Origin: Desulfobacterales bacterium
Lineage (GTDB): Bacteria; Desulfobacterota; Desulfobacteria; Desulfobacterales; UBA5852
DNA: 64,000 bases
Assembly (NCBI GenBank): GCA_963674755.2
Contig: CAXXVS010000002.1
Coordinates: 1,600,001 to 1,664,000, forward strand
Direction: 5' to 3'
The position numbers were made by a program, and so were the translations under genes. Below, in pieces: positions 1 to 64,000 of the stretch; positions within the stretch are counted from its first letter, which is position 1; every line of letters begins with the position of its first letter. The notes beneath the pieces were generated by a model. The model made no database searches, was not told the origin of the DNA, and saw only the letters and a program-made list of their open reading frames with translations.

Positions 1-203
1 AATCATTCGGTAGTAAATGTCCTTGTGCTTGAGGGAAAATTTTTGGTACCACCGCAAATCAGGCATGTGGCCACCTCCCGTCAGAGGACTAAGATGGAGC
101 GGCGCCGCTCATTCCCTTCGCCGCCTGATGCCCCGGTCAGGCACCCTGCTGTAAGGCCGCGAGCGGACCGAAACCGGGTGAAGCCTTGTCGCAGCCGTTT
201 TTT

Positions 204-1493
204 TTAAGATGACAAGCCCGCCAACGCGGCATCCGCCGCGGCAATGGTTTGATCGATGGCGGCCTCGTCGTGCGCCAGGGAGACAAAGCCGGCTTCGAAC
301 TGGGACGGCGCCAGGTACACCCCACCCTCCAGCATGGAACGGTAGTATCGGGCAAACGCCTCCAGGTCGCTTCGTTTGGCAGCGGCAAAATCCGTCACCT
401 GTTGGGCGGTAAAGAACATGCCGAGCATGGACCCGACCCTGTTGAAGGACACCGGCACCCCATGCCGCCGGGCTGCCGCGGCAAGTCCTTCGGCCAGGCG
501 GCGCGAACGGTCTTCCAGCGTTTCATAGACGCCCGGCTGCCTGAGCTGCTCAAGGGTGGCCAGCCCGGCGGCCATGGCCACCGGATTGCCGGAAAGGGTC
601 CCCGCCTGGTAGACCGACCCCTCGGGCGCGATCTGGGACATGACGTCCTTCCGGCCCCCATAGGCCCCCACCGGCATGCCGCCCCCGATAATCTTGCCGA
701 AGCAGGTCAAATCCGGACGAATGCCGTACAAACTCTGGGCGCCGCCGTAGGCCACGCGGAAACCGCACATGACCTCGTCAAAAATCAGGAGACTGCCGTA
801 TTGCCGGGTAAGCTCGCGCAAGGTTTCCAGGAAACCGGGTCCGGGGGGCACCATGCCCATATTCCCCGCCACAGGTTCCACGATAATGGCCGCCACCGCC
901 GCGCCCTTGTCCGCCATGACCGCTTTTACCGTCTCGATATCGTTGTAAGGCAGCGACAGAGTATGCTGCACGACCGAAGCGGGCACCCCCGGACTGCCGG
1001 GGATGTTCAGGGTCGCCACCCCCGAACCGGCATCCACCAGCAAGGTGTCGGCATGGCCATGATAGCAGCCATCGAATTTAATGATCAGATCCCGCCCTGT
1101 CACGCCCCGCGCAAGGCGAATGGCGCTCATGGTGGCCTCGGTGCCGGAGTTGACCATCCGCACCATTTCGACCGAGGCCACCGCCTCCACCACCCGGTTG
1201 GCAAGCGCCAGTTCCAGGTCGGTCGGCGCCCCGAAACTGATCCCCCGCGCCAGCACCTCCGTTATGGCCTGGATGACCGCCGGATGACGGTGCCCCAGGA
1301 TCATCGGCCCCCAGGAGCCCACGTAATCGATATAAGCGTTGCCGTCGGCATCAAACAGGCGGCAACCCTCGGCGCGCTGAATAAAACGCGGCTCAATACC
1401 AACGGCTTTGCAGGCCCTGACCGGGCTGTTGACCCCGCCGGGAATGACCTTTTTGGAATCCTGGAAAAGAGCCGCCGAACGATCTGTTTTCAT
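204..1493 (-). CDS. hemL: glutamate-1-semialdehyde 2,1-aminomutase
   Basis: [49 protein letters not shown]-lysine and GTLSGNP motifs; start trimmed to MKTDRS. Confidence 0.96.
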
Positions 1494-1870
1494 AGTCACA
1501 AATCCTTGCTGGGTAAGGGCTGCCATGGGCCGGGAGCCCGGGGTCTTGCCGGAATGACGCGACCGGGCAACAGGCCGTGCGGGTCTGGCCATCGGATCGG
1601 CATTTTTCCTGAACGATCTCCGGCAACCCCTTGACAGTCGATGAAAATAACCGCATTGACAGGTGTATCAGTGCCCGCTAGCATGTGCCGATAATGATGC
1701 CGGCAACCTCAGGACGAGCGTGTGCGAAGAGAGCCACAATCGCAGACCGTTGCAGGACGGCTGCCGTGTTGGACTGGCCACAACGGCCGAAAAATAGCAA
1801 ATCCCATCTTCGGGGTCAAGCAAGCTCGCCCATTCATGGGCAAACGGCTCAAGGCCCTCGGGAACCCGTC

Positions 1871-2623
1871 ATGGACAGCAAAAAAATCGCGCAGTTGGCC
1901 CGCTTCCTTCAATACGTGATCGGAAGGCATCCCGACGAATTTGGCATGGTGACCGACGCCCAGGGCTTCATGCCGGTCAGCGACGTTTTGAAGGTCCTCC
2001 ACAGTGAAGGCTGGTCGCAGGTGCGCCGCCGCCATCTGGAAACCCTCGATTTTCATCTGGGGAAACCGACCCTCGAAATCCGGGATCATCTTCTGCGGGT
2101 CCGGGACCGATCGCGCCTGGTGCAACACCGGGAGGCGACCGATCTTCCCAAGCTGCTGCACGTTCCCGTCCGGCGCCGCGCTTATGAGAGCGTCCTTCAG
2201 CATGGGCTGCGCCCCCAGGGGCATACCGGACAGGTGGTGCTCTTTGCCGACCCGGTCCTGGCCCGAAGCGTGGGGCAACGACGCGATCTCCAGCCCATCA
2301 TCGTGACGGTGAACGTCCAGGCGGCCTGCGAGCAGGGCGCCGGGTTCCAACAATTCGGCGAGAGCATTTTTTTGGCGGACCGCCTGCCGTCGACCTGCTG
2401 CCGCCTGCCGCGCCCACCCAAAACCCCTCGTCCGCGTGAAGTCGAACAAGACTTGCCCGCACCGGTGCCCAAGACCCCCGGAAGCTTCATCCTCACTATG
2501 GATCCGTTCGGTGACCCGTCCCCTGGCCAAAAATCGGAGAAACGCCGACACGCTTCCAAGGACTGGAAAAAGGAGCGCCGCAGGGCGCGCCGCTGGAAGG
2601 AAAATCAAACCAAAACACAGTGA
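1871..2623 (+). CDS. RNA 2'-phosphotransferase (KptA/Tpt1)-like protein, divergent
   Basis: N-terminal LARFLQYVIGRHPDEFGMVTDAQGF matches the Tpt1 N-domain; C-domain motifs are altered. Confidence 0.7.
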   Translation: MDSKKIAQLARFLQYVIGRHPDEFGMVTDAQGFMPVSDVLKVLHSEGWSQVRRRHLETLDFHLGKPTLEIRDHLLRVRDRSRLVQHREATDLPKLLHVPVRRRAYESVLQHGLRPQGHTGQVVLFADPVLARSVGQRRDLQPIIVTVNVQAACEQGAGFQQFGESIFLADRLPSTCCRLPRPPKTPRPREVEQDLPAPVPKTPGSFILTMDPFGDPSPGQKSEKRRHASKDWKKERRRARRWKENQTKTQ

Positions 2624-2715
2624 CCCGATGCCGATGGAATTCCCCCAAAAAGCGTTTGACAAGCCCCGGCAAAGCTGGTACGAAGCACACCCGATTGTCG
2701 ACCGGCATTCGATCC

Positions 2716-2792
2716 GGGCCGTTAGCTCAACTAGGCAGAGCACCTGACTCTTAATCAGTAGGTTGAAGGTTCGATTCCTTCACGGCCCACCA
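2716..2792 (+). tRNA. tRNA-Lys (anticodon CTT)
   Basis: Acceptor stem GGGCCGT/ACGGCCC, D arm GCTC/GAGC, anticodon loop CT-CTT-AA, T loop GGTTCGATTCC, encoded CCA. Confidence 0.96.
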
Positions 2793-2803
2793 AGTAAAAA
2801 AAG

Positions 2804-2843
2804 AAGGGTTCTAGGGATAACGCCTTGGAACCCTTTAGTTTTT
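2804..2843 (+). terminator. intrinsic terminator after tRNA-Lys
   Basis: AAGGGTTCTAGG...CCTTGGAACCCTT hairpin followed by a T-rich tract, with an A-tract upstream. Confidence 0.7.
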
Positions 2844-3176
2844 ATGGGGGCCTCCGCAGGCCACTCGCTTACAAATCAGGACATCCGGGTGGGTCTGACG
2901 GGATCCGGTGTGACCGATTCCCCCCGGATGTGGCTGTTGGAATTGGTCACCGGCTTTTTACCCCGGATCGGCATCCTTCAGGCGCAATAAATCCTCGCGG
3001 ATCGGCCCTAGGTGCTGATAGGCTGCAGATGGCTCGCCAGGATCCACCCGAAGGCCTTGGAAAAGATGCAAAAAGGGGTTGAATTCCCCTTCCCGGCCCT
3101 GCTAAATTCCATCCTGTGACGGTTACGAGTCTTATTACGGCAAATTGCAATCGGAAAACCATCATCAAACACAATC

Positions 3177-3491
3177 ATGCCTGTTTACGAATACCAACAT
3201 ATCCAACAGCCCTGCCGGCTGGGAGCGATTTTCGAAGTCCAGCAATCCATAAGCGAGCGCGCGCTGACATCCTGCCCGGAATGCGGCCAGCCGGTTAAAA
3301 AGCTGATCTCGCGTTCAAATATCAGCACACCCCGCTCCAATGCGGAGTTGAAAGATATGGGGTTCACCAAGCTCGTGAAACGTGATGACGGCGTCTATGA
3401 GAATGTCACCGCCCGGGGCGACGACAGCCGCTACGTCCTGCGGGACAAGCCCGAAACCCTCCCTAATCTGAAAAAAACCATTCGCGACTGA
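3177..3491 (+). CDS. FmdB-family zinc-ribbon protein
   Basis: MPVYEY...C...FEVQQSISE...CPECG pattern. Confidence 0.8.
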   Translation: MPVYEYQHIQQPCRLGAIFEVQQSISERALTSCPECGQPVKKLISRSNISTPRSNAELKDMGFTKLVKRDDGVYENVTARGDDSRYVLRDKPETLPNLKKTIRD

Positions 3492-3613
3492 CGGTCAGTG
3501 ACGACCAGTCATGGCAAACCTCTCCAACCGGGTGCGTGCTATTAACAGCGCGCTTTTCCTCTCCTTTAGCGAGTGAGCATGGCAAGCCGCTTCACTTCCG
3601 GAGTCCAAATTCA

Positions 3614-4549
3614 ATGAAATTCAGGGATACGACAACCGTAAGGGCCAACTGGCGTGTTGTGGGCGGCGGCCTTGCGGTGTTGTTGTCGGCCATCTGTTTC
3701 TACCTCTCGACGGCCACGATCCGTTGGGCTCAAATCCGGGGAATTCACCCGGCCCCCTCCTTCTATGTTTTGACCCGACTGCTGCTCGGGTTTGTGATCG
3801 TCACCGCGCTGCTCGGCATTCGAAGGCGCTCACCGCGCCCTAAAAAATACGCCTTGCTGATTGGTCGGGCCGTGGCCAACAGTGTGGCGGTCTATTGCTT
3901 TTATCAGGCCGTGCAAACCACCACCGTGTCCCATGCCAACATCCTCAACATGACATACCCGATCTTCGTGGCGCTGATCACGTGGGGGTTTTTGCCGGAG
4001 CAGCGCGACAGACGCATGATGATCGCCCTTGGGGCGGCATTTGCGGGGATCGTCCTCATCCTCTATCCCGCGCAGATGACGTTCAACCACAATCACCTTT
4101 GGGGGATAGGCTCCGCCATCAGCGCCGCACTGGCGATCGTATGCCTCAATCTCAGCCGCAAGGTGCACGATTCGGAGACCGTTCTGTTTTACATGTTCGG
4201 CATCGGATCCCTGATCATCTATGCCGGATTCCATCAGCACATGGTCATTCATCAAGCGGGCGACGTGATCTATCTGCTCACTTGCGGCGCATTCGGCATT
4301 GCCGGTCAATACCTCATCACCCTGGGCTTCCGCTATGTCTCCGCTGTGGAGGGCAGCATCATATCCTCTACCCGAATTCTGATAGCGGCTTTTATCGGCC
4401 CCCTGATCGCCATCGATCCCGCCCTCACCACACGGGGCTGGTTGGGCGCCCTCCTAATTTTCATGGCCAATGTTTACCTGGCCGTCCACAAGACAAACCA
4501 AGGGAGGAATCAGGCGAAACGCCAATTGCGACAAGTGAAAGGGAGATGA
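3614..4549 (+). CDS. DMT/EamA family transporter
   Basis: About 10 hydrophobic segments in two EamA-like halves (ANILNMTYPIFVALI; GQYLITLGFRY). Confidence 0.85.
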   Translation: MKFRDTTTVRANWRVVGGGLAVLLSAICFYLSTATIRWAQIRGIHPAPSFYVLTRLLLGFVIVTALLGIRRRSPRPKKYALLIGRAVANSVAVYCFYQAVQTTTVSHANILNMTYPIFVALITWGFLPEQRDRRMMIALGAAFAGIVLILYPAQMTFNHNHLWGIGSAISAALAIVCLNLSRKVHDSETVLFYMFGIGSLIIYAGFHQHMVIHQAGDVIYLLTCGAFGIAGQYLITLGFRYVSAVEGSIISSTRILIAAFIGPLIAIDPALTTRGWLGALLIFMANVYLAVHKTNQGRNQAKRQLRQVKGR

Positions 4550-4580
4550 CCGGATACCGTCGGATGGATTGCAGGGACTA

Positions 4581-5102
4581 TTATTTTCCCTTCGTTGGCA
4601 GCACGCGATAGTGAAGGCAAACCCGTTCGGCATCAAGCTGGATGGTCCGATAAAGCGCCAGGTCCGCGCTGATGCCGTCTTCGAACATGGCAATCCCACG
4701 GCCGAAAACCATGGGGGTGATGGTTACCAGAATTTCGTCGATCAAGCCGGCCTGGGCAAAAAGGGTGTTGATGCGCGCGCCGCCCGCCAGGATGACCCGC
4801 CCAAACCCCTCTTGTTCAAGATTGCTCAGGATATCCGCCGGGGCAAGGCTGGTGTAGACGAGATTTTCCCATTGCGAAACCCGCCTGGAATCACTCGTCA
4901 TCACGACATTGCGTCGTCCCGGCAGCGGCCGGCCGATGGTATCGAAGGTTTTGGACCCCATGATGACAACGCCGGCACGACGTGTTTCGCGCACAAAGAG
5001 CTGCTTATCGGCCCGGCCCGTCCAATCAGGAAAATGGTCGGCATGCCGTGCAATTTTCCCGTCCAACGTCTGGGCCATCAGCAAAATGGTTTTAATCGCC
5101 AT
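4581..5102 (-). CDS. dihydrofolate reductase family protein
   Basis: MAQTLDGKIA, VIMGSKTFDTIGRPLPGRRNVV, LAGGA and LIDEILVTITP motifs. Confidence 0.85.
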   Translation of the reverse strand: MAIKTILLMAQTLDGKIARHADHFPDWTGRADKQLFVRETRRAGVVIMGSKTFDTIGRPLPGRRNVVMTSDSRRVSQWENLVYTSLAPADILSNLEQEGFGRVILAGGARINTLFAQAGLIDEILVTITPMVFGRGIAMFEDGISADLALYRTIQLDAERVCLHYRVLPTKGK

Positions 5103-5449
5103 CCCATCCTCCCCTATGTTTGCCATAATCATCTGATCCCGGCGATAGCCCCCTAGCCAGGGGCCTCCCCTCCTCAAAAGGCAGCGACATCTTCCTCGTA
5201 ATGATCGCGGGCGAAAAATAATGGCACGTCCATGAACGCCGGTCTTCCCGCCGTCTGCGTCTCCATAGCCAGAGCCCCCCAATCCCATGCACGCTTTTCG
5301 AAAACCGGCGGTATGGAGAAACGCCGTACTCACTGTGTAAAATATTTCCTATAATTCACTACCGAATGCCTTGGTTATCCTATCGTCAATCCCCGCAAAT
5401 ACGATATAACCATTTGATATTTTTTCATTAATATAAAACTAACACATCA

Positions 5450-5465
5450 TGGCATACAGTTTGCT
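5450..5465 (+). promoter_or_regulatory. sigma54 promoter (-24/-12)
   Basis: TGGCATACAGTTTGCT is GG-N10-GC, preceded by an AT-rich tract. Confidence 0.7.
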
Positions 5466-5560
5466 GTATAGAACCATAAATTTATAACAGATGGTATACC
5501 ACAGGCGTTTGGACAGTGAAATGATGACAAAGCCTGAGCCTTTTTGTGGGAGATTTGAAA

Positions 5561-5764
5561 ATGCGTAAATGCTTCCTTGTCATATGCATGCTGCTATTCA
5601 TGCTGATCCTGATGGGTTCGGCATCTGCCGATTGGTTCTCTGCGACATTGCCCACCAGATCGCTTCTCTCCGAACACACCGCCCTTATCGGGTTGGGTGC
5701 CGCCATGGTCGCTTTGGGCGCCTATGGACGGCGGGCCCTATCCAAAGACCGCTCCCAAAACTAA
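5561..5764 (+). CDS. small exported protein with PEP-CTERM-like tail
   Basis: GGGAGA RBS; signal peptide ending ASA; C-terminal LSEH-hydrophobic helix-GRR. Confidence 0.6.
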   Translation: MRKCFLVICMLLFMLILMGSASADWFSATLPTRSLLSEHTALIGLGAAMVALGAYGRRALSKDRSQN

Positions 5765-6972
5765 CCCCCCCGGCGGCCATCGCTCGTGATGGCCTGCCCG
5801 ATATGGTGCGCCGCCGTTTGGGCGCCATCCAGCCTTATCCCCGGATGCGGTTGGGATGCGGATTCAAGTTGCCGCCGCAACAGCGTCTCCAGGTTGTCCG
5901 GATTCGCCTCAGTCTCATTGATTGCCTGGAGTTGGTCCGCAAGTGAGGCTCTGAGGCGGCGGACATGGATTTGCTGCTCCTGATCCTGCATACCACGCAA
6001 CACAACCAGGCCGGGACGCCCCGCGTACAACAAGTCGGTCAAGCTATTGTACCCCCCATAGATAACCGCCATGCGGGATCGCATTAGCGCGTGCAGGTAA
6101 GCCTCTCCGGGCTCGAACACGCGACAATGGGGCAGTCGGCGGAGCTTCTCAAAAACGTTACGCATCGCAACGCCTTCACCGGAGCGCCCCAGGAAAAAAT
6201 ACCATTGGCCGACCGCGGATCCGATCCTTTCGATTGATCGAATCAGGGCCTCCAGAAAAACGGCGCTGTGTTCACCGATCCAGGGTATGGAAACCGTTCC
6301 CGCCAGTAAAGGGGCGCCGGCGGACCGCTCCGGAGGGCTCACATGGCGCCATTCCGCCAAACGGGAAACATAGCCGGTGGCCGTCGGTATGCGACCGAAT
6401 TGCTGCGCTAGTTGCTTTGGCATGGCGTCCCCCAGCACCGCCGGATCGCCATACCACAAGATATCCGTATAAAATTTTTGAAAGGTCTCGGTGGCCATTT
6501 CCGACCAGACCCCTTTCACATCGCCAATCACGCCCCGCAGTCCCAGCATCCAGCGGGTAGCCCCATCCGATGCCGAGGCGGTCAGGGCAGGCAGCAACTC
6601 GCGATGCTTGCCCTGGGGCATGTGGTCGCTTAGGGCGCAACGGGGACGCAGGCGGGCCACCAAATCCTGCAAGATGCCGGCACGAAGCGTCCCCAGTTCC
6701 TGATCGGAAAGATTGCTGGTGCCGCGGCACCCCCGGGAGACACCGTCGGCAACGCGGGTTTCATAGGACGGCAGCTTGATCCAGTCCAAGCGACCCTCCC
6801 CGATGAGATCGGCCGTCTTCTTCAGGCCTGTTACGAACAGCACCCGCAGATCGGGAAACAGCCGCCGGACCGCCAGACCGATGGCCACACTGCGGCTGGC
6901 ATGGCCCAGGCCACGGCCATCATGGGCATAAATAAGGAGATCCAGGCATTGCATTTCGGGTTTGGGGGGCAT
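5761..6972 (-). CDS. predicted glycosyltransferase (GT-B fold)
   Basis: YAHDGRGLGHASR N-terminal motif and YGGYNS...QEQ C-terminal motif. Confidence 0.8.
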   Translation of the reverse strand: MPPKPEMQCLDLLIYAHDGRGLGHASRSVAIGLAVRRLFPDLRVLFVTGLKKTADLIGEGRLDWIKLPSYETRVADGVSRGCRGTSNLSDQELGTLRAGILQDLVARLRPRCALSDHMPQGKHRELLPALTASASDGATRWMLGLRGVIGDVKGVWSEMATETFQKFYTDILWYGDPAVLGDAMPKQLAQQFGRIPTATGYVSRLAEWRHVSPPERSAGAPLLAGTVSIPWIGEHSAVFLEALIRSIERIGSAVGQWYFFLGRSGEGVAMRNVFEKLRRLPHCRVFEPGEAYLHALMRSRMAVIYGGYNSLTDLLYAGRPGLVVLRGMQDQEQQIHVRRLRASLADQLQAINETEANPDNLETLLRRQLESASQPHPGIRLDGAQTAAHHIGQAITSDGRRGG

Positions 6973-7262
6973 GATAAGGCAATTCGCATCAGGGGTTGAC
7001 CGGCAGTTTACTTTTAAATGGTGATGCCCTAAATAGCAATAGCATCCGTGGGCGCCTCCTTTAGCCGTCTGCCAGCGGTCCGGGTGAATCGATCCGGGAA
7101 AAGCGTGGCGCCACTGGATCTTGCCTGTGCGGGGCGCGGGGGACGGGGGCTTGCCCCACGCGGCGCCTGGACGCTGCAGGGCCGGCCATCCCAGCACATG
7201 TTTCAGGATGCCAGGCAGATCGGGACACCAGCTCAAACCTCATCAGGAAAACGAGATCAATC

Positions 7263-8399
7263 TTGCGGATCGCCTTCTACATGCCGTTTAAGCCGCTCGG
7301 CCACCCCCACCCTTCCGGCGACCTGATCATCGGCTCCGAACTGTTCCGGTTTCTGCGGCAACGCGGCCATGACGTGCGTCTTGTCAGCCGGCTGCGGACG
7401 CGCTGGATTTTCTGGAAACCGTGGCAGTGGGTTCGCATCCCCCTGGAAATCGCCCGTGCCCGACGGTTGATGCACCGCTTCCGCCCCCATGTTTGGCTGA
7501 CCTATCATTCCTATTACAAGGCGCCCGATGTGCTGGGGGCGGTCTGCGCCCCATTCGGCCGCGTACCCTATGCGATTTTCCAGGGGGTGTATGCCACCAA
7601 ACGGCGCCGCCAACTGAAAACCAAACCCGGGTTTTACATTAACCGCTATGGGTTGCAGCGCGCGGACGCGGTTTTTACCAACAAACGGCGTGACGAAATC
7701 AACCTGCGGCGTCTCCTGCCCGGGGATCGATTGCACTATATTGCCCCGGGCATTTTTCTGGGCCGTTTTCAGGCCGCACAGACCGAAGGCCTCACGCAAA
7801 AAAATGGGCCGGATAAAGACGGCACGCCCGTCATCCTCACGGTTGCCATGTTCCGACCCGGCGTAAAGGCCGACGGCATCGCACGCGTTATTCGCGCCTG
7901 CGGTGGAGCAGCCCGCAGGGGCTGCCGCTTTCGGCTGGTCGTCTGCGGCGACGGCCCCCTGCGACATTATCTGGAGCGGCTGACGGTCGAGGAACGACTG
8001 GAAGGCCGCGTTCAATTTACGGGCCAAACCCCACGGGATCGGATGCCCCATGTGTATCGCGGTGCCGATGTGTTTGCCTTTCCCGGCATTGAGGAGGGAT
8101 TGGGGATGGTCTATCTCGAGGCCCAGGCCATGGGGCTGCCGGTGGTGGCCTGCTCAGGCTGGGGCGCGTCCGAAGTGGTGCGCCACAATCAAACCGGCTT
8201 GTTGAGTACCCCGGAAGACGGGCAGCAGTTCGAGGATCATCTCGTGCATCTGATCACGGATGGTGACCTGCGACGCCAAATGGGGACCGCCGCAGCCCGC
8301 CATGTGGCCCGGCATCATGATCTGGAACGCAACTACCAGGATCTCGAGGCCCAGCTCGAACGACTGGCCGCGCACGCCCCAGGCGGACCGATCGGATAG
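7263..8399 (+). CDS. GT4 family glycosyltransferase
   Basis: ADVFAFPGIEEGLGMVYLEAQAMGLPVVA EX7E motif; GDGP. Confidence 0.9.
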   Translation: MRIAFYMPFKPLGHPHPSGDLIIGSELFRFLRQRGHDVRLVSRLRTRWIFWKPWQWVRIPLEIARARRLMHRFRPHVWLTYHSYYKAPDVLGAVCAPFGRVPYAIFQGVYATKRRRQLKTKPGFYINRYGLQRADAVFTNKRRDEINLRRLLPGDRLHYIAPGIFLGRFQAAQTEGLTQKNGPDKDGTPVILTVAMFRPGVKADGIARVIRACGGAARRGCRFRLVVCGDGPLRHYLERLTVEERLEGRVQFTGQTPRDRMPHVYRGADVFAFPGIEEGLGMVYLEAQAMGLPVVACSGWGASEVVRHNQTGLLSTPEDGQQFEDHLVHLITDGDLRRQMGTAAARHVARHHDLERNYQDLEAQLERLAAHAPGGPIG

Positions 8400-8473
8400 A
8401 CGGGCAATGATGCAAGCGGGACGCCACCCGGCGGCCGATCGTGGCGAAAGCATACGGAGGCCGGGACGCGGGG

Positions 8474-9073
8474 CTAGAAGCGCCATCTTTTGCCAATACC
8501 GATCCCTTTGGGGAGTCCATCATCAGGCGTTTCCAAGATGGTCCATTTATCTAAGCGGTCCAGCTGGTCCGGATCTCCCAAGAAAAGATAGGTTCCATCC
8601 CGATCGACGTTCATGTAATACCAGTCTTCGTCTCTGATGATGGTGTTCTGGTGGGAATCTTCAGGATTTTTACCGGTCGGAGGAGAAATCCCCTTCAGTG
8701 CCCGTTTATCGCGCTGGTGCGCATCCGCCACCTTTTTATCAGACGACGCATCGGTGAGGCCCTTGGGCCCCACCTGCACCAGCGGATTCGGCCGCGTTTG
8801 GGCCAGGAGCGCATCCACTTCGCGGGAAGCCTCACGCGATGCTTCCCGGGGAAAGTGATGGCCAGTTTCCGTCAATGGGAAATCGGCATCAAGGGCACAT
8901 CCGGTCAATATACGGTCTGCGTAACGGACCACATCCGAACAGACCAAGGGAACCGCTTTGGCCGAAGGAGCGCCCACGGCCAAAAGGATTGGTATGATCA
9001 CGGCCATCACTTTCAGACGACGCGTCAGGCCGATGCCGCCTGTGGGGGCCGATCGCCTATAGCATAAGGTCAT
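8474..9073 (-). CDS. hypothetical exported protein
   Basis: CAGGAG RBS, signal-like segment ending AKA, C-terminal IGIGKRWRF. Confidence 0.55.
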   Translation of the reverse strand: MTLCYRRSAPTGGIGLTRRLKVMAVIIPILLAVGAPSAKAVPLVCSDVVRYADRILTGCALDADFPLTETGHHFPREASREASREVDALLAQTRPNPLVQVGPKGLTDASSDKKVADAHQRDKRALKGISPPTGKNPEDSHQNTIIRDEDWYYMNVDRDGTYLFLGDPDQLDRLDKWTILETPDDGLPKGIGIGKRWRF

Positions 9074-9373
9074 ATCGTTATACTCCTGAAATTGCAGAAT
9101 ATTTTCTTTAGATGCGCTTTGTTTGAAGGCTTGCGTATATGAAGATGCATCCAATGAAGCCCCATTATATAACCATGATCAAGCGAATCGCAACTGGCGT
9201 CCCCCTTCAAGAAGGCCTATTCCCCGAGGATCTTGCCAACGACCGACAGGCATATCCTGGCCTGGCCCCCTTTAAATTTGAGCCGGTGCGCTCGAAGGCC
9301 TTTCCGGCGATTGCGCCGGTCCTGCAATTCCATTAAAGTTCGACGTGATCGACAGGCCATCTGGGAAATTCCT

Positions 9374-10564
9374 ATGACGATGATTCTTCATATTGATATG
9401 GATGCCTTTTTCGCCGCCGTGGAACAGCGCGACAACCCTGAACTGCGGGGCCAATGCGTCATTGTGGGCGGCCGGTCGGAACGGGGCGTCGTGACCACCG
9501 CCAGCTATGAGGCCCGCCGTTATGGGGTGCGCTCGGCCATGCCCATGTTCGAGGCCCGCCGCCGCTGCCCGCAGGCCATCATCGTTCCGGGACGTATGGC
9601 GTGCTATAAAGCCATTTCCCGACAGATCATGGGATTGCTGCAGGCCTTCACGCCCCTCGTGGAGCCGGTCTCCATCGACGAAGCCTATCTGGATATCAGC
9701 GGAAGCGAACGTCTCCTTGGTCCGCCCGAGGAAGTGGCCCGCCGCATCAAAAGCACCGTTCTGCAGGCCACCGGCCTGACCTGCTCCGTGGGCGGCGCAC
9801 CTCTGCGCTTTTTAGCCAAAATCACCTCCGACATGAACAAACCCGACGGCCTGACGCTTCTCAGGCCCCATGAGGTCGCCCCCTTCATCGAACACCTTCC
9901 GGTCCATAAAATCCCGGGTGTGGGGAAGGTCACCCGGGAGCAGCTGGCCCGGATGCAGCTTCAAACCCTCGGGGATGTTCGACGCTATCCGCCGGACATG
10001 CTGATCGCCCGTCTGGGAAAATTCGGCCATCGGCTCCTGGCGCTTTCCCGGGGGGAGGACCCCACCCCGGTCACCCCCCACACACCGGCCAAATCGGTGA
10101 GCTCCGAGAATACCCTGCCCCGGGATACCGGCGACCAATCTGTCCTGCATGGTCTGCTGCTGCACCATGCCGAAGATGTCGGCCGCCAGCTGCGACGGCT
10201 GGGGCTCAAAGCGCGCACCATTACCCTCAAAATCAAACACGCGGATTTTCAGCAGGCCACCCGCAGCCGCACCCTCAAGCAGCCCACCCAGTCTTCGGAA
10301 ACGATTTTGCAGGAAGCGGACACCCTGCTGCGACACTACCCCCTGACCCGCAAAGTGCGCCTGATCGGTGTGGGGGCATCCCATTTTGTCCCTGCGAAAG
10401 CCCCCGTTCAGGCCGATCTTTTTACAGAAAAGAACAAGCCGCCGGCCAACTGGGAGAAAGTCGACCACGCCGTGGACGCCATCAACGAACGCTTTGGCAA
10501 TGATGTTATCCGCAAAGCGAGCCTCGTGGCTTGCGGCAAGCAGAACACCGAACCGGAGAAATAA
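9374..10564 (+). CDS. dinB: DNA polymerase IV
   Basis: ILHIDMDAFFAAVE, SYEARRYG, SIDEAYLD and KPDG Y-family motifs. Confidence 0.96.
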   Translation: MTMILHIDMDAFFAAVEQRDNPELRGQCVIVGGRSERGVVTTASYEARRYGVRSAMPMFEARRRCPQAIIVPGRMACYKAISRQIMGLLQAFTPLVEPVSIDEAYLDISGSERLLGPPEEVARRIKSTVLQATGLTCSVGGAPLRFLAKITSDMNKPDGLTLLRPHEVAPFIEHLPVHKIPGVGKVTREQLARMQLQTLGDVRRYPPDMLIARLGKFGHRLLALSRGEDPTPVTPHTPAKSVSSENTLPRDTGDQSVLHGLLLHHAEDVGRQLRRLGLKARTITLKIKHADFQQATRSRTLKQPTQSSETILQEADTLLRHYPLTRKVRLIGVGASHFVPAKAPVQADLFTEKNKPPANWEKVDHAVDAINERFGNDVIRKASLVACGKQNTEPEK

Positions 10565-10644
10565 CCGCCCCCGCCGGATAGAAGGACCACACGCCCCCGC
10601 TCCCGTCCCGGGCCAGGCTCCTTTGGAAAACGCCGCAAACAGGC

Positions 10645-13296
10645 TTAAAGATGACGGATCAGCCCTTCCAGCAGGTCGCGGATATCCTTGGCGGGGAAGC
10701 AGAAGTGCATCTCCCGGAACCGTTTCCGCAAGGCGGCCACCTCGTCCTTGACCCGGCGCTGATCAGCCACCACATCATGGATCAACTGGGCCAGGGTCTG
10801 CATGTCGGCCTCCTGCATGCCGAAGCGGGTCATCTCGGCCACGCCCATGCGCAGGGCCCCCGAAGCGGTAAAGCCTTCCTCGGTGGGGCCGGCCTGGTAG
10901 TTGACGATGAGGTTGTTGTCCTCCAGACGCCGGGCGACTTCAGGGCCCCGGCCGTAGCCCACCTGCACGATCACCTGGTGGGTTTCCGTATAGCCCATGG
11001 CCGCATCGCCGGCCACGTCCAACCCGGTATCCTTGAGGGCCGCCGCCAGCGCTTTGGCATTGGCGAGGACCTGGCGCTGGTAGGGATCCTTGAAGGCGTT
11101 CATCTCATAGGCCGCCATCAGCAGCCCCAGGAGGGTGCCCAGGTGGTGATTGCTGACGCTGCCCGGAAAGGCGCGCCGCTGGATGGCCTGCCACAGGGCC
11201 CAGGTTTCATCTTCCAGCCGGACATCCGCGCCCACGATCCCGCGCTGGGTGCCGAAAAAAGTCTTGTGGGTGGATCCCGTGACCAGATCGGCCCCCTCCT
11301 TGAACGGCTCCTGAAAGTGGGGACCGGCCAATCCCAGGACATGGGCCATGTCGTACATGAGGACGGTTTTAAGGCCCATCTCATCCACCAGGGCGCGGAT
11401 TTCTTTCACCGGTTCCTTGTGAAGGGTCATGCTCCGGCCGAAAATAACCAGTTCCGGGCGATAGGTCTCAAGCAGTTCCCGGCAGGCGGCCACATCCACC
11501 TGAAAGGGATTGTCGGCCAGGACCGGGAAGTTCACCACGGCCGGCTTTTCGGTACGGGGGTCCCGGGCCACGAAGTCCCGCAGGGCGCCCATGGGCTGGG
11601 CGCTGAGATGCCCCCCTTTGATAATGTGATGATTCATGACGGGGCGTATGCGGCGTGGTTCCCGCCGGCGATCCGTGCGGTTCAGGTAATCGACCATGGC
11701 GCTGAAAACGGCCGTGTTGGCCATCTGTCCGGAAATCAGGCGGGTCTCCACCTCGCGGCAGCCCAGAAAGCTGCGCATCTCAGCGGCCAGCAGGGCCTCA
11801 GTTTGGGCGATGAATTCGGTTCCCTGGTAGTAGAACACGTCGCGGTCTTCCAGGGCGGCCACGGTCTTGTGTTCGGCATAGCGGCCCACCGGATCCATGA
11901 TGGAGAGCAGCCGCGTCAGCCGGGACATGGTCTGCTCCGAGGGGATCAGGTTGATGCAGTCCTCCTGCCGCCAGGCCGTGTTGGCGATTGCTTTTTCCAC
12001 CAGCAAACGGGCTTTCTGCAGCCCCTGGGCCTCATCATAGCGTGTTTTGATATCAGGATGCAGCTGCTCGTAAAGGATGGGGCGCGCCAGGGGCGGCGCC
12101 TCGGCCCTCAGGTGATAGGGCACCACCAGGGCGCCATGACGCTTGCCGCGGATGTCCACCTCCAGAGCATCCCCTTCCCGCAAGTCGCTGTCGAGCAGGG
12201 CCAGCCCGATGGCCCGGCGTCCTTTTTCTTCGGTCATCCGGGCCTCGATCCCTTCTCCCTGATAGCGCCAGTAAGGGACCATGGTACCGCTGGTGACATA
12301 GCCGGCCGGACCGCTGTTACGATAGACCAGCGCTCCGGCCCGGGCGATCCCTTTTCCGGAAATCGCGATCGGCATCACCAGCTGGGGCAGATCTTTGTTA
12401 CGCGTGTAATCCTGCCGTTGAATGCGCTTCCAGGCGGCAAACTGCCGGGCCAGGGCTTCCCGGCCGATATAATCGCCTTTCAGGGAGGCAAAGCTGACGG
12501 CGAAACGGGCCAGGCTGCAGGCGAAGATCGGAATCGGGCGGCCGTCCTTGTCCGGACCGAGTTCATGGCCATAAAGGGGCAAACCGGCTTCCAGGCGCAG
12601 AGTGTCGCGGGCTCCGAGCCCCACGGGTATGGCCCCCTGCGCCATGAGGGCCCGCCAGATGGTATCGGCATGCTCCGCCGGGAAAAACAATTCGAACCCC
12701 AGGGGCTCGCCGGTGTAGCCCGTGCGGGCCAGCCAGACTTCCGCCGCGCCGATGCGCGCCAGGCTGAGGGCATTTTTTTCCGGCTCCGGCACCCTGCCGG
12801 CGGTTAGCAGCGCTTGCAGGACGACTTTGGATTGGGGTCCCTGCAAACTGATCATGGCCAAGTCCGTCGAGCGATCCGTCATTTCCAGATCTTCGAAGGC
12901 GGCGCCGACCGTCTGCAAATGGGCCCAGTCCTTCGCGCGGTTGGCGGCATTGACCACCAACAAATAGTCTTTGGCATGAAAACGATAGAGATAGGCGTCA
13001 TCGACGGCGCCGCCGTCTTCATCCGGGATCATGGTGTACTGGCTTTGTCCCACATCGAGAGCGGCGGCATTGTTGGTCAGCACCTTCTGCAGAAAGGCCA
13101 GGGCCGACGCCCCGCCCACGGCAAAACGCCCCATGTGGGAAACATCGAAAATGCCGGCGGTCCGGCGGGTCATCAGGTGCTCGTGCAGGATGCCCTCAGG
13201 ATACTGCACCGGCATGTGCCAGCCGCCAAAATCCACCATGGTGGCACCCAGCTCCTCATGAAGGTCGTGCAATACGGTTTGCAGGAGTTCCGTCAT
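10645..13296 (-). CDS. gcvT-glyA: fused glycine cleavage T protein / serine hydroxymethyltransferase
   Basis: GcvT motifs (FDVSHMG, RTGYTGE, GARDTLRLEAG) followed by SHMT motifs (INLIPSE, YDMAHVLGL, GSTHKTFFG, ALRMG). Confidence 0.9.
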   Translation of the reverse strand: MTELLQTVLHDLHEELGATMVDFGGWHMPVQYPEGILHEHLMTRRTAGIFDVSHMGRFAVGGASALAFLQKVLTNNAAALDVGQSQYTMIPDEDGGAVDDAYLYRFHAKDYLLVVNAANRAKDWAHLQTVGAAFEDLEMTDRSTDLAMISLQGPQSKVVLQALLTAGRVPEPEKNALSLARIGAAEVWLARTGYTGEPLGFELFFPAEHADTIWRALMAQGAIPVGLGARDTLRLEAGLPLYGHELGPDKDGRPIPIFACSLARFAVSFASLKGDYIGREALARQFAAWKRIQRQDYTRNKDLPQLVMPIAISGKGIARAGALVYRNSGPAGYVTSGTMVPYWRYQGEGIEARMTEEKGRRAIGLALLDSDLREGDALEVDIRGKRHGALVVPYHLRAEAPPLARPILYEQLHPDIKTRYDEAQGLQKARLLVEKAIANTAWRQEDCINLIPSEQTMSRLTRLLSIMDPVGRYAEHKTVAALEDRDVFYYQGTEFIAQTEALLAAEMRSFLGCREVETRLISGQMANTAVFSAMVDYLNRTDRRREPRRIRPVMNHHIIKGGHLSAQPMGALRDFVARDPRTEKPAVVNFPVLADNPFQVDVAACRELLETYRPELVIFGRSMTLHKEPVKEIRALVDEMGLKTVLMYDMAHVLGLAGPHFQEPFKEGADLVTGSTHKTFFGTQRGIVGADVRLEDETWALWQAIQRRAFPGSVSNHHLGTLLGLLMAAYEMNAFKDPYQRQVLANAKALAAALKDTGLDVAGDAAMGYTETHQVIVQVGYGRGPEVARRLEDNNLIVNYQAGPTEEGFTASGALRMGVAEMTRFGMQEADMQTLAQLIHDVVADQRRVKDEVAALRKRFREMHFCFPAKDIRDLLEGLIRHL

Positions 13297-13385
13297 GGGT
13301 TGTTCCTTTCCTTTGAATGGTGCGGTCCGCAGCGCGTGGCGCACGAGGGTGAAAAGTATGGCCCTTCACCATACAGCCAGGCCCA

Positions 13386-13463
13386 TCATTCGAACCTTAC
13401 GGTCGTTGCATATGCTTGGACAGGAGATTTCGCAGCCGAACAGGTGCGTATGACTTTCCTCAT
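13386..13463 (-). CDS. candidate leader peptide MRKVIRTCSAAKSPVQAYATTVRFE
   Basis: 25-codon ORF in the gcvT leader ending in TGA and followed by hairpins; no SD. Confidence 0.4.
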   Translation of the reverse strand: MRKVIRTCSAAKSPVQAYATTVRFE

Positions 13464-13524
13464 ATTACAGTGGGATCGAATTTACCAGAGGTGTTGGCTA
13501 AGGGGAAGAGGGACGGGGTCTGCT

Positions 13525-13782
13525 GTCAGTGCCCATCCAGCGGTGGTCGATTTTGGTTTCTGGCCCCGCCGCCCAGCGCGGGATATCCCGTCTGATCGTT
13601 GAACCCGCCGGTGCTCGACAAAACGCCGTCGACGGGCGCCCACAGGTGTAGCCCGACTACGCCGAGGACCGGCGGAAGGCGCGAACGCCGATTTGTCCGC
13701 CAAGGGGGGGGCTTATTCGGGGATCCGGTCCACCGGCGTCGGGCCGGGGGCCAAAAGATGCCATTAAGGGATGGGCACTGAC
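13525..13782. repeat. MITE-like element, copy 1
   Basis: 14-bp terminal IR GTCAGTGCCCATCC/GGATGGGCACTGAC; homologous to 49827-50055. Confidence 0.75.
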
Positions 13783-13858
13783 GGGTAATACCCTGCGGGC
13801 GATGATGCCGCGATGGCCAGGAGCGTCCCGGCGGCGGCCGGTCAATGGTTTGCCGATC

Positions 13859-14176
13859 TCACGTAATGATCACGATTTCAGGCAAATCGTGCAGTTTCTG
13901 CCACACGCGCCGCAGAATGATCATGGCAGGATCGGTATTTTCCCCGACGTCGGAAACCCGGGCCATACAGGATTCCAATAAATCCTCGTTGCCGGTCCAA
14001 ATTTTGAACTCATCCAGCACATATTGGGCAACCGAATCGTAAAGACGTAAAAAATCGTTTTCGGTCATGCTCGACAGGGTTACCATTTCTTTGGGCGGAA
14101 GATCGGCAATCAGCAGATCGGCTACTTCGTCGACCGTCCGCGGGAGGTCTGGTTTGAATGGCTTTTCGTACATCAT
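13859..14176 (-). CDS. hypothetical protein (DUF6794-like)
   Basis: LPRTVDEVADLLI...NEDLLESC...IILRRVWQKL pattern, recognised from memory. Confidence 0.6.
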   Translation of the reverse strand: MMYEKPFKPDLPRTVDEVADLLIADLPPKEMVTLSSMTENDFLRLYDSVAQYVLDEFKIWTGNEDLLESCMARVSDVGENTDPAMIILRRVWQKLHDLPEIVIIT

Positions 14177-14240
14177 GGGTCTCAGAATTCCTTGGTTATG
14201 TGGACACTCACTACAGCCATCATAGGCTGTGGAGGTAGTT

Positions 14241-14256
14241 TTCAAAACCTGTGCCA
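14241..14256 (-). promoter_or_regulatory. sigma54-like promoter
   Basis: Minus strand TGGCACAGGTTTTGAA: perfect -24 box with GA instead of GC at -12. Confidence 0.5.
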
Positions 14257-14566
14257 AATTCCGCCGTTTTTCCATCGTAGTTCTTATACCTGTGTTTTCA
14301 AAGCGTTAGGGCCTAACATGCGATCTTGGCGTCAGGTACTGAACGCGGCTTGATGTTGCCGACCCCACAATTTTGTGCTGTTGACGTCATGTTTTTGACG
14401 AAATTGCGTGATCGATGAGTGGTTTCGCATCCTGATCCCCCCTATGGCGATGCTACCCCGCCGGGGCCAAAACTCGGCCTTTAATGAAAAAACTATGGCG
14501 GAAAACAACGGTCGCAAGCGTTAGACCGGTAAAATAAGGTTATCCACCCACGATAAAAGCCGACCA

Positions 14567-14608
14567 TTGACAAGGATGTCGGCAATTATTATGAATGGGT
14601 CACCCATT
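14567..14608 (+). promoter_or_regulatory. sigma70 promoter with palindromic operator
   Basis: TTGACA -35, AT-rich -10 region and palindrome AATGGGT-C-ACCCATT (14594-14608) upstream of the GntR/FadR gene. Confidence 0.6.
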
Positions 14609-14690
14609 AACATAGATCCGGTTTAGGGGTTCATCGCCCCGCTAATTGTGGGATGTAAAGGCCGAACCGGCACTTCTCCGAGAAGAGACC

Positions 14691-15449
14691 ATGTTCCGTA
14701 AAACCCCTCACAACCGCATTTTCCAGGATTTGGTCGGACAAATCCAGGAAGCGATTCTGGACGGCCGTTTGCAGCCCGGCGACAAACTGCCGTCACAAAG
14801 GGAGCTGGTTGCGATGTTTCAGACCAGTCGTGCATCCATTCGGGAAGCCCTGCGCGTACTGGAACAAAAGGGGCTGATCGAGGTCAAGCTGGGCGTCAGC
14901 GGCGGGGCGGTCGTCAAGAACGCCGGCACCGAACCCATTACGGAATCGTTGAAACTGCTGCTCCATCAAAACCAGGTCTCCAGGGAACATCTGGCGGCGT
15001 TCAGGGAAAGTATTGAAGGCGATGTAGCCGCCAGCGCTGCGCGTCGGGCGGGACCTGATGAAATCCAGCGGCTGGAGTCTATTCTGTCTGAGGCCGGAGC
15101 TTGCCTCGAAGATGCGAAGGCCCTGCCCCAGGATTTTCTTCGCACGGACATCCGTCTGCACATCGCCCTGGCCGAGATTTCCGGCAATCCGATCTTTGTT
15201 GCGGTGACCCGAATGGTGCATGAGACCATCCTCGGCTTGTACGACCGCTTCACCTTGCGTCGTCGTGATGTGCTGGAAGAAAATTATCGCGATCTCTGCG
15301 ACCTGGTCGACGCCGTCAAAAAAGGCCAACCCGAACAGGCCCGCCGCCTCGCCTTGCAGCATGTGCAGCGCTTTAACCGGCATCTCCAAACAGCAGCAAA
15401 GACTTCGCGCGAATCCGTATCCCCGGCCGATCGGCCTTTACAGGATTGA
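14691..15449 (+). CDS. GntR/FadR family transcriptional regulator
   Basis: [31 protein letters not shown] wHTH plus FCD domain (DIRLHIAL...SGNP). Confidence 0.92.
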
Positions 15450-15525
15450 AGAGCCGCAAGCCGGCCGCCATGGCCCCGACCGGTTGCTTATAATGGATCG
15501 AAAATTATCAAAGGCAGGAGGAACC

Positions 15526-16728
15526 ATGAACTCGCAGGACTACATCGAGCTTGAGAATCGTTATGGCGCCCACAACTACAAACCTCTGGACGTCGTGCTG
15601 ACGCGGGGCCAGGGCATCTGGGTCTGGGATGTGGAAGGCAAACGCTATCTGGACTGCCTTTCGGCCTATTCGGCCGTCAATCAGGGGCACTGCCACCCGG
15701 CCATCATGCAGACCATGGCGGATCAGGCCCGGCTGTTGACCCTCACCTCACGGGCCTTCCGCAATGATCAACTGGGCCTCCTCTACAAAGACGTCTGCGA
15801 GCTGACCCACTCCCATAAAATGCTCCCCATGAACAGCGGGGCGGAAGCGGTCGAGACGGTGATCAAAGCGGTCCGCAAGTGGGGCTACAAGGTCAAGGGC
15901 GTGCCGGACGACCAGGCGGAAATCATCGTATGCCGCAACAATTTTCACGGTCGTACCATCACCATCGTGGGCTTCAGTTCGGACCCGGGCTCCCGGGACG
16001 GCTTCGGCCCGTTTACGCCCGGATTCAAAACCGTGCCCTTCGGCGATGCCGAGGCCCTGGCGAATGCCATCACACCCAACACCGTCGGTTTTCTGGTGGA
16101 GCCCATTCAGGGTGAAGCCGGGGTCATCATCCCCCCGGAGGGCTATCTGCGCCGGGCCAAACAGCTCTGCGAGCAGCACAATGTCGTTCTGATCCTGGAT
16201 GAAATCCAGACCGGTCTGGGCCGCACGGGCAAACTGCTGGCCGAGGAGCACGAGGGCGTCGAAGCGGATCTGACCCTGGTGGGCAAGGCGCTCTCCGGCG
16301 GCTACTATCCGGTATCGGCGGTCCTTTCCAATAAAGAAGTCATGGATGTCTTGCGCCCCGGCGAACACGGCAGCACCTTTGGGGGCAATCCCCTGGCCTG
16401 TGCCGTAGCCCGCACGGCCCTGCGGGTCCTGGTGGAGGAAGGCATGATCGAAAATGCCGCCCGAATGGGGGCCTACTTCCTGGAAGCCCTGCAGTCCCTT
16501 GGTTCACATAAGATAAAGGAAATCCGCGGCAAGGGGCTGATGATCGGCGTCGAATTGGTGCCGGATGCCGGAGGGGCCCGGCAGTACAGCGAAAAATTGA
16601 TGGCCGAAGGCATCCTTTGCAAGGAGACCCACGAGCATATCCTGCGCTTCGCCCCGCCCCTGGTGATCACCCGGGAGGACATCGACTGGGCCATGGAAAG
16701 GATTGCAAAAGTGCTGCGGGCCGATTAA
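15526..16728 (+). CDS. rocD: ornithine aminotransferase
   Basis: [41 protein letters not shown] and [18 protein letters not shown]. Confidence 0.95.
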
Positions 16729-17763
<1,035 letters not shown>

Positions 17764-17782
17764 AAAAAGGAGCACGCACGGG

Positions 17783-19102
17783 ATGATCGAAAACGTCATC
17801 ATCATGGGAGCGGCCGGCCGGGATTTCCACAATTTCAACATCTATTTCAAAAACAATCCGCGCTACCGGGTGGTGGCCTTCACGGCCGCCCAGATCCCCG
17901 ATATCGACGACCGCCTCTATCCGCCGGCCCTGGCCGGAGAGCTCTACCCGGAAGGCGTGCCCATCTACGATGAAAACGAACTGGCCGCCTTGATCCGCAA
18001 ACACAAGGTGGATCTGGTGGCCTTCTCCTACAGCGATGTCCCCCACGAGGCGGTCATGCACAAGGCCTCCCTGGCCATGGCCGAAGGCGCCGATTTCATC
18101 CTGATCGGGGCCACCTACACCATGCTGCGCTCCCGCAAACCCGTCGTGGCGGTCTGCGCCGTGCGCACCGGCTGCGGCAAATCCCAGACCACCCGCAAGG
18201 TCTGCCGCATCGCCCGAGACCGGGGCCAGCGCGTGGTGGCGGTCCGCCACCCCATGCCCTACGGCGATCTGACCCAGCAGGTGGTGCAGCGCTTTGCGAA
18301 TATCGAGGACTTCGACCGCCACCGGTGCACCATCGAGGAACGCGAGGAGTACGAGCCGTTGGTGGACCAGGGAATCGTGGTTTACGCCGGTATCGATTAC
18401 CAGGCCATCCTGGCGGAAGCTGAAAAGGAGGCCGATATCATCGTCTGGGACGGCGGCAACAACGACACCCCCTTCTATCGCCCCAACGTCCACATCGTGG
18501 TCTTCGATCCCCATCGCGCCGGCCATGAATGCCGCTACTACCCGGGCGAAACCAATATGATCATGGCCCATATCGCGGTCATCAACAAGGTGGACAGCGC
18601 CGATCCCCAGCAGGTGGCCATCGTGCGCCAAAACATTGTCGAACACGCACCCGAGGCCGATATCGTGCTGGCAGAATCCGCCATCCTGGTCGACGCGCCG
18701 GAACGGATCAAGGGCCAGCGGGTGCTGGTGGTGGAGGACGGCCCCACCCTGACCCACGGCGGGATGTCCTTCGGGGCCGGCACCATCGCGGCCCGGCGCT
18801 ACGGTGCGGCGGAAATTGTGGAAGCCGCCCGGTTTGCCGTGGGCCGCATCCGCGACACCTACGCCCAATATCCCCATATCCGTCAGGAACTCCCGGCCAT
18901 GGGCTATGGCCGGCAGCAGATCCGGGATCTCGAGGAGACCATCCGGCGGGCCGACTGCGATCTGGTCCTGTGCGCAACCCCCGTCAATCTGCCGCGGCTG
19001 CTCGACATCGACCGCCCCACCCTCCGGGTGCGCTATGAATACCAGGACGCCCCCCAGGGGCCCCGGCTGGAGGACGTCCTCACACGGCGTCTCGGAATCT
19101 GA
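17783..19102 (+). CDS. arcE: cyclic 2,3-DPG synthetase-like P-loop protein, probable arginine synthetase (ArcE type)
   Basis: GAAGRDFHNFN, P-loop VRTGCGKS, TIEEREEYEP, WDGGNND and VEDGPTLTHGGM; lies between OTC and carbamate kinase. Confidence 0.75.
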   Translation: MIENVIIMGAAGRDFHNFNIYFKNNPRYRVVAFTAAQIPDIDDRLYPPALAGELYPEGVPIYDENELAALIRKHKVDLVAFSYSDVPHEAVMHKASLAMAEGADFILIGATYTMLRSRKPVVAVCAVRTGCGKSQTTRKVCRIARDRGQRVVAVRHPMPYGDLTQQVVQRFANIEDFDRHRCTIEEREEYEPLVDQGIVVYAGIDYQAILAEAEKEADIIVWDGGNNDTPFYRPNVHIVVFDPHRAGHECRYYPGETNMIMAHIAVINKVDSADPQQVAIVRQNIVEHAPEADIVLAESAILVDAPERIKGQRVLVVEDGPTLTHGGMSFGAGTIAARRYGAAEIVEAARFAVGRIRDTYAQYPHIRQELPAMGYGRQQIRDLEETIRRADCDLVLCATPVNLPRLLDIDRPTLRVRYEYQDAPQGPRLEDVLTRRLGI

Positions 19103-19126
19103 ACCCCCGCGAAAGGTCGTCATCCC

Positions 19127-20068
19127 ATGCCCCGCGCCCGGCCCTATGAAACGCTTTTGATTGCCCTGGGCGGCAATGCCCTCATTCGCAAGGGCCAGGC
19201 GGGCACCATCCGCGAGCAGTTCGACAATTTACACGACCCCATCCGCCAGATCGCCAAACTCTCACGCCGCTACCGGGTTATCATCACCCACGGCAACGGC
19301 CCCCAGGTGGGCAATCTTCTGTTGCAGCAGGAATGCTGCGATGCGGCCCCCCGCTTGCCCCTGGAAATCCTCGTGGCCCAGACCCAGGGGCAGATCGGCT
19401 ACATGATCGAATCCACCCTGGATACCGCACTCATGGAGCTGGGCGTGCATTTCAAACAACCGTTTATTACCCTCATCACTTATGTGGTGGTCAGTGAAAA
19501 AGATCCGGCTTTCAAGAATCCCACCAAACCCATCGGGCCCCTTCTGACCGAATCCCAGGCCACGGCCAGCCCGTTTCCGACGCGCCCAACCGCCAAGGGC
19601 TTCCGTCGGGTGGTGGCTTCGCCCCGGCCGGTCACGGTGGTGGAAAAACGGGAGATCCGCCAATTGACCGGCCTGGGGTTTATCGTGATCTGCTGCGGCG
19701 GGGGCGGGATTCCGGTCACCCGCGAAGGACGGTCTTTCAACGGGGTGGATGCGGTCATCGACAAGGATCTGGTGAGTGCCAAGCTGGCCGAAGAAATCGA
19801 GGCCGACCGCTTTGTCATCGCCACCGACGTCGAGGGGGCCGCGCTCCACTACGGTACACCGCAGGAGCAGTTTCTGCAGCGCATCACGGTTGGCGAGGCG
19901 GAGACCTACCTGCGGGAGGGTCATTTCCCACCCGGCTCCATGCAGCCTAAAATCGAGGCGGCCGCGGCCTTTGTCCGCCACGGCGGCCGGGAAGCGGTCA
20001 TTACCTCCCTGGCGCACATCGAAGCGGCGGTCCTGGGCTCGGCCGGCACCCGCATTAGCGCGGGTTAG
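19127..20068 (+). CDS. arcC: carbamate kinase
   Basis: ALGGNAL, THGNGPQVG, PTKPIG, RRVVASP, GGGGIPV, AVIDKD and GSMQPK. Confidence 0.96.
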   Translation: MPRARPYETLLIALGGNALIRKGQAGTIREQFDNLHDPIRQIAKLSRRYRVIITHGNGPQVGNLLLQQECCDAAPRLPLEILVAQTQGQIGYMIESTLDTALMELGVHFKQPFITLITYVVVSEKDPAFKNPTKPIGPLLTESQATASPFPTRPTAKGFRRVVASPRPVTVVEKREIRQLTGLGFIVICCGGGGIPVTREGRSFNGVDAVIDKDLVSAKLAEEIEADRFVIATDVEGAALHYGTPQEQFLQRITVGEAETYLREGHFPPGSMQPKIEAAAAFVRHGGREAVITSLAHIEAAVLGSAGTRISAG

Positions 20069-20117
20069 ACGGCGCGCAGACCGTCCCTGGCGCCTGGTTT
20101 GCCGGCTGACGCAATGC

Positions 20118-21242
20118 CTATTTCGAAGAAGTATAGGGCGCGGTCCGGGGATAAGGTGCCGTGAGGGAGCCGCTGTCCCGCACGGCCATCGTCAAAATCG
20201 GCTGCCCCGGGTAATAATAGACCCCATGGGTGCGGCCCAGAACGATGCCTTCGTGGGAAGAGCGGATGACCCCGTTGCCCACCGGGCGGCCCCATACATC
20301 CCGCATTTCGGCCACCACATCCCCCTTGCCCACGCGCATGCCTGCATCCACGAGATGGTGGACGATGCAGGCTTCCTGCACCCGCGGGGTCCGCATACGG
20401 CACACCGGATAACCCGGCCGGATCACCCGGATGTCCTCGATGGCCTCGGGCTCGTCATCGAGCATGCCGGCCCAGCGCATGACATTGCGCGTCCCGGCGC
20501 AGGCCGCCTTAATGATCACGGGGTCCGGCACCAGGCCGGTGCCCAATTCGGCGGTAAAGGCGGGAATACGGCTTTTCTGCAGCACCGACCCGGAGGCGGT
20601 GCGATGGAGGTCTTCGCGGATGTAAGTATCCGCCGGGTATTCGTTCACCACGGTATGGCCATAAGCGTTCACCATCTGATCTAACTGATCGGCCAGTTCC
20701 AGGGCCCGCTGATGATCGGCCGGATCGTCTTCCCGGTAGAGAATGCGATCCCGTAGCGCAAAGGACAGGGAACCGATCCAGGCATTGTGGAAGTCGATAA
20801 AATAATCCGCTGAGGCCACAATCTCCTCGTAGAGGCGGGCATAGGCCTTTTCAAGAGAGGAAGGCGGATCGCGGTCGGGATCGCCGGCCGGAAGGGCTTT
20901 GATTTCCGGCCAGATCCGGTTGGGATCGTCGGCGGCATGGTAGGGTTTGCGCTGCATGGTGCGGAGCCCGCCCGGATTCATGGCCGGCATGGCCACGATG
21001 GTGCCCTGCAACCGCCGCAGCAGATCCTCGTTGATCAAACGGTAGATGGCCAGGGGCCCCGCCTGCTCGGATCCGTGCACGCCGGCGATCAGCCACAGGC
21101 ACGGACCGGGCGCTGATCCCCGGGCCAAAATAACGGGGAAAAATTCCATGTTCCCGGTCGGGTGGGCCAGTGCTTCCCAGCGGCCGTATTGAATCTTGCC
21201 CGCTACGGCGGTGACATCGCCAACCGTCAGCTTTTCTGCCAT
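20118..21242 (-). CDS. succinylglutamate desuccinylase/aspartoacylase (M14-like) family
   Basis: AGVHGSE, DPNR, IDFH and TAELG motifs; C-terminal barrel-sandwich domain. Confidence 0.85.
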   Translation of the reverse strand: MAEKLTVGDVTAVAGKIQYGRWEALAHPTGNMEFFPVILARGSAPGPCLWLIAGVHGSEQAGPLAIYRLINEDLLRRLQGTIVAMPAMNPGGLRTMQRKPYHAADDPNRIWPEIKALPAGDPDRDPPSSLEKAYARLYEEIVASADYFIDFHNAWIGSLSFALRDRILYREDDPADHQRALELADQLDQMVNAYGHTVVNEYPADTYIREDLHRTASGSVLQKSRIPAFTAELGTGLVPDPVIIKAACAGTRNVMRWAGMLDDEPEAIEDIRVIRPGYPVCRMRTPRVQEACIVHHLVDAGMRVGKGDVVAEMRDVWGRPVGNGVIRSSHEGIVLGRTHGVYYYPGQPILTMAVRDSGSLTAPYPRTAPYTSSK

Positions 21243-21359
21243 GGTCTCCTCATCTCGTGATGCCGTGCCGCCAGGACCGGAAAAAACGTTTCCAGGAATT
21301 TTTTATCGACAGCCTCAATTTTAAGACGCGCTTGCGGCAACCGCAAGCAAGCGCCGCCT

Positions 21360-22919
<1,560 letters not shown>

Positions 22920-22956
22920 ATGCGTCCTCAGAAAAGCCGGTTTGAGTTGAGGGGGA

Positions 22957-22973
22957 TGTAAATCATGTTTACA
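22957..22973. promoter_or_regulatory. candidate enhancer palindrome TGTAAA-N5-TTTACA
   Basis: Palindrome about 150 bp upstream of the sigma54 promoter at 23125; further TTACA half-sites extend to 23086. Confidence 0.5.
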
Positions 22974-23124
22974 GCAAACCTTCCTCTGTATCAACAGCGT
23001 TTACACACCGTCACAGACTGTTTTGCCATTAAAAATTGCCCCCCTTACCATAACGTCCTGAAAAGAGTTGTTACAAAGCCGTTACAATCGCGGCCACCAC
23101 GATCCCCCGCCAGCCGGATTTAAC

Positions 23125-23140
23125 TGGCATCGATTATGCA
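23125..23140 (+). promoter_or_regulatory. sigma54 promoter of candidate sRNA
   Basis: TGGCATCGATTATGCA is GG-N10-GC. Confidence 0.65.
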
Positions 23141-23150
23141 GACCCTTTCA

Positions 23151-23298
23151 CCAGCCAACATGAATTTAGGGCACGACCCCAAGTGCAAAAGGGATCGTTG
23201 TTTTAACCAGCCCTCCTGAAGGATACGCCCAAACCTCTCCGCGTATTCTTCTACCCCGCCTGTCATCTGCCGGCTTTGACAGGCGGGGTTACTTTTTT
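23151..23298 (+). ncRNA. candidate sigma54-dependent sRNA (~145 nt)
   Basis: Bounded by a sigma54 promoter and a strong terminator; internal hairpin and anti-SD CCCTCCT. Confidence 0.5.
23253..23298 (+). terminator. intrinsic terminator
   Basis: ACCCCGCCTGTCA/TGACAGGCGGGGT 13-bp stem followed by TACTTTTTT. Confidence 0.8.
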
Positions 23299-23491
23299 GG
23301 GGATCCCCCACCGGCGGAGCACTGCCGAAGCCATTTCAAGAAAACACCTCGGATCGGCTGAACCGCCCGGGGGCCGCCTGTGAAACGTTTTACCCAATGA
23401 TGAGGTAACCAGACCCCGAATCCATTCTGCATATCATCACAAAATTTTATTTTTTTATATTATTTCAGCATGTTAAAAAATGAGATGAATA

Positions 23492-23507
23492 CGGCACAGG
23501 AATTGCT
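23492..23507 (+). promoter_or_regulatory. sigma54 promoter
   Basis: CGGCACAGGAATTGCT is GG-N10-GC, with an AT-rich IHF-like tract upstream. Confidence 0.75.
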
Positions 23508-23561
23508 TTGAACCATTCTCGATGTAAAATGAACAATGATCCAAAAGGAGGAGGTTATACA

Positions 23562-23642
23562 ATGCTGGGCGCTTTTGACAATTTCGATCTTGTTGGCCTG
23601 ACCATCGCCGTCATTTCCCTGATCAGGGTTGCCGTGGGATAA
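23562..23642 (+). CDS. 26-aa hydrophobic small protein MLGAFDNFDLVGLTIAVISLIRVAVG
   Basis: AAGGAGGAGG RBS, sigma54 promoter, one hydrophobic helix; below the ORF-track size cutoff. Confidence 0.65.
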   Translation: MLGAFDNFDLVGLTIAVISLIRVAVG

Positions 23643-23825
23643 TCGCATCAATCCGGGTTTATGATCGGGCAACAGCCTTCCCGGATGATGGCGGCCTTGA
23701 CCCCCTCGTGACACGGTCTTACCGTAACCGGCATATGGCAAAAACGGAAAGGTGGTTGCCGATATAGCCGGAAACCCCATCCCCCCAAACCTACCTTTAT
23801 TAGGAAACCATCAAAGGCGAATGGT

Positions 23826-24650
23826 GTGCCGGAACTGCCTGAAGTCCAAACGGTCGTCAACGATCTGATCGCCGCCGGTCTCGTTGGGGAGACCATTACA
23901 GGTGTCCGTGTCCGCTGGGCGGGCAGTATTGCCGATCTGGCGGCCGATGCGTTTCGGCAAGCGCTGTCCGGTCGCCGCATCACCCGCATCAGTCGACGCG
24001 CCAAATTCATTGTCTGGCAGCTGGACGACCGCCAGACCATGCTCACCCATCTGCGCATGACCGGGCGTTTCAGCCTGAACCGCCCGGGTGCGGTCTACGG
24101 CAAACACGACCACCTCGCCTTTACGCTCGCCTCGCGGCGGCAGCTCCGCTTTCAGGACACGCGTAAATTCGGCCGTTTCTATCTTGCGGATTGCGGGGCG
24201 ATCCTGGATCGCCTGGGACCGGAGCCGCTTGAGCGGCAGTTCAGTGCGCACCTTCTGGGTGCCCGCCTGGCCTCCCATCGGCGCCAGCTCAAGCCCCTGC
24301 TGCTGGACCAGCGCTTTTTAGCCGGGCTGGGCAATATCTATGTGGATGAAGCCCTGTGGGCGGCGGGTCTGCATCCCATGCGCTTGTCAGACTCCTTGGC
24401 CAAAACCGATATCCGGCGCCTGCATCGGTCCATCCGCCAGGTTCTGCGCCGTGGGCTGCGCAATATGGGCACCACCCTGGGGACCGGTGCAACCACCTTT
24501 TATTCCGTGGCGGGCAACCGCGGCCGCAACCGGGATGAACTCAAGGTTTTTCGGCAAACCGGGACGCCCTGCCCCCGCTGCCGCGCCACCATCGTCCGCA
24601 TGGTGGTGGGCCAACGCAGCACCCACATCTGCCCGGTTTGTCAAAAGTGA
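23826..24650 (+). CDS. mutM: formamidopyrimidine-DNA glycosylase
   Basis: PELPEV N-terminus, HLRMTG, DTRKFG, GLGNIYVDE and CPRC...CPVCQ zinc finger. Confidence 0.97.
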   Translation: MPELPEVQTVVNDLIAAGLVGETITGVRVRWAGSIADLAADAFRQALSGRRITRISRRAKFIVWQLDDRQTMLTHLRMTGRFSLNRPGAVYGKHDHLAFTLASRRQLRFQDTRKFGRFYLADCGAILDRLGPEPLERQFSAHLLGARLASHRRQLKPLLLDQRFLAGLGNIYVDEALWAAGLHPMRLSDSLAKTDIRRLHRSIRQVLRRGLRNMGTTLGTGATTFYSVAGNRGRNRDELKVFRQTGTPCPRCRATIVRMVVGQRSTHICPVCQK

Positions 24651-24792
24651 AAAGGATGGGTTTTGTATGGCGGTGCGGATTTGAAGGGCGGCCCGCCGCC
24701 GTGGCGCGCGATAGCGCAAGCGCGGGGGCTGAAGGCTGCTAAACGTCGATCGTGGTCCGCTTCTGGTGGATCGGACTTTTTTTGCGACACCG

Positions 24793-25044
24793 TCATTTTT
24801 CTTCTTCGGCATCCCCGTTTTTGAAGACCTCCCGACGCTCGTCGTCCTCCCGGGAATTGAAGAAGGGCGAGCTGCGACGGTCCCCTCCGCCGCGCCGATG
24901 CCGCTGCCAGCGACGTTCGGGAAACATCTCAGCCGTCATCCGATGCCGCCGGTCCGCTTTTTTGCGCCGACCTCCCAGATCCCTTGTTTTCCGGCTGTCT
25001 GGTTCCGAACGGCTGTCCGATGCATCTTTTGGCGTATCGTTCAT
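24793..25044 (-). CDS. small Arg-rich hypothetical protein
   Basis: GGAGGA RBS; repeated DRR/ERR motifs. Confidence 0.55.
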   Translation of the reverse strand: MNDTPKDASDSRSEPDSRKTRDLGGRRKKADRRHRMTAEMFPERRWQRHRRGGGDRRSSPFFNSREDDERREVFKNGDAEEEK

Positions 25045-25375
25045 GGTCTCGTCCTCCGGCGACAGGTCATACGCACAGCTTTTCGCTCTGCAGGCCGCCT
25101 AGTCACGGGCGGCGCCTCCCGACAAGTCCCCCCCTGGCGTAAAGGCTCTCGTCGCACTCCTTCTTCTATAATAGCCAAATATAATATGAAATCAATCCGT
25201 TAGTTTTATTTTTGGGCAAGGCCAGTTCCGCGAGGTCTGATTCATCCCTCTTGACAGCGCGGGGCACGCGCGGTGTATAGGAAGACGCTCACCGCAAGTT
25301 TGCCCCGCGCCGCCTCACCCGCCCGACGGGTCCGGTGGAGGAAGCCCACAACTCTAACGTTGCAGGAGGTTTACC

Positions 25376-26959
25376 ATGAAAAAATGGTTTGCACTCGCTT
25401 TGGCCCTGGTGATTGCGGTCCCCATGGCCTCGGCCTTCGCCGCCACCCCCGCCGACACCCTGGTGATGGCCTGGCAGTTCGATGACATCATCACCCTGGA
25501 TCCGGCCGAAATCTTCGAATTTTCAGGGGCCGAGTATGCCGGCAATACCTATGACCGTCTGATCGGCTACGACGTGGATGATGTCAGCAAGATATACGGC
25601 GTGGCGGCGGAAAGCTGGACGGTCGCCCCGGACGGCAAGACCTTTACCTTCAAGATTCGTGACGGCATCAAATTCGCCTCGGGCAACCCCCTGACCGCCG
25701 AGGATGTGGCCTTCTCCCTTCAACGCACCGTTATCCTGGACAAGTCCCCGGCCTTCATCCTGGGGCAGTTCGGTTTCACGGCCGAGAATGTGCGCGACCG
25801 GATCAAGGCCGTGGATGCCCATACCGTGACGATCGAGACGGACCAGAAATACGCCCCGACCTTCGTGCTCTACTGCCTCACGGCCACGGTGGGCTCCGTG
25901 GTGGACAAAAAGGAAGTCATGGCCCATGAAAAAGACGGCGACCTCGGCCATGCCTGGCTGCGGACGAATTATGCCGGATCGGGCCCCTTCAAACTGAACC
26001 AGTGGAAAGCCAGCGAATTGCTGATGCTGGATGCCAACACGGCCTACTGGGACGGCGCACCGACCATGAAGCGCATCATCATCCGCCAGATTGCGGAACC
26101 GGCCACCCAGCGGCTGCTCCTGGAAAAGGGGGATATCGACATCGCCCGCAACCTCGGTCCCGACCAGATTCAGGGACTGGAGGGCAACCCCGCCGTTAAA
26201 ATTCACGCCTCCCCCAAGGGCGGCCTCTTCTACTTGGGCCTCAATCAGAAAAATGAAATCCTGAGCAAGCCCCAGGTACGCCAGGCCCTGAAGTACCTGG
26301 TGGATTACGACGGCATCGCCAACACGATCCTCAAGGGCAGCATGGTGCCCCACCAGGCGTTTCTGCCCAAAGGTTTCCTCGGTGCCCTCGAAGACAAGCC
26401 TTTCAAGCTCGATCCGGAAAAGGCCAAGCAGCTGCTGGCTGAAGCAGGCTATCCCGACGGCTTTTCCATCTCCATGGATACCCGCAACAATTTCCCCACC
26501 CTGGACATGGCCCAGGCCATCCAGTCCACCTTCGCCCTGGGGGGCGTCAAGCTGGAGATCATCCCCATGGACGGCAAGCAGGCCCTGACCAAATACCGGG
26601 CCCGCAACCACGAGATCTACATCGGCCGCTGGGGACCGGACTACCAGGACCCCCACACCAACGCCGACACCTTTGCCAAGAACCTGGACAACGCCGACGA
26701 TGCCAAGGCCAAACCCCTGGCCTGGCGCAACGCCTGGGACATCCCGGAGATGAGCCAAATAACCGACGCGGCCGTGCGGGAAAGCGATCCTCAGAAACGG
26801 GCCCAGATGTACCTGGAGCTGCAGCGCGAGCACCAGCAGAACTCGCCTTTCGTGATCATGTTCCAGGATATCGAGGTGGCCGCCGAGCGTGCCAACGTGC
26901 AGGGATTCGTGCTCGGCCCCAGCTTTGACAGCAACTTCTACCGCGACGTCACCAAATAG
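25376..26959 (+). CDS. peptide ABC transporter substrate-binding protein (SBP family 5)
   Basis: Signal peptide, TLDPA, FTFKIRDGIKFASGNPLTAEDV and GSGPFKL. Confidence 0.93.
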   Translation: MKKWFALALALVIAVPMASAFAATPADTLVMAWQFDDIITLDPAEIFEFSGAEYAGNTYDRLIGYDVDDVSKIYGVAAESWTVAPDGKTFTFKIRDGIKFASGNPLTAEDVAFSLQRTVILDKSPAFILGQFGFTAENVRDRIKAVDAHTVTIETDQKYAPTFVLYCLTATVGSVVDKKEVMAHEKDGDLGHAWLRTNYAGSGPFKLNQWKASELLMLDANTAYWDGAPTMKRIIIRQIAEPATQRLLLEKGDIDIARNLGPDQIQGLEGNPAVKIHASPKGGLFYLGLNQKNEILSKPQVRQALKYLVDYDGIANTILKGSMVPHQAFLPKGFLGALEDKPFKLDPEKAKQLLAEAGYPDGFSISMDTRNNFPTLDMAQAIQSTFALGGVKLEIIPMDGKQALTKYRARNHEIYIGRWGPDYQDPHTNADTFAKNLDNADDAKAKPLAWRNAWDIPEMSQITDAAVRESDPQKRAQMYLELQREHQQNSPFVIMFQDIEVAAERANVQGFVLGPSFDSNFYRDVTK

Positions 26960-26962
26960 CCC

Positions 26963-28015
26963 ATGGGGGCAGTCTCCCAGGCATCCGGCCGGGGCCGTCG
27001 CCTGCGGCGTTACAGCCGCAAGGTGGCGGCCTTGGTGGCATCGGTCGCCCTGACCTTTCTGGGGCTGCTGCTCGTGACCTTCCTGATCGGCCGGGTGGTG
27101 CCCATTGATCCCGTTCTGGCCGCAGTGGGCGACCGAGCCCCGGCCGAAGTCTATGAACGGGTCCGCATCGAGCTGGGGCTGAACCTGCCCCTCTACCAGC
27201 AGTTTTTCATCTATCTCGGCAAAGTTCTCCAGGGCGATCTCGGCCGTTCGGTCCTGACCGCCCATCCTGTCATTTCCGACATCTTGCGGGTTTTTCCGGC
27301 TACCCTGGAACTGGCCACGGCCGCCACCCTGTTCGGCATCGTTCTGGGGATTCCCATGGGCGTCATGGCCGCCGTGCACCAGGGACGCTGGCCGGACCAG
27401 ATGCTCCGGGTGGTGGGGCTCTTCGGTTATTCCGTGCCGGTGTTCTGGCTGGGCCTGATGGGGCTGCTGCTCTTCTATGGCCGGCTGGATTGGGTGCCGG
27501 GCCCCGGACGGCTGGATGTCTTCTATGAAGGGCTGGTGCCGGCCAAGACGGGCGTCATCCTCATCGACAGCGCCCTGGCCGGCGATTGGACCATCTTCCG
27601 CAACGCCCTGGCCCATATCGTTTTGCCGGCCGCCATCCTGGGTTACTACAGCCTGGCCTATATCAGCCGCATGACCCGCAGTTTCATGCTGGAGCAGCTC
27701 AACCAGGAGTATATCACCACGGCCCGGGTCAAGGGTGTCAGCGAGCAGGCCGTCATCTGGCGCCACGCCCTGGGCAATGTCCGCATCCCTCTGATCACCG
27801 TGATCGCCCTGAGCTACGGCAATCTATTGGAGGGCTCGGTGCTCACGGAAACGGTTTTCGCCTGGCCGGGGCTGGGGTTCTATCTGACCCAGTCCCTGCT
27901 CAGTGCGGATATGAACGCCGTGCTGGGCGGCACCATCGTCGTCGGTTCGGTCTTCATCGGCATCAACCTGCTCTCGGACGCCCTCTACCGGCTCATGGAC
28001 CCCCGCGCACGATGA
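26963..28015 (+). CDS. peptide ABC permease (DppB type)
   Basis: QGDLGRS, FPATLELA, YITTARVKG and ETVFAWPGLG. Confidence 0.93.
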   Translation: MGAVSQASGRGRRLRRYSRKVAALVASVALTFLGLLLVTFLIGRVVPIDPVLAAVGDRAPAEVYERVRIELGLNLPLYQQFFIYLGKVLQGDLGRSVLTAHPVISDILRVFPATLELATAATLFGIVLGIPMGVMAAVHQGRWPDQMLRVVGLFGYSVPVFWLGLMGLLLFYGRLDWVPGPGRLDVFYEGLVPAKTGVILIDSALAGDWTIFRNALAHIVLPAAILGYYSLAYISRMTRSFMLEQLNQEYITTARVKGVSEQAVIWRHALGNVRIPLITVIALSYGNLLEGSVLTETVFAWPGLGFYLTQSLLSADMNAVLGGTIVVGSVFIGINLLSDALYRLMDPRAR

Positions 28016-28959
28016 CGACCTCTCCCAGCGATAGCATGCCTATTCCCGAAGGCCGATGGTCCGGGCTTCGCCAGTGGCTCATGTCCACGGCCCCCCAATC
28101 GCGCCGCCAGGCCCGCCTGGGCCGCGCCTATCTGGCCTGGCTGAATTTCACGGAAAACCGTCTGGCCGTGGTCGGCCTGGCCATCATTCTGCTGCTGATC
28201 GCCACGGCCGCCCTGGCGCCCACCATCGCGCCCTATCCCCCCAATGCCCCGGATTTGGCGGCCCGCCTGGCCTCCCCGTCCGCCGCCCACTGGCTGGGCA
28301 CGGACGAACTGGGTCGCGACATTCTCTCCCGCATCATCTATGGATCAAGGCTGACCCTGTACGTCATCGTCCTGGTGGCCGTCATCGCGGCCCCCGTGGG
28401 CCTTCTGATCGGCACCGTGGCCGGCTATGCCGGCGGCTGGCTGGACACCGTCCTGATGCGCATCACGGACATTTTTCTGGCCTTCCCCAAACTCATCCTG
28501 GCCCTGGCCTTTGTCGCCGCCCTGGGGCCGGGCATCGAAAACGCCATCATCGCCATTGCCATCACCTCCTGGCCCCCCTATGCCCGCATTGCCCGGGCGG
28601 AGACCATCACCATCCGCAAGGCCGATTTCATCAAGGCCGCCCGGCTCCAGGGCGCCGGCCCGGCCCGGCTCGTCTGGGGCCATATCATGCCCCTGTGCCT
28701 CTCCTCCCTGATCGTTCGCGTAACCCTGGACATGGCCGGCATCATCCTCACGGCGGCCGGTCTGGGCTTTCTGGGGCTGGGGGCCCAGCCGCCCCTGCCC
28801 GAATGGGGGGCCATGATTTCCAGCGGGCGCAAATATATGCTGGATCAATGGTGGGTCGCCGCCATGCCCGGTATCGCCATCTTCGTGGTCAGCCTGGGGT
28901 TCAATCTGCTGGGCGACGGGCTGCGGGACGTCCTGGACCCCAAGCGGGAGGGCCGCTGA
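28012..28959 (+). CDS. peptide ABC permease (DppC type)
   Basis: HWLGTDELGRD, GLGFLGLGAQPPLPEWG and NLLGDGLRD; ATGA overlap with the upstream gene. Confidence 0.93.
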   Translation: MTTSPSDSMPIPEGRWSGLRQWLMSTAPQSRRQARLGRAYLAWLNFTENRLAVVGLAIILLLIATAALAPTIAPYPPNAPDLAARLASPSAAHWLGTDELGRDILSRIIYGSRLTLYVIVLVAVIAAPVGLLIGTVAGYAGGWLDTVLMRITDIFLAFPKLILALAFVAALGPGIENAIIAIAITSWPPYARIARAETITIRKADFIKAARLQGAGPARLVWGHIMPLCLSSLIVRVTLDMAGIILTAAGLGFLGLGAQPPLPEWGAMISSGRKYMLDQWWVAAMPGIAIFVVSLGFNLLGDGLRDVLDPKREGR

Positions 28960-29802
28960 ATGGATGCCCTGCTGGATGTCCGCAATCTCAGGGTGACCTT
29001 CAAGACCCCCAAGGAAACCGTCCAGGCCGTCCGCGGGGTCAGTTTCACCATGGGCCGGGAGAAGCTCGGCATCGTGGGGGAATCGGGCTCCGGCAAGTCC
29101 GTGACCTGCCGCGCCCTCCTGGGTCTGATCCGACCGCCCGGACGAATCGCCGCGGATCATCTGCGCTTCGACGGATTGGATCTCCTCAAGATCGATTCCC
29201 GCCAGATGCGGCACATCCGGGGCCGGCGCATCGCCATGGTCATGCAGGATCCCAAGTATTCCCTGAACCCGGTCATGACGGTGGGCGCGCAGATCGCCGA
29301 AGCCTATCGCATCCACGCCCGCGCCTCTCGTTCGATTGCGCGCCGCAAGACCCTCGAGATGCTGGAGGCCGTGCGTATCCGCCATCCGGAACAGGTGTAC
29401 GATGCCTATCCCCACCAGGTTTCCGGCGGCATGGGACAGCGCATCATGATCGCCATGATGCTGATTCCCGACCCGGACCTGCTCATCGCCGACGAGCCCA
29501 CCTCCGCCCTGGATGTCACGGTCCAGTTGCAGCTCCTGGCCATCATGGACGATCTGGTGCAGGAGCGCGGCATGGGACTGGTCTTTATCAGCCACGACCT
29601 CAATCTGGTGGCCTCCTTCTGCGACCGCATCATCATCATGTATGCCGGGCGCATCATGGAAATCTGTAACGCTGCCGATCTCCAACAGGCCCGGCACCCT
29701 TACACCCGGGGGCTGCTCGATTGCCTGCCGCGCATGGACACCCCGCCCGGCAAACTTCCGGTGCTCCGGCGGGATCCGTCCTGGGAGGAAGGGGCTCCAT
29801 GA
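28960..29802 (+). CDS. peptide ABC ATPase (DppD type)
   Basis: GESGSGKS, YPHQVSGGMGQR and IADEPTSALD. Confidence 0.93.
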   Translation: MDALLDVRNLRVTFKTPKETVQAVRGVSFTMGREKLGIVGESGSGKSVTCRALLGLIRPPGRIAADHLRFDGLDLLKIDSRQMRHIRGRRIAMVMQDPKYSLNPVMTVGAQIAEAYRIHARASRSIARRKTLEMLEAVRIRHPEQVYDAYPHQVSGGMGQRIMIAMMLIPDPDLLIADEPTSALDVTVQLQLLAIMDDLVQERGMGLVFISHDLNLVASFCDRIIIMYAGRIMEICNAADLQQARHPYTRGLLDCLPRMDTPPGKLPVLRRDPSWEEGAP

Positions 29803-30620
29803 TCCGGGTACGCGACCTGAATGTCACTTTCGGCCGGGGACGAGGCGCCATGCATGCCGTGCAGGGCGTCTCTTTCGACGTCGGCGCCGGTGAAATCTTC
29901 GGCATTGTGGGGGAATCGGGATCCGGCAAATCCACGGTATTAAATGCGCTCTGTGGCTTAAACCGCCGATGGAGCGGAACCGTGACCATCGACGGCGAAA
30001 CGCAATCCCCCCAGCGCAGCCGCGCCTTTCACAAGAAGGTCCAGATGGTGTTCCAGGATCCTTACGGCTCGCTCCATCCCCGCCATACGGTGGACCGCAT
30101 CCTGTCCGAACCGGTGGCCATCCACAGCCTGGGAAAGACCGAAGCCCGTGTACTGCAGGCCTTGGAAGAGGTCGGCCTGGGGCCGGCCTTCCGCTTCCGC
30201 TACCCGCACCAGCTCTCCGGCGGACAGCGCCAGCGGGTGGCCGTGGCCCGGGCCCTGATCCTGGAGCCGCGCATCCTTCTGCTGGACGAACCCACTTCAG
30301 CCCTGGATGTCTCGGTCCAGGCCGAGGTGCTCAATCTCCTGACCGGGCTGCAAGGGCGGCGCAACCTGACGTACATTTTGGTCAGCCACAACCTGGCCGT
30401 GGTGGCCCACATGTGCCGCCGGATTGCCGTCATGAATCGCGGTATTATCGTTGAGGAATTGAGCGTCGAAACCCTGCGCGAACAATCCCCCGAGCATCCC
30501 TATACCCGCCAACTGCTCAGCGCCAGCCGGGGATATGATCGTGCAGCGGCCGCCAATATCGAAGAGTTTGAAACGAACACTATGGAGAAAAAGGGGCATA
30601 CCCCGGAGGTGGATGCATGA
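29799..30620 (+). CDS. peptide ABC ATPase (DppF type)
   Basis: GESGSGKST, LSGGQRQR and LLDEPTSALD. Confidence 0.93.
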   Translation: MIRVRDLNVTFGRGRGAMHAVQGVSFDVGAGEIFGIVGESGSGKSTVLNALCGLNRRWSGTVTIDGETQSPQRSRAFHKKVQMVFQDPYGSLHPRHTVDRILSEPVAIHSLGKTEARVLQALEEVGLGPAFRFRYPHQLSGGQRQRVAVARALILEPRILLLDEPTSALDVSVQAEVLNLLTGLQGRRNLTYILVSHNLAVVAHMCRRIAVMNRGIIVEELSVETLREQSPEHPYTRQLLSASRGYDRAAAANIEEFETNTMEKKGHTPEVDA

Positions 30621-31648
30621 ACACGAAGCTGGACCAACGCGTCGAAACCCTTCACCGGCAGGCATTCATCGTGGATGCCCATTTCGACCTCCCCTGGGAT
30701 GTGGCCAACCAGCGGGAGCGGGGGGCCAAACAGGTCATCGCTTCCCAGTATCAAGAACGCTTCCGGGAGGGCGGCTTCGGCCTGATCGTGTCGGCCATTT
30801 TCATTGAAAACTTCTTCCTGCCGGAAATGGGCCTGCGCCGCGCTTTGGGCCAGATCAGCCACCTGTCCGAAGAGCTGGACGAACTTTCCGACACCTTATC
30901 CCTGTGCCGCAGCCTGGAAGATATCCACGCGGCCCGGGCGGCCGGCCGCATCGGCCTGCTGCTCTCCCTGGAAGGGGCCGACCCCCTGCAGAACGATTTG
31001 AATCTGCTGCGCATCTTCTACGATCTGGGGGTCCGTGGCCTGGGACTTACCTGGAGCCGGCGCAACTACGCCGCCGACGGGTGCGCCTTCACCCCCGAGG
31101 CCGAAGTCCGCCCTTGCGGGCTGACGGATTTCGGGCGGGCCCTCGTTCAAAAGGCCGAAGCGTTGGGCATGCTGGTGGATGTGAGCCACTTGAACGAGGC
31201 CGGGTTCTGGGATGTTCTCAAAACCGCCACCAAGCCGATCATCGCCTCCCACTCCAACTGCCGGGCCCTGGTCGATACCCCCCGCAACCTGACCGACGAC
31301 CAGATCAAGGCCCTGGCCGCGGCCGGCGGGGTCATGGGGATGAACGCCATCAGCGCCTTCGTGGGGGACACCTCCCGCAAACGCAACGCGGACGACCTGC
31401 TCGATCACGTGGACCACATCGTAAGGCTCGTGGGCGTTGACCACATCGGCCTCGGCCTTGATTTCTGCAGCGGCTTCAAGGACTACCTCTCCCTGCCCCA
31501 TGCCCTGAACACCTACGACGTCCTCCCCGGCCACCATCATTTGAAGGACTTCACCACCGGCATGGTTAAACGGGGTTACAGCGACGAGGACATCCTGAAG
31601 GTGCTGGGGGGAAATTTCCTGAGAATTTATGAACAGGTCCTGAAGTAA
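30617..31648 (+). CDS. membrane-dipeptidase (M19) family dipeptidase
   Basis: DAHFD, SLEG, VDVSH, ASHSN, RNLTD, GLDF and GGNFLR. Confidence 0.92.
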   Translation: MNTKLDQRVETLHRQAFIVDAHFDLPWDVANQRERGAKQVIASQYQERFREGGFGLIVSAIFIENFFLPEMGLRRALGQISHLSEELDELSDTLSLCRSLEDIHAARAAGRIGLLLSLEGADPLQNDLNLLRIFYDLGVRGLGLTWSRRNYAADGCAFTPEAEVRPCGLTDFGRALVQKAEALGMLVDVSHLNEAGFWDVLKTATKPIIASHSNCRALVDTPRNLTDDQIKALAAAGGVMGMNAISAFVGDTSRKRNADDLLDHVDHIVRLVGVDHIGLGLDFCSGFKDYLSLPHALNTYDVLPGHHHLKDFTTGMVKRGYSDEDILKVLGGNFLRIYEQVLK

Positions 31649-31812
31649 GGGTTCAGGGATCCGAGGGGTCAGGGATTCAAGGGTAAAAAGAAGAAGGGTG
31701 AAGCAACGGTTTGACTTGAAAAAGTGCGTCCTGTTACTGTTTTGTTGCTTTTCACGCGACCCCTTGGCCCCTTGAATCCTCGGACCCTGCCGTTTCTGCT
31801 CCTTTGACCCCT
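31649..31812. repeat. inverted arrays of degenerate 8-bp repeats
   Basis: GGGTTCAG GGATCCGA GGGGTCAG GGATTCAA opposite CGACCCCT TGGCCCCT TGAATCCT CGGACCCT. Confidence 0.7.
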
Positions 31813-31833
31813 TCAATCGAAAGGAACATCGCC

Positions 31834-32307
31834 ATGGCCACCCGCTACTGGCTCATGAAATCCGAACCCGGAGAGTATTCCCTGGAGGATCTCAAAAGCG
31901 AACCCCACCAGACCGACCACTGGGACGGCGTGCGCAACTACCAGGCCCGCAACTTCATGCGCGACGAGATGCAGAAAGGCGACCGGGTGATCTTCTACCA
32001 CAGCGGCAAGAAGCCGGAAGCGGTGGGCACGGCCCGCATCGTCAAGACCGGCTATCCCGACCACACGGCCCAGGACCCCAAGAACAACCACTACGATCCC
32101 AAAAGTTCGCCGGACAATCCCATCTGGTACATGGTGGACATCCAGTTCGAATCGGAATTCAAGACCCCCCTCCCCCTCAAGGAACTGCGGGAAGTTCCGG
32201 CCCTGAAAGACATGACCCTCCTGCGCCGCGGCAACCGCCTTTCGGTCATGCCGGTCACCAAGAAGGAATTCGATACCATCGTCAAAATGGGAAGTAAAAA
32301 GAGCTGA
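31834..32307 (+). CDS. EVE domain protein
   Basis: YWLMKSEP, WDGVRNYQARN, FYHS, YDPKS and RLSVMPV. Confidence 0.95.
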   Translation: MATRYWLMKSEPGEYSLEDLKSEPHQTDHWDGVRNYQARNFMRDEMQKGDRVIFYHSGKKPEAVGTARIVKTGYPDHTAQDPKNNHYDPKSSPDNPIWYMVDIQFESEFKTPLPLKELREVPALKDMTLLRRGNRLSVMPVTKKEFDTIVKMGSKKS

Positions 32308-32399
32308 TCCATCGATATCCCATGTTCGGGTAAATGGACAAAGAAGGGCACGCCATCAAGGCGTGCCCTTTATTATATCCGCTGCCGAGGCAGCGGATA

Positions 32400-34100
32400 T
32401 TAGGGATTCATCTCATAGGAGTCCGCCAGCGTCAGCACATCATTCTGCCACACCCGCTGGAAGCGCGCCTCGTCCACCACCGGCTTGCGGATCATCTTGA
32501 GGCAACCTTCCATCTGGGCGTCCGTACTGCTGGTCTTGGAGTAGAGCTGCAGGGCGAACTTGGCGAAATCCCGCACCATGAAATCGAAGATCTGTTCCAG
32601 CAGATCCGCCCCCAGTCCTTCCAGGTTCCATTTCTCGATGATGAGCTGACCGTAGGCCACCAGGGTGAAGAGCTCGCCCAGGCACAGCAGGAAATCGATG
32701 TCCCGGGCCTGCTCCTTGCTGGGCGGCGCCGTCATGAGCAGGGTCTTGAGGGCCTCGATCTGCTCCTTGAAGATGGTCACGTTGGGGGACGACACACTGC
32801 CGTAGGCCGCCATGAAGTCGTGGAACTGGATCTTGCCCAGCCCCCGGGTGGGCCCCTGGTCGAAGAGAAAGGCGTCGTGGGCCGCATCCGTGCGGACCGG
32901 GATGTCCGGAAACGTGCCCGGATTGAAGAAGTAGTTGGCCATGAACTTCACGATCAGGGCCATGTTGACATGCACGGTCCCCTCGAGCTTGGGCAGGGCC
33001 CTGATATCCCGGGCCGCCATCTCGAAATAGGCGTCCTTCTCGAAGCCCCGGGCCGCGATGACATCCCACAGGAGATTGATCACCTCCTCCCCCTGGGTGG
33101 TGACCTTCATCTTCACCATGGGATTGAAAAGCAGGTAGCGCCGATCTTCCCGGGAGGCCGAGCGCATGTAGTCGATGGACCGGGCGGCGAATACCCGCAT
33201 GGCCGCCAGGCGGGCATAGGCGTCGGTCATCATCTGCTGGATGTGGGGGAATTCGGTGACGAATTTGCCGTACAGGTTGCGGTGGGCGGCATGGTTGATG
33301 GCCTCGTAGAAGGCGTGGGTGCAGATGCCGATGGAGGCCCAGCCCAGGTTGAACTTGCCCACGTTGACCGTGTTGAGGGCCGCGTCCCAGGCCTCCTGCC
33401 CGCTGGAGAGGATCTCGCCGTCCGTGATGGGATAGCCGCTCAGGGCGTATTCGGCCACGAACATCTGGGAGTTGACGATGTTTTTCACCAGCTCGAAATG
33501 CTCATCCTTGGTTTGGACGGCAAACCAGACATAGTCGTCCGTTTCGGAGTTCTTGCCGAAGGTGGACAGCAGGGCCGCCTCATTGCCGTTGCCGATGTAA
33601 TACTTCCCGCCGTCGGCCACATAACTTCCCTCCCCCAGCGGCGTCAGCATCATCTCGGAAGAATACAAATCCGCCCCGTGGGCCTTCTCGGACAGCCCGA
33701 AGCCGAAGATCCCGCCCTCTTGCAGGAGTTTGCCGGTTTTCTCCCGGATCGATTTGTTGGGGCTCATCCAGATGGGCCCCAGCCCCAGGATGGTCACCTG
33801 CCAGGTGTACCAGTAGGCCAGCCCGTAAAAGCCCAAAATCTCGTTGAACACGCAGTTGCGGTAGGTGTCCCAGCGGGCGTCCGGGTTGTCCCCCGCAAAT
33901 TCGGGCGGGGTCAGCAGGGTGGCGAACACCTGGTTTTCCTTGACGAACTCCAGGAAATCCGCGTACCAGCGCCGTTCGTGGTCGTCCTCCTTGAGTTGGG
34001 CCTTGCCCTTGGCCTCGAAGAATTCAATAGTCTTGGCCATGATCTCCCTGGACCGGGCGTCCAGATGGTCGAAGCGCTCTTTGCGGGGATTGAATAACAT
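32400..34100 (-). CDS. acyl-CoA dehydrogenase family protein
   Basis: FGLSEKAHGADL, GGKYYIGNG, RNLYGK and PKLEGTVHVN. Confidence 0.9.
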   Translation of the reverse strand: MLFNPRKERFDHLDARSREIMAKTIEFFEAKGKAQLKEDDHERRWYADFLEFVKENQVFATLLTPPEFAGDNPDARWDTYRNCVFNEILGFYGLAYWYTWQVTILGLGPIWMSPNKSIREKTGKLLQEGGIFGFGLSEKAHGADLYSSEMMLTPLGEGSYVADGGKYYIGNGNEAALLSTFGKNSETDDYVWFAVQTKDEHFELVKNIVNSQMFVAEYALSGYPITDGEILSSGQEAWDAALNTVNVGKFNLGWASIGICTHAFYEAINHAAHRNLYGKFVTEFPHIQQMMTDAYARLAAMRVFAARSIDYMRSASREDRRYLLFNPMVKMKVTTQGEEVINLLWDVIAARGFEKDAYFEMAARDIRALPKLEGTVHVNMALIVKFMANYFFNPGTFPDIPVRTDAAHDAFLFDQGPTRGLGKIQFHDFMAAYGSVSSPNVTIFKEQIEALKTLLMTAPPSKEQARDIDFLLCLGELFTLVAYGQLIIEKWNLEGLGADLLEQIFDFMVRDFAKFALQLYSKTSSTDAQMEGCLKMIRKPVVDEARFQRVWQNDVLTLADSYEMNP

Positions 34101-34305
34101 GGTCTTCCTCCTCGTTGGCCGGCCGTTAAATAGTCTTGAGTGACTATTATGTCTGATGGCGGCTTTTGTTGTTTGTATACTAACATCTGGGTTGCTGTTT
34201 TACGGAACCGCATTAACCATAGAATTCGGCTTTATAACCAGCCCGATTAAGGCCGCCGCCTTTTAAAGCCGATATCATACTGTTTTTTTGGGTTTCGTTG
34301 TTCAC

Positions 34306-34502
34306 CCCTTTGTCCCGCGCCGAGCATCGGTGTGGAGGTCGGATTAAAGCGCGCGGACTGCCTGTCCGCCGAAGGCTTGTCGCAGGCGGGTCTGAGCGAA
34401 GCGAGTTTCCGCGTGCTCCGGCCGTAGCGACGACGCGCAGGATTAAGCGGGACACGGGCGTTTTCTTTTGGTTCGTTTTCTTTTCACGCGAAAGAAAATG
34501 AA
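34306..34502 (+). repeat. structured dispersed repeat, copy A (30-bp hairpin insert at 34361-34390)
   Basis: Homologous to 60309-60479 and, inverted, to 62608-62800. Confidence 0.85.
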
Positions 34503-34581
34503 CATACGGCGATAGGGATAAAGTGCCCAAAAGTACCGCCATTCGCAGATTGCCACTAATGGTGGATAATATCGATCAAAG

Positions 34582-35010
34582 TCAGCTAATCATGAGATCG
34601 TACAAGAACCGTTTCAGCAACACCTGCTCCTCCAGGCTGAAACCGGCCAGGAGCGCCTCGTTGGCCTTCTGCCGCAGGGCGATCAGCTCCGCTTTCTGCT
34701 CATCGGCCTTGGCGGCCGTAAACAGGCGCACCACCCGCCGGTCGTCGGGATCGGGCCGCTTCTCGATCCAGCCGGCCTCGGCCATGCGGTCCAGCACCCC
34801 GGACAGGGTGGCCTTGTCCATCACCAACAGCTTGCCCAGTTCGGCTGCGGTCTGCCCGGCTTCATGCCAGAGACCCTCTAACACGAGATGCTGCAAATTG
34901 GTCAGCCCGTATGGCTTCAACACCTCCTTGAAGCGCCCGTGGGCCTTCTGGTAGGCCTTGGCCAGCAGGAAAATGGTGCAGTCCGGCAACGGCTTGTTGG
35001 TCTTGGTCAT
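34582..35010 (-). CDS. MarR family regulator
   Basis: DKATLSGVLDRM...GWIEKRPDPDDRR. Confidence 0.92.
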   Translation of the reverse strand: MTKTNKPLPDCTIFLLAKAYQKAHGRFKEVLKPYGLTNLQHLVLEGLWHEAGQTAAELGKLLVMDKATLSGVLDRMAEAGWIEKRPDPDDRRVVRLFTAAKADEQKAELIALRQKANEALLAGFSLEEQVLLKRFLYDLMIS

Positions 35011-35186
35011 ACCCTATTCCCTTCGTATACGAACAATTATCCGCAGGCGCCATTTTTGTCAAGTATATCCTATGAAATTCACTATCGAGGCGTCTGGATT
35101 GCGGTGAGATTTTGCGACTGGTCAGCTAACGCCCGTCGTCTTTTATAGAAGCTGATCATATGGAAAAGCTTCTAATGTAATCCCGC

Positions 35187-36155
35187 TCAACGAAAACCGT
35201 AGCGGGCGGTCCGCTTATCGCCGGTTTTTTTGAGAAACTTCGTTTGAACGCCGAACTGGAGATCACGGCTGGCCGTGGCGGTGGAAATGGTTTTGAAAAT
35301 GGAAAGGTAGTCTTTTCGGGTGAACGATTGATGGCCGAGGGTACCTTTGGCCAGTTCAAGTCGGGCCGAGGTGTCGAGGGAGATGGGGCCTGCTTGCTGT
35401 ATGAGCTCGTCTAATGATGCGCTGATCAGCGCCAGCATCAGGACCACAAAGCCCGTGCAGTCGCCGGTGTCGTCGCCGGCCGCCAGGTCACGATAATAGT
35501 CCTGCTGGTGTTCTTTGATGTATTCTTCAACGGGCAGAAATTCGAACACGGGATGATACCGCATCAGAAGCAGGGTTTGCCAGAGCCGGCCCATACGTCC
35601 GTTGCCATCCATGAACGGATGAATGAATTCGAGCTGGTAATGGAAGCGGCAGGACTGAACCAGCAGGTGATCGTCCGTCGTCCCGAGATAGTCGAAAAGA
35701 GCCTGGACCATTGGCGCCACTTCCCGCCAGGGGGGGGCTTCATGGAAACGATTTCCCGGGCGGAGAACCCCTATCGGTCCTTTTCGGAAAGCGCCGGCCG
35801 ACGGTATCAGCCCTTCCATCATGATCTGGTGGGCGTTTAAAAGCGCATCGACAGAGATAGGATCGAATGCGGCCAGCCGGTTATAAACGGCAATGGCATT
35901 CTGAACTTCCAGGATATCCTGGCGGGGACCGATGACACGTTTGCGATCGATCAGCGCGGTCACCTGATCGCGCGTAAGCGAATTGCCCTCGATGGACAGG
36001 GAGGCCTGGATGGTCTGGATGCGATTTTTCCTGCGAAGTTTTGGAGCGGGCCGTTGAAGGTTGATCCCTTCCAATTGACCGATTCGTTTGGCGATATCCG
36101 TCAATCGCTGAATGACATGGGCCGTTGCGCGAAAATGGGATAAGGTCTGTTCCAT
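35187..36155 (-). CDS. Fic family protein with C-terminal HTH
   Basis: HPFMDGNGRMGR Fic motif, SLSIEGN and TASRDL HTH. Confidence 0.92.
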   Translation of the reverse strand: MEQTLSHFRATAHVIQRLTDIAKRIGQLEGINLQRPAPKLRRKNRIQTIQASLSIEGNSLTRDQVTALIDRKRVIGPRQDILEVQNAIAVYNRLAAFDPISVDALLNAHQIMMEGLIPSAGAFRKGPIGVLRPGNRFHEAPPWREVAPMVQALFDYLGTTDDHLLVQSCRFHYQLEFIHPFMDGNGRMGRLWQTLLLMRYHPVFEFLPVEEYIKEHQQDYYRDLAAGDDTGDCTGFVVLMLALISASLDELIQQAGPISLDTSARLELAKGTLGHQSFTRKDYLSIFKTISTATASRDLQFGVQTKFLKKTGDKRTARYGFR

Positions 36156-36266
36156 ACTCATGATAGTATCATACGATACTATCATGATCAAGGGAAGCTA
36201 AAAATCGCTCGGGCAAAGAGGGGCAAATTGCGGTGGGAATTTGCTGTCCTGTTAGTCAAAGGCCCC

Positions 36267-37178
36267 TCATTTCTTATGCCAAGCCCCTTTATACTGATTG
36301 CCAGATGGAGGGGTGCCCCGAAGCTCTTTGGAGAACTGACAGTCCTCGATACTCAGCGGGTCCTTGCGGTTAAGCCTGATGAGGGCCTGCACGATGTCCT
36401 CACTCAGCACCCCCCGGCCAGCCTGTTGACTCAGCGTTTCCAGCGCCGTTCGTAAATCATAGGACTGGGCTCTGTAGGGACGTCTGGTGATGAGGGCATC
36501 AAACACATCGCTTACGCCAACGATCTCGACAAGTTTGTTTTCCAGCCTGATCCCGCGCGGATATCCGCTGCCGTCCCGCCTTTCGTGATGATCCCGGGCC
36601 GTGACGGCCGCAGGGTGGTCAGGGTCCTGCAAATAATAGCTCAACAGCACATAGCCGGCGGCGACATGATGACTCAACTGCTGCCGCTCTTGTTCGTTCA
36701 GAGGTGATGACTTCTTGAGGACGGTCATGGGGACGCATATTTTACCGAGATCGTGATTGGACGCTGACAACAACTCCATGGCAAGTTCGCTGCGGCTTTC
36801 AATGAGGTCTTGGGCCAGCAGCAATGAAAGGGCGAAAACGGTCAGGATATGACGGTATGTGTAGGGATCGCGCGTGTTAAAATAATCGTAGATGTCAAGC
36901 AGCGGTTTAACCAGTTGCACCTGCTGCAAATGGTCAAATACGTCCTGTTTTCGTGCGCGATCGGAAAAAATCCGGTTGTAGGGCGGCGTATTGCAGATGC
37001 GTTCAAGATCGATGGCGATTGTGCCGTGTGTCAATAAAGGCCGTGTCGCAAGCGTATGGTTTTGGGACGCACGAACTAAGCGATCCATTGCATCGGTTGT
37101 CAGAAAGGTACCGGCGGGAAGCAATTCTTCATCATCGAGGGTTGTTACCGGGTAATGCAACTCTATAGGGCGGTCCAT
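36267..37178 (-). CDS. HD-GYP phosphodiesterase
   Basis: HDLGK, HHERRDGSGYP and DVFDAL..RRPYR. Confidence 0.9.
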   Translation of the reverse strand: MDRPIELHYPVTTLDDEELLPAGTFLTTDAMDRLVRASQNHTLATRPLLTHGTIAIDLERICNTPPYNRIFSDRARKQDVFDHLQQVQLVKPLLDIYDYFNTRDPYTYRHILTVFALSLLLAQDLIESRSELAMELLSASNHDLGKICVPMTVLKKSSPLNEQERQQLSHHVAAGYVLLSYYLQDPDHPAAVTARDHHERRDGSGYPRGIRLENKLVEIVGVSDVFDALITRRPYRAQSYDLRTALETLSQQAGRGVLSEDIVQALIRLNRKDPLSIEDCQFSKELRGTPPSGNQYKGAWHKK

Positions 37179-37444
37179 AACCAGATCCAGTAAGGCAGGC
37201 TGTTAATCATAACCGCGTGCGTGTCAGGACAAGTTAAGGCCAATTATCGTTTTTTGTCAACGGATTTGGGTTGGCAGGATGCCGCAATCTTTTTGATATC
37301 TTGACCTTTTTTTCAACTGGGCCGCCTGAGGCGTCGAATCCATGGAAGACTCGGGCCGCCTCCGGTAGAGGATTGGGAATGCCGCAACAAATGTCATCAA
37401 GCGCCAGGTCGTAATGCGTTTCAAGTGCTGGGGCAATCTTTCCT

Positions 37445-40400
37445 TCAAGGCCCGGCTGACGGCCGGGACGCCCGGCGCTGCCAGCTCTCGTAGACCAGCG
37501 GAATAACGATCAGGGTCAGCATGGTCGAGGCCAGCGTCCCGAAAATCAGGGAAATGGCCAGCCCTCCGAAAACCGGATCCGTCACCATCACCGTCGAACC
37601 GAAGACAATGGCCAGCGCCGTGAGCAGAATCGGCCGGAACCTGACCGCCCCGGCTTCGGTTACGGCCTCTTCCAGGGAATAGCCCTGTTGGCGGTAATCC
37701 TGGATAAAGTCGATCAGAAGCAGGGAATTTCGCACCACAATCCCCGCCAGGGCAATGAAACCGATCATGGAGGTGGCATTGAAGGGCATGTTGAACAGCC
37801 AGTGGCCCGGAAACATGCCGATGAGGGTCAGGGGAATCGCTCCCATCACGATAACGGGCATCAGGAACGACTGGTAGTAGGCCACCAGGAGCAGGTAGAT
37901 GAACACCAGGGCCACGCAGAAGGCCGTGCCCAGATCCCGGAAGACATCCAGGGTGAGACGCATGTCGCCGCCCCAGAACACCTGGTAGCGGCTGACCCCT
38001 TCCGGCTCGGCGTCGAAAAACCCCAGGTTGCCCGTGGTGACCTGCACGCCGTTGGGCAATTGTTTCCCGTCGAGCAGGTGGTCCAGAACCAGGGCGGCAT
38101 ACTCGGGCGAGGATCCCATGAGGTCGCCCATCACATAGACCACCTGATGGCCGTTGCGGCTGAGGATGGGTTTGGCCTCCGGCAGACGGCGGATCCGCAC
38201 CACCGCGTCCAGCGGCACCTGGCGCCCCTGGGCATTGGTGACCGACAGGTCCAGAACCTGCCGGATCCAGGCCCGGTCCGCCTGATTCAGGCGCACGATG
38301 ATGTCCTCGGGTTCCACGCTGGGGCGGTAGACCGAGCCGATGGTGGCGCCGGTCACGGCCTCCCTCACGAGCCGGGCCACCTGGGCCGGCACCAGACCGG
38401 AGAGCATGGCCTTGCGCTGGTCCACCGCGATCCGATAGCTCGCATGGGTCGCGGTGACGGAGTCGTGAACGTCGATCATGCCGTAGACCTTCTTGAACGC
38501 TTCGGTGACGTAGCCCGCGCTCTGGCGCAGGGTGTCGTAATCCGGACCGTAGATCCGGGCCACCACCTGGGCGCGGGTCGGCGGACCCGGAGGGGTCAGG
38601 AAAAGCATGATGTGGGTTTGGGGGAAGCGTTCGCGCACCGGAGCCAGGGCCTGCCAGATCCCGGCGCCGACCTTTGCCGTATGGGGGCGCGACGCCTTGG
38701 GGACCAGGTTGACGACGATCTGGGCGATGTTGGCGCCACGGGCCATTTCATCCCCCCGCACCATGCCGGCAAAGGAGAGCGGACCGGTACGGCCCAGGTA
38801 GGTGACCAGGTGTTCCACATAGGGGTTTTGGGCCGTCACCTCCCCCACCGCCAGGGCCACGCGGTTCGTGGCCGGCAGGGCCGTGCCGGCCGGCGTCTGG
38901 ATCTGGATCGTCAGGGTGCTGACATTGCCGTCCGGGAGCATTTTGAAACTCACCCCCAGCAGGCTCTCCGGCCCGTTCATGCCCTGGGGCCGGATAAACT
39001 GCCAGAGGGGCATCAACAGGGAAGCGAACAGCAGCCCCAGGACGACGGCCAAAAAGATGGTGCGCTTGGCGGCGCTTTGCTGGAGGGGCCGGAACAGGGC
39101 CAGATAGATCCGCCGCAGGGGCTCCTGCGGGGCGGCCTCCGCCTCTTCCATGGCGGGCCGTTCCTGCGCTTCCTGGCGGGCCGCCGTGCTGCGCAGCCAG
39201 CGCAGGGCGATATAGGGCACCATGATGTCGGCCAGCATCAGCGAGGTGATCATGGCCACGGGCACATTCATAGGGATGGGCCGCATGAAGGGGCCCATCA
39301 TGCCGGTGACGAAGAGCATGGGGATAAAGGCCACGATCACCGTGAAGGTGGCCATGACGGTGGGGCTTCCGATCTCGTTGGTGGCCCGGACCACAAGGGC
39401 CCCGAAATCCTTGATGGATCGCGCCCGGTGGATGTGGCGGTGGATGTTTTCGATGACCACGATGCCGTCGTCCACCAGAAGTCCCAGGGAGAGAATCAGG
39501 GCGAAGAGGGTGATCCGGTTGATGGTCTGCCCCAGGATCATGCCGACCCCCAACACCACCGAAAGCGTCAGGGGCACCAGGAGCGTGACGATCGCGGCCT
39601 CCCGCCACCCCAGAAAGAACATCAGGATCACGAGCACCGATAACAGCGCGATGCCCAGGTGCTCGATCAGGGTGTTGACCGCCTCGTCGGCCCGCTGGCC
39701 GTAGTTGCGCGTAATGGTGACGTCGACGCCCTCGGGCAGGGCCTCGCGTTTGAGGGTGGCGAGCTTTTCCAGCAGGGCCCGGGCCACGGTCACGGAATTG
39801 GTCCCGGGCCGTTTTCCGATGGCGATGGTAACCGCATTGACCGGATCGCCGGCGGGCCGGCCGTTTTGGCCCCGGCCGAACGTGAGCCAGGCATGCTGTG
39901 CGGGTGTTTGCGGCCCCGTTTCGATGACGGCCACCTCTTTGAGCAGCACAGGCAGGTTGTTATGCACCCCGATCACGGCATCCCCCAGATCGTCCACCGA
40001 GGCGAAGGCCGCCCGGACCCGCAGGGGAATGCGTTCGTTTTGAGCCTCCAGATGACCGGCCGGAAGCACCACGTTGGCACCTTTGAGGGTTTCGATCAGC
40101 CGGTCGAGGGGGATGCCGGTGGCGGCCAGGCGTTGCGGCGCCACCAGGATCCTGACCGCCTGGGGCCGGGTCCCGATCACGTGGCTTATGCCGCTGTCGG
40201 GGATCGTGTGCAGCTGGGCCAGGAAATGTTCGGCGATCTGCCGCAGGCGCGTTTCCGTCGCGGAGCGGGAACTCAGGGTCACCGCCAGGATCGGCACGTC
40301 GTTGATGCCCATGCTTTTCACCAGCGGGGTCATGGTGCCGGGCGGCAGCCGGTCCATGTTGCGCTGGAGCTCGTTGTAGAGATACATGAGGCTCGCGATC

Positions 40401-40738
40401 TCGTCGGCCCCCACCTTGAACTGCACCATCACCACGCCCATGTCGTTGGCGGCGTAGCCGTAGGTGTGCTTGACCCCTTTCAGGGAGTGCATCAACTGCT
40501 CCAGGGGCCTGACGATCTGGGCCCGGATCTGGGCCGGCCCGTTGCCGGGACGGCTGACGATAATCTGGGCACCGGGGACCACGATCTCCGGGTTGTAAAG
40601 ACGGGGGGTGGTCAGGACGGCCAGAAGGCCGAACAGCACGATGGCCACGGCGATGAGCGGGGTGATCTTGGTGTGCAGAAAGATGTCGGCCAGCTTTCCG
40701 GAAAAATTCAGGCGCTCCGTCGCCGCGGGCGTCTTCAT
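37445..40738 (-). CDS. RND efflux permease (AcrB family)
   Basis: GLLVDDGIVVIEN, GIVVRNSLLL and RFRPILLT; 1097 aa. Confidence 0.93.
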   Translation of the reverse strand: MKTPAATERLNFSGKLADIFLHTKITPLIAVAIVLFGLLAVLTTPRLYNPEIVVPGAQIIVSRPGNGPAQIRAQIVRPLEQLMHSLKGVKHTYGYAANDMGVVMVQFKVGADEIASLMYLYNELQRNMDRLPPGTMTPLVKSMGINDVPILAVTLSSRSATETRLRQIAEHFLAQLHTIPDSGISHVIGTRPQAVRILVAPQRLAATGIPLDRLIETLKGANVVLPAGHLEAQNERIPLRVRAAFASVDDLGDAVIGVHNNLPVLLKEVAVIETGPQTPAQHAWLTFGRGQNGRPAGDPVNAVTIAIGKRPGTNSVTVARALLEKLATLKREALPEGVDVTITRNYGQRADEAVNTLIEHLGIALLSVLVILMFFLGWREAAIVTLLVPLTLSVVLGVGMILGQTINRITLFALILSLGLLVDDGIVVIENIHRHIHRARSIKDFGALVVRATNEIGSPTVMATFTVIVAFIPMLFVTGMMGPFMRPIPMNVPVAMITSLMLADIMVPYIALRWLRSTAARQEAQERPAMEEAEAAPQEPLRRIYLALFRPLQQSAAKRTIFLAVVLGLLFASLLMPLWQFIRPQGMNGPESLLGVSFKMLPDGNVSTLTIQIQTPAGTALPATNRVALAVGEVTAQNPYVEHLVTYLGRTGPLSFAGMVRGDEMARGANIAQIVVNLVPKASRPHTAKVGAGIWQALAPVRERFPQTHIMLFLTPPGPPTRAQVVARIYGPDYDTLRQSAGYVTEAFKKVYGMIDVHDSVTATHASYRIAVDQRKAMLSGLVPAQVARLVREAVTGATIGSVYRPSVEPEDIIVRLNQADRAWIRQVLDLSVTNAQGRQVPLDAVVRIRRLPEAKPILSRNGHQVVYVMGDLMGSSPEYAALVLDHLLDGKQLPNGVQVTTGNLGFFDAEPEGVSRYQVFWGGDMRLTLDVFRDLGTAFCVALVFIYLLLVAYYQSFLMPVIVMGAIPLTLIGMFPGHWLFNMPFNATSMIGFIALAGIVVRNSLLLIDFIQDYRQQGYSLEEAVTEAGAVRFRPILLTALAIVFGSTVMVTDPVFGGLAISLIFGTLASTMLTLIVIPLVYESWQRRASRPSAGP

Positions 40739-41859
40739 GACCGGCCCTCGGCCCGCTCCCGGATGCGGACGCCGTTGGCCAGCGGCCCGCTTGCCGCGGT
40801 AATGAGGCGGTCGCCGGGAAAGAGGCCGCTCAGGATGACCGTCCCCTGGGCCATCCGCCGGCCCGGGGTGACCATCCGGAACCGGGCCCGATCCTGGTCG
40901 TCGACCACGAACACCCCGGTGATGCCGGCGCGCGTGTAAATCGCCCCGCTGGGCACCACGATGCCCGGCTGATCCCCCACCTGAACATTCACCGACGTAT
41001 ACTGGCCGCTGAACAGCCCCTCGTCTTCCGGAAGCCCGATTTTAACCAGATGGGTATGGGTCGCCGGATCGGCGGCCGCCACGAGGCGATCGACCGTCCC
41101 GGTTACCGTCCGCAGGCCGCCTTCCGGCCCTTCGAAATCGACGCGGATCGATTGGCCCAGGGCCAGATGGACAAAAGCCGGTTCGGATATCTGGGCTTTT
41201 ACCTGGAGGTGCACCGGGTCTTCCAGCACCAGCACGGGCACGCCGGGCGCGACCAGCTGCCCGTCGTCGACCGGTCTGGCCACCACCAGGCCGTCGAAGG
41301 GCGAGCGGACTTCGGCATACTTGATCTGGGTGCTCGCCGCAGCCAGGGCGGCTTCGGCAGCCTGGTATTCGCCCTGGGCCACGTGGTACGCCGTTTCCAT
41401 TTCCTGGAACCTTTCCTTGGTGGCCGCCTGTTGCCGATAGAGGTTTTGGTAGCGCTCGTAATTCTCACGGGCCCCGGCCAGCGCGGCTTTGGCCTTGGCC
41501 AGCCCGGCCTGGGCGCGGCGGATTTGGGCCTTTACCCCGGTGGGATCCACGGCGAAGAGAAACTGTCCCTTGGTGACCTTTTCGCCCTCATGAACCGCCA
41601 GCTTGCGGACATAGCCGCTCAGGCGGGAGGAAACCTCCACCCGGTCGCTGGAAACCACGCTGCCGGGAAACACGGCATAGACGGGCAGCCGAACGGAAGC
41701 GATGGTTTCGATCCGGGCCTCGATTGGCCGGCCCGCCTCCGGCGCGGCTTCCGGCGCTTCCTTGCTGCATCCGACGGCCAGACACGCCAGTAAAACCGCC
41801 GCAATCGATGTCATCCGCCGGCGCAACCCGCCGTCTCCGGAAATTTCGGTAGACCTCAT
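40735..41859 (-). CDS. RND membrane fusion lipoprotein
   Basis: Lipobox LAVGC, lipoyl/hairpin motifs (SPFDG); overlaps the permease start. Confidence 0.9.
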   Translation of the reverse strand: MRSTEISGDGGLRRRMTSIAAVLLACLAVGCSKEAPEAAPEAGRPIEARIETIASVRLPVYAVFPGSVVSSDRVEVSSRLSGYVRKLAVHEGEKVTKGQFLFAVDPTGVKAQIRRAQAGLAKAKAALAGARENYERYQNLYRQQAATKERFQEMETAYHVAQGEYQAAEAALAAASTQIKYAEVRSPFDGLVVARPVDDGQLVAPGVPVLVLEDPVHLQVKAQISEPAFVHLALGQSIRVDFEGPEGGLRTVTGTVDRLVAAADPATHTHLVKIGLPEDEGLFSGQYTSVNVQVGDQPGIVVPSGAIYTRAGITGVFVVDDQDRARFRMVTPGRRMAQGTVILSGLFPGDRLITAASGPLANGVRIRERAEGRS

Positions 41860-42184
41860 CCGTCCAAATCCTCCCTGGGGGTCTCATCACCGGCGTCAGC
41901 GTGCCGGATCTTTGATGATGAAACGATTGACAGATCTCCGCCCGGCCAAATCCGGTATCGAAAACCAACCGGCGCGCTGCCGGTCGGATCATCAGGGGAT
42001 GGCCCTCGTTGGCCCGACATCGGCCAGGAAGCCGGCCATCGCCCTTCGCGGAAAACTAGCACATCCCGCAGGGCGTCGCCAATACAGGCTATTCCGTATT
42101 TTGCGACCTCAGGGATTGGGGAATATACGGGTAGGGTTGTTGACCGTCATCGCGCCCATTTGGAGCGAAGCGCCGGATCTAAAT

Positions 42185-42799
42185 TCAAACGTCGACCCCA
42201 TGCAGGATGAGCGATCCGGCGATGGTCCACATGGTGGCGCACACCAGGCTGTCGAGCACGCGCCAGGCCATGGGTTTCCGGAAAAGCGGGGCCAGCATCT
42301 GCCCCCCGAGGCTCAGGCTGAGAAACCATAGCGTGGAAGCGGATACGGCCCCCGTCCAGAAATACAGCCGGCTTTCCCCTTGGAATTGGCTGCTGACGCT
42401 GCCCAGGAGAACAACCGTATCCAGATAGAAATGCGGATTGAGCAGGGTAACCGCCAGGGTCGCGATGATGACGGCGCGCAATGACCCCACGGATGGGCTG
42501 GCGGCATCCAGACGCCCGCCCCTCAGCGCCGAACGAAGCGATCCCACCCCGTAAACAAACAGAAACCCGGCACCGCCCCAGGCCACCAGGCGCGACAGGA
42601 TGGCGCTGGCGGATATGGCCCTTCCAAAGCCGATCACGCCGGCCGTGATGAAGATAGCATCGCAGAGGATGCAGAGCACCGCAATGACAAGATGGTGATT
42701 CCGCCTGACCCCCTGGGACAGAACAAAGGCATTCTGGGCCCCGATGGCCACAATCAAGCCGCCCCCGGTACCAAAGCCCTGCAAAAATGGCGCGATCAT
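42185..42799 (-). CDS. argO: LysE/ArgO amino-acid exporter
   Basis: AIGAQNAFVLSQG and LNPHFYLDTV; divergent from argP. Confidence 0.88.
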   Translation of the reverse strand: MIAPFLQGFGTGGGLIVAIGAQNAFVLSQGVRRNHHLVIAVLCILCDAIFITAGVIGFGRAISASAILSRLVAWGGAGFLFVYGVGSLRSALRGGRLDAASPSVGSLRAVIIATLAVTLLNPHFYLDTVVLLGSVSSQFQGESRLYFWTGAVSASTLWFLSLSLGGQMLAPLFRKPMAWRVLDSLVCATMWTIAGSLILHGVDV

Positions 42800-42907
42800 C
42801 TTTCCCCTTCCGGTGTGGTGTCGGTCATAGCGGGTAAGATAGGGCGGCAGGATCAAAAAGGAAAATTAATTGTTTTAATGATGCATTAGCCATGCTAATT
42901 TTTACAC

Positions 42908-43798
42908 ATGTTCGATTACAAACTCATCGAAGCCTTGGCCCTGGTGACCCGGGAAGGCGGTTTCGACAAGGCGGCCCGGGCCTTGCACATCACCCAGTCC
43001 GCGGTTTCCCAGCGTGTCAAATTGCTGGAGGAAATCACGGGCCAGGTCCTGCTGGCACGTACCACCCCGCCCCGGGCGACCAAGTCCGGCCAGAAACTTC
43101 TCAAGCACTATCTCCAGGTCAAGCGGCTGGAAGACGATTTGTTGGGAAAGATTGGCGGGTCTGCCAGCGAGGGATTTACGTCCATCGCGGTAGGGATCAA
43201 CGCCGACAGTCTGGCGCTGTGGCTTCTGGAGGCGATCCACCCCTTTTTGCAAGCGGAAAGGGTGCTGCTGGACATCCGGGTGAACGACCAGGAGCAAACC
43301 CATCGCCTGCTGAAGGATGGCGAGGTGATGGGGTGCATCAGCACCCAGAAGCTGGCCATGCAGGGCTGCCGGATCGACTATCTCGGATGCATGACCTACC
43401 GGATGATGGCGTCAGCGGAATTCACTGCCAAGTGGTTCCCGGATGGGCTTACACCCGAGGCGGTGCGCCTTGCCCCGGCTGTCATTTTCGATCGGCACGA
43501 TGAGCTGCATCACAAACTCCTCCGCCGGGCCCTTAGGGAAGCGCCCGGCGCCGTTCCGACCCACTACGTGCCCTCCGTCGAAAGATTCGCGGATTTCGTG
43601 GCGTTGGGCCTGGCCTACGGCATGCTGCCGGATCAGCAAAGCGCGCCCCTGGCGGCCGCCGGCCAATTGGTCGATCTTTCACCAGACCATCCGATTTCCG
43701 CAAAGCTCTATTGGCACTGCTGGAATTTAAAATCAGAGCTATTGGAAAAACTCACGACGCATCTGATTCGCAAGGCGGAGACATTGCTGCCAAAATAG
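42908..43798 (+). CDS. argP: LysR regulator ArgP/LysG
   Basis: ITQSAVSQRVKLLEE, INADSLALW, DQEQT and LYWHCW. Confidence 0.92.
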   Translation: MFDYKLIEALALVTREGGFDKAARALHITQSAVSQRVKLLEEITGQVLLARTTPPRATKSGQKLLKHYLQVKRLEDDLLGKIGGSASEGFTSIAVGINADSLALWLLEAIHPFLQAERVLLDIRVNDQEQTHRLLKDGEVMGCISTQKLAMQGCRIDYLGCMTYRMMASAEFTAKWFPDGLTPEAVRLAPAVIFDRHDELHHKLLRRALREAPGAVPTHYVPSVERFADFVALGLAYGMLPDQQSAPLAAAGQLVDLSPDHPISAKLYWHCWNLKSELLEKLTTHLIRKAETLLPK

Positions 43799-43850
43799 TC
43801 AATGGAGGGCGATCGCTAATTCGTTTGATTGGGCGTTAGGTTCAATCTTG

Positions 43851-44090
43851 CTATTCAAAAAAACTGCTGTATTCCAACCCCGGTCCAACACATTTCCAAC
43901 CATCATCGATCAATGAAAGCCCTGTCGATCTGAAACTGACGTCAGTCAGACGATTCACGATCGTAACATTCCCCTTCCGATCCAATTGGAAGGCAATCGC
44001 TTTGCCACTCTTGTGCAAGAGGACATAGTCATAGGCCCCTTTTTGAAAAAGTCTTTGTAAGCCCGCATTTTTAAAATCATCCCGGGTCAT
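43851..44090 (-). CDS. small hypothetical protein
   Basis: 79-aa ORF of lower GC, starting about 27 bp from the left end of the element. Confidence 0.5.
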   Translation of the reverse strand: MTRDDFKNAGLQRLFQKGAYDYVLLHKSGKAIAFQLDRKGNVTIVNRLTDVSFRSTGLSLIDDGWKCVGPGLEYSSFFE

Positions 44091-44116
44091 CGTTAGATCG
44101 CACTTTCATGTAATGT

Positions 44117-45185
44117 GGGGACGTTGTTGACAAGCTACACTAACTCGTCCGGTGGAGGATTTGAGAAATACCCGAGGTGGTGACACCCAATCGTCGGGCG
44201 GCCTCGGCACGCGTCAAGCCCAGTTGGTAAACCAATTGGGGTGCCAGATCCCGCCGCAGCTTTGGCAGCACGCCGATACGGCTTCCCGAACGAAGCGTTT
44301 CAATGCCAATGCCGGCTTTTGTGCAGGTCTCCTGGATAAGTTCGTCCGCTTGGGCGCTTGCTTGATTGAACGGCAACTGCCGCGCAGCGTGGACCGTCGC
44401 CTGGGTCACCAGTTCCTGGACAAAGCCGCTGCTGCCCAGGATGCGCTCATCCCCTTTCACCTTATCGCCCCTGCGCCGCAGGCTCTTGACCTCCGACCAG
44501 CCGCCCTGTGATCGCACAAGCCCTCCGCCGACAAGCTCCGGGCGCTGGCCCTGATCCTTCCCGCTGGCCACGAAACGGCGATAGGCCACACGGGCACGCT
44601 TTTCAGTCCGGCCGAACCACCGCAGCACCTCGTCGATCGCCTGCCACGGTCTTTGCCTTTTGCCCAGCACGGCGGCATGCCCGCACCAGGGATAGCGCTC
44701 CAGCGCGGCCAGATCCGCCACCGCTCCGGCCCGAAGCGGGTTAAGGTGGATGTAGCGCACCAGCTCTTTGAAATAGGGATCTTCTTCACACACGATGGAT
44801 TTGTAGCGGTTCTGGAATAAATGCCCGTGACGCCGGTGGCGCCGGTTGTAGCACACGGCATGCCCAGTCAAAAGCCGTCGCATGAACCCGGCAAGCCCGG
44901 CCGGACCACTTTTGACCAGCAGATGGGCATGGTTATTCATCAAGGCCCAGGCGCAGACCGCGGTGCGGGTTTCCGAAGCCAGATCGCCAAGGCGATCCAC
45001 GAATCGTTCCCGATCCTGATCGTCATCCACGATGCGACGTCTTTCGATACCGCGGACAATAACATGATGAAGGGTTCCGGGGGCGTCAAGGCGTGGTCCT
45101 CGGGGCATGGTTGACTCCTGATAGGCTAAAATAAGGCAACAGCTCGATGCTAAACTATTTTGTGCACTTTGTCAACAACGTCCCC
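44117..45185 (-). mobile_element. 1069-bp element with HUH/Y1 transposase and 17-bp TIRs
   Basis: GGGGACGTTGTTGACAA (44117-44133) and TTGTCAACAACGTCCCC (45169-45185); no obvious target duplication. Confidence 0.85.
44140..45108 (-). CDS. Y1 HUH (RAYT-like) transposase with C-terminal HTH
   Basis: HHVIVRG, NNHAHLL (HUH), GHLFQNRYKS, RYIHLNP (catalytic Tyr) and terminal HTH AEAARRLGVTTSGISQ. Confidence 0.9.
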   Translation of the reverse strand: MPRGPRLDAPGTLHHVIVRGIERRRIVDDDQDRERFVDRLGDLASETRTAVCAWALMNNHAHLLVKSGPAGLAGFMRRLLTGHAVCYNRRHRRHGHLFQNRYKSIVCEEDPYFKELVRYIHLNPLRAGAVADLAALERYPWCGHAAVLGKRQRPWQAIDEVLRWFGRTEKRARVAYRRFVASGKDQGQRPELVGGGLVRSQGGWSEVKSLRRRGDKVKGDERILGSSGFVQELVTQATVHAARQLPFNQASAQADELIQETCTKAGIGIETLRSGSRIGVLPKLRRDLAPQLVYQLGLTRAEAARRLGVTTSGISQILHRTS

Positions 45186-45502
45186 TATTTACCTTATCGC
45201 AATCTCGGGTTGTATCTGATTTCAGACTTGCGTTATGGTGGCCTCCAACAAAGTATGGATGACATGGTCCGCCCTGCTTTAGCCATGCCGCAAGTTGAAA
45301 TTTCAGCCTCATCATCATTGGCGCGCCACCTGACGCGCCCTGGCCCGTTTCGCGACCATCGTCAGGTGGATGACCGGTGCGCATCGACCACGTGCCGGGC
45401 CTGCCGGAATCGGATGGTGCCGGGGGGAACACGGCTGCCTGAGGTGAGCGAATCAGGCGTTTACATCTACTGCGACGACGACTGGCACCCGAGGTTGGCA
45501 TC

Positions 45503-46867
45503 ATGACCGTTGGCGGGCGACTCCTTAAATTCCATCCGGCAACCCTCGTTCTCACCAGCTTTGTGCTGGTGATCGCCATCGGAACACTCTTGTTGAAATT
45601 GCCGGTTGCGACCCATACCGGCCATATCTCATGGAGTGATGCCCTGTTTACATCCACTTCGGGCGTTTGTGTGACGGGTTTGGCCGTGGTGGACACCGGG
45701 AGCACCTTCACCCTCTTCGGCCAGTGCGTCCTCCTGGCCTTGATCCAGATCGGGGGGCTGGGGCTCATGACCATTTCGGTGACCCTCTTCACGTGGGTGG
45801 GCCGCAGCATTTCCATCCGGCACCGGATGGTCATGCAGGACCTCTTCGCGCACACGCCCCGTGCGGATATCTACAGCCTCGTCAAAAGTATCGTGCTGTT
45901 TACAGCCACAGCGGAGATCGCCGGCGGCTTGGTGCTGACCCTGTTCTGGCACCGTGAAATGCCCTGGGGGCAGGCCGCCTACAACGGAATTTTCCATTCG
46001 GTTTCGGCCTTCTGCAATGCCGGTTTCGCCCTCTTTCCGGACAGCATGATGCGCTACAGCGGGGATCTGCTGCTCAACATCACCATGTGCAGCCTGATCG
46101 TGATCGGCGGGATCGGCTTCCCGGTGCTCTACGACCTGCAGTGCTGGGTCAAATTCCGCAAGCGACAGCGCTGCCGCCTGTCGGTCCAGACGAAAACCGT
46201 CCTGCTGACGACCGCCATCCTCATCGTGGGCGGCGCGGTCTTGTTTTCCCTGCTCGAGCAATTCCCGGCCGGCGACGGGTCCTCCCTCGGCCATCGCCTG
46301 ATGGTACCGCTGTTCCAATCCGTCACCTGCCGGACGGCCGGCTTCAACACGGTCGATATCGCCGGATTGAAAGACGCCACCCTGGCCATGATGATCTTCC
46401 TCATGTTCGTGGGCGCTTCGCCCGGCTCGTGCGGCGGCGGGGTCAAGACCACCACGTTGGCGCTTCTGGCGGCCTTTACCGCCAGCCGTTGGCGCCGTCG
46501 GCGGCGGGTGGATCTGTTCAAGAAAAGCATCCCCCAGGAAACCGTCATCCGCAGCGTGGCCCTCGTTCTGGTCACGATCGGCATTATCGCGCTGGTCTTG
46601 TTCCTGTTGCTGGCCGGGAATGCGGAGCTGCCGTCCCACCAAGCCCGAGGGGTTTTTCTGCCCTTGTTGTTTGAAACCGTGTCCGCTTTCGGGACCGTGG
46701 GGCTGTCCATGGGGGTCACCCCGCAACTGGGCCTTTGGGGCAAGTGCTGGATCATGGCGGTGATGCTGATCGGCCGCGTGGGGGTGCTGACGTTCGCCTA
46801 TATTTTCGTCGGCGCCGGCATGGTCGACGGCATCGAGCACGCCGAAGAAAACCTGATGATCGGATAG
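45503..46867 (+). CDS. ktrB: Ktr/Trk K+ uptake membrane subunit
   Basis: Four pore loops CVTGL, FCNAGF, RTAGF and FGTVGL; GGGVKTTT. Confidence 0.9.
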   Translation: MTVGGRLLKFHPATLVLTSFVLVIAIGTLLLKLPVATHTGHISWSDALFTSTSGVCVTGLAVVDTGSTFTLFGQCVLLALIQIGGLGLMTISVTLFTWVGRSISIRHRMVMQDLFAHTPRADIYSLVKSIVLFTATAEIAGGLVLTLFWHREMPWGQAAYNGIFHSVSAFCNAGFALFPDSMMRYSGDLLLNITMCSLIVIGGIGFPVLYDLQCWVKFRKRQRCRLSVQTKTVLLTTAILIVGGAVLFSLLEQFPAGDGSSLGHRLMVPLFQSVTCRTAGFNTVDIAGLKDATLAMMIFLMFVGASPGSCGGGVKTTTLALLAAFTASRWRRRRRVDLFKKSIPQETVIRSVALVLVTIGIIALVLFLLLAGNAELPSHQARGVFLPLLFETVSAFGTVGLSMGVTPQLGLWGKCWIMAVMLIGRVGVLTFAYIFVGAGMVDGIEHAEENLMIG

Positions 46868-46880
46868 AAGGAGCTCCACC

Positions 46881-47537
46881 ATGAAGCGATTTGCAGTGAT
46901 CGGACTTGGCAAATTCGGGTTCCATGCCGCCAAGGCCTTGTATGAGGAAGACAATGAAGTGCTGGCGATCGACAACGACAAGGGACGGGTGCAGGCGATC
47001 GATCCCCACTGTTCGGAGGCCATCGTTCTCAATGCGACGGACAAGGAATCACTGAAGGCTCTGGGGCTGGAAAATTTGGACGGGGTGATTGTTTCCACCG
47101 GCACGAACATCGGTATCAGTGTCTTGATCTGTCTGTATCTGCAGGAGATCGGCGTCCGTAAGATTCTTGCCAAGGCCCTGGACGAAGATCACGCCAAGAT
47201 CTTGAAACGCGTCGGCGCCAGCGAGATCATTCACCCGGAGCGCGACATGGCGGTGCGAATCTCTCGCGGCCTGTCGCGGCCCAATGTCCTGGATTTCATC
47301 CCCCTGGCCGACGAGTACGATTTGATCCAGGTCGGCCCGCCGAGTGAATTTACCGGAAAAAGTCTGAAGGACCTCAATTTGAGGGCCAAGTACAATGTCC
47401 ACGTCATTGCCATAAAAGAACTCGTTCCCGAGAATTTCGTTTTGATACCGCCGGCCAGCTTTGTCATAAAGGACAGCGATATTCTGGTCATGCTCGGCAA
47501 ATCAGAGGATATCAAACGGATAAAAGCGTTGAAATAA
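46881..47537 (+). CDS. ktrA: Ktr/Trk regulatory RCK subunit
   Basis: VIGLGKFG, IHPERD and RCK-C domain; 218 aa. Confidence 0.9.
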   Translation: MKRFAVIGLGKFGFHAAKALYEEDNEVLAIDNDKGRVQAIDPHCSEAIVLNATDKESLKALGLENLDGVIVSTGTNIGISVLICLYLQEIGVRKILAKALDEDHAKILKRVGASEIIHPERDMAVRISRGLSRPNVLDFIPLADEYDLIQVGPPSEFTGKSLKDLNLRAKYNVHVIAIKELVPENFVLIPPASFVIKDSDILVMLGKSEDIKRIKALK

Positions 47538-47564
47538 ATCGATACGATTTCTCATCGTGTTGAA

Positions 47565-47780
47565 TCCGAAGCCAGATTGCCAAAGCGATCCAGGAATCGT
47601 TCCCGATCCTGATCGTCATCCACGATGCGACGTCTTTCGATACCGCGGACAATAACGTGATGAAGGGTTCCGGGGGGGGTCCAGGCGAGGTCCTCGGGAC
47701 ATTGTTGACTCCTGATAGGCTAAAAATATGGCAACAACTCAACGCCAAATGTTTTTGTGCACTTTGTCAACAACGTCCCC
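47565..47780 (-). pseudogene. transposase 5' fragment plus right TIR (F2)
   Basis: Near-identical to 44972-45185 with a +1 frameshift in a G run; ends in TTGTCAACAACGTCCCC. Confidence 0.88.
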
Positions 47781-47926
47781 ATCTATCCCCAAGCGGCGAT
47801 GATGACCCATTGTTTTGTCGGCATTTCATATCCTCCATGTAGTGTTGTCAGAATCCTTGCCTGCCAATGGGTATCGGAACGGGTAGAAAAGGTTCAGAAG
47901 GCGTCGAGATCGTCTTCACTTAAAGT

Positions 47927-48183
47927 GGGGACGTTGTTGACAAGCTACACTAACTCGTCCGGTGGAGGATTTGAGAAATGCCCGAGGTGGTGACGCCCAA
48001 TCGGCGGGCGGCCTCGGCACGCGTCAGGCCCAGTTGGTAAACCAAACGGGGTGCCAATTCCCGCCGCAGCTTTGGCAGCAAACCGATACGGCTTCCCGAA
48101 CGAAGCGCTTCAATGCTAATGCCGGCTTTAGTGCAGGTCTCCTGGATAAGTTCGTCCGCTTTGGTGCTTGCTTGATTGAACGG
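47927..48183 (-). pseudogene. left TIR plus transposase 3' fragment (F3)
   Basis: Near-identical to 44117-44373. Confidence 0.9.
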
Positions 48184-48205
48184 TTAATTTCTCCCTTTTA
48201 CAGAA

Positions 48206-48994
48206 TCAAAGCCCGGCCGTGGAGCCGAAGTCGATGTTCAGGCAGGCGCCTGTAATCGGAGCCGCCTGGTTCGTGGTCAGGTAGAAAATCAGCCCCGCGA
48301 CTTCGTCCGGTTCGATAAAACGCGCCTTCTCGCCCTGTGGATAGCGTTCCAGAAGCGCCCTCAAATAGCCTTCCGGGTCGCCGTTTCCGTAGGTATCCGC
48401 CTGGTATTGCAGCATGGGACTCATGATGTCGCCGGGACAAACCGCATTGACGTTGATCATGTCCGGGGCCAGTTCGATGGACAGGGCCTTGGTCATGAGA
48501 GAGACGCCCCCTTTGCTGGCGCAATAAATAGCCGCGCCGACATCGCCCAGCACCCCTGCGTCCGAACTGAGATTCACGATGCTCCCCCGGGTCTTCCTCA
48601 GCTCGGGAATGGCACGGGAACACATGAAATATGCCCCCTTGAGGTTGACATCGATACACCAGTCCCATTCCTCTTCGGTGCTCTTTTCGCTGGCACCTTC
48701 CACCCATACACCGGCCGCGTTGATCAGGATGTCCAGACCTCCGAAGACGCTCACGGTTTCGCGGATGGTCGCTTCGCAATCACCGACCTTGGTGATGTCG
48801 CAGATGCAGGTATATAATCTCTCCCCCAGGGGCGCCAAATCGGAAACGACCTGGGCCAGGCGATCCCCGTTGATGTCGGCCAGCACGACCCCGGCCCCTT
48901 CGATCAGGTAGCGGCGGGCGGTGGCCACGGCCACGCCACCACATCCGCCGGTAATCAGCACGACCTTTTCCTGCCAGTGATCTTTTTCAATCAT
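48206..48994 (-). CDS. SDR oxidoreductase
   Basis: TGGCGG, INAAG, YCASK and NAVCPG. Confidence 0.9.
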   Translation of the reverse strand: MIEKDHWQEKVVLITGGCGGVAVATARRYLIEGAGVVLADINGDRLAQVVSDLAPLGERLYTCICDITKVGDCEATIRETVSVFGGLDILINAAGVWVEGASEKSTEEEWDWCIDVNLKGAYFMCSRAIPELRKTRGSIVNLSSDAGVLGDVGAAIYCASKGGVSLMTKALSIELAPDMINVNAVCPGDIMSPMLQYQADTYGNGDPEGYLRALLERYPQGEKARFIEPDEVAGLIFYLTTNQAAPITGACLNIDFGSTAGL

Positions 48995-49017
48995 GACAAC
49001 TCCCACCGGTCTCCCGC

Positions 49018-49812
49018 TTAATAGTAAAGTTCACGCGGGCCCTTGTATTCCTGAATGGAATTGCCCCCGTCGATGACGATCATTTGTCCCGTAATGTAGG
49101 TGGATTCGTCTGAAGCGAGAAAACCGATCAGGTCGGCAACCTCCATCGGTGTGCCGCCACGCTTCATGGGGGTGTTTATCGCCGCGGCCTTCTCCTCTTC
49201 GGTAGCGGCGTCCGTTGCGATCCAGCCCGGGGCCACGTTGTTGACCGTGATGCCGAACTCCGCCACTTCGAGGGCCAGACTGCGGCTCATGCCGACCATG
49301 GCGGCTTTGGCGGCGCTGTAGGCGGCCTCCCCGGGGTTGCTCACCAGCGGGCCGGTGACCGATGCGACATTGACGATACGTCCGAACCGGTTGGTGATCA
49401 TGATGGGCAAAACAGCCCTGGTTATGTTGAAGCAGGTGTTAAGGTTGCGGTCGATCGACTTGTCCCATTCCTGCCAGCTCAGGCTGGCCATGCGGGTGAA
49501 GGTCTCCGGTTCACCCACTTGTCCCATACCGGCATTGTTCACCAGGATGTCCACGCGGCCCAGATCGTCGAGGGCGCTCTCCGCCAGAGCTTTGACCTGA
49601 TGACGGTCCGTGAGGTCGGCCACATAGGCGTATGCGCGGATGCCGGTCTCCTTGAGGGCCCGGGCGCGGTCAAAGATGCGATCGGTGGTTGAGGTGATGG
49701 CAACGGCTGCTCCTGAAGCCCCCAGCAACCTGGCCGTAGCGAACCCGATCCCATTCGGGTTGCCGCAACCGGTGATCAGGGCCGAGCGGTTATCGAATCG
49801 CTTTTTGTCCAT
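49018..49812 (-). CDS. SDR oxidoreductase (FabG-like)
   Basis: TGCGNPNGIG, VNNAG, YSAAK and ITGQMIVIDGG. Confidence 0.9.
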   Translation of the reverse strand: MDKKRFDNRSALITGCGNPNGIGFATARLLGASGAAVAITSTTDRIFDRARALKETGIRAYAYVADLTDRHQVKALAESALDDLGRVDILVNNAGMGQVGEPETFTRMASLSWQEWDKSIDRNLNTCFNITRAVLPIMITNRFGRIVNVASVTGPLVSNPGEAAYSAAKAAMVGMSRSLALEVAEFGITVNNVAPGWIATDAATEEEKAAAINTPMKRGGTPMEVADLIGFLASDESTYITGQMIVIDGGNSIQEYKGPRELYY

Positions 49813-49826
49813 GACACTCCCTTAAA

Positions 49827-50055
49827 TAGTGCCCATCCAGAGGTGGTAGATTTTGGTTCCGGCCAAGGCCGTAGCGATTTGGAAACCGACGGCATAGCCG
49901 TATGAGCGGCAGCGGCGCGTAGCCCGGCTACGTCGAGGATTTCCAAAGAGCGAGAACGCCGGCTTGTCCGCTAAAGGTGTTATTATCCCTATTCGGGGGC
50001 TCGGCTCACCGGCGGCGGGCCAGGGCCGAAAGATGCCATTTATGGACGGGCACTA
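49827..50055. repeat. MITE-like element, copy 2
   Basis: TAGTGCCCATCCA/TGGACGGGCACTA ends; shares internal blocks with 13525-13782. Confidence 0.75.
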
Positions 50056-50060
50056 AATAT

Positions 50061-51446
50061 CTAATCGTTGGCCAGTGCGGCCATCTCTTCCATAAGCGCA
50101 TCCCAATGCATCAATAGGATGTCAATGTCCTCATCCGTAGCCATGGGCGGCACCAGCATCATGTTGTGGAAAGGCGTTATCAGCAGGCCCCGGTTGGCGA
50201 GAAAGAGATGGGTGTAGTAGATCAGATCCCAGTGGAAGTTCGCCTTGGCTTCCCCGCCATTGACGGGGGACGTCGGCATGAACTGAAGCTCGGCGCGGGC
50301 GCCGCAGCGGGTGACACTCCATGGCAGACGGTATTTGTCGATGGAGGCCTCCAGTCCGTCCGCCATCCGGTTGGCCGCTGCGATCATGCGGTCAAATGCC
50401 GGCGGGGTCGCCACCTCCTCCAAGGTTCGTCGCATGGCGTGAACGGCAAAGGCGTTGCCGGACAGCGTTCCGCCGATCCCCATCGGGTCGGCGACCCCCT
50501 TGTGGCCGAAGGAGGCGTTGATGCGCTCTTTGATGTCCTCCGTAAACCCATATGCGGCAACCGGAATCCCGCCGGCAATGCACTTGCCCAAGGTCACAAA
50601 ATCCGGTTTAAGGCCGAATGCCCTGGTATACCCTCCCCAACCGGTGGAAAAGGTGTGGGTCTCATCGATGACCAGCAACGTGCCGTATTGGTCGCACAGT
50701 TCGCGCAACCGGTCGTGATAGCCCGGAGCGGGCAGGACCATACCGCAGTTCGTCATGACCGGTTCGGCCACGACGCAGGCCACATCTTCATATTGCAATT
50801 CGCGCTCCAGGGCCGCAAGGTCATTGAACTCTACCATTCTTGTCAGCGCGTCTTTAGGGACGGCCGGATTGATGTCGTACTCGGAGCGGAGGGTGAGAGA
50901 ACCGTCGCCGGCAATGTGCGGCAGGGTTTCTTCCACACTGCCGTGATAACATTCGTTGAACGCCAGCGTCTTCGGCCGGCCGGTGAGCACCCGCGCAATT
51001 CGGATGACATAGCGGTTGGCCTCGGTGGCTGTCATGGCCACCTGCCAGTAGGGAACGCCGAAGCGCGCCGCCAGATCGCGGCCGACAGCCAAAGCATCCT
51101 CACTTGGGAGCATGGTCGTGATACCCCGGCGGACCTGTTCGGTTACCGCCTGAACGGTAGGCTCCGGTGAATGGCCGAACATGGCGCCCGTGTCACCCAG
51201 ACAAAAATCAATATATTCGTTGCCGTCCACGTCGATCACGCGGTTTCCGGAAGCCCGTTCGACGAATAGGGGGTAGCGCGTTCCCCAGTCGCCCATCCAC
51301 GGCATGGGAACCCCGTTGAGCAGCATCGTTTGCGCTTCTTTAAACAGCCGACCGGAGTTGGGGGTCCGGGATTCGTAGACGGCAGTCTCGCGATCGTTCA
51401 ACGCTGCCAGTGATTGACCGGTGATGACCCTGTAGGAACTGCGCAT
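50061..51446 (-). CDS. class III aminotransferase (GSA-like)
   Basis: DVDGNEYIDFCLGD, IDETHT, LGKCIAGG and GGTLSGN; GGAGG RBS. Confidence 0.88.
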   Translation of the reverse strand: MRSSYRVITGQSLAALNDRETAVYESRTPNSGRLFKEAQTMLLNGVPMPWMGDWGTRYPLFVERASGNRVIDVDGNEYIDFCLGDTGAMFGHSPEPTVQAVTEQVRRGITTMLPSEDALAVGRDLAARFGVPYWQVAMTATEANRYVIRIARVLTGRPKTLAFNECYHGSVEETLPHIAGDGSLTLRSEYDINPAVPKDALTRMVEFNDLAALERELQYEDVACVVAEPVMTNCGMVLPAPGYHDRLRELCDQYGTLLVIDETHTFSTGWGGYTRAFGLKPDFVTLGKCIAGGIPVAAYGFTEDIKERINASFGHKGVADPMGIGGTLSGNAFAVHAMRRTLEEVATPPAFDRMIAAANRMADGLEASIDKYRLPWSVTRCGARAELQFMPTSPVNGGEAKANFHWDLIYYTHLFLANRGLLITPFHNMMLVPPMATDEDIDILLMHWDALMEEMAALAND

Positions 51447-51492
51447 GTCGATGCCTCCGATAGACATGGTTATGGATGATGACCCTATTTGG

Positions 51493-51535
51493 CTGAACGC
51501 ACGTTCAGTATAAACTTGGCTATACGTGCGTTCAG
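51493..51535. promoter_or_regulatory. two TetR-type operators
   Basis: CTGAACG-CA-CGTTCAG and a degenerate CTATACGTGCGTTCAG between the divergent genes. Confidence 0.65.
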
Positions 51536-51612
51536 TGATATTGTCAAGTTCCGGCGACCGAATCAAACGCACGGTGGCGACGGTATTATGTTTGATCCAC
51601 TAATCCAGGAAA

Positions 51613-52251
51613 ATGGCCATGGCCGCTGATGACCTCAAACCCAATCTGACAAGAGCGGAACAGAAGAAAGAAACCCGGGGAAAACTGATTGAAGCGACCC
51701 TGGATATCATCGCCGAGGGGGGACTGGCCGAGGTGACCCTGCCGAAAGTGGCCAAACGTGCCGGTTTGTCACGCGGCATCTCCAACTTTCACTTTGTTTC
51801 AAAGGACAATCTCCTGCTTGAAACGCTTAAAACGGTTCATTCTGAGTTGGACCGCGTGTGGCGCCACCATCTCATCGAATCGGATCTTCCTCCCGCCGAC
51901 CAGTTGAAGGGCTTTCTTAACGTTGTTTTCAAACCTCCCGTCGCTGACTTGAAAAAGATCTCGGTCTGGCTCGCCTACTGGGGGGAAACCGCTTATCGCA
52001 AGCGGTATCTGGAATCGTTCACCGCCAAAGACCGGGAATACGAAGAGGCCATCGAGGGGCTGATGGCCAGGCTGGCGGGCACCAAGACGACTGTGGGCGG
52101 TATGCCGATCCGCGCCATTGCCGTGGCGCTTACGGCGATAATAGATGGCTGCTGGCTGCAATTCCTCATTGCGCCGGGGCGGCTTGGCGCCGATGAAGCG
52201 ATGAACGCCTGCTGCTCTTATCTGTCACGATTTTTCCAGGAATTCAGGTGA
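51613..52251 (+). CDS. TetR family regulator (BetI-like)
   Basis: LIEATLDII...VAKRAGLSRGISNFHF and WLAYW. Confidence 0.88.
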   Translation: MAMAADDLKPNLTRAEQKKETRGKLIEATLDIIAEGGLAEVTLPKVAKRAGLSRGISNFHFVSKDNLLLETLKTVHSELDRVWRHHLIESDLPPADQLKGFLNVVFKPPVADLKKISVWLAYWGETAYRKRYLESFTAKDREYEEAIEGLMARLAGTKTTVGGMPIRAIAVALTAIIDGCWLQFLIAPGRLGADEAMNACCSYLSRFFQEFR

Positions 52252-52314
52252 TACGAACCCATATGGCAGTTGGTTAGAAAAGCATAAAAACATCGAATGT
52301 CCCTACACTACTCC

Positions 52315-52440
52315 CATGATGAAGGGTTCCAGGGGCGTCAAGGCGTGGGCCTCGGGGCATGGTTGGCTCCTGATGATAGGCCAATTTATTGAATTGGCTC
52401 TACGCAATGCAGGTTTGTGCACTTTGTCAACAACGTCCCC
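52315..52440 (-). pseudogene. transposase 5' stub plus right TIR (F4)
   Basis: Encodes MPRGPRLDAPGTLHH; ends in TTGTCAACAACGTCCCC. Confidence 0.85.
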
Positions 52441-52746
52441 ATCTTTCCGCCCGTTTTCGATAATACAGTATATTAATGCATTCATAGCTAAGCATGTTAT
52501 AGAATTTTTAAGTAGGTGTTTAAACCTATCCTTTTGCAAAGTTTATAAGTTTAGGGCGTTTCCTTGTTATCATTAATTGGATTCATTTGGAAAAATTTGT
52601 CTGTTAAGTGTTGGGATCTGACACCGTTCCTTTTTACACAATTAAGTTAATAAGTTCAGGGCGTCCCCTTGATGTCCCCGGCAGGGACTTACACCCTGCA
52701 AGATGCGCCGAGCTTTGCTCGGCGCGATAACGACGCTAAGCCCCTG

Positions 52747-53613
52747 CTATCCTTCAATTTCATCAGCCATTGCGTTGAATTGATCTATAAGCTTATTCCA
52801 TTCTTTATTCAACGCTATTTTAAATATGGATTGAATCGCATTTAAAATTATTATCATAAGATCCGCAGATGAAAATAACAATAGATCAACGCCCTTCGTT
52901 TCCGGCCCCCAAAGTATCTCTTCAATCAAATTATCATCGTCAATTTTGAAGTAATGTTCAAGATCCCTTGTGCTTGAATGAATAGTATCACTCAATAAAA
53001 CATATTGAGAATCATAATAGGAAAGCATTCCTGCCGCTTCGGCTTTATCTTTAATAAATAGTTTTTTTATTTTTAATTCCTTAATTTGTTCGCTAATATC
53101 GTCAATATCTATATTAATTTCATCAACCGTTTTACCTTCAATTTTAACGCCCCTCTCATGGTTAAATAAGACGGCTTTCAAGGCGGACCTTCGATGGAAA
53201 TAGTCTTGACATATTAGTTGTTCAATAAAATTTTCATTCTTGGCTACTGCAACAAGATTAAAAGCGATTTCTGAAAGGCATCTCAAAATTGTACGTACTT
53301 CAAAAACCATCCCTTTTTCGGCTAACAAAATTATGCCTTGAAAATTGCTTAAAGCCCTTGTAAGATATCCAGCCGAAATATATTTTTTAGCTAACGCAAG
53401 TTGCCTTTTTTTTCTTTCTATTTCAAAATCGGGGCTGTCTATAATATCTTTTACTTCAATATCGCGTTCAATATGAAGATCCAGCATTTTGGACAAGCCG
53501 AAGCGATTTAGTTTCTCGCATAAAGAGAACCAATGTCTGTGATCATCTAAAATTTGCTTTGCAAATTTATGGATTTCAAATGAAAGGAAACCGTCTTGAT
53601 TTATATCACCCAT
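52747..53613 (-). CDS. AT-rich hypothetical protein (DUF5677-like)
   Basis: R..LSE and Y..LS...H motifs, helical; much lower GC than the flanks. Confidence 0.65.
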   Translation of the reverse strand: MGDINQDGFLSFEIHKFAKQILDDHRHWFSLCEKLNRFGLSKMLDLHIERDIEVKDIIDSPDFEIERKKRQLALAKKYISAGYLTRALSNFQGIILLAEKGMVFEVRTILRCLSEIAFNLVAVAKNENFIEQLICQDYFHRRSALKAVLFNHERGVKIEGKTVDEINIDIDDISEQIKELKIKKLFIKDKAEAAGMLSYYDSQYVLLSDTIHSSTRDLEHYFKIDDDNLIEEILWGPETKGVDLLLFSSADLMIIILNAIQSIFKIALNKEWNKLIDQFNAMADEIEG

Positions 53614-53834
53614 AATAGTCCTCTATTTGATTATGAACTATGAGTACCTAATGCCATTATTGGGAAAAGCGTGCAATAGAAAGGAAAACGGGGACGATGC
53701 CGAAAAGTGGCGTCCCCGTTTTCAATCCGCCTGCATTATGCATCAAGGCACCGGCATACAGGCGTCCCTCCCGAAGCGCTCCAAACTGCGTTCAATATCT
53801 TCAAGCCGCTGGATGACTGTATAAGCCAAGGACA

Positions 53835-53895
53835 GGATTGATCTGACATTATGTTGGTTTGTACACTTTGTCAACAACGTCCCCTAACTGTCCCC
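53835..53895 (-). mobile_element. isolated right end (F5)
   Basis: Near-duplicate of 54179-54236; TIR ends at 53884, followed by TAACTGTCCCC. Confidence 0.8.
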
Positions 53896-53988
53896 AGGTA
53901 TTTTGTTATGGGATACTTTTCGGTTATTTAAAAATTGTCTTTTAGGATTAGCCTTTGTTTATATATGAATGGACGTCCCTGCCCCCTC

Positions 53989-54228
53989 CCCAGGCACAGA
54001 CCGCGGTGCGGGTTTCCGAAGCCAGATTGCCAAGGCGATCCAGGAATCGTTCCCGATCCTGATCTTCATCCACAATGCGACGTCTTTCGATACCCCGAAT
54101 AATCGCATGGTGAAGGGTTCCGGGGGCATCCAGGCGAGGGCCGCGGGGCATGGTTGACTCCTGATAGATCAATTTATGGGATTGATCTGACACTATGTTG
54201 GTTTGTACACTTTGTCAACAACGTCCCC
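53989..54228 (-). pseudogene. transposase 5' fragment plus right TIR (F6)
   Basis: MPRGPRLDAPGTLHHAIIRGIERR...TAVCAW, then an abrupt break. Confidence 0.9.
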
Positions 54229-54235
54229 TAACTGT

Positions 54236-54498
54236 CGGTTCTGCTTGGCCCCCCGCAGTTCCTCCCCTTCGATGAGGAGGATCGGTTTCGACCCCTCGTT
54301 GGTCAGCTTCAACCGGTTGACGTTTCCCGCGTCGTCGACTTCCGTGACCGTCAACACCCCGCTCTCGATGGCCTGCTCCAGGGTCAGGTAGTAGGGCTCG
54401 ACGCCGTTGGCATGCAACACCGGGAACACGGTCAAATTGCGGCAGGTCTGTTTTTTACCAACTTCACAGCCGTTCAAAAAGGAAAGAATGGATTTCAT
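54236..54498 (-). pseudogene. truncated DUF6569/ARPP-1-like gene
   Basis: NLTVFP, YLTL, TEV and GEELRGAKQNR, then runs into the element end; GGAGG RBS. Confidence 0.7.
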
Positions 54499-54650
54499 CG
54501 TGTCGGCCTCCTGGTTGAGTGTTATGGGTGGAGGCTAACATTTCAGTTTGTCAGATAAGGACAGATACTGAGTGGCTGTAGACCGCTTGATAATATACCA
54601 GATATGACATATTATCGCATAGAAATAAAACCATCTGACAAACTCGAATT

Positions 54651-54959
54651 ATGGACAAGAATAAAAAACGACAACTTGAATCCAAGGGTTACCGGGTCGG
54701 AGACACCAAGGACTTCCTTGGGCTCAGCCAGGAACAATCCACCTACATCGAAATGAAATTGGCCCTGAGCCAAGCCCTGGCCCGGAAACGCAAACAGCGC
54801 CGTTTGACGCAATTGGAACTGGCCCGGAAGCTCAATTCCAGCCAGTCCAGGATCGCCAAGATGGAAAAGGGGGATCCCACCGTATCCGTGGACCTTCTTG
54901 TCAAAGCGCTTTTGGCCATGGGCGCCACCAAAAAAAGCATAGCTAAAACCATCGGCTGA
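54651..54959 (+). CDS. XRE-family HTH protein (antitoxin-like)
   Basis: LTQLELARKLNSSQSRIAKMEKGDPTVSVDLL. Confidence 0.85.
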   Translation: MDKNKKRQLESKGYRVGDTKDFLGLSQEQSTYIEMKLALSQALARKRKQRRLTQLELARKLNSSQSRIAKMEKGDPTVSVDLLVKALLAMGATKKSIAKTIG

Positions 54960-55082
54960 GGCAACAGCATCGCCTTTTCCGCTTTACGCAAAACTAACCT
55001 ACCCTGTCCTTGAGTATTGTTTTGAAACATCGACCAAAAAAACTCAAGCTTCTGCCTTTGTGATCCCAAGGACACACAGCTA

Positions 55083-56933
55083 TTAATCATTGACCAGCAA
55101 TAACGGTATCCATGGCATGGCGCCCTGACCCATTACCATCCCTTGACTTGCAAGCGTTGATATTTCTCCATCAGTGAGGACGCGATTATATATGCGAACT
55201 TCATCAATCTTGCCTATGAAATGCCCGAAGTGGCTCGCTATTTCACCATACCCGATTTTCAGGGGACTGTCGTTCGTCACGATGTCTGTGTCCCCTACTG
55301 TTGATCGCGTATTGATCAATTTACCATTGCGATAGATCTTTTGTACATGTCCTTCATGGTCATAAACACCGACGATATGGTACCATTTGTTTAATGCGTT
55401 TACATCCGATGTGCGGACACCTTCAATCACGCCGCCCGACATCGACCAGTCCCTGACAGCGAAATCAGTGCTGTGGCAAAAATCTAATTCGTAGTTTCTC
55501 CCACCCCCGTAAAAATCATTATTCGACTTTGATAAAATATGGCTGCATGTGTTTGTCTCATATCCAGTGGGGTAGGCCCAGGCTGATATAGTGAACGAGT
55601 CTTCTAATTTCAGTGTATCGGTGCTGGGGATAACGATCTCGTCATCGAGCCCGTCAAACATTGCGCATTGCCCGATTACGCCTTCGCCAAAGGTAACGCC
55701 GTTTTCTATAGCGCCATTGTTGTCATTGTCGGTGGCGTCCAGGGCATCCCCGTCCATTGGATAATGGGCGACCAGTCCGAAATTGAGGTCACCAGCCAAA
55801 TTTATCGTGGTTAACTCCCAAATAAATTCGGTTTCATAACAGGTGACATCGCCGTGCGGGGGGTATTCCCTGTCATTAATGATGGCCTTGATAATGCCGA
55901 TGTCCGGATTCGTCCAATACGTGTCCGTATTAATTCCCTCTTCCCCATCGTCCTGCTCGTAATGATAGACCACCTGAAATTTCACGCAGGGAAAAGTGCC
56001 CGCTGGCACATCGACGCTTTCATTGCTTAAATAGGTGATGTGGGCATCAATATCGTAGGTGCCCAGGGGCCTGTCGGACTCGTCATAGTCTCCATCGCCC
56101 AGGTACAAATCACTGGCGCTGTCGTCCAACACTAACGGGATAAGTTCCAAGGGATTATTGTTGATGGCCGTTAAAACATCGTCGCCGTCGTCCTCGTGCG
56201 CCAGTTCGACAACCTGCTGAATCGCGCTGGGCGATAAATGCCAAGAAAATTCTTCCGACAGACTTCCCAAGTCAGGGACGTCGGTCTGTAGATGGAACAC
56301 CGTGCATTCGTAATCATCTGGTATTTGAACAATTTTTCTTTCCTTAGCCTCCAAAACGATGGTTCCCGTATAAAGCACGTTTTCAGCATGTTCGAAATTG
56401 CCGTAAAGATAACCCCACTGAAGGGAAACCTGATCGCCATTTGCATCGATAATAGCGGTGATTGCATATCGTCCCTCTTTGGTTTTAAACCATCGCGCGC
56501 CGCCGCCTCTGTAGTCCCACGTATCGTTAAAGACAGTCCCTTCAGAGCGCCAGTCGGAAGGCGGCGGTAGAAATGTTTGGGTCCCGAAATAATCGCCTAT
56601 CGGTCCGTAAACGCTTGAAATGCCCGTTTCCGAGAAGGAATCGACGTAAACCCCTTGGCTGTTGCCGGTGAAGGCGATGTCGCCATCTTCCATATCGACA
56701 ATTTTGCCCGACGAAAAATCAAAGCCGGATCCCACTGGGACGATTGTCACTTGAAGATCATCACGGTCTACATTCTCGAACATCGAATACGTAACGTCAT
56801 ATTCCCACCGATTGCCGATATTGAAAAACGCTTCCTTGAATAACTGATGTTCTGCAGCGTTAGCATTTGAAACAAAAAACAGCGAACACAATAGAAGTAT
56901 TATCAGAAAACCTCTTCTCTTTTCCGATCTCAT
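55083..56933 (-). CDS. secreted protein with C-terminal LamG-like domain and AMPWIPLLL tail
   Basis: Signal peptide (ANA), GLVAHYPMDGDA, FTISAW, WYHIVGVYD and GKIDEVRIYNRVL. Confidence 0.85.
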   Translation of the reverse strand: MRSEKRRGFLIILLLCSLFFVSNANAAEHQLFKEAFFNIGNRWEYDVTYSMFENVDRDDLQVTIVPVGSGFDFSSGKIVDMEDGDIAFTGNSQGVYVDSFSETGISSVYGPIGDYFGTQTFLPPPSDWRSEGTVFNDTWDYRGGGARWFKTKEGRYAITAIIDANGDQVSLQWGYLYGNFEHAENVLYTGTIVLEAKERKIVQIPDDYECTVFHLQTDVPDLGSLSEEFSWHLSPSAIQQVVELAHEDDGDDVLTAINNNPLELIPLVLDDSASDLYLGDGDYDESDRPLGTYDIDAHITYLSNESVDVPAGTFPCVKFQVVYHYEQDDGEEGINTDTYWTNPDIGIIKAIINDREYPPHGDVTCYETEFIWELTTINLAGDLNFGLVAHYPMDGDALDATDNDNNGAIENGVTFGEGVIGQCAMFDGLDDEIVIPSTDTLKLEDSFTISAWAYPTGYETNTCSHILSKSNNDFYGGGRNYELDFCHSTDFAVRDWSMSGGVIEGVRTSDVNALNKWYHIVGVYDHEGHVQKIYRNGKLINTRSTVGDTDIVTNDSPLKIGYGEIASHFGHFIGKIDEVRIYNRVLTDGEISTLASQGMVMGQGAMPWIPLLLVND

Positions 56934-57017
56934 TATTCTTCTCCTTCCCATCGCTTGAGATCATTATTACTGGAACACAAAACACCTTTTCTGCATATTG
57001 TCGCTGTAATTATAAGA

Positions 57018-57859
57018 TTACTCCACAAGAAGCAGCGGGATCCACGGCATTGCCTTTAATTCAGATGTCTCGTCCTTGATATTTGGATCTCCTTCGCCCG
57101 CATCCACTTGGCCGTTCCGATTAAGGTCTTCATCACCATCGGAGACTCCATCGCCGTCAGTGTCTGCCAAAAGTGGATTCGTTGTGGTAGAAGAATCCGC
57201 ATCCGGGACAAAAACCGCCAAGTCTGTATCCGACCCCACATCGGCCTCGGTCAGGCCGCTCTCGGTCCATCCTAGATGCCGTCGTTATCGGTGTCAGGAT
57301 CGCAGGGGTCGGTTTCGCCCGCATCAAGCACACCGTTGTGATTGGCGTCTTCCACCCCGTCCAGGATGCCGTCGTCGTCCGTGTCGGCATCGTTGGGATC
57401 TGTGCAGCCGGATTCCTCCAAAGAATCCTGTAAACCGTCGTTATCTGAATCCTGAATTTCGGAGGCTTGGAGAAAAAGACTGTGCTCGGATCCCGCTGCT
57501 ACCTGGGAAACATCGCTGGCGACCTGTACGGGCGTGATGCGATCGGTGCTCGTGCCGTCGCCTAGTTGGCCAGATTCATTATAGCCCATGGCCCAGAGCG
57601 TGCCGTCGGTCTTTACAAACAGGCTGTGAACGGGTCCCGCAGCCACCTGAGAAATATCTGTGGCGACCTGAATGGGTGTGATGCGTTCGGTGGTCGTGCC
57701 GTCGCCGAGCTGGCCATAGGAATTAGCGCCCATCGCCATAAGCGAGTCCGCTCTTGAACTTATTGGAATTATGGCCACCAGAAGAGCGAAGGAGGTAATC
57801 ATGAAAAACGATAATTTGGTCCTTCTCATGATTAACTTCGGAATTGGGAAACAGGTCAT
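57018..57859 (-). pseudogene. disrupted secreted RCC1-repeat / DxDxDG Ca-binding repeat protein with AMPWIPLLL tail
   Basis: GxNxxGQLGDG repeats and DTDxDG repeats; TAG at 57272-57274 plus a 1-nt deletion just after it split one gene into two ORFs. Confidence 0.8.
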
Positions 57860-57868
57860 ATCGGTCTC

Positions 57869-58234
57869 CTAAAGCCAGCTGATGTTGTTAAGAGGACATC
57901 CGCTAGATCGAATTTCATCGGCTTTTTTGGGGTTACGAAAATCCGCCACGACGTCGGCTTCGCACCGCGCAAAATTCAGCCGACCGCTGCGCATGTGCGC
58001 CTGCAGATAAATCGGGTACCCGTGGCCCGATACTAGATCGACCGCGTACCAGGTCGCAGTGCCGCAATACTCGACATTATGAACCTCATCGAATCCAGGA
58101 AATAGATCGGCAGAATATTGATCGACGGCCGAAACCATCTCGATGCAGGTAAGATCGGCGGCTTGGGAGGAAGGGATTAAAAGCGTTACGGCAAGGACGA
58201 CCAGAAAACACCACAGCCCCATTCGGTTTGGCAT
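57869..58234 (-). CDS. small secreted Cys-containing hypothetical protein
   Basis: GGAGA RBS, signal peptide ending SQA, 4 Cys in the mature part. Confidence 0.65.
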   Translation of the reverse strand: MPNRMGLWCFLVVLAVTLLIPSSQAADLTCIEMVSAVDQYSADLFPGFDEVHNVEYCGTATWYAVDLVSGHGYPIYLQAHMRSGRLNFARCEADVVADFRNPKKADEIRSSGCPLNNISWL

Positions 58235-58546
58235 TGCGATCTCCAGGTGAATTCAGAAGAGAATGAAAAAGGAACGATGTCTGTATGGATATTCGACACT
58301 TGTGTAATCCGGCCGATGAAAGGGATGTTTTGTTGGGAGAAAAGAAAGTGGGATTCGGCACGGGCGGAGTCCGAATTACATACAGTCCATATGATGGTTC
58401 GACGCTCCATGACCGACCCTATTGTGGTTTCACAATTTATTTATCTGGATACCGCAGCCATAGATATACGGATAAGCCAATAAGGTTGTAATTTCAGCCG
58501 GCAGTGAACCATTGCGGTTCAGGGAAGGGATCAGAAGTATAATACG

Positions 58547-58562
58547 TGCAAAAAACAAGCCG
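58547..58562 (-). promoter_or_regulatory. sigma54 promoter for the secreted-protein cluster
   Basis: Minus strand CGGCTTGTTTTTTGCA is GG-N10-GC; AT-rich tract and palindrome ATTATGAA-N6-TTCATAAT about 85-105 bp upstream. Confidence 0.55.
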
Positions 58563-58984
58563 TAATTATAGGCACTTATTGATTAGGTAATTTGTAAATA
58601 ACCGCAGATAGATTAGGTTACTCGAAATATTTATGCGACGTCTAATTATGAAACCGGGTTCATAATCCTTGTCCTGATAATGGGAATTCAAATACCCATA
58701 TTGAAATTGTCTACTTGCCGTTATTGCCTGGCGCGGGGGGACTACCTAAAGCCGAGCCTGCTGTTGGATTCTTAACAGCCTGGATGAGTTTTACATGCTG
58801 ATAGGTTTAGCCGAAGCCGACGGACAGCAAAAGAATGGCAGACAAAACTACAAAGTCAATAAGTAGGAACACTTCCTGATATATCACCTGTGATGAGTTC
58901 CAGCCCCTGCTACAATCAGAACTGAAAACCCTCTTGGCCCTCAAACGGATGATTGTCCCCTGATTCACCAAGCCGGGAGTGCCC

Positions 58985-60199
58985 CTACCGGCGAACGCAA
59001 ACCGTTATTGCCGTCTCTCCTTTCCTGTAAACCCAAGACGACAACACCGTCACCGAGATGATCATCAGCCCGGACAGACTCAGCAGCAGGTGACTGTTGC
59101 AATATTCCAGCAGGAATCCGTACACCAGCATGGCAAAGGGGATGGAAAAGTTGCCCACGGAGCTGACCACCCCGAACACCCGGCCGGTCATCTCCGGCGC
59201 GGTATCGGCCTGGATCAGGGATTGGAAGCTGGTGGCCGCCAGGATGATGGACGCGCTCACCAGGAGGAACAGCACGAGGTAAGGGATCAGGTAGGCTGCG
59301 GTGATTTCGGAAAGGCCGATCAAGGACAGGAATAGCCCGATCAGGGCCACCGCCACAAACAACATGGAGGCTTCCCGGCTGCGGATGCTGAAAAAGCTCA
59401 GCACCAGCGCCATAATCACCGCCCCGGCTCCGAAAGCGGTCTGGATATAGCCCATGTTCGCAGGCCCGCTGCCGGGGAGGAGGTCGGCGATCACCGGGAT
59501 GGCCACTTCGATGGAGCCTACGAAGAAGTGGATCACGAACACCATGAACAGGATAACCAGCAGTTTGCGGTCCGCATAAATGGTCCGGTAGCCTTCCTTG
59601 AAGGCCGCAACGAAACTTTCATGGGCCTCTGTTTTGACGGACGGAATGTTGAGAAAGCACTCAAAGAAGGCCGATGCAAAATAGGAGGCGGCATTCAGGG
59701 CGAACACGATAAAGTAGCCGTAAATCGATACCAGGATGCCGCCCAACGCCGGGCCGGCGATATTGGCGAAACCCGACACGAACTGGGTTTTGGCGTTGGC
59801 TTTGGACAGCTCGGCCTTGGGCACGATCATGGGGATCACGGACGGGATAGCCGGGTTGAAAAAGGCCGAATTGAGACCCAGGAGCACCTGGGAGGCCAGG
59901 ATCAGACCGAAGGTCAAGGCGCCTCGAAGGTAGAGGAAGGATACGACGGATACGATGACCCCGCGCAGGATGTCCGTAACGATGATGACGGCCTTGCGGT
60001 CCACCCGGTCCACCACGACCCCGGAAAAGAGCCCGGCCGCCACGAGGGGCAGCATGCCGGCAAAGAGCACCACCCCCATCCTGGCCGCCGACCCCGTGGT
60101 TTCGAGCACCATGAAAGACAGGGCCAGCATGTAGAATTTGTCCCCGGTCTGGGAAACGAGCTGGCCGGAAAGCAGAAGGTTGAGATTTATATTGCGCAC
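58985..60199 (-). CDS. MFS transporter (DHA3/macrolide-efflux-like)
   Basis: GQLVSQTGD, GVVVDRVDRK motif A and GRVFG; about 12 TM segments. Confidence 0.9.
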   Translation of the reverse strand: MRNINLNLLLSGQLVSQTGDKFYMLALSFMVLETTGSAARMGVVLFAGMLPLVAAGLFSGVVVDRVDRKAVIIVTDILRGVIVSVVSFLYLRGALTFGLILASQVLLGLNSAFFNPAIPSVIPMIVPKAELSKANAKTQFVSGFANIAGPALGGILVSIYGYFIVFALNAASYFASAFFECFLNIPSVKTEAHESFVAAFKEGYRTIYADRKLLVILFMVFVIHFFVGSIEVAIPVIADLLPGSGPANMGYIQTAFGAGAVIMALVLSFFSIRSREASMLFVAVALIGLFLSLIGLSEITAAYLIPYLVLFLLVSASIILAATSFQSLIQADTAPEMTGRVFGVVSSVGNFSIPFAMLVYGFLLEYCNSHLLLSLSGLMIISVTVLSSWVYRKGETAITVCVRR

Positions 60200-60308
60200 C
60201 GATTCTTCCTTGTTTGGTTTTAGTGAGGCCTCTCCGAATGGCAGTTAGCTTCAGGAATATCCCTCGAAAGCGGCTTATGGACGGTTTTAAGATTTTGCTT
60301 TTGAATTT

Positions 60309-60479
60309 CCCTTTGTCCCGCGCCGAGCATCGGCGGGACGGCCGGATTAAAGCGCGCGGACTGTCTGAGCGAAGCGAGTTTCCGCGTGCTCCGGCCGTCG
60401 CGACGACGCGCAGGGTTAAGCGGGGCACGGGCGTTTTCTTTTGCTTCTGTTTTCTTGCACGTGCAAGAAAATGAAGAAA
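60309..60479 (+). repeat. structured dispersed repeat, copy B (no insert)
   Basis: CCCTTTGTCCCGCGCCGAGCATC...TCTGAGCGAAGCGAGTTT...TTTTCTTGCACGTGCAAGAAAA. Confidence 0.85.
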
Positions 60480-60632
60480 TCATTTATGGAAATGTGCCCC
60501 AGACAGTAAAGCCTCTTTAAATCCTCCTCCAGCAGTTGATGCTTTATCAGAACTTTTTTTATGCCCTTCGTTTTAAATTGTCCGCATCCCTAAACTGTGA
60601 ACCCATAAACAGGTCAACACCTTCATTTTGTC

Positions 60633-60688
60633 TTGACACCGCCTTAATACACCCGTATTAATACACATGTTTTAATACAAACGTATTA
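60633..60688 (+). promoter_or_regulatory. sigma70 promoter with three tandem operators
   Basis: TTGACA then TAATAC-N4-GT(A/T)TTA at 60645, 60659 and 60673 (14-bp period). Confidence 0.75.
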
Positions 60689-60718
60689 TTGTTTTACCCT
60701 TTTCAAGGAGGCCCCACC

Positions 60719-61348
60719 ATGCCCCTGGAAGATGACGGCTCGACACGCAACAAGCTCCTAATGGCCGCGATCCGCATATTTGCGCAAAACGGGTACAAGG
60801 AAACCACCGTCCGCCAAATCTGCAAGCAGGCCGGCTCCTCGAACATCAACAGCATCAACTACTATTTCGGCGGCAAGGAAGCGCTCTACCGGGAGATCCT
60901 GGAGCTTGTCTTCAGGGAATACGACCTCAGGAAAGATCCGGATTTCGCCTCCAAAACGCCGGAGGAGCGCCTGCGAATCTTTATCGAAACCCATTGCGAA
61001 ATGCTCTACCGCGAGGGGGAGTTCGCATCCGACCTCACCGCCATCTTCATGGCCGAGATGCTGAAGCCGTCACCGTTCCTGACGGAGCTCGTGGATCGCT
61101 ACAACCGCCCGCGGGTCAAGCAGCATCTGGCCATGATCCGCGCAATCATCGGGGACGACAAACCGGAAGCGACCGTTCGTAGCTGCCTCGTCAGCATCGC
61201 CGGCCAGATATTGTACTACAGTTTTGCCTGGCCGGTTTACGCCCGGCTTTTCCCGAGCGACAAGACCGTGCCGGATCATCAAAAGCTGGCCGACCACATT
61301 TACCGGTTTTCAATGGGCGGCCTGACAGCCGTCAAAGGAAAGAAATGA
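60719..61348 (+). CDS. TetR family regulator (CecR/DUF1956-like)
   Basis: LLMAAIRIFAQNGYKETTVRQIC...INYYFGGKEALY and FSMGGL; AAGGAGG RBS. Confidence 0.9.
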   Translation: MPLEDDGSTRNKLLMAAIRIFAQNGYKETTVRQICKQAGSSNINSINYYFGGKEALYREILELVFREYDLRKDPDFASKTPEERLRIFIETHCEMLYREGEFASDLTAIFMAEMLKPSPFLTELVDRYNRPRVKQHLAMIRAIIGDDKPEATVRSCLVSIAGQILYYSFAWPVYARLFPSDKTVPDHQKLADHIYRFSMGGLTAVKGKK

Positions 61349-61349
61349 G

Positions 61350-62504
61350 ATGAGCAAACAGTTTTCGCCACAGATGCTGATGAATGAAGCGGTTGAATCC
61401 ACCGGTTTGGCGGATTTCGGCACAATTCCGTTCCGGGACGGGCTGGAGGCCTTGGTGGAGGCCATCAACGGGCAAGACGATTGGTATGAAAACGCCCTGG
61501 TCTACCTGCACGCCAAAATCGTTCAGATTTTGGCCAACCGCCTTCAGATAACCGATTTTATGGGCGCCAATCCCACCATCGCCGATGAAGAAATCGTGCA
61601 GCCCCTCATCATTGTCGGCTTGCCGCGGAGCGGAACAACGATCCTGCAAACCCTGCTGGCCCTCGATCCCCAATGCCGGTTCCTGCGAAACTGGGAAACG
61701 GCCATGAATATCCTGCCGCTTCCCAGGCTGTTGCACAGCGCGGCTGACCCGAGAATTGCGGCCTTTCACAGCACCGTCGGCGGCCTGCTGGAGATGGCCC
61801 CGACCCTGAATGCCATCAACGGGCTGAACTTTCTGGCCGGCGGCACGGCCGAGTGCCAAAACCTCATGGCCCATGCCTTCCGGAGCATGGAATACTGCGC
61901 CGGATTCGGTCTGCGCGCCTATGGGGAGTGGCTTTTGGCATGCAACATGGCCCCTGGTTATCGCTATCACAAACTGCTCCTGCAACTGCTCCAGCACCAT
62001 ATGCCGAACCAGCACTGGGTCCTGAAAGCGCCCATGCACCTGATCGCACTCGATAGGCTGCTGGATACCTACCCGGATGCACGGATCGTATTTACCCACC
62101 GCGCCCCCTTCGACGCCATGCTTTCCGGATCGAGCCTGGTTTACCACTGGAGTACCTTGGCTTCCGAGCATCCCGACAAAAAGCAAATCGGGAGCTGGTT
62201 TCCGGGACTGTGGGCCAAGGCGCTGCAAAAAGCTCTCACAGCGAGAGCACCCATGGCGCCGGATCGCTTCTTGGATGTCGATTTCGATCAATTCAACAAC
62301 GATCCCATCGGAACCGTCAATTCGATCTATGCGCATTTCCAAATGACGGTCAGCCCGGGCCATGCGAAACGAATGGCTGCCTGGCTGCGGGATAACCCGC
62401 GGTCGTCTTTTGGAAAACATGCCTATAAAGCCGATGACTTCGGCATTATACCGGAAATCGAAGAGAGCCGATTTGCTTTTTATAAAATGCAATTCAATGT
62501 GTAG
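61350..62504 (+). CDS. sulfotransferase family protein
   Basis: IVGLPRSGTT PAPS-binding loop, WVLKAPMH and YPDARIVFTHR. Confidence 0.9.
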   Translation: MSKQFSPQMLMNEAVESTGLADFGTIPFRDGLEALVEAINGQDDWYENALVYLHAKIVQILANRLQITDFMGANPTIADEEIVQPLIIVGLPRSGTTILQTLLALDPQCRFLRNWETAMNILPLPRLLHSAADPRIAAFHSTVGGLLEMAPTLNAINGLNFLAGGTAECQNLMAHAFRSMEYCAGFGLRAYGEWLLACNMAPGYRYHKLLLQLLQHHMPNQHWVLKAPMHLIALDRLLDTYPDARIVFTHRAPFDAMLSGSSLVYHWSTLASEHPDKKQIGSWFPGLWAKALQKALTARAPMAPDRFLDVDFDQFNNDPIGTVNSIYAHFQMTVSPGHAKRMAAWLRDNPRSSFGKHAYKADDFGIIPEIEESRFAFYKMQFNV

Positions 62505-62607
62505 AATCGCCGGGCCAACCATAAATCATTTATAGCGCTCCCCACGACAGCTATAGTGGAAGTCCCCGAAAGGGTTCAATCGGTCGGGAGTGCTTTTCAC
62601 TAAATGG

Positions 62608-62800
62608 TTTCTTCATTTTCTTTCACGTGAAAGAAAACAGAAGCAAAAGAAAACGCCCGTGTCCCGCTTCTCCCTGCGCGTCGTCGCAACAGCCGGAGCA
62701 CGCGGAAACTCACCCACCTACGGCGAGCCTTCGGCGGGTTCAGACAGTCCGCGCGCTTTTATCCGGCCGCAACGCCGATGCTCAGCGCGGGACAAAGGGA
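62608..62800 (-). repeat. structured dispersed repeat, copy C (inverted; 28-bp hairpin replaces GCGAAGC)
   Basis: Reverse-complement homology to copies A and B. Confidence 0.85.
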
Positions 62801-62899
62801 GATTCAAAACCAAAACCTTCAAAACCCTTCTCCCCCCTTTCTCTAAACAGGCGACACGCGGAAGATGGTTTTCCTATACCCGAATGATCGGGCACCTAT

Positions 62900-62915
62900 T
62901 GGCACAAGCCTTGCT
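62900..62915 (+). promoter_or_regulatory. sigma54 promoter
   Basis: TGGCACAAGCCTTGCT matches the consensus. Confidence 0.8.
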
Positions 62916-63014
62916 CAACTATTCAGCAGATGCCGTTAAACAGGATTTCGTCCACACTTTTGTAGACAACGACGACAAAAGTGTCGGCTACCCTACAACA
63001 AAAATGGAAAAGCC

Positions 63015-64000
63015 ATGCAGATCCTCGACCAGCTCATGGCCTCGGTCATCCAATCGGGCCAACAGGACAATCCGGATCCCGCCGAACTCGACCTGCTCCT
63101 CTATTCCCCCTGCCCGGTCAAATTGGCCGTGAAGGAACGCCTGGACACTGTGATGGGAGAGTACGAGGCAGCCGGTGACCCCCTGCGCATCCACATTCCC
63201 ATGGGCTGCACCTCCGTCGATCCCTACGATCCCCTGTACCGGGAAACCGACCCGGACAAGCTGCCCGGCATCATCGCCTCCATCGGCTTCGGGGATTTCT
63301 TCCGCCCGGAATTTGCCGAGCGCTTCGTGAAGACAGGCCTGTTCGAGGCCGTGCTGCCCGATCAAGTCCACCCCCTGCACCAGCAAGCCGGCATTGTGGA
63401 CCCGGAGGGGCACTACACGGTCTATGCCCTCACCCCCTACATCTTCATGGTGGATACGGTCCGTCTCGGCGGCACGCCCCCGCCCCAGCGCTGGGAGGAC
63501 CTGCTCCATCCGCGCTACCGGGGCCAGATCAACATGTGCGGGGATGGGGACGACATGGCGGATGCGGTCCTCATGGGCATCTATCAGGCATTCGGCATGG
63601 CCGGCATCGAGGCCCTGGCCGCCAACGCCCACGGACTCATGCACTCCTCGCGCATGGGCAAATCCGGCGGCGCGGCCAAAGCCGGCGGCATTTACATCCT
63701 CCCCTATTTCTTCGCGGAAACCTCCCGGCAGCCCGCCCACATGCAGGTGATCTGGCCCGAGGACGGCACGGCCGCCAGCCCCATCTATTTCCTGGCCCAA
63801 CGCAACGCCCGCCCCCGGCTGGACAAATTGTTATCCTTCTTCACCCGGGGCTTCGGCGCGATCCCCAGCGCCCGCTGGTTCCTGCCCCTGGGCGGGCCCC
63901 TGCCGGAAAACCTGCCCCTTGAAGCCCGCATCAAGTGGGTGGGCTGGGACTTCATCCGGGAGAACGACATCACCGCCCTGCGCGACGCGCTGAACAGCAC
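63015..64000 (+). CDS. ABC substrate-binding-fold protein without signal peptide (runs off the window)
   Basis: MQILDQ...LYSPCPVK...PQRWEDLLHPRY...IWPEDG; the frame appears open to the window end, so it is absent from the ORF track. Confidence 0.75.
   Translation, partial: MQILDQLMASVIQSGQQDNPDPAELDLLLYSPCPVKLAVKERLDTVMGEYEAAGDPLRIHIPMGCTSVDPYDPLYRETDPDKLPGIIASIGFGDFFRPEFAERFVKTGLFEAVLPDQVHPLHQQAGIVDPEGHYTVYALTPYIFMVDTVRLGGTPPPQRWEDLLHPRYRGQINMCGDGDDMADAVLMGIYQAFGMAGIEALAANAHGLMHSSRMGKSGGAAKAGGIYILPYFFAETSRQPAHMQVIWPEDGTAASPIYFLAQRNARPRLDKLLSFFTRGFGAIPSARWFLPLGGPLPENLPLEARIKWVGWDFIRENDITALRDALNS

Follow-up and report, generated by a model that had tools for sequence, protein, structure and literature searches.

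In the genome of a Desulfobacterales bacterium, a predicted small RNA (sRNA) and an ORF for a small hydrophobic peptide lie next to each other, each behind a sigma-54 promoter motif and close to the gene of a GAF-domain activator. Do the two form a cognate pair under one sensor, or are they neighbours with separate control? A preliminary description, made from the letters of the DNA, had taken them for a type I toxin-antitoxin-like pair in which the RNA would cover the Shine-Dalgarno sequence (SD) and the AUG of the peptide mRNA. The window analysed here is a stretch of 64,000 nucleotides (positions 1,600,001 to 1,664,000 of contig CAXXVS010000002.1, assembly GCA_963674755.2), and coordinates refer to it unless another locus is named. 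G000 denotes the analysed genome, the other G-numbers denote further genomes (13 congeneric genomes including G000), and L-numbers denote further loci.

The sRNA-like element and the adjacent peptide gene

The predicted sRNA is ~148 nt long (23152..23299, + strand), its start being placed from the promoter spacing, and contains a conserved core of 90 nt (23209-23298, + strand). In a DNA search of 61 genomes, the RNA was matched in 10 of 12 congeners and in 0 of 48 others. The core is 91–99% identical among the congeners, the flanks cannot be aligned beyond the closest relative, the 5′ ~57 nt are variable, and the total length of the orthologues ranges from 102 to 232 nt. The RNA was not matched in G009 and G012; G012 is 70% complete, and in G009 the RNA falls in an assembly gap, since the activator and the peptide both lie at contig ends. 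A pattern scan of metagenomes added 21 RNA loci; around the RNA, three of them repeat loci already known from the genomes, and others are almost the same, so the locus counts used here are not independent. A covariance model run over 151 genomes of the order gave strong matches in the genus only. It also gave 24–31 bits in three other genomes; the two matches inspected are plain terminators, and the third is locus L022. Rfam has nothing at its gathering threshold at the RNA locus (best E 2.7), and G000 holds a single strong copy of the RNA.

The predicted sRNA folds with −54.9 kcal/mol (z −4.59) into two hairpins. The first has 11 bp (23218..23251, + strand), and its loop presents CCUCUCC (23234-23240), an invariant anti-SD heptamer and probably the seed, which is open with a probability of at least 0.90 in 21/21 orthologues. 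Just upstream lies a second C-rich anti-SD element, stretch 1 (CCCUCCU; 23211..23217, + strand), which is likewise near invariant and varies in accessibility, with an open probability of 0.00–0.94 over the 21 orthologues (0.08 in G000) and frequent sequestration. The other hairpin resembles an intrinsic terminator (23253..23299, + strand; 13 bp, −26.3 kcal/mol, followed by a U tract) and has a conserved loop. This loop contains an invariant, self-complementary GCCGGC (within 23266-23276), which is unusual in terminators and may serve to extend the stem or to dimerise the RNA.

Over 20 distinct cores, 99.1% of the cells are paired and 8 are compensatory, and 0 of 500 shuffles reach either value; in the core shuffle test, the pair and pair-type counts lie within the shuffles (83/500 and 310/500). 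In hairpin 1, 100% of the cells are paired and the sole variation is to G-U on the + strand, while the terminator hairpin has compensatory changes in three pairs. The one-sided stem variants are G-U on the + strand, and no variation occurs in 9 of the 11 pairs of stem 1 or in 9 of the 12 of stem 2. A coding reading of the RNA is disfavoured because G005 and L202 carry a 1-nt loop insertion. The RNA is a conserved non-coding structure with a terminator-like end, and the sRNA-like element of the preliminary description has been borne out in its conservation and its two hairpins. It looks like a real, conserved sRNA-like element and a predicted transcript.

The peptide ORF (23562..23642, + strand) encodes 26 aa with a net charge of ~0. 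All 20 aligned orthologues are 26 aa long and share the invariant residues M1, F8, D9, G12, L20, and R22, with net charges of −1 to +1 and GRAVY values of 0.95–1.88. A dN/dS of 0.23 indicates purifying selection, and every third codon position is variable. No match was found in a Pfam search. Among 401 genomes of the class, strong matches are confined to the genus (G000 plus 5 of 6 congeners); elsewhere there are five weak ones (E 0.004–0.05). The small hydrophobic peptide gene proposed from the first inspection has thus been upheld, and its product looks like a real encoded protein.

The RNA and the peptide are neighbours in 30 of 32 loci, with a gap of 222–918 nt (918 nt in G006, where the peptide is downstream of the RNA). 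One of the two loci where no peptide adjoins the RNA is truncated. The other is that of G008 (98% complete), in which the RNA is followed directly by mutM and the peptide is absent both there and elsewhere in the genome. In the window, mutM is the next gene after the peptide ORF, and its linkage to the RNA is nearly as tight as that of the peptide. The activator gene lies upstream of the RNA in every locus that reaches that far. It is flanked by a class III aminotransferase gene and an AstE/AspA-family gene (15526-21242), a neighbourhood which is a trait of the genus and is absent in the other lineages checked; the same stretch holds ORFs that we take to be, from their sequences, ornithine carbamoyltransferase and carbamate kinase genes. 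Between the terminator and the upstream motif of the peptide promoter, a short element was observed (23340-23385; CCTCGGATCGG...GGGGCCGCC). It has several weak look-alikes in G000 and is perhaps a small dispersed repeat.

An RNA of this build would display a C-rich heptamer in an always-open loop, cover the SDs of distant mRNAs, and thereby repress their translation without Hfq or ProQ. Hfq was not found in 13/13 congeneric genomes and ProQ was not found in 5/5 genomes, the positive controls being detected in both searches. No conserved mRNA target was found either, in pattern searches that were exact-match and of low power. The stretch-1 pattern occurs at ech in three genomes, with CAGGAGGG in 6 of 9 ech orthologues, and YAGGAGGG occurs at trpD in 6 of 8 orthologues. 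Both sites are SD-like and explicable by descent, and ech ranks 832 after accessibility; the two genes are the best candidate leads, though weak ones. Wider 8-mer patterns in five genomes returned trpD, oadG-like and fmdB-like repeats, and one unnamed ORF, none of them decisive. Other candidates were discarded. The loop-1 + ATG pattern gave 22 matches over 13 genomes, with one gene common to G000 and G004 only; just one G000 gene has both sites at its start, and it lacks conservation; and the second-ranked activator gene is present in 2 of 13 genomes. For feedback on the start of the GAF activator itself, only weak pairing (−8.4) was computed.

The missing chaperones and the missing conserved target would also fit an RNA that acts by its whole structure on a protein or another RNA, as a decoy, a sponge, or a dimer joined at the GCCGGC loop, instead of by covering SDs. 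The invariant pairs of both stems and the conserved terminator loop point the same way. Against this stand the facts that both invariant single-stranded heptamers are anti-SD, that loop 1 is open in all 21 orthologues, and that the low power of the exact-pattern searches weakens the lack of targets as an argument. GGA in a loop is the motif of Csr/Rsm-type binding, and no loop GGA motifs of this type are found on the + strand. We regard such whole-structure action as improbable, though still deserving attention, and seed pairing by the open heptamer is retained as the preferred mode of action.

Promoters, upstream motifs and the P1 cassette

The two sigma-54 promoter motifs noticed at the outset are both conserved. 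P1 (−24/−12; 23125..23140, + strand) was recognised by sequence before the RNA in 30/32 loci, the remaining two being cut upstream, and P2 (23492..23507, + strand) precedes all 30 peptide ORFs found. Divergent from the RNA lies the gene of a one-component sigma-54 activator of 519 aa (21360..22919, − strand), for which Pfam shows GAF, AAA+, and HTH domains, in line with the GAF sensor named in the preliminary description; it is the presumed activator of P1. Its best NCBIfam match is NifA, with 404 bits, under the cut-off of 528.85.

A paired-site motif scan identified two copies of a 17-bp palindrome, TGTAAA-N5-TTTACA, between the activator gene and P1 (upstream activator site 1, 22957..22973; site 2, 22989..23005). 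Such paired sites, 32 bp apart and 126–138 bp before the sigma-54 box (the −24 box in orthologues), are present in 32 of the 34 activator loci given to the scan. The pair at 22957/22989 is unique in G000, with a score of 35.7 against 21.8 for the runner-up; none of the next 14 site pairs has a sigma-54 motif nearby. P1 is thus the sole predicted target of the GAF activator in the genome, and the activator is presumed, from synteny, to bind and act at these paired sites.

The peptide promoter has another motif. Approximately TRTGAAA-N4-TTTCCCA, it lies at 23379..23396 and is found 112–145 bp before P2 in 19/20 orthologues. The earlier proposal that a single GAF sensor controls both promoters is therefore unsupported, because P2 bears an upstream motif of its own. 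A matrix for this motif, seeded by eye and trained on 18 orthologous peptide promoters without G000, was applied to 346 intergenic sigma-54-like sites of G000 (mean −2.8, sd 5.6). The first rank was taken by an operon ending in exosortase and EpsI (EPS), ranks 2, 13, and 16 by three PEP-CTERM genes (two called by pattern only), rank 4 by a PEP-CTERM-like small ORF, and rank 5 by a choice-of-anchor O protein; the peptide itself ranks 7th. The P1 regions score below zero with the P2-type matrix in 5/5 cases. Among the relatives, 4 of 14 PEP-CTERM loci have a scorable promoter, with scores of 7.2–14.9. Exosortase was found in only 4 of 13 genomes, which argues that the P2 regulon is broader than the exosortase system and that the peptide is a member of the regulon and not part of the exosortase machine. 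From their motifs, the RNA and the peptide look separately controlled.

PrsR (TIGR02915) was not detected above cut-off in five genomes, in which the control likewise went undetected everywhere, and the GAF protein scores 295 with the PrsR model against a cut-off of 502.6. Beside the EPS locus, separate ORFs for a receiver domain and for an AAA+/HTH sigma-54 activator were observed (L231:4365-5857; G000 C1:870365-871860). This activator is unlikely to be the genus-wide activator of P2, as a search of 5 relatives turned it up in just 1. A P2-type upstream motif also accompanies a sigma-54 promoter at position 5450, elsewhere in the window (5333-5764, + strand). The ORF that follows (5561-5764) encodes 67 aa with a signal-peptide-like start and a degenerate PEP-CTERM-like tail, and has no NCBIfam match.

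The activator and its promoter extend beyond the genus. In 46 loci with full-length activator orthologues, this RNA is present in nine, and 18 of the 36 other usable loci have an ORF of 113–123 aa behind P1 with a signal-peptide-like start and a conserved Cys (for example, L039:4282-4626, − strand, behind an orthologous P1). The secreted protein has 156 homologues, the named ones all hypothetical except for one mixed label. It belongs to no Pfam or NCBIfam family, its structural model is confident and all-helical with no PDB fold match, and its Atlas scores are low. It was not found in G000, and more distant homologues occur elsewhere in the genome in 3/3 congeners tested. Behind the secreted-protein ORF, a different structured RNA was found in eight loci; in four, the ORF is gone or eroded and the RNA is kept.

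This different RNA (L039, L041, L043, L065, L068, L070, L072, and L074) lies upstream of the activator gene on the opposite strand and is a conserved element of ~110 nt with a predicted three-way junction; a related form occurs in L044, L062, L064, and L069. Rfam gave no match for it in the four of its loci scanned and returned tRNAs only over 12 orthologous activator loci. A protein of ~70 aa with two CxxC pairs was also observed after the secreted protein or in its place behind P1 (L037, L040, L042, L045, L046, L049, L052, L054, and L061). The single copy scanned has no Pfam or NCBIfam family.

One could imagine from these loci a single-output GAF/sigma-54 cassette, spread across the Desulfobacterales, that in this genus exchanged its secreted protein for a chaperone-free anti-SD sRNA, perhaps by erosion of the mRNA around a structured 3′ element. 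The RNA would then oppose a second sigma-54 regulon of the cell surface that the peptide serves, the whole forming a two-input switch. The erosion step is proposed because sister lineages show a different RNA outliving a decaying ORF. Descent of the present RNA from the secreted-protein mRNA is hypothetical, since no sequence homology between it and the three-way-junction RNA was found, and we consider the scheme in its entirety a speculative one with a low chance of being right.

Pairing between the RNA and the peptide mRNA

The 21-bp duplex proposed between 23196-23224 of the RNA and 23539-23564 of the peptide mRNA reads as described, and all pairs of its four helices form over the SD and the AUG (6/6 with one G-U, 5/5, 6/6, and 4/4). 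It was ranked with the RNA window picked by hand in the preliminary description, against 5,403 start regions from our own gene calls. By raw energy (−24.9 kcal/mol), it comes 57th of the 5,403 start regions and 20th of the 590 strong-SD starts, and in this respect, in the top ~1%, the suggested genome-wide ranking favours the pair. The advantage does not survive the costs of opening, which are 17.7 kcal/mol for the RNA and 8.1 kcal/mol for the mRNA and leave a net duplex energy of +0.9 kcal/mol. The best remaining interaction with the peptide mRNA (−10.5) ranks 150th of 5,033 scored, with 368 genes outside the scoring. The pairing is not clearly above chance, and the caveat that it may be a generic anti-SD match has proved apt.

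Conservation tells the same story. Two of the helices, CGUUGU and UAACC, fall in the variable 5′ segment and are already disrupted in G004, the closest relative, where the activator shares 93% identity with that of G000; the GGAU helix falls within an invariant stem. Over 26 orthologous pairs, the mean duplex energy is −16.3 kcal/mol for cognate and −16.8 kcal/mol for non-cognate combinations, and the cognate preference expected of an antisense pair is absent. As this comparison is blind to the invariant seed, the seed was tested separately. Against a G000 background, the orthologous peptide starts have median percentiles of 56% and 41% for the two seeds, with 1/20 and 2/20 in the top 5%. Whole RNA against whole mRNA, computed for 21 of the 26 pairs, gave net energies of −2.0 to −7.8 at scattered sites, and no conserved pairing site was found anywhere on the peptide mRNA in these 21 pairs; the covariation check in orthologues thus speaks against the pair. 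Two loci, L008 and L202, are without any peptide SD. The signal in G000 has been attributed to its unusually strong SD, which binds any orthologous RNA. Cognate pairing is not a conserved feature.

The strength of this SD bears on another reading, in which the RNA regulates broadly by anti-SD pairing and the peptide mRNA, having acquired a very strong SD, has become one of its targets in the lineage of G000 and G004. For loop 1 at the peptide start of G000, the raw energy is −20.2 kcal/mol, in the top 0.5%, and the 5′ part of the RNA forms an extra 12-bp helix with positions −31 to −20 of the mRNA in G000. The net energy of the loop-1 interaction is just −3.4, however, non-cognate RNAs bind the G000 and G004 mRNAs about equally, and helices of 11–12 bp occur in 6 other pairs of the 21. 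Such lineage-specific targeting is unlikely, and somewhat more so than action by the whole structure.

An antitoxin is expected whenever its toxin mRNA is present. The type I reading, with a toxic peptide and the RNA as its dedicated antitoxin acting through the 21-bp duplex, can draw on that duplex and its raw energy, on the small hydrophobic peptide, and on the adjacency of the genes, of which the one clear loss took the peptide and not the RNA; it is nevertheless very unlikely and should be dropped as unsupported, given the unfavourable net energy, the broken helices and missing SDs in relatives, the lack of cognate preference, its need for activator-dependent sigma-54 transcription of both genes from different motifs, and the absence of extended, accessible, specific complementarity (~15 or more continuous bp, the ZorO/OrzO threshold), the longest helix being 6 bp against the 15 continuous or 17 near-continuous pairs given for ZorO/OrzO (PMC3919570).

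A reading of the locus and its known counterparts

We therefore return to two neighbouring, separately wired sigma-54 units, an anti-SD sRNA driven by the GAF activator and a peptide placed with surface genes under a second activator, as the reading that we hold to be probable, with considerable room for doubt. Computation shows that the sequences are conserved, that the RNA is structured, that the ORF is under coding selection, that the upstream motifs are of two kinds, and that no cognate pairing is conserved; from these we infer transcription, the assignment of activators to motifs, repression by base pairing, and the role of the peptide. The GAF activator would sense a small molecule, occupy the paired 17-bp sites, and turn on P1, whose product would be the two-hairpin sRNA. 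The 26-aa peptide, probably membrane-associated, would be made from P2 by a different activator, which would also serve cell-surface genes such as the EPS/exosortase operon and those for PEP-CTERM proteins. Given their adjacency in 30/32 loci, the peptide and the RNA might still be functionally linked, though mutM is nearly as tightly linked. Several observations count against this two-unit reading: both stems and the terminator loop are more invariant than seed pairing requires, no conserved target was found, few PEP-CTERM loci of the relatives had a scorable promoter, the P2 motif was seeded by eye, and the two pair-type measures lay within the shuffles.

No description of the RNA, the peptide, or the cassette was found in the literature searched, mostly without subscription papers, in agreement with the first impression that the module was unrecognised. 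An RNA family that has a one-component sigma-54 sensor to itself appears to be undescribed, as does the small protein. The search for regulatory RNAs of sulfate reducers gave papers on the Desulfovibrio group only; DseA is reportedly an RNA derived from a SAM riboswitch (10.1101/803072). The accessible parts of PMC9850573 and PMC11124144 contain nothing on this RNA element. Regulatory RNAs described so far from sulfate-reducing bacteria are very few, and the locus adds a well-bounded family with a predicted promoter, sites, activator, and seed, together with a conserved protein of 26 aa that lacks annotation and a candidate motif of a cell-surface regulon. As the family sits in a genus in which Hfq and ProQ were not found, chaperone-free regulation becomes directly testable. 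One promoter type serves a protein or an RNA depending on the lineage, which may also be a natural record of the birth of an sRNA.

Several known systems resemble parts of the locus. Qrr RNAs are Hfq-dependent, and the present RNA has no Rfam match to them. Vibrio Qrr1 has a sigma-54 promoter with two upstream activator sites (PMC10162802), as P1 does, but its activator LuxO is a receiver-domain protein. The PEP-CTERM box of the PrsR regulon, through which sigma-54 controls PEP-CTERM and EPS genes, is 17 nt long and ends in TTTACA (PMC1569441), and the P1 site (22957-23005) resembles it; unlike in that regulon, the PEP-CTERM genes of this genome bear the other, P2-type motif, and the peptide has neither a PEP motif nor a basic tail. 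ZorO/OrzO likewise places a small hydrophobic peptide beside an sRNA and does not need Hfq. There, the complementarity of OrzO is specific and runs unbroken over 18 nt (PMC3919570), whereas here at most six contiguous pairs are formed, they are not conserved, and the genes are in tandem behind different sigma-54 motifs. Campylobacter CJnc230/FlmE is a trans-acting, RpoN-dependent RNA of ~100 nt with two stem-loops and a conserved single-stranded anti-SD motif (PMC11187230). The RNA described here shares this two-hairpin anti-SD build, its own RpoN dependence being predicted from the promoter motif, but FlmE is processed from the flgE mRNA, whereas the present RNA is bounded by promoter and terminator motifs of its own and carries two anti-SD elements. 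Finally, the pairs DVU0679/Dv_sRNA2 and DVU0653/ncRNA of Desulfovibrio vulgaris show that a sulfate reducer can devote a sigma-54 activator to one adjacent ncRNA, its only listed target (PMC3333781 and PMC4641369). Both of those activators are response regulators of two-component systems, and their RNAs lie downstream; the present locus is set apart by its arrangement, a one-component GAF activator divergent from its predicted RNA.

Follow-up and report, generated by a model that had tools for sequence, protein, structure and literature searches.

The element at positions 44117–45185 of the window, the 64 000-nucleotide stretch of Desulfobacterales DNA that was analysed, is on its sequence a TIRtron that encodes a TIRYT transposase of TnpA-Y1 subclass 2.1, and it is accompanied by broken copies oriented like itself. 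The anatomy and class of the element are established, as are mobility in relatives, the lack of target duplication, local co-orientation and junctions anchored at the tips. On balance, we lean slightly towards a model in which IS26-like arrays arise through tip-anchored joining of single strands and through recombination of directly repeated copies, the window being a decayed example.

The intact element and its transposase

The intact copy has the following features.

44117–45185, minus strand: intact TIRtron, 1069 bp, without a target-site duplication
45169–45185, minus strand: upstream (5′) TIR, 17 bp, perfect
44117–44133, plus strand: downstream (3′) TIR, 17 bp, perfect
44140–45108, minus strand: TIRYT/TnpA-Y1 transposase, 322 aa, with HUH residues H60-A-H62, Y119 and N123 (YIHLNP) and a C-terminal HTH at about 280–321

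The TIRs matched at 17/17, 21/24 or 23/28 positions, depending on the length compared, and the first two values agree with those in the preliminary description. An exact search with the 17-mer also upheld the five fragments listed there, with their ends and common orientation. The 17-mer was found without mismatch seven times in the window, on the minus strand at 44117 and 47927 and on the plus strand ending at 45185, 47780, 52440, 53884 and 54228, and all five fragments were oriented like the intact copy. Even with 3 mismatches allowed, only 0.19 occurrences are expected by chance in the window, and seven were reached in none of 100 shuffles. When mapped across the whole genome, the 17-mer proved to be clustered, with seven of the 11 exact copies inside the window. 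In G004, an intact TIRtron with an intact ORF (91 % identity) was found at the same site.

The tip motif was GGGGACGT, which agrees at 6/8 positions with GGGGWSAS, the published motif of many, though not all, TIRtron/TIRYT members (PMC3733652, available text). A GGGAC[GA] tip was present on both sides of the gene in 24 of 34 related full-length genes. Immediately outside the tips, A was found at −1 in 36/56 ends and T at −2 in 38/56, so that the flank often ends in TA; a TA target duplication was considered and rejected, as none was seen in the window or in G070. An 11-nt double-tip structure was likewise rejected as a universal feature, because it occurs at some ends only (a GGGA start at −9 to −12 in 6/56). 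The ends folded no better than shuffled sequences (z about 0) and had no subterminal hairpins, no GT[AG]G-footed REP hairpins were detected beside the gene (43100–46200), and an Rfam scan of 40–64 kb returned no matches.

The transposase matched Y1_Tnp (Pfam, 1.5e-11), and H60, H62, Y119 and N123 were invariant across 30 homologues. No DDE domain was found in the element using Pfam. The C-terminal extension had been taken for an HTH, and this was borne out both by a structure model (pLDDT 83), where residues 280–321 form a helical HTH tail, and by the tails of the homologues, which contain HTH_23 in 16/30 and Bac_DnaA_C in 13/30; the tail of the window protein itself gave only sub-threshold matches to HTH_3 and Sigma70_r4. 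The closest fold match to the model was the RAYT 4ER8, and a PDB sequence search using the homologue alignment returned no matches.

Relationship to known elements

The combination of TIRs with an HTH-bearing Y1 enzyme, presented earlier as new, had already been described, as the TIRtron/TIRYT of Di Nocera, De Gregorio and Rocco 2013 (PMC3733652) and as subclass 2.1 (Quentin et al. 2018, PMC6006769). According to the available text of the former, TIRtrons have a RAYT-like tyrosine transposase and TIRs at fixed distances that start with a GGGG motif, features shared by the window element, and the TIRs are also found singly, as dimers and in groups. Whole-element movement, a missing target duplication, same-strand cargo arrays and fork bias are not reported in that text, and a literature search, mainly of open-access journals, listed no work dealing with arrays of TIRtrons, their movement or a fork bias.

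In the parts of PMC6006769 available, the HTH of subclass 2.1 is discussed as a possible DNA binder, and subgroup 2.1.2 shares with the window protein the FQ and Y[IV]HLNP motifs, a DnaA_C/HTH_23-like tail and the absence of REPs. The window protein differs in its HUH motif, NHAH rather than NH[YF]H (NHFH or NHVH in some homologues), and in its length, 322 aa against a subclass 2.1 median of 238. Subgroup 2.1.2 is described as common in delta-proteobacteria and corresponds to RAYT group 1 (PMC6006769, PMC5581495), for which the available text gives the highest duplication rate of the RAYTs, 6.3 % (Bertels et al. 2017, PMC5581495).

Unlike a REPtron (classical RAYT), the window element has no REP hairpins by the gene, and its protein scored below the NF047646 cut-off (62 bits, cut-off 80). 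It shares the HUH/Y1 fold and the lack of target duplication with IS200/IS605 elements (IS608, ISDra2), but these have asymmetric ends with subterminal hairpins, a TnpA of about 150 aa with no HTH tail, and Y---Q in place of Y---NP; the NF033573 score was 18.9 bits (cut-off 55). It differs from DDE insertion sequences in having no DDE domain and no target duplication, either in the window or in seven G070 copies.

Broken copies and other TIRtron ends

The window contains the following further pieces.

47565–47780, minus strand: 5′ fragment, element nt 1–214, 91 % identity; the break on its inner side coincides with the left boundary of a segment absent from G004
47927–48183, minus strand: 3′ fragment, element nt 813–1069, 94 % identity
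52272–52314, minus strand: TIR-like tip of no assigned family (about 52304), with a 10–11-nt outer stub; it is joined to the 52315–52440 fragment at the inner break of the latter
52315–52440, minus strand: 5′ fragment, element nt 1–123, 82 % identity
52541–52679, minus strand: two ends from a second TIRtron family (C3:604928 type), at about 52564 and 52668, the latter with an 11-nt outer stub
53684–53723, no strand: hairpin of two GGGGACG tips (z = −5), a mini-element or bidirectional terminator
53835–53892, minus strand: solo 5′ tip, repeated in the same direction at 54179–54236 with 98 % identity, 8 nt of outer flank included
53955–53988, minus strand: end from a third TIRtron family (C1:626353 type), at about 53980, with an outer stub; its joint with the inner break of the 53989–54228 fragment lies at a shared GGG
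53989–54228, minus strand: 5′ fragment, element nt 1–240, 84 % identity

All the ends reported in the preliminary description are real, but it had missed those of the two other families (about 52564, 52668 and 53980), which are co-oriented with the array, and the tip at 52304. Only 27 nt of the solo tip (53858–53884) could be aligned to the intact end. Identity to the intact end was 79–87 % for the 5′ ends of the fragments and 88 % for the end of the G004 orthologue; being no more similar than an orthologue, the fragments are not fresh copies and, judged by this divergence, the array is old.

Variable DNA at the locus

The genes and the segment adjoining these pieces are as follows.

45503–47537, plus strand: ktrB-ktrA, K+ uptake, a resident neighbour also present in G004 (95 %)
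47565–64000, no strand: window part of an 18.8-kb variable segment reaching C2:1666389; in its place, G004 carries 2.3 kb of different DNA
48206–52251, no strand: accessory block of two SDRs, a class III aminotransferase and TetR
52747–53613, minus strand: AT-rich DUF5677 gene, with a different upstream context in run X20
54236–54498, minus strand: ARPP-1 gene (PF20208), broken after codon 88 by a tip plus 7–8 nt of flank

Comparison across strains, suggested at the outset, showed that the ends mark rearranged, strain-variable DNA. Synteny with G004 breaks exactly at 47564/47565, the inner edge of a truncated copy, and the sequences of G000 and G004 also diverge immediately beyond each tip of the intact copy. 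In G004, the 3′ end is tandemly duplicated together with 9 nt of outer flank, and the joint lies at a G-run. Run X20, from a strain about 99 % identical and from a separate study, contained a joint from a tip plus 8 nt to 48203 at a depth of 9.8; the tip could be that at 52440 or at 47780. If it is the former, the joint would close 48203–52442 into a circle or tandem repeat, but a simple deletion is favoured because the summed X20 depth at 48–52 kb was not above that at 44–48 kb. The junctions in the window, G004 and X20 lie 7–11 nt outside tips. X20 also had no cover over most of 55.4–59.2 kb, and X23 none at 45.3–45.9 kb, which proves nothing alone.

The junctions of the array were also found in short reads. 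Identical contigs from X18, which may be the source sample, span 45185, 47564/5, 48183 and 52315, and an X22 contig was identical across 47324–47921.

The DNA between the copies had been regarded as unrelated cargo, from which ktrBA must be excluded since it lies beside the element in G004 also. Blocks between ends measure 0.1–4 kb and have irregular edges. Homologues of the accessory block were found without matching TIRs in the G003 and G004 stretches compared, and ARPP-1 is a longer ORF without matching tips in G001; the remainder of the cut gene was not found in G000. The DUF5677 gene was not found in 12 congeners with the query used. No cargo bounded by TIRs at a second site was found in the G001, G003 and G004 stretches or, for DUF5677, in those congeners. 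The variable segment extends 12 kb beyond the last TIR, and no more TIRs of the scanned families were found between 54228 and its end.

Arrays in relatives

TIRtrons in relatives move and pile up between accessory genes. G070 contains 12 copies in 45 kb, all on one strand and 97–99 % identical, separated by small, differing cargo that lies mostly on the opposite strand and consists largely of toxin–antitoxin (TA) genes, six TA-type pairs among them. Near-identical copies were found at four sites besides the array, and this near-clonal array likely encodes an active enzyme. A flank repeat longer than 3 nt was absent in 7/7 G070 copies tested. At least 6 nt of outer flank was shared by 105/107 G070 tip pairs and by 0/190 unrelated pairs. 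Outside G000 and G070, the same was true, among the matches listed, of 12 of the 22 TIR-like pairs left after dropping seven that share all 20 nt and are apparent internal repeats; the overall non-G070 total (230/595) includes unrelated repeats and was not used.

In G000, all 12 neighbouring pairs of pieces within 12.5 kb were co-oriented, and random placement produced a maximum of seven close pairs in 10 000 trials. Extra pieces at related loci were oriented like the gene in 11/11 cases in one locus set and 28/30 in the other; the sets have one or more loci in common, and their counts were kept separate. Extra pieces were present at only 8/34 and 10/38 related loci, indicating that most TIRtrons are solitary. 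Only 4 of 48 internal breakpoints examined adjoined a tip, and many G070 breaks are insertions of other IS or of MITEs. Among 22 DDE/IS110 genes in G000, partial repeats of the gene's own surroundings were found nearby for only one; a second match was a TIRtron piece. A metagenome scan found at least two tips in 33/124 loci. Neighbouring tips lay on the same strand in 16 cases and on opposite strands in 23, where most were the facing ends of a whole or a mini-element; the contigs were mostly short, and the scan was uninformative on arrays.

Orientation and the replication fork

Fork co-direction was found for 12/14 TIRtron clusters in G000, compared with 8/21 DDE/IS110 genes. Unmasked skew counts (22/29 and 32/38) were set aside as inflated by the element's own bases. 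With the element masked, co-direction was found in 27/37 loci against a 57 % background (p = 0.03), and in 18/29 of the other locus set; by genome, the count was 11:5:2. TIRtron orientation leans toward the fork direction, the bias shrinking after masking. IS200/IS605 elements are likewise biased toward the fork direction, according to the available text of PMC3971601.

How the array may have formed

In the model that we favour, the HTH would bind the TIR and Y119 would nick a single strand at a G-run, which would lie either at the tip or as far as about 11 nt beyond the inner GGGAC. The target to which the tip is joined would be single-stranded, contain G and often lie close by, and joining would prefer the fork direction. 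Use of both ends would move the whole element, and use of one would generate stutters, tandem duplications, adjacent deletions and same-direction truncated copies. With direct repeats in place, the intervening DNA would be gained or lost through recombination and horizontal transfer, as in IS26 clusters, and TA pairs would resist loss. The window array would then be the work of at least three TIRtron families, old and decayed rather than a running cassette system. IS26 has a DDE enzyme and its targeted cointegration route is proven; for TIRtrons, this route is an analogy only. The likeness lies in directly oriented copies among accessory genes, as in IS26 clusters and translocatable units (PMC7885326, available text).

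This tip-anchored model is supported by the break at 47564/47565, the tip-flank differences and the G-run-joined duplication in G004, by the cut ARPP-1 gene and the X20 joint, by the co-orientation of pieces, the one-strand array and the shared outer flanks, and by the missing flank repeats in G070 and the fork co-direction in G000. Against it stand the 44/48 internal breakpoints away from tips, the solitary state of most TIRtrons, the smaller masked fork bias, the age of the fragments, the lack of further TIRs of the scanned families over the rest of the segment and the ambiguous X20 joint.

A possible but doubtful alternative is that whole TIRtrons inserted independently in a tolerant, horizontally acquired island, mostly co-oriented by fork bias, and were eroded by deletions, with tips surviving by chance or selection and ends not driving cargo turnover. 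It accommodates old fragments from three families, inner breaks off the tips, an island that runs 12 kb past the last TIR and the fork bias. However, a bias of 70–85 % predicts only 58–75 % co-oriented neighbours, fewer than the 12/12, 11/11 and 28/30 observed (pairs non-independent). Junctions 7–11 nt outside tips also argue against it, as does the single case of own-neighbourhood repeats among the 22 DDE/IS110 genes.

Integrons use a tyrosine recombinase, folded attC sites and uniform single-gene cassettes, all of which are lacking here. The integron-like capture first proposed, in which the enzyme would excise cargo-plus-end units, possibly as single-stranded circles, and integrate them beside a resident TIR, making arrays swappable gene stores, appears quite improbable. 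Same-direction repeats between unrelated genes and the TA enrichment in G070, where near-identical elements alternate with different small cargo, are integron-like, and a 52440 tip in the X20 joint would yield the expected circle or tandem repeat; however, what is repeated here is a transposon, whole or reduced to an end, the X20 depth favours deletion, the aminotransferase/TetR and ARPP-1 homologues have no matching tips, DUF5677 was not found in the congeners, the blocks are non-uniform, the fragments old and most inner breakpoints off tips.

Ownership of the ends by some other, DDE-type element, or an array created by faulty assembly, is barely credible: TIRs are typical of DDE elements and the flank often ends in TA, but the tips flank the Y1 gene in 24/34 loci and run into Y1 coding sequence in the fragments, X18 and X22 contigs bridge the junctions, and the copies differ by 6–18 %, unlike a collapsed repeat.

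More broadly, and in our view unlikely to hold in full, TIRYTs may be widespread HUH transposases whose HTH reads double-stranded TIRs, which transpose at forks without target duplication and prefer to insert next to their own ends, carrying adjacent DNA, building same-strand defence and toxin–antitoxin arrays, live in G070 and decayed in the window, as a single-strand counterpart of IS26 units and integrons.

The available texts of PMC3733652 and PMC6006769 leave the function and even the mobility of TIRtrons open. The kind was already named, and what comparison of sequences may add here is the evidence for movement and arrays, with a prediction of where the break falls, a rule of G-run targets, a strand preference and the absence of duplication. 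If the enzyme also moves adjoining DNA, sulfate reducers and other bacteria would gain and lose genes by a route that has been overlooked, and the enzyme would be a compact joiner of DNA whose end looks programmable; otherwise, the window would be an ordinary graveyard of transposons from a class that has been little studied. TIRtrons are common in the order, a close homologue of the transposase being found in 82 of the 151 genomes searched. The names TIRYT and TIRtron were used in only two of the works found.

The intact element and its class

The intact element and the TIRtron ends of other families in the window are as follows.

44117–45185, minus strand, intact TIRtron encoding a transposase of 322 aa
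52564 and 52668, same strand as the array, ends of a second TIRtron family of G000, the genome holding the window
53980, same strand as the array, end of a third TIRtron family of G000
52304, same strand as the array, unassigned TIR-like tip

The 322-aa protein has a Y1_Tnp core with H60, H62, Y119 and N123 invariant, and scores under both the RAYT and the IS200 cut-offs. Its predicted structure (pLDDT 83) best matched E. coli RAYT 4ER8, with IS608 and ISDra2 next. HTH_23 was matched in 16/30 homologues and Bac_DnaA_C in 13/30. The TIRs match at 17/17 positions (21/24 when extended) and all seven 17-mers listed in the preliminary description are present where it placed them (0/100 shuffles reached seven); the genome-wide mapping it proposed found 11 exact 17-mers in G000 (6.7 Mb, three contigs), seven of them inside the window. 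A GGGAC[GA] tip flanks the gene on both sides in 24 of 34 related genes. No hairpin folding was found at the element ends, and no REP within about 1 kb. The element is a TIRtron encoding a TIRYT, a class already named by Di Nocera 2013 (PMC3733652); Quentin 2018 (PMC6006769) treats TIRtron/TIRYT as equivalent to subclass 2.1 and comments on its HTH. The combination of Y1 enzyme, TIRs and HTH that had been presented as new was therefore already published.

Next to the element, a 79-aa ORF without a Pfam match (43851–44090) is single copy in G000, and three copies (one partial) lie among TIR remnants in another genome (G005, stretch L057). MITE-like mini-elements of about 120–210 bp, with both TIRtron ends and the gene deleted, were seen in G000 (C3:1231298–1231514) and in L057 (G005:C1, about 1072950–1073070).

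The window array and its relatives

As described previously, the five fragments each keep one exact tip in a common orientation. Their inner ends fall at variable points, and the inner breaks at 53989 and 52315 are each joined to the tip of another family via shared G's. The fragment 5′ ends are 79–87% identical to the intact end and 76–87% to one another, the G004 orthologue being at 88%. Past 54228, no TIRs of the scanned families were found, and no matching tips were found at cargo homologues elsewhere. The age of the fragment ends and these two absences count against a live system, and the window array is a decayed example.

In G004, from the same genus, lysE-argP, an intact element (91%) and ktrBA (95%) occur in the same order as in G000; the element has thus been inherited at this site, with ktrBA as a resident neighbour. 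Homology ends at 47564, one base ahead of the first truncated copy, and restarts at C2:1666390, enclosing 18.8 kb in G000 versus 2.3 kb in G004. On either side of the intact element the two genomes differ immediately beyond the tip, and in G004 about 107 nt of the 3′ end, together with 9 nt of its outer flank, is tandemly duplicated, with a G-run at the joint. The 54228 tip with 7–8 nt of flank interrupts an ARPP-1 gene after codon 88; the ORF is longer in G001, and the remainder was not found in G000.

In X20, a sequencing run from a different study (about 99% identical), a tip plus 8 nt is joined to 48203 at depth 9.8. The joint was mapped to 52442, yet the 47780 tip looks alike. It represents either a circle or duplication or a 420-nt deletion, and the even depth favours deletion. 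Contigs from X18 and X22 span the main array junctions unaltered, evidence against misassembly, although X18 could itself be the source sample. That the array is an artefact, or that its ends belong to a DDE element, is very improbable.

Mobility and the G070 array

The clearest array seen was in G070 (C1:3849425–3894875, L186–L188), with 12 two-ended copies and one stump in 45 kb on a single strand. Other elements interrupt five of the 12, and the eight full-length genes compared are 97–99% identical. Members of the family also occur at four other sites, where the flanks are unrelated, and four copies in G167 are 97–98% alike, so whole TIRtrons move. No target duplication was found in 7/7 array copies tested. 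All G070 copies have an outer stub of 8–14 nt ending in a G-run (shared in 105/107 pairs versus 0/190 controls), which means that the working end may sit further out than the inner repeat. Of all the inner breaks examined, in the window and elsewhere, most (44/48) were away from tips. The genes between copies differ and are of toxin-antitoxin (TA) and defence type; the 23 ORFs scanned included two TumE, two PIN-Phd pairs, a HEPN-nucleotidyltransferase pair, a Gp49-HTH pair, an AAA-nuclease and a Schlafen protein. G070 offers a better test case than the window, and its enzyme is the one most likely to be active.

In L188, a 125-nt inverted-repeat MITE, IS66 and a DDE_Tnp_1_4 IS had repeatedly inserted in TIRtron copies, mostly with short duplications.

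Co-orientation and fork direction

The 25 oriented pieces of G000, listed by hand, form 12 close neighbour pairs, all co-oriented, including five from the window array; random placement gave at most seven close pairs. Extra oriented pieces occurred at eight of 34 related loci (11/11 co-oriented; one of the eight is the orthologous locus itself) and in 10 of 38 further stretches (28/30, 16 from the G070 array alone).

In G000, 12/14 TIRtron clusters were co-directional with the fork, versus 8/21 DDE/IS110 genes (Fisher p = 0.007), and 51% of long ORFs were with the fork. With the element masked, the figure in other genomes was 27/37 against a 57% background (p = 0.03), 19/23 where skew was clear, 11:5:2 by genome, and 18/29 in a second locus set. 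Both p values overstate significance because kin are not independent. The bias is moderate, in the direction reported for IS200; PMC3971601 describes few biased families in Proteobacteria. Fork bias by itself would give fewer co-oriented neighbours than were observed, so some local process must act as well.

Array formation

The class and ends of the element, duplication-free mobility in relatives, co-orientation and several tip-anchored G-microhomology junctions are established. The best reading of them, which we favour by a modest degree, is tip-anchored single-strand joining together with direct-repeat recombination; IS26 clusters (PMC7885326) offer the nearest working analogy. From HUH chemistry, the HTH would bind the TIR, and the enzyme would nick one strand at a G-run and transfer it, at the fork, to a G-containing target close by. 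If only one end were used, stutters, duplications, deletions and stumps would follow. On general genetic grounds, direct-repeat recombination and horizontal transfer may replace DNA between copies, with TA pairs kept while neighbouring DNA turns over.

A passive graveyard of TIRtrons is a possible but distinctly weaker explanation, matching the decay in the window. True cassette or translocatable-unit capture, close to the integron-like array first proposed, is unlikely, as cargo homologues in the relatives searched lack matching tips. Literature searches for same-strand TIRtron arrays, whole-element mobility and fork bias found no published report.

Tandem stutters of the tip plus 5–11 nt of outer flank were seen in L010, L020, L024, L027, L028, L030, L195, L199 and L223.

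Other features of the window

Palindromic non-coding repeats at 49815–50060, 60270–60460 and 52677–52737 had 213, 89 and 5 BLAST matches in G000 and no Rfam match; the first of these families has matches elsewhere in the genus too. An HTH_3 antitoxin-like gene (54651–54959), with no toxin partner identified at this locus, has copies at 92–93% identity in different contexts in G003 and X23. A mosaic of secreted-protein pieces (55083–57859; LamG, RCC1, acidic repeats), one of which looks broken, shares similar C-terminal tails with the final residues MPWIPLLLV.
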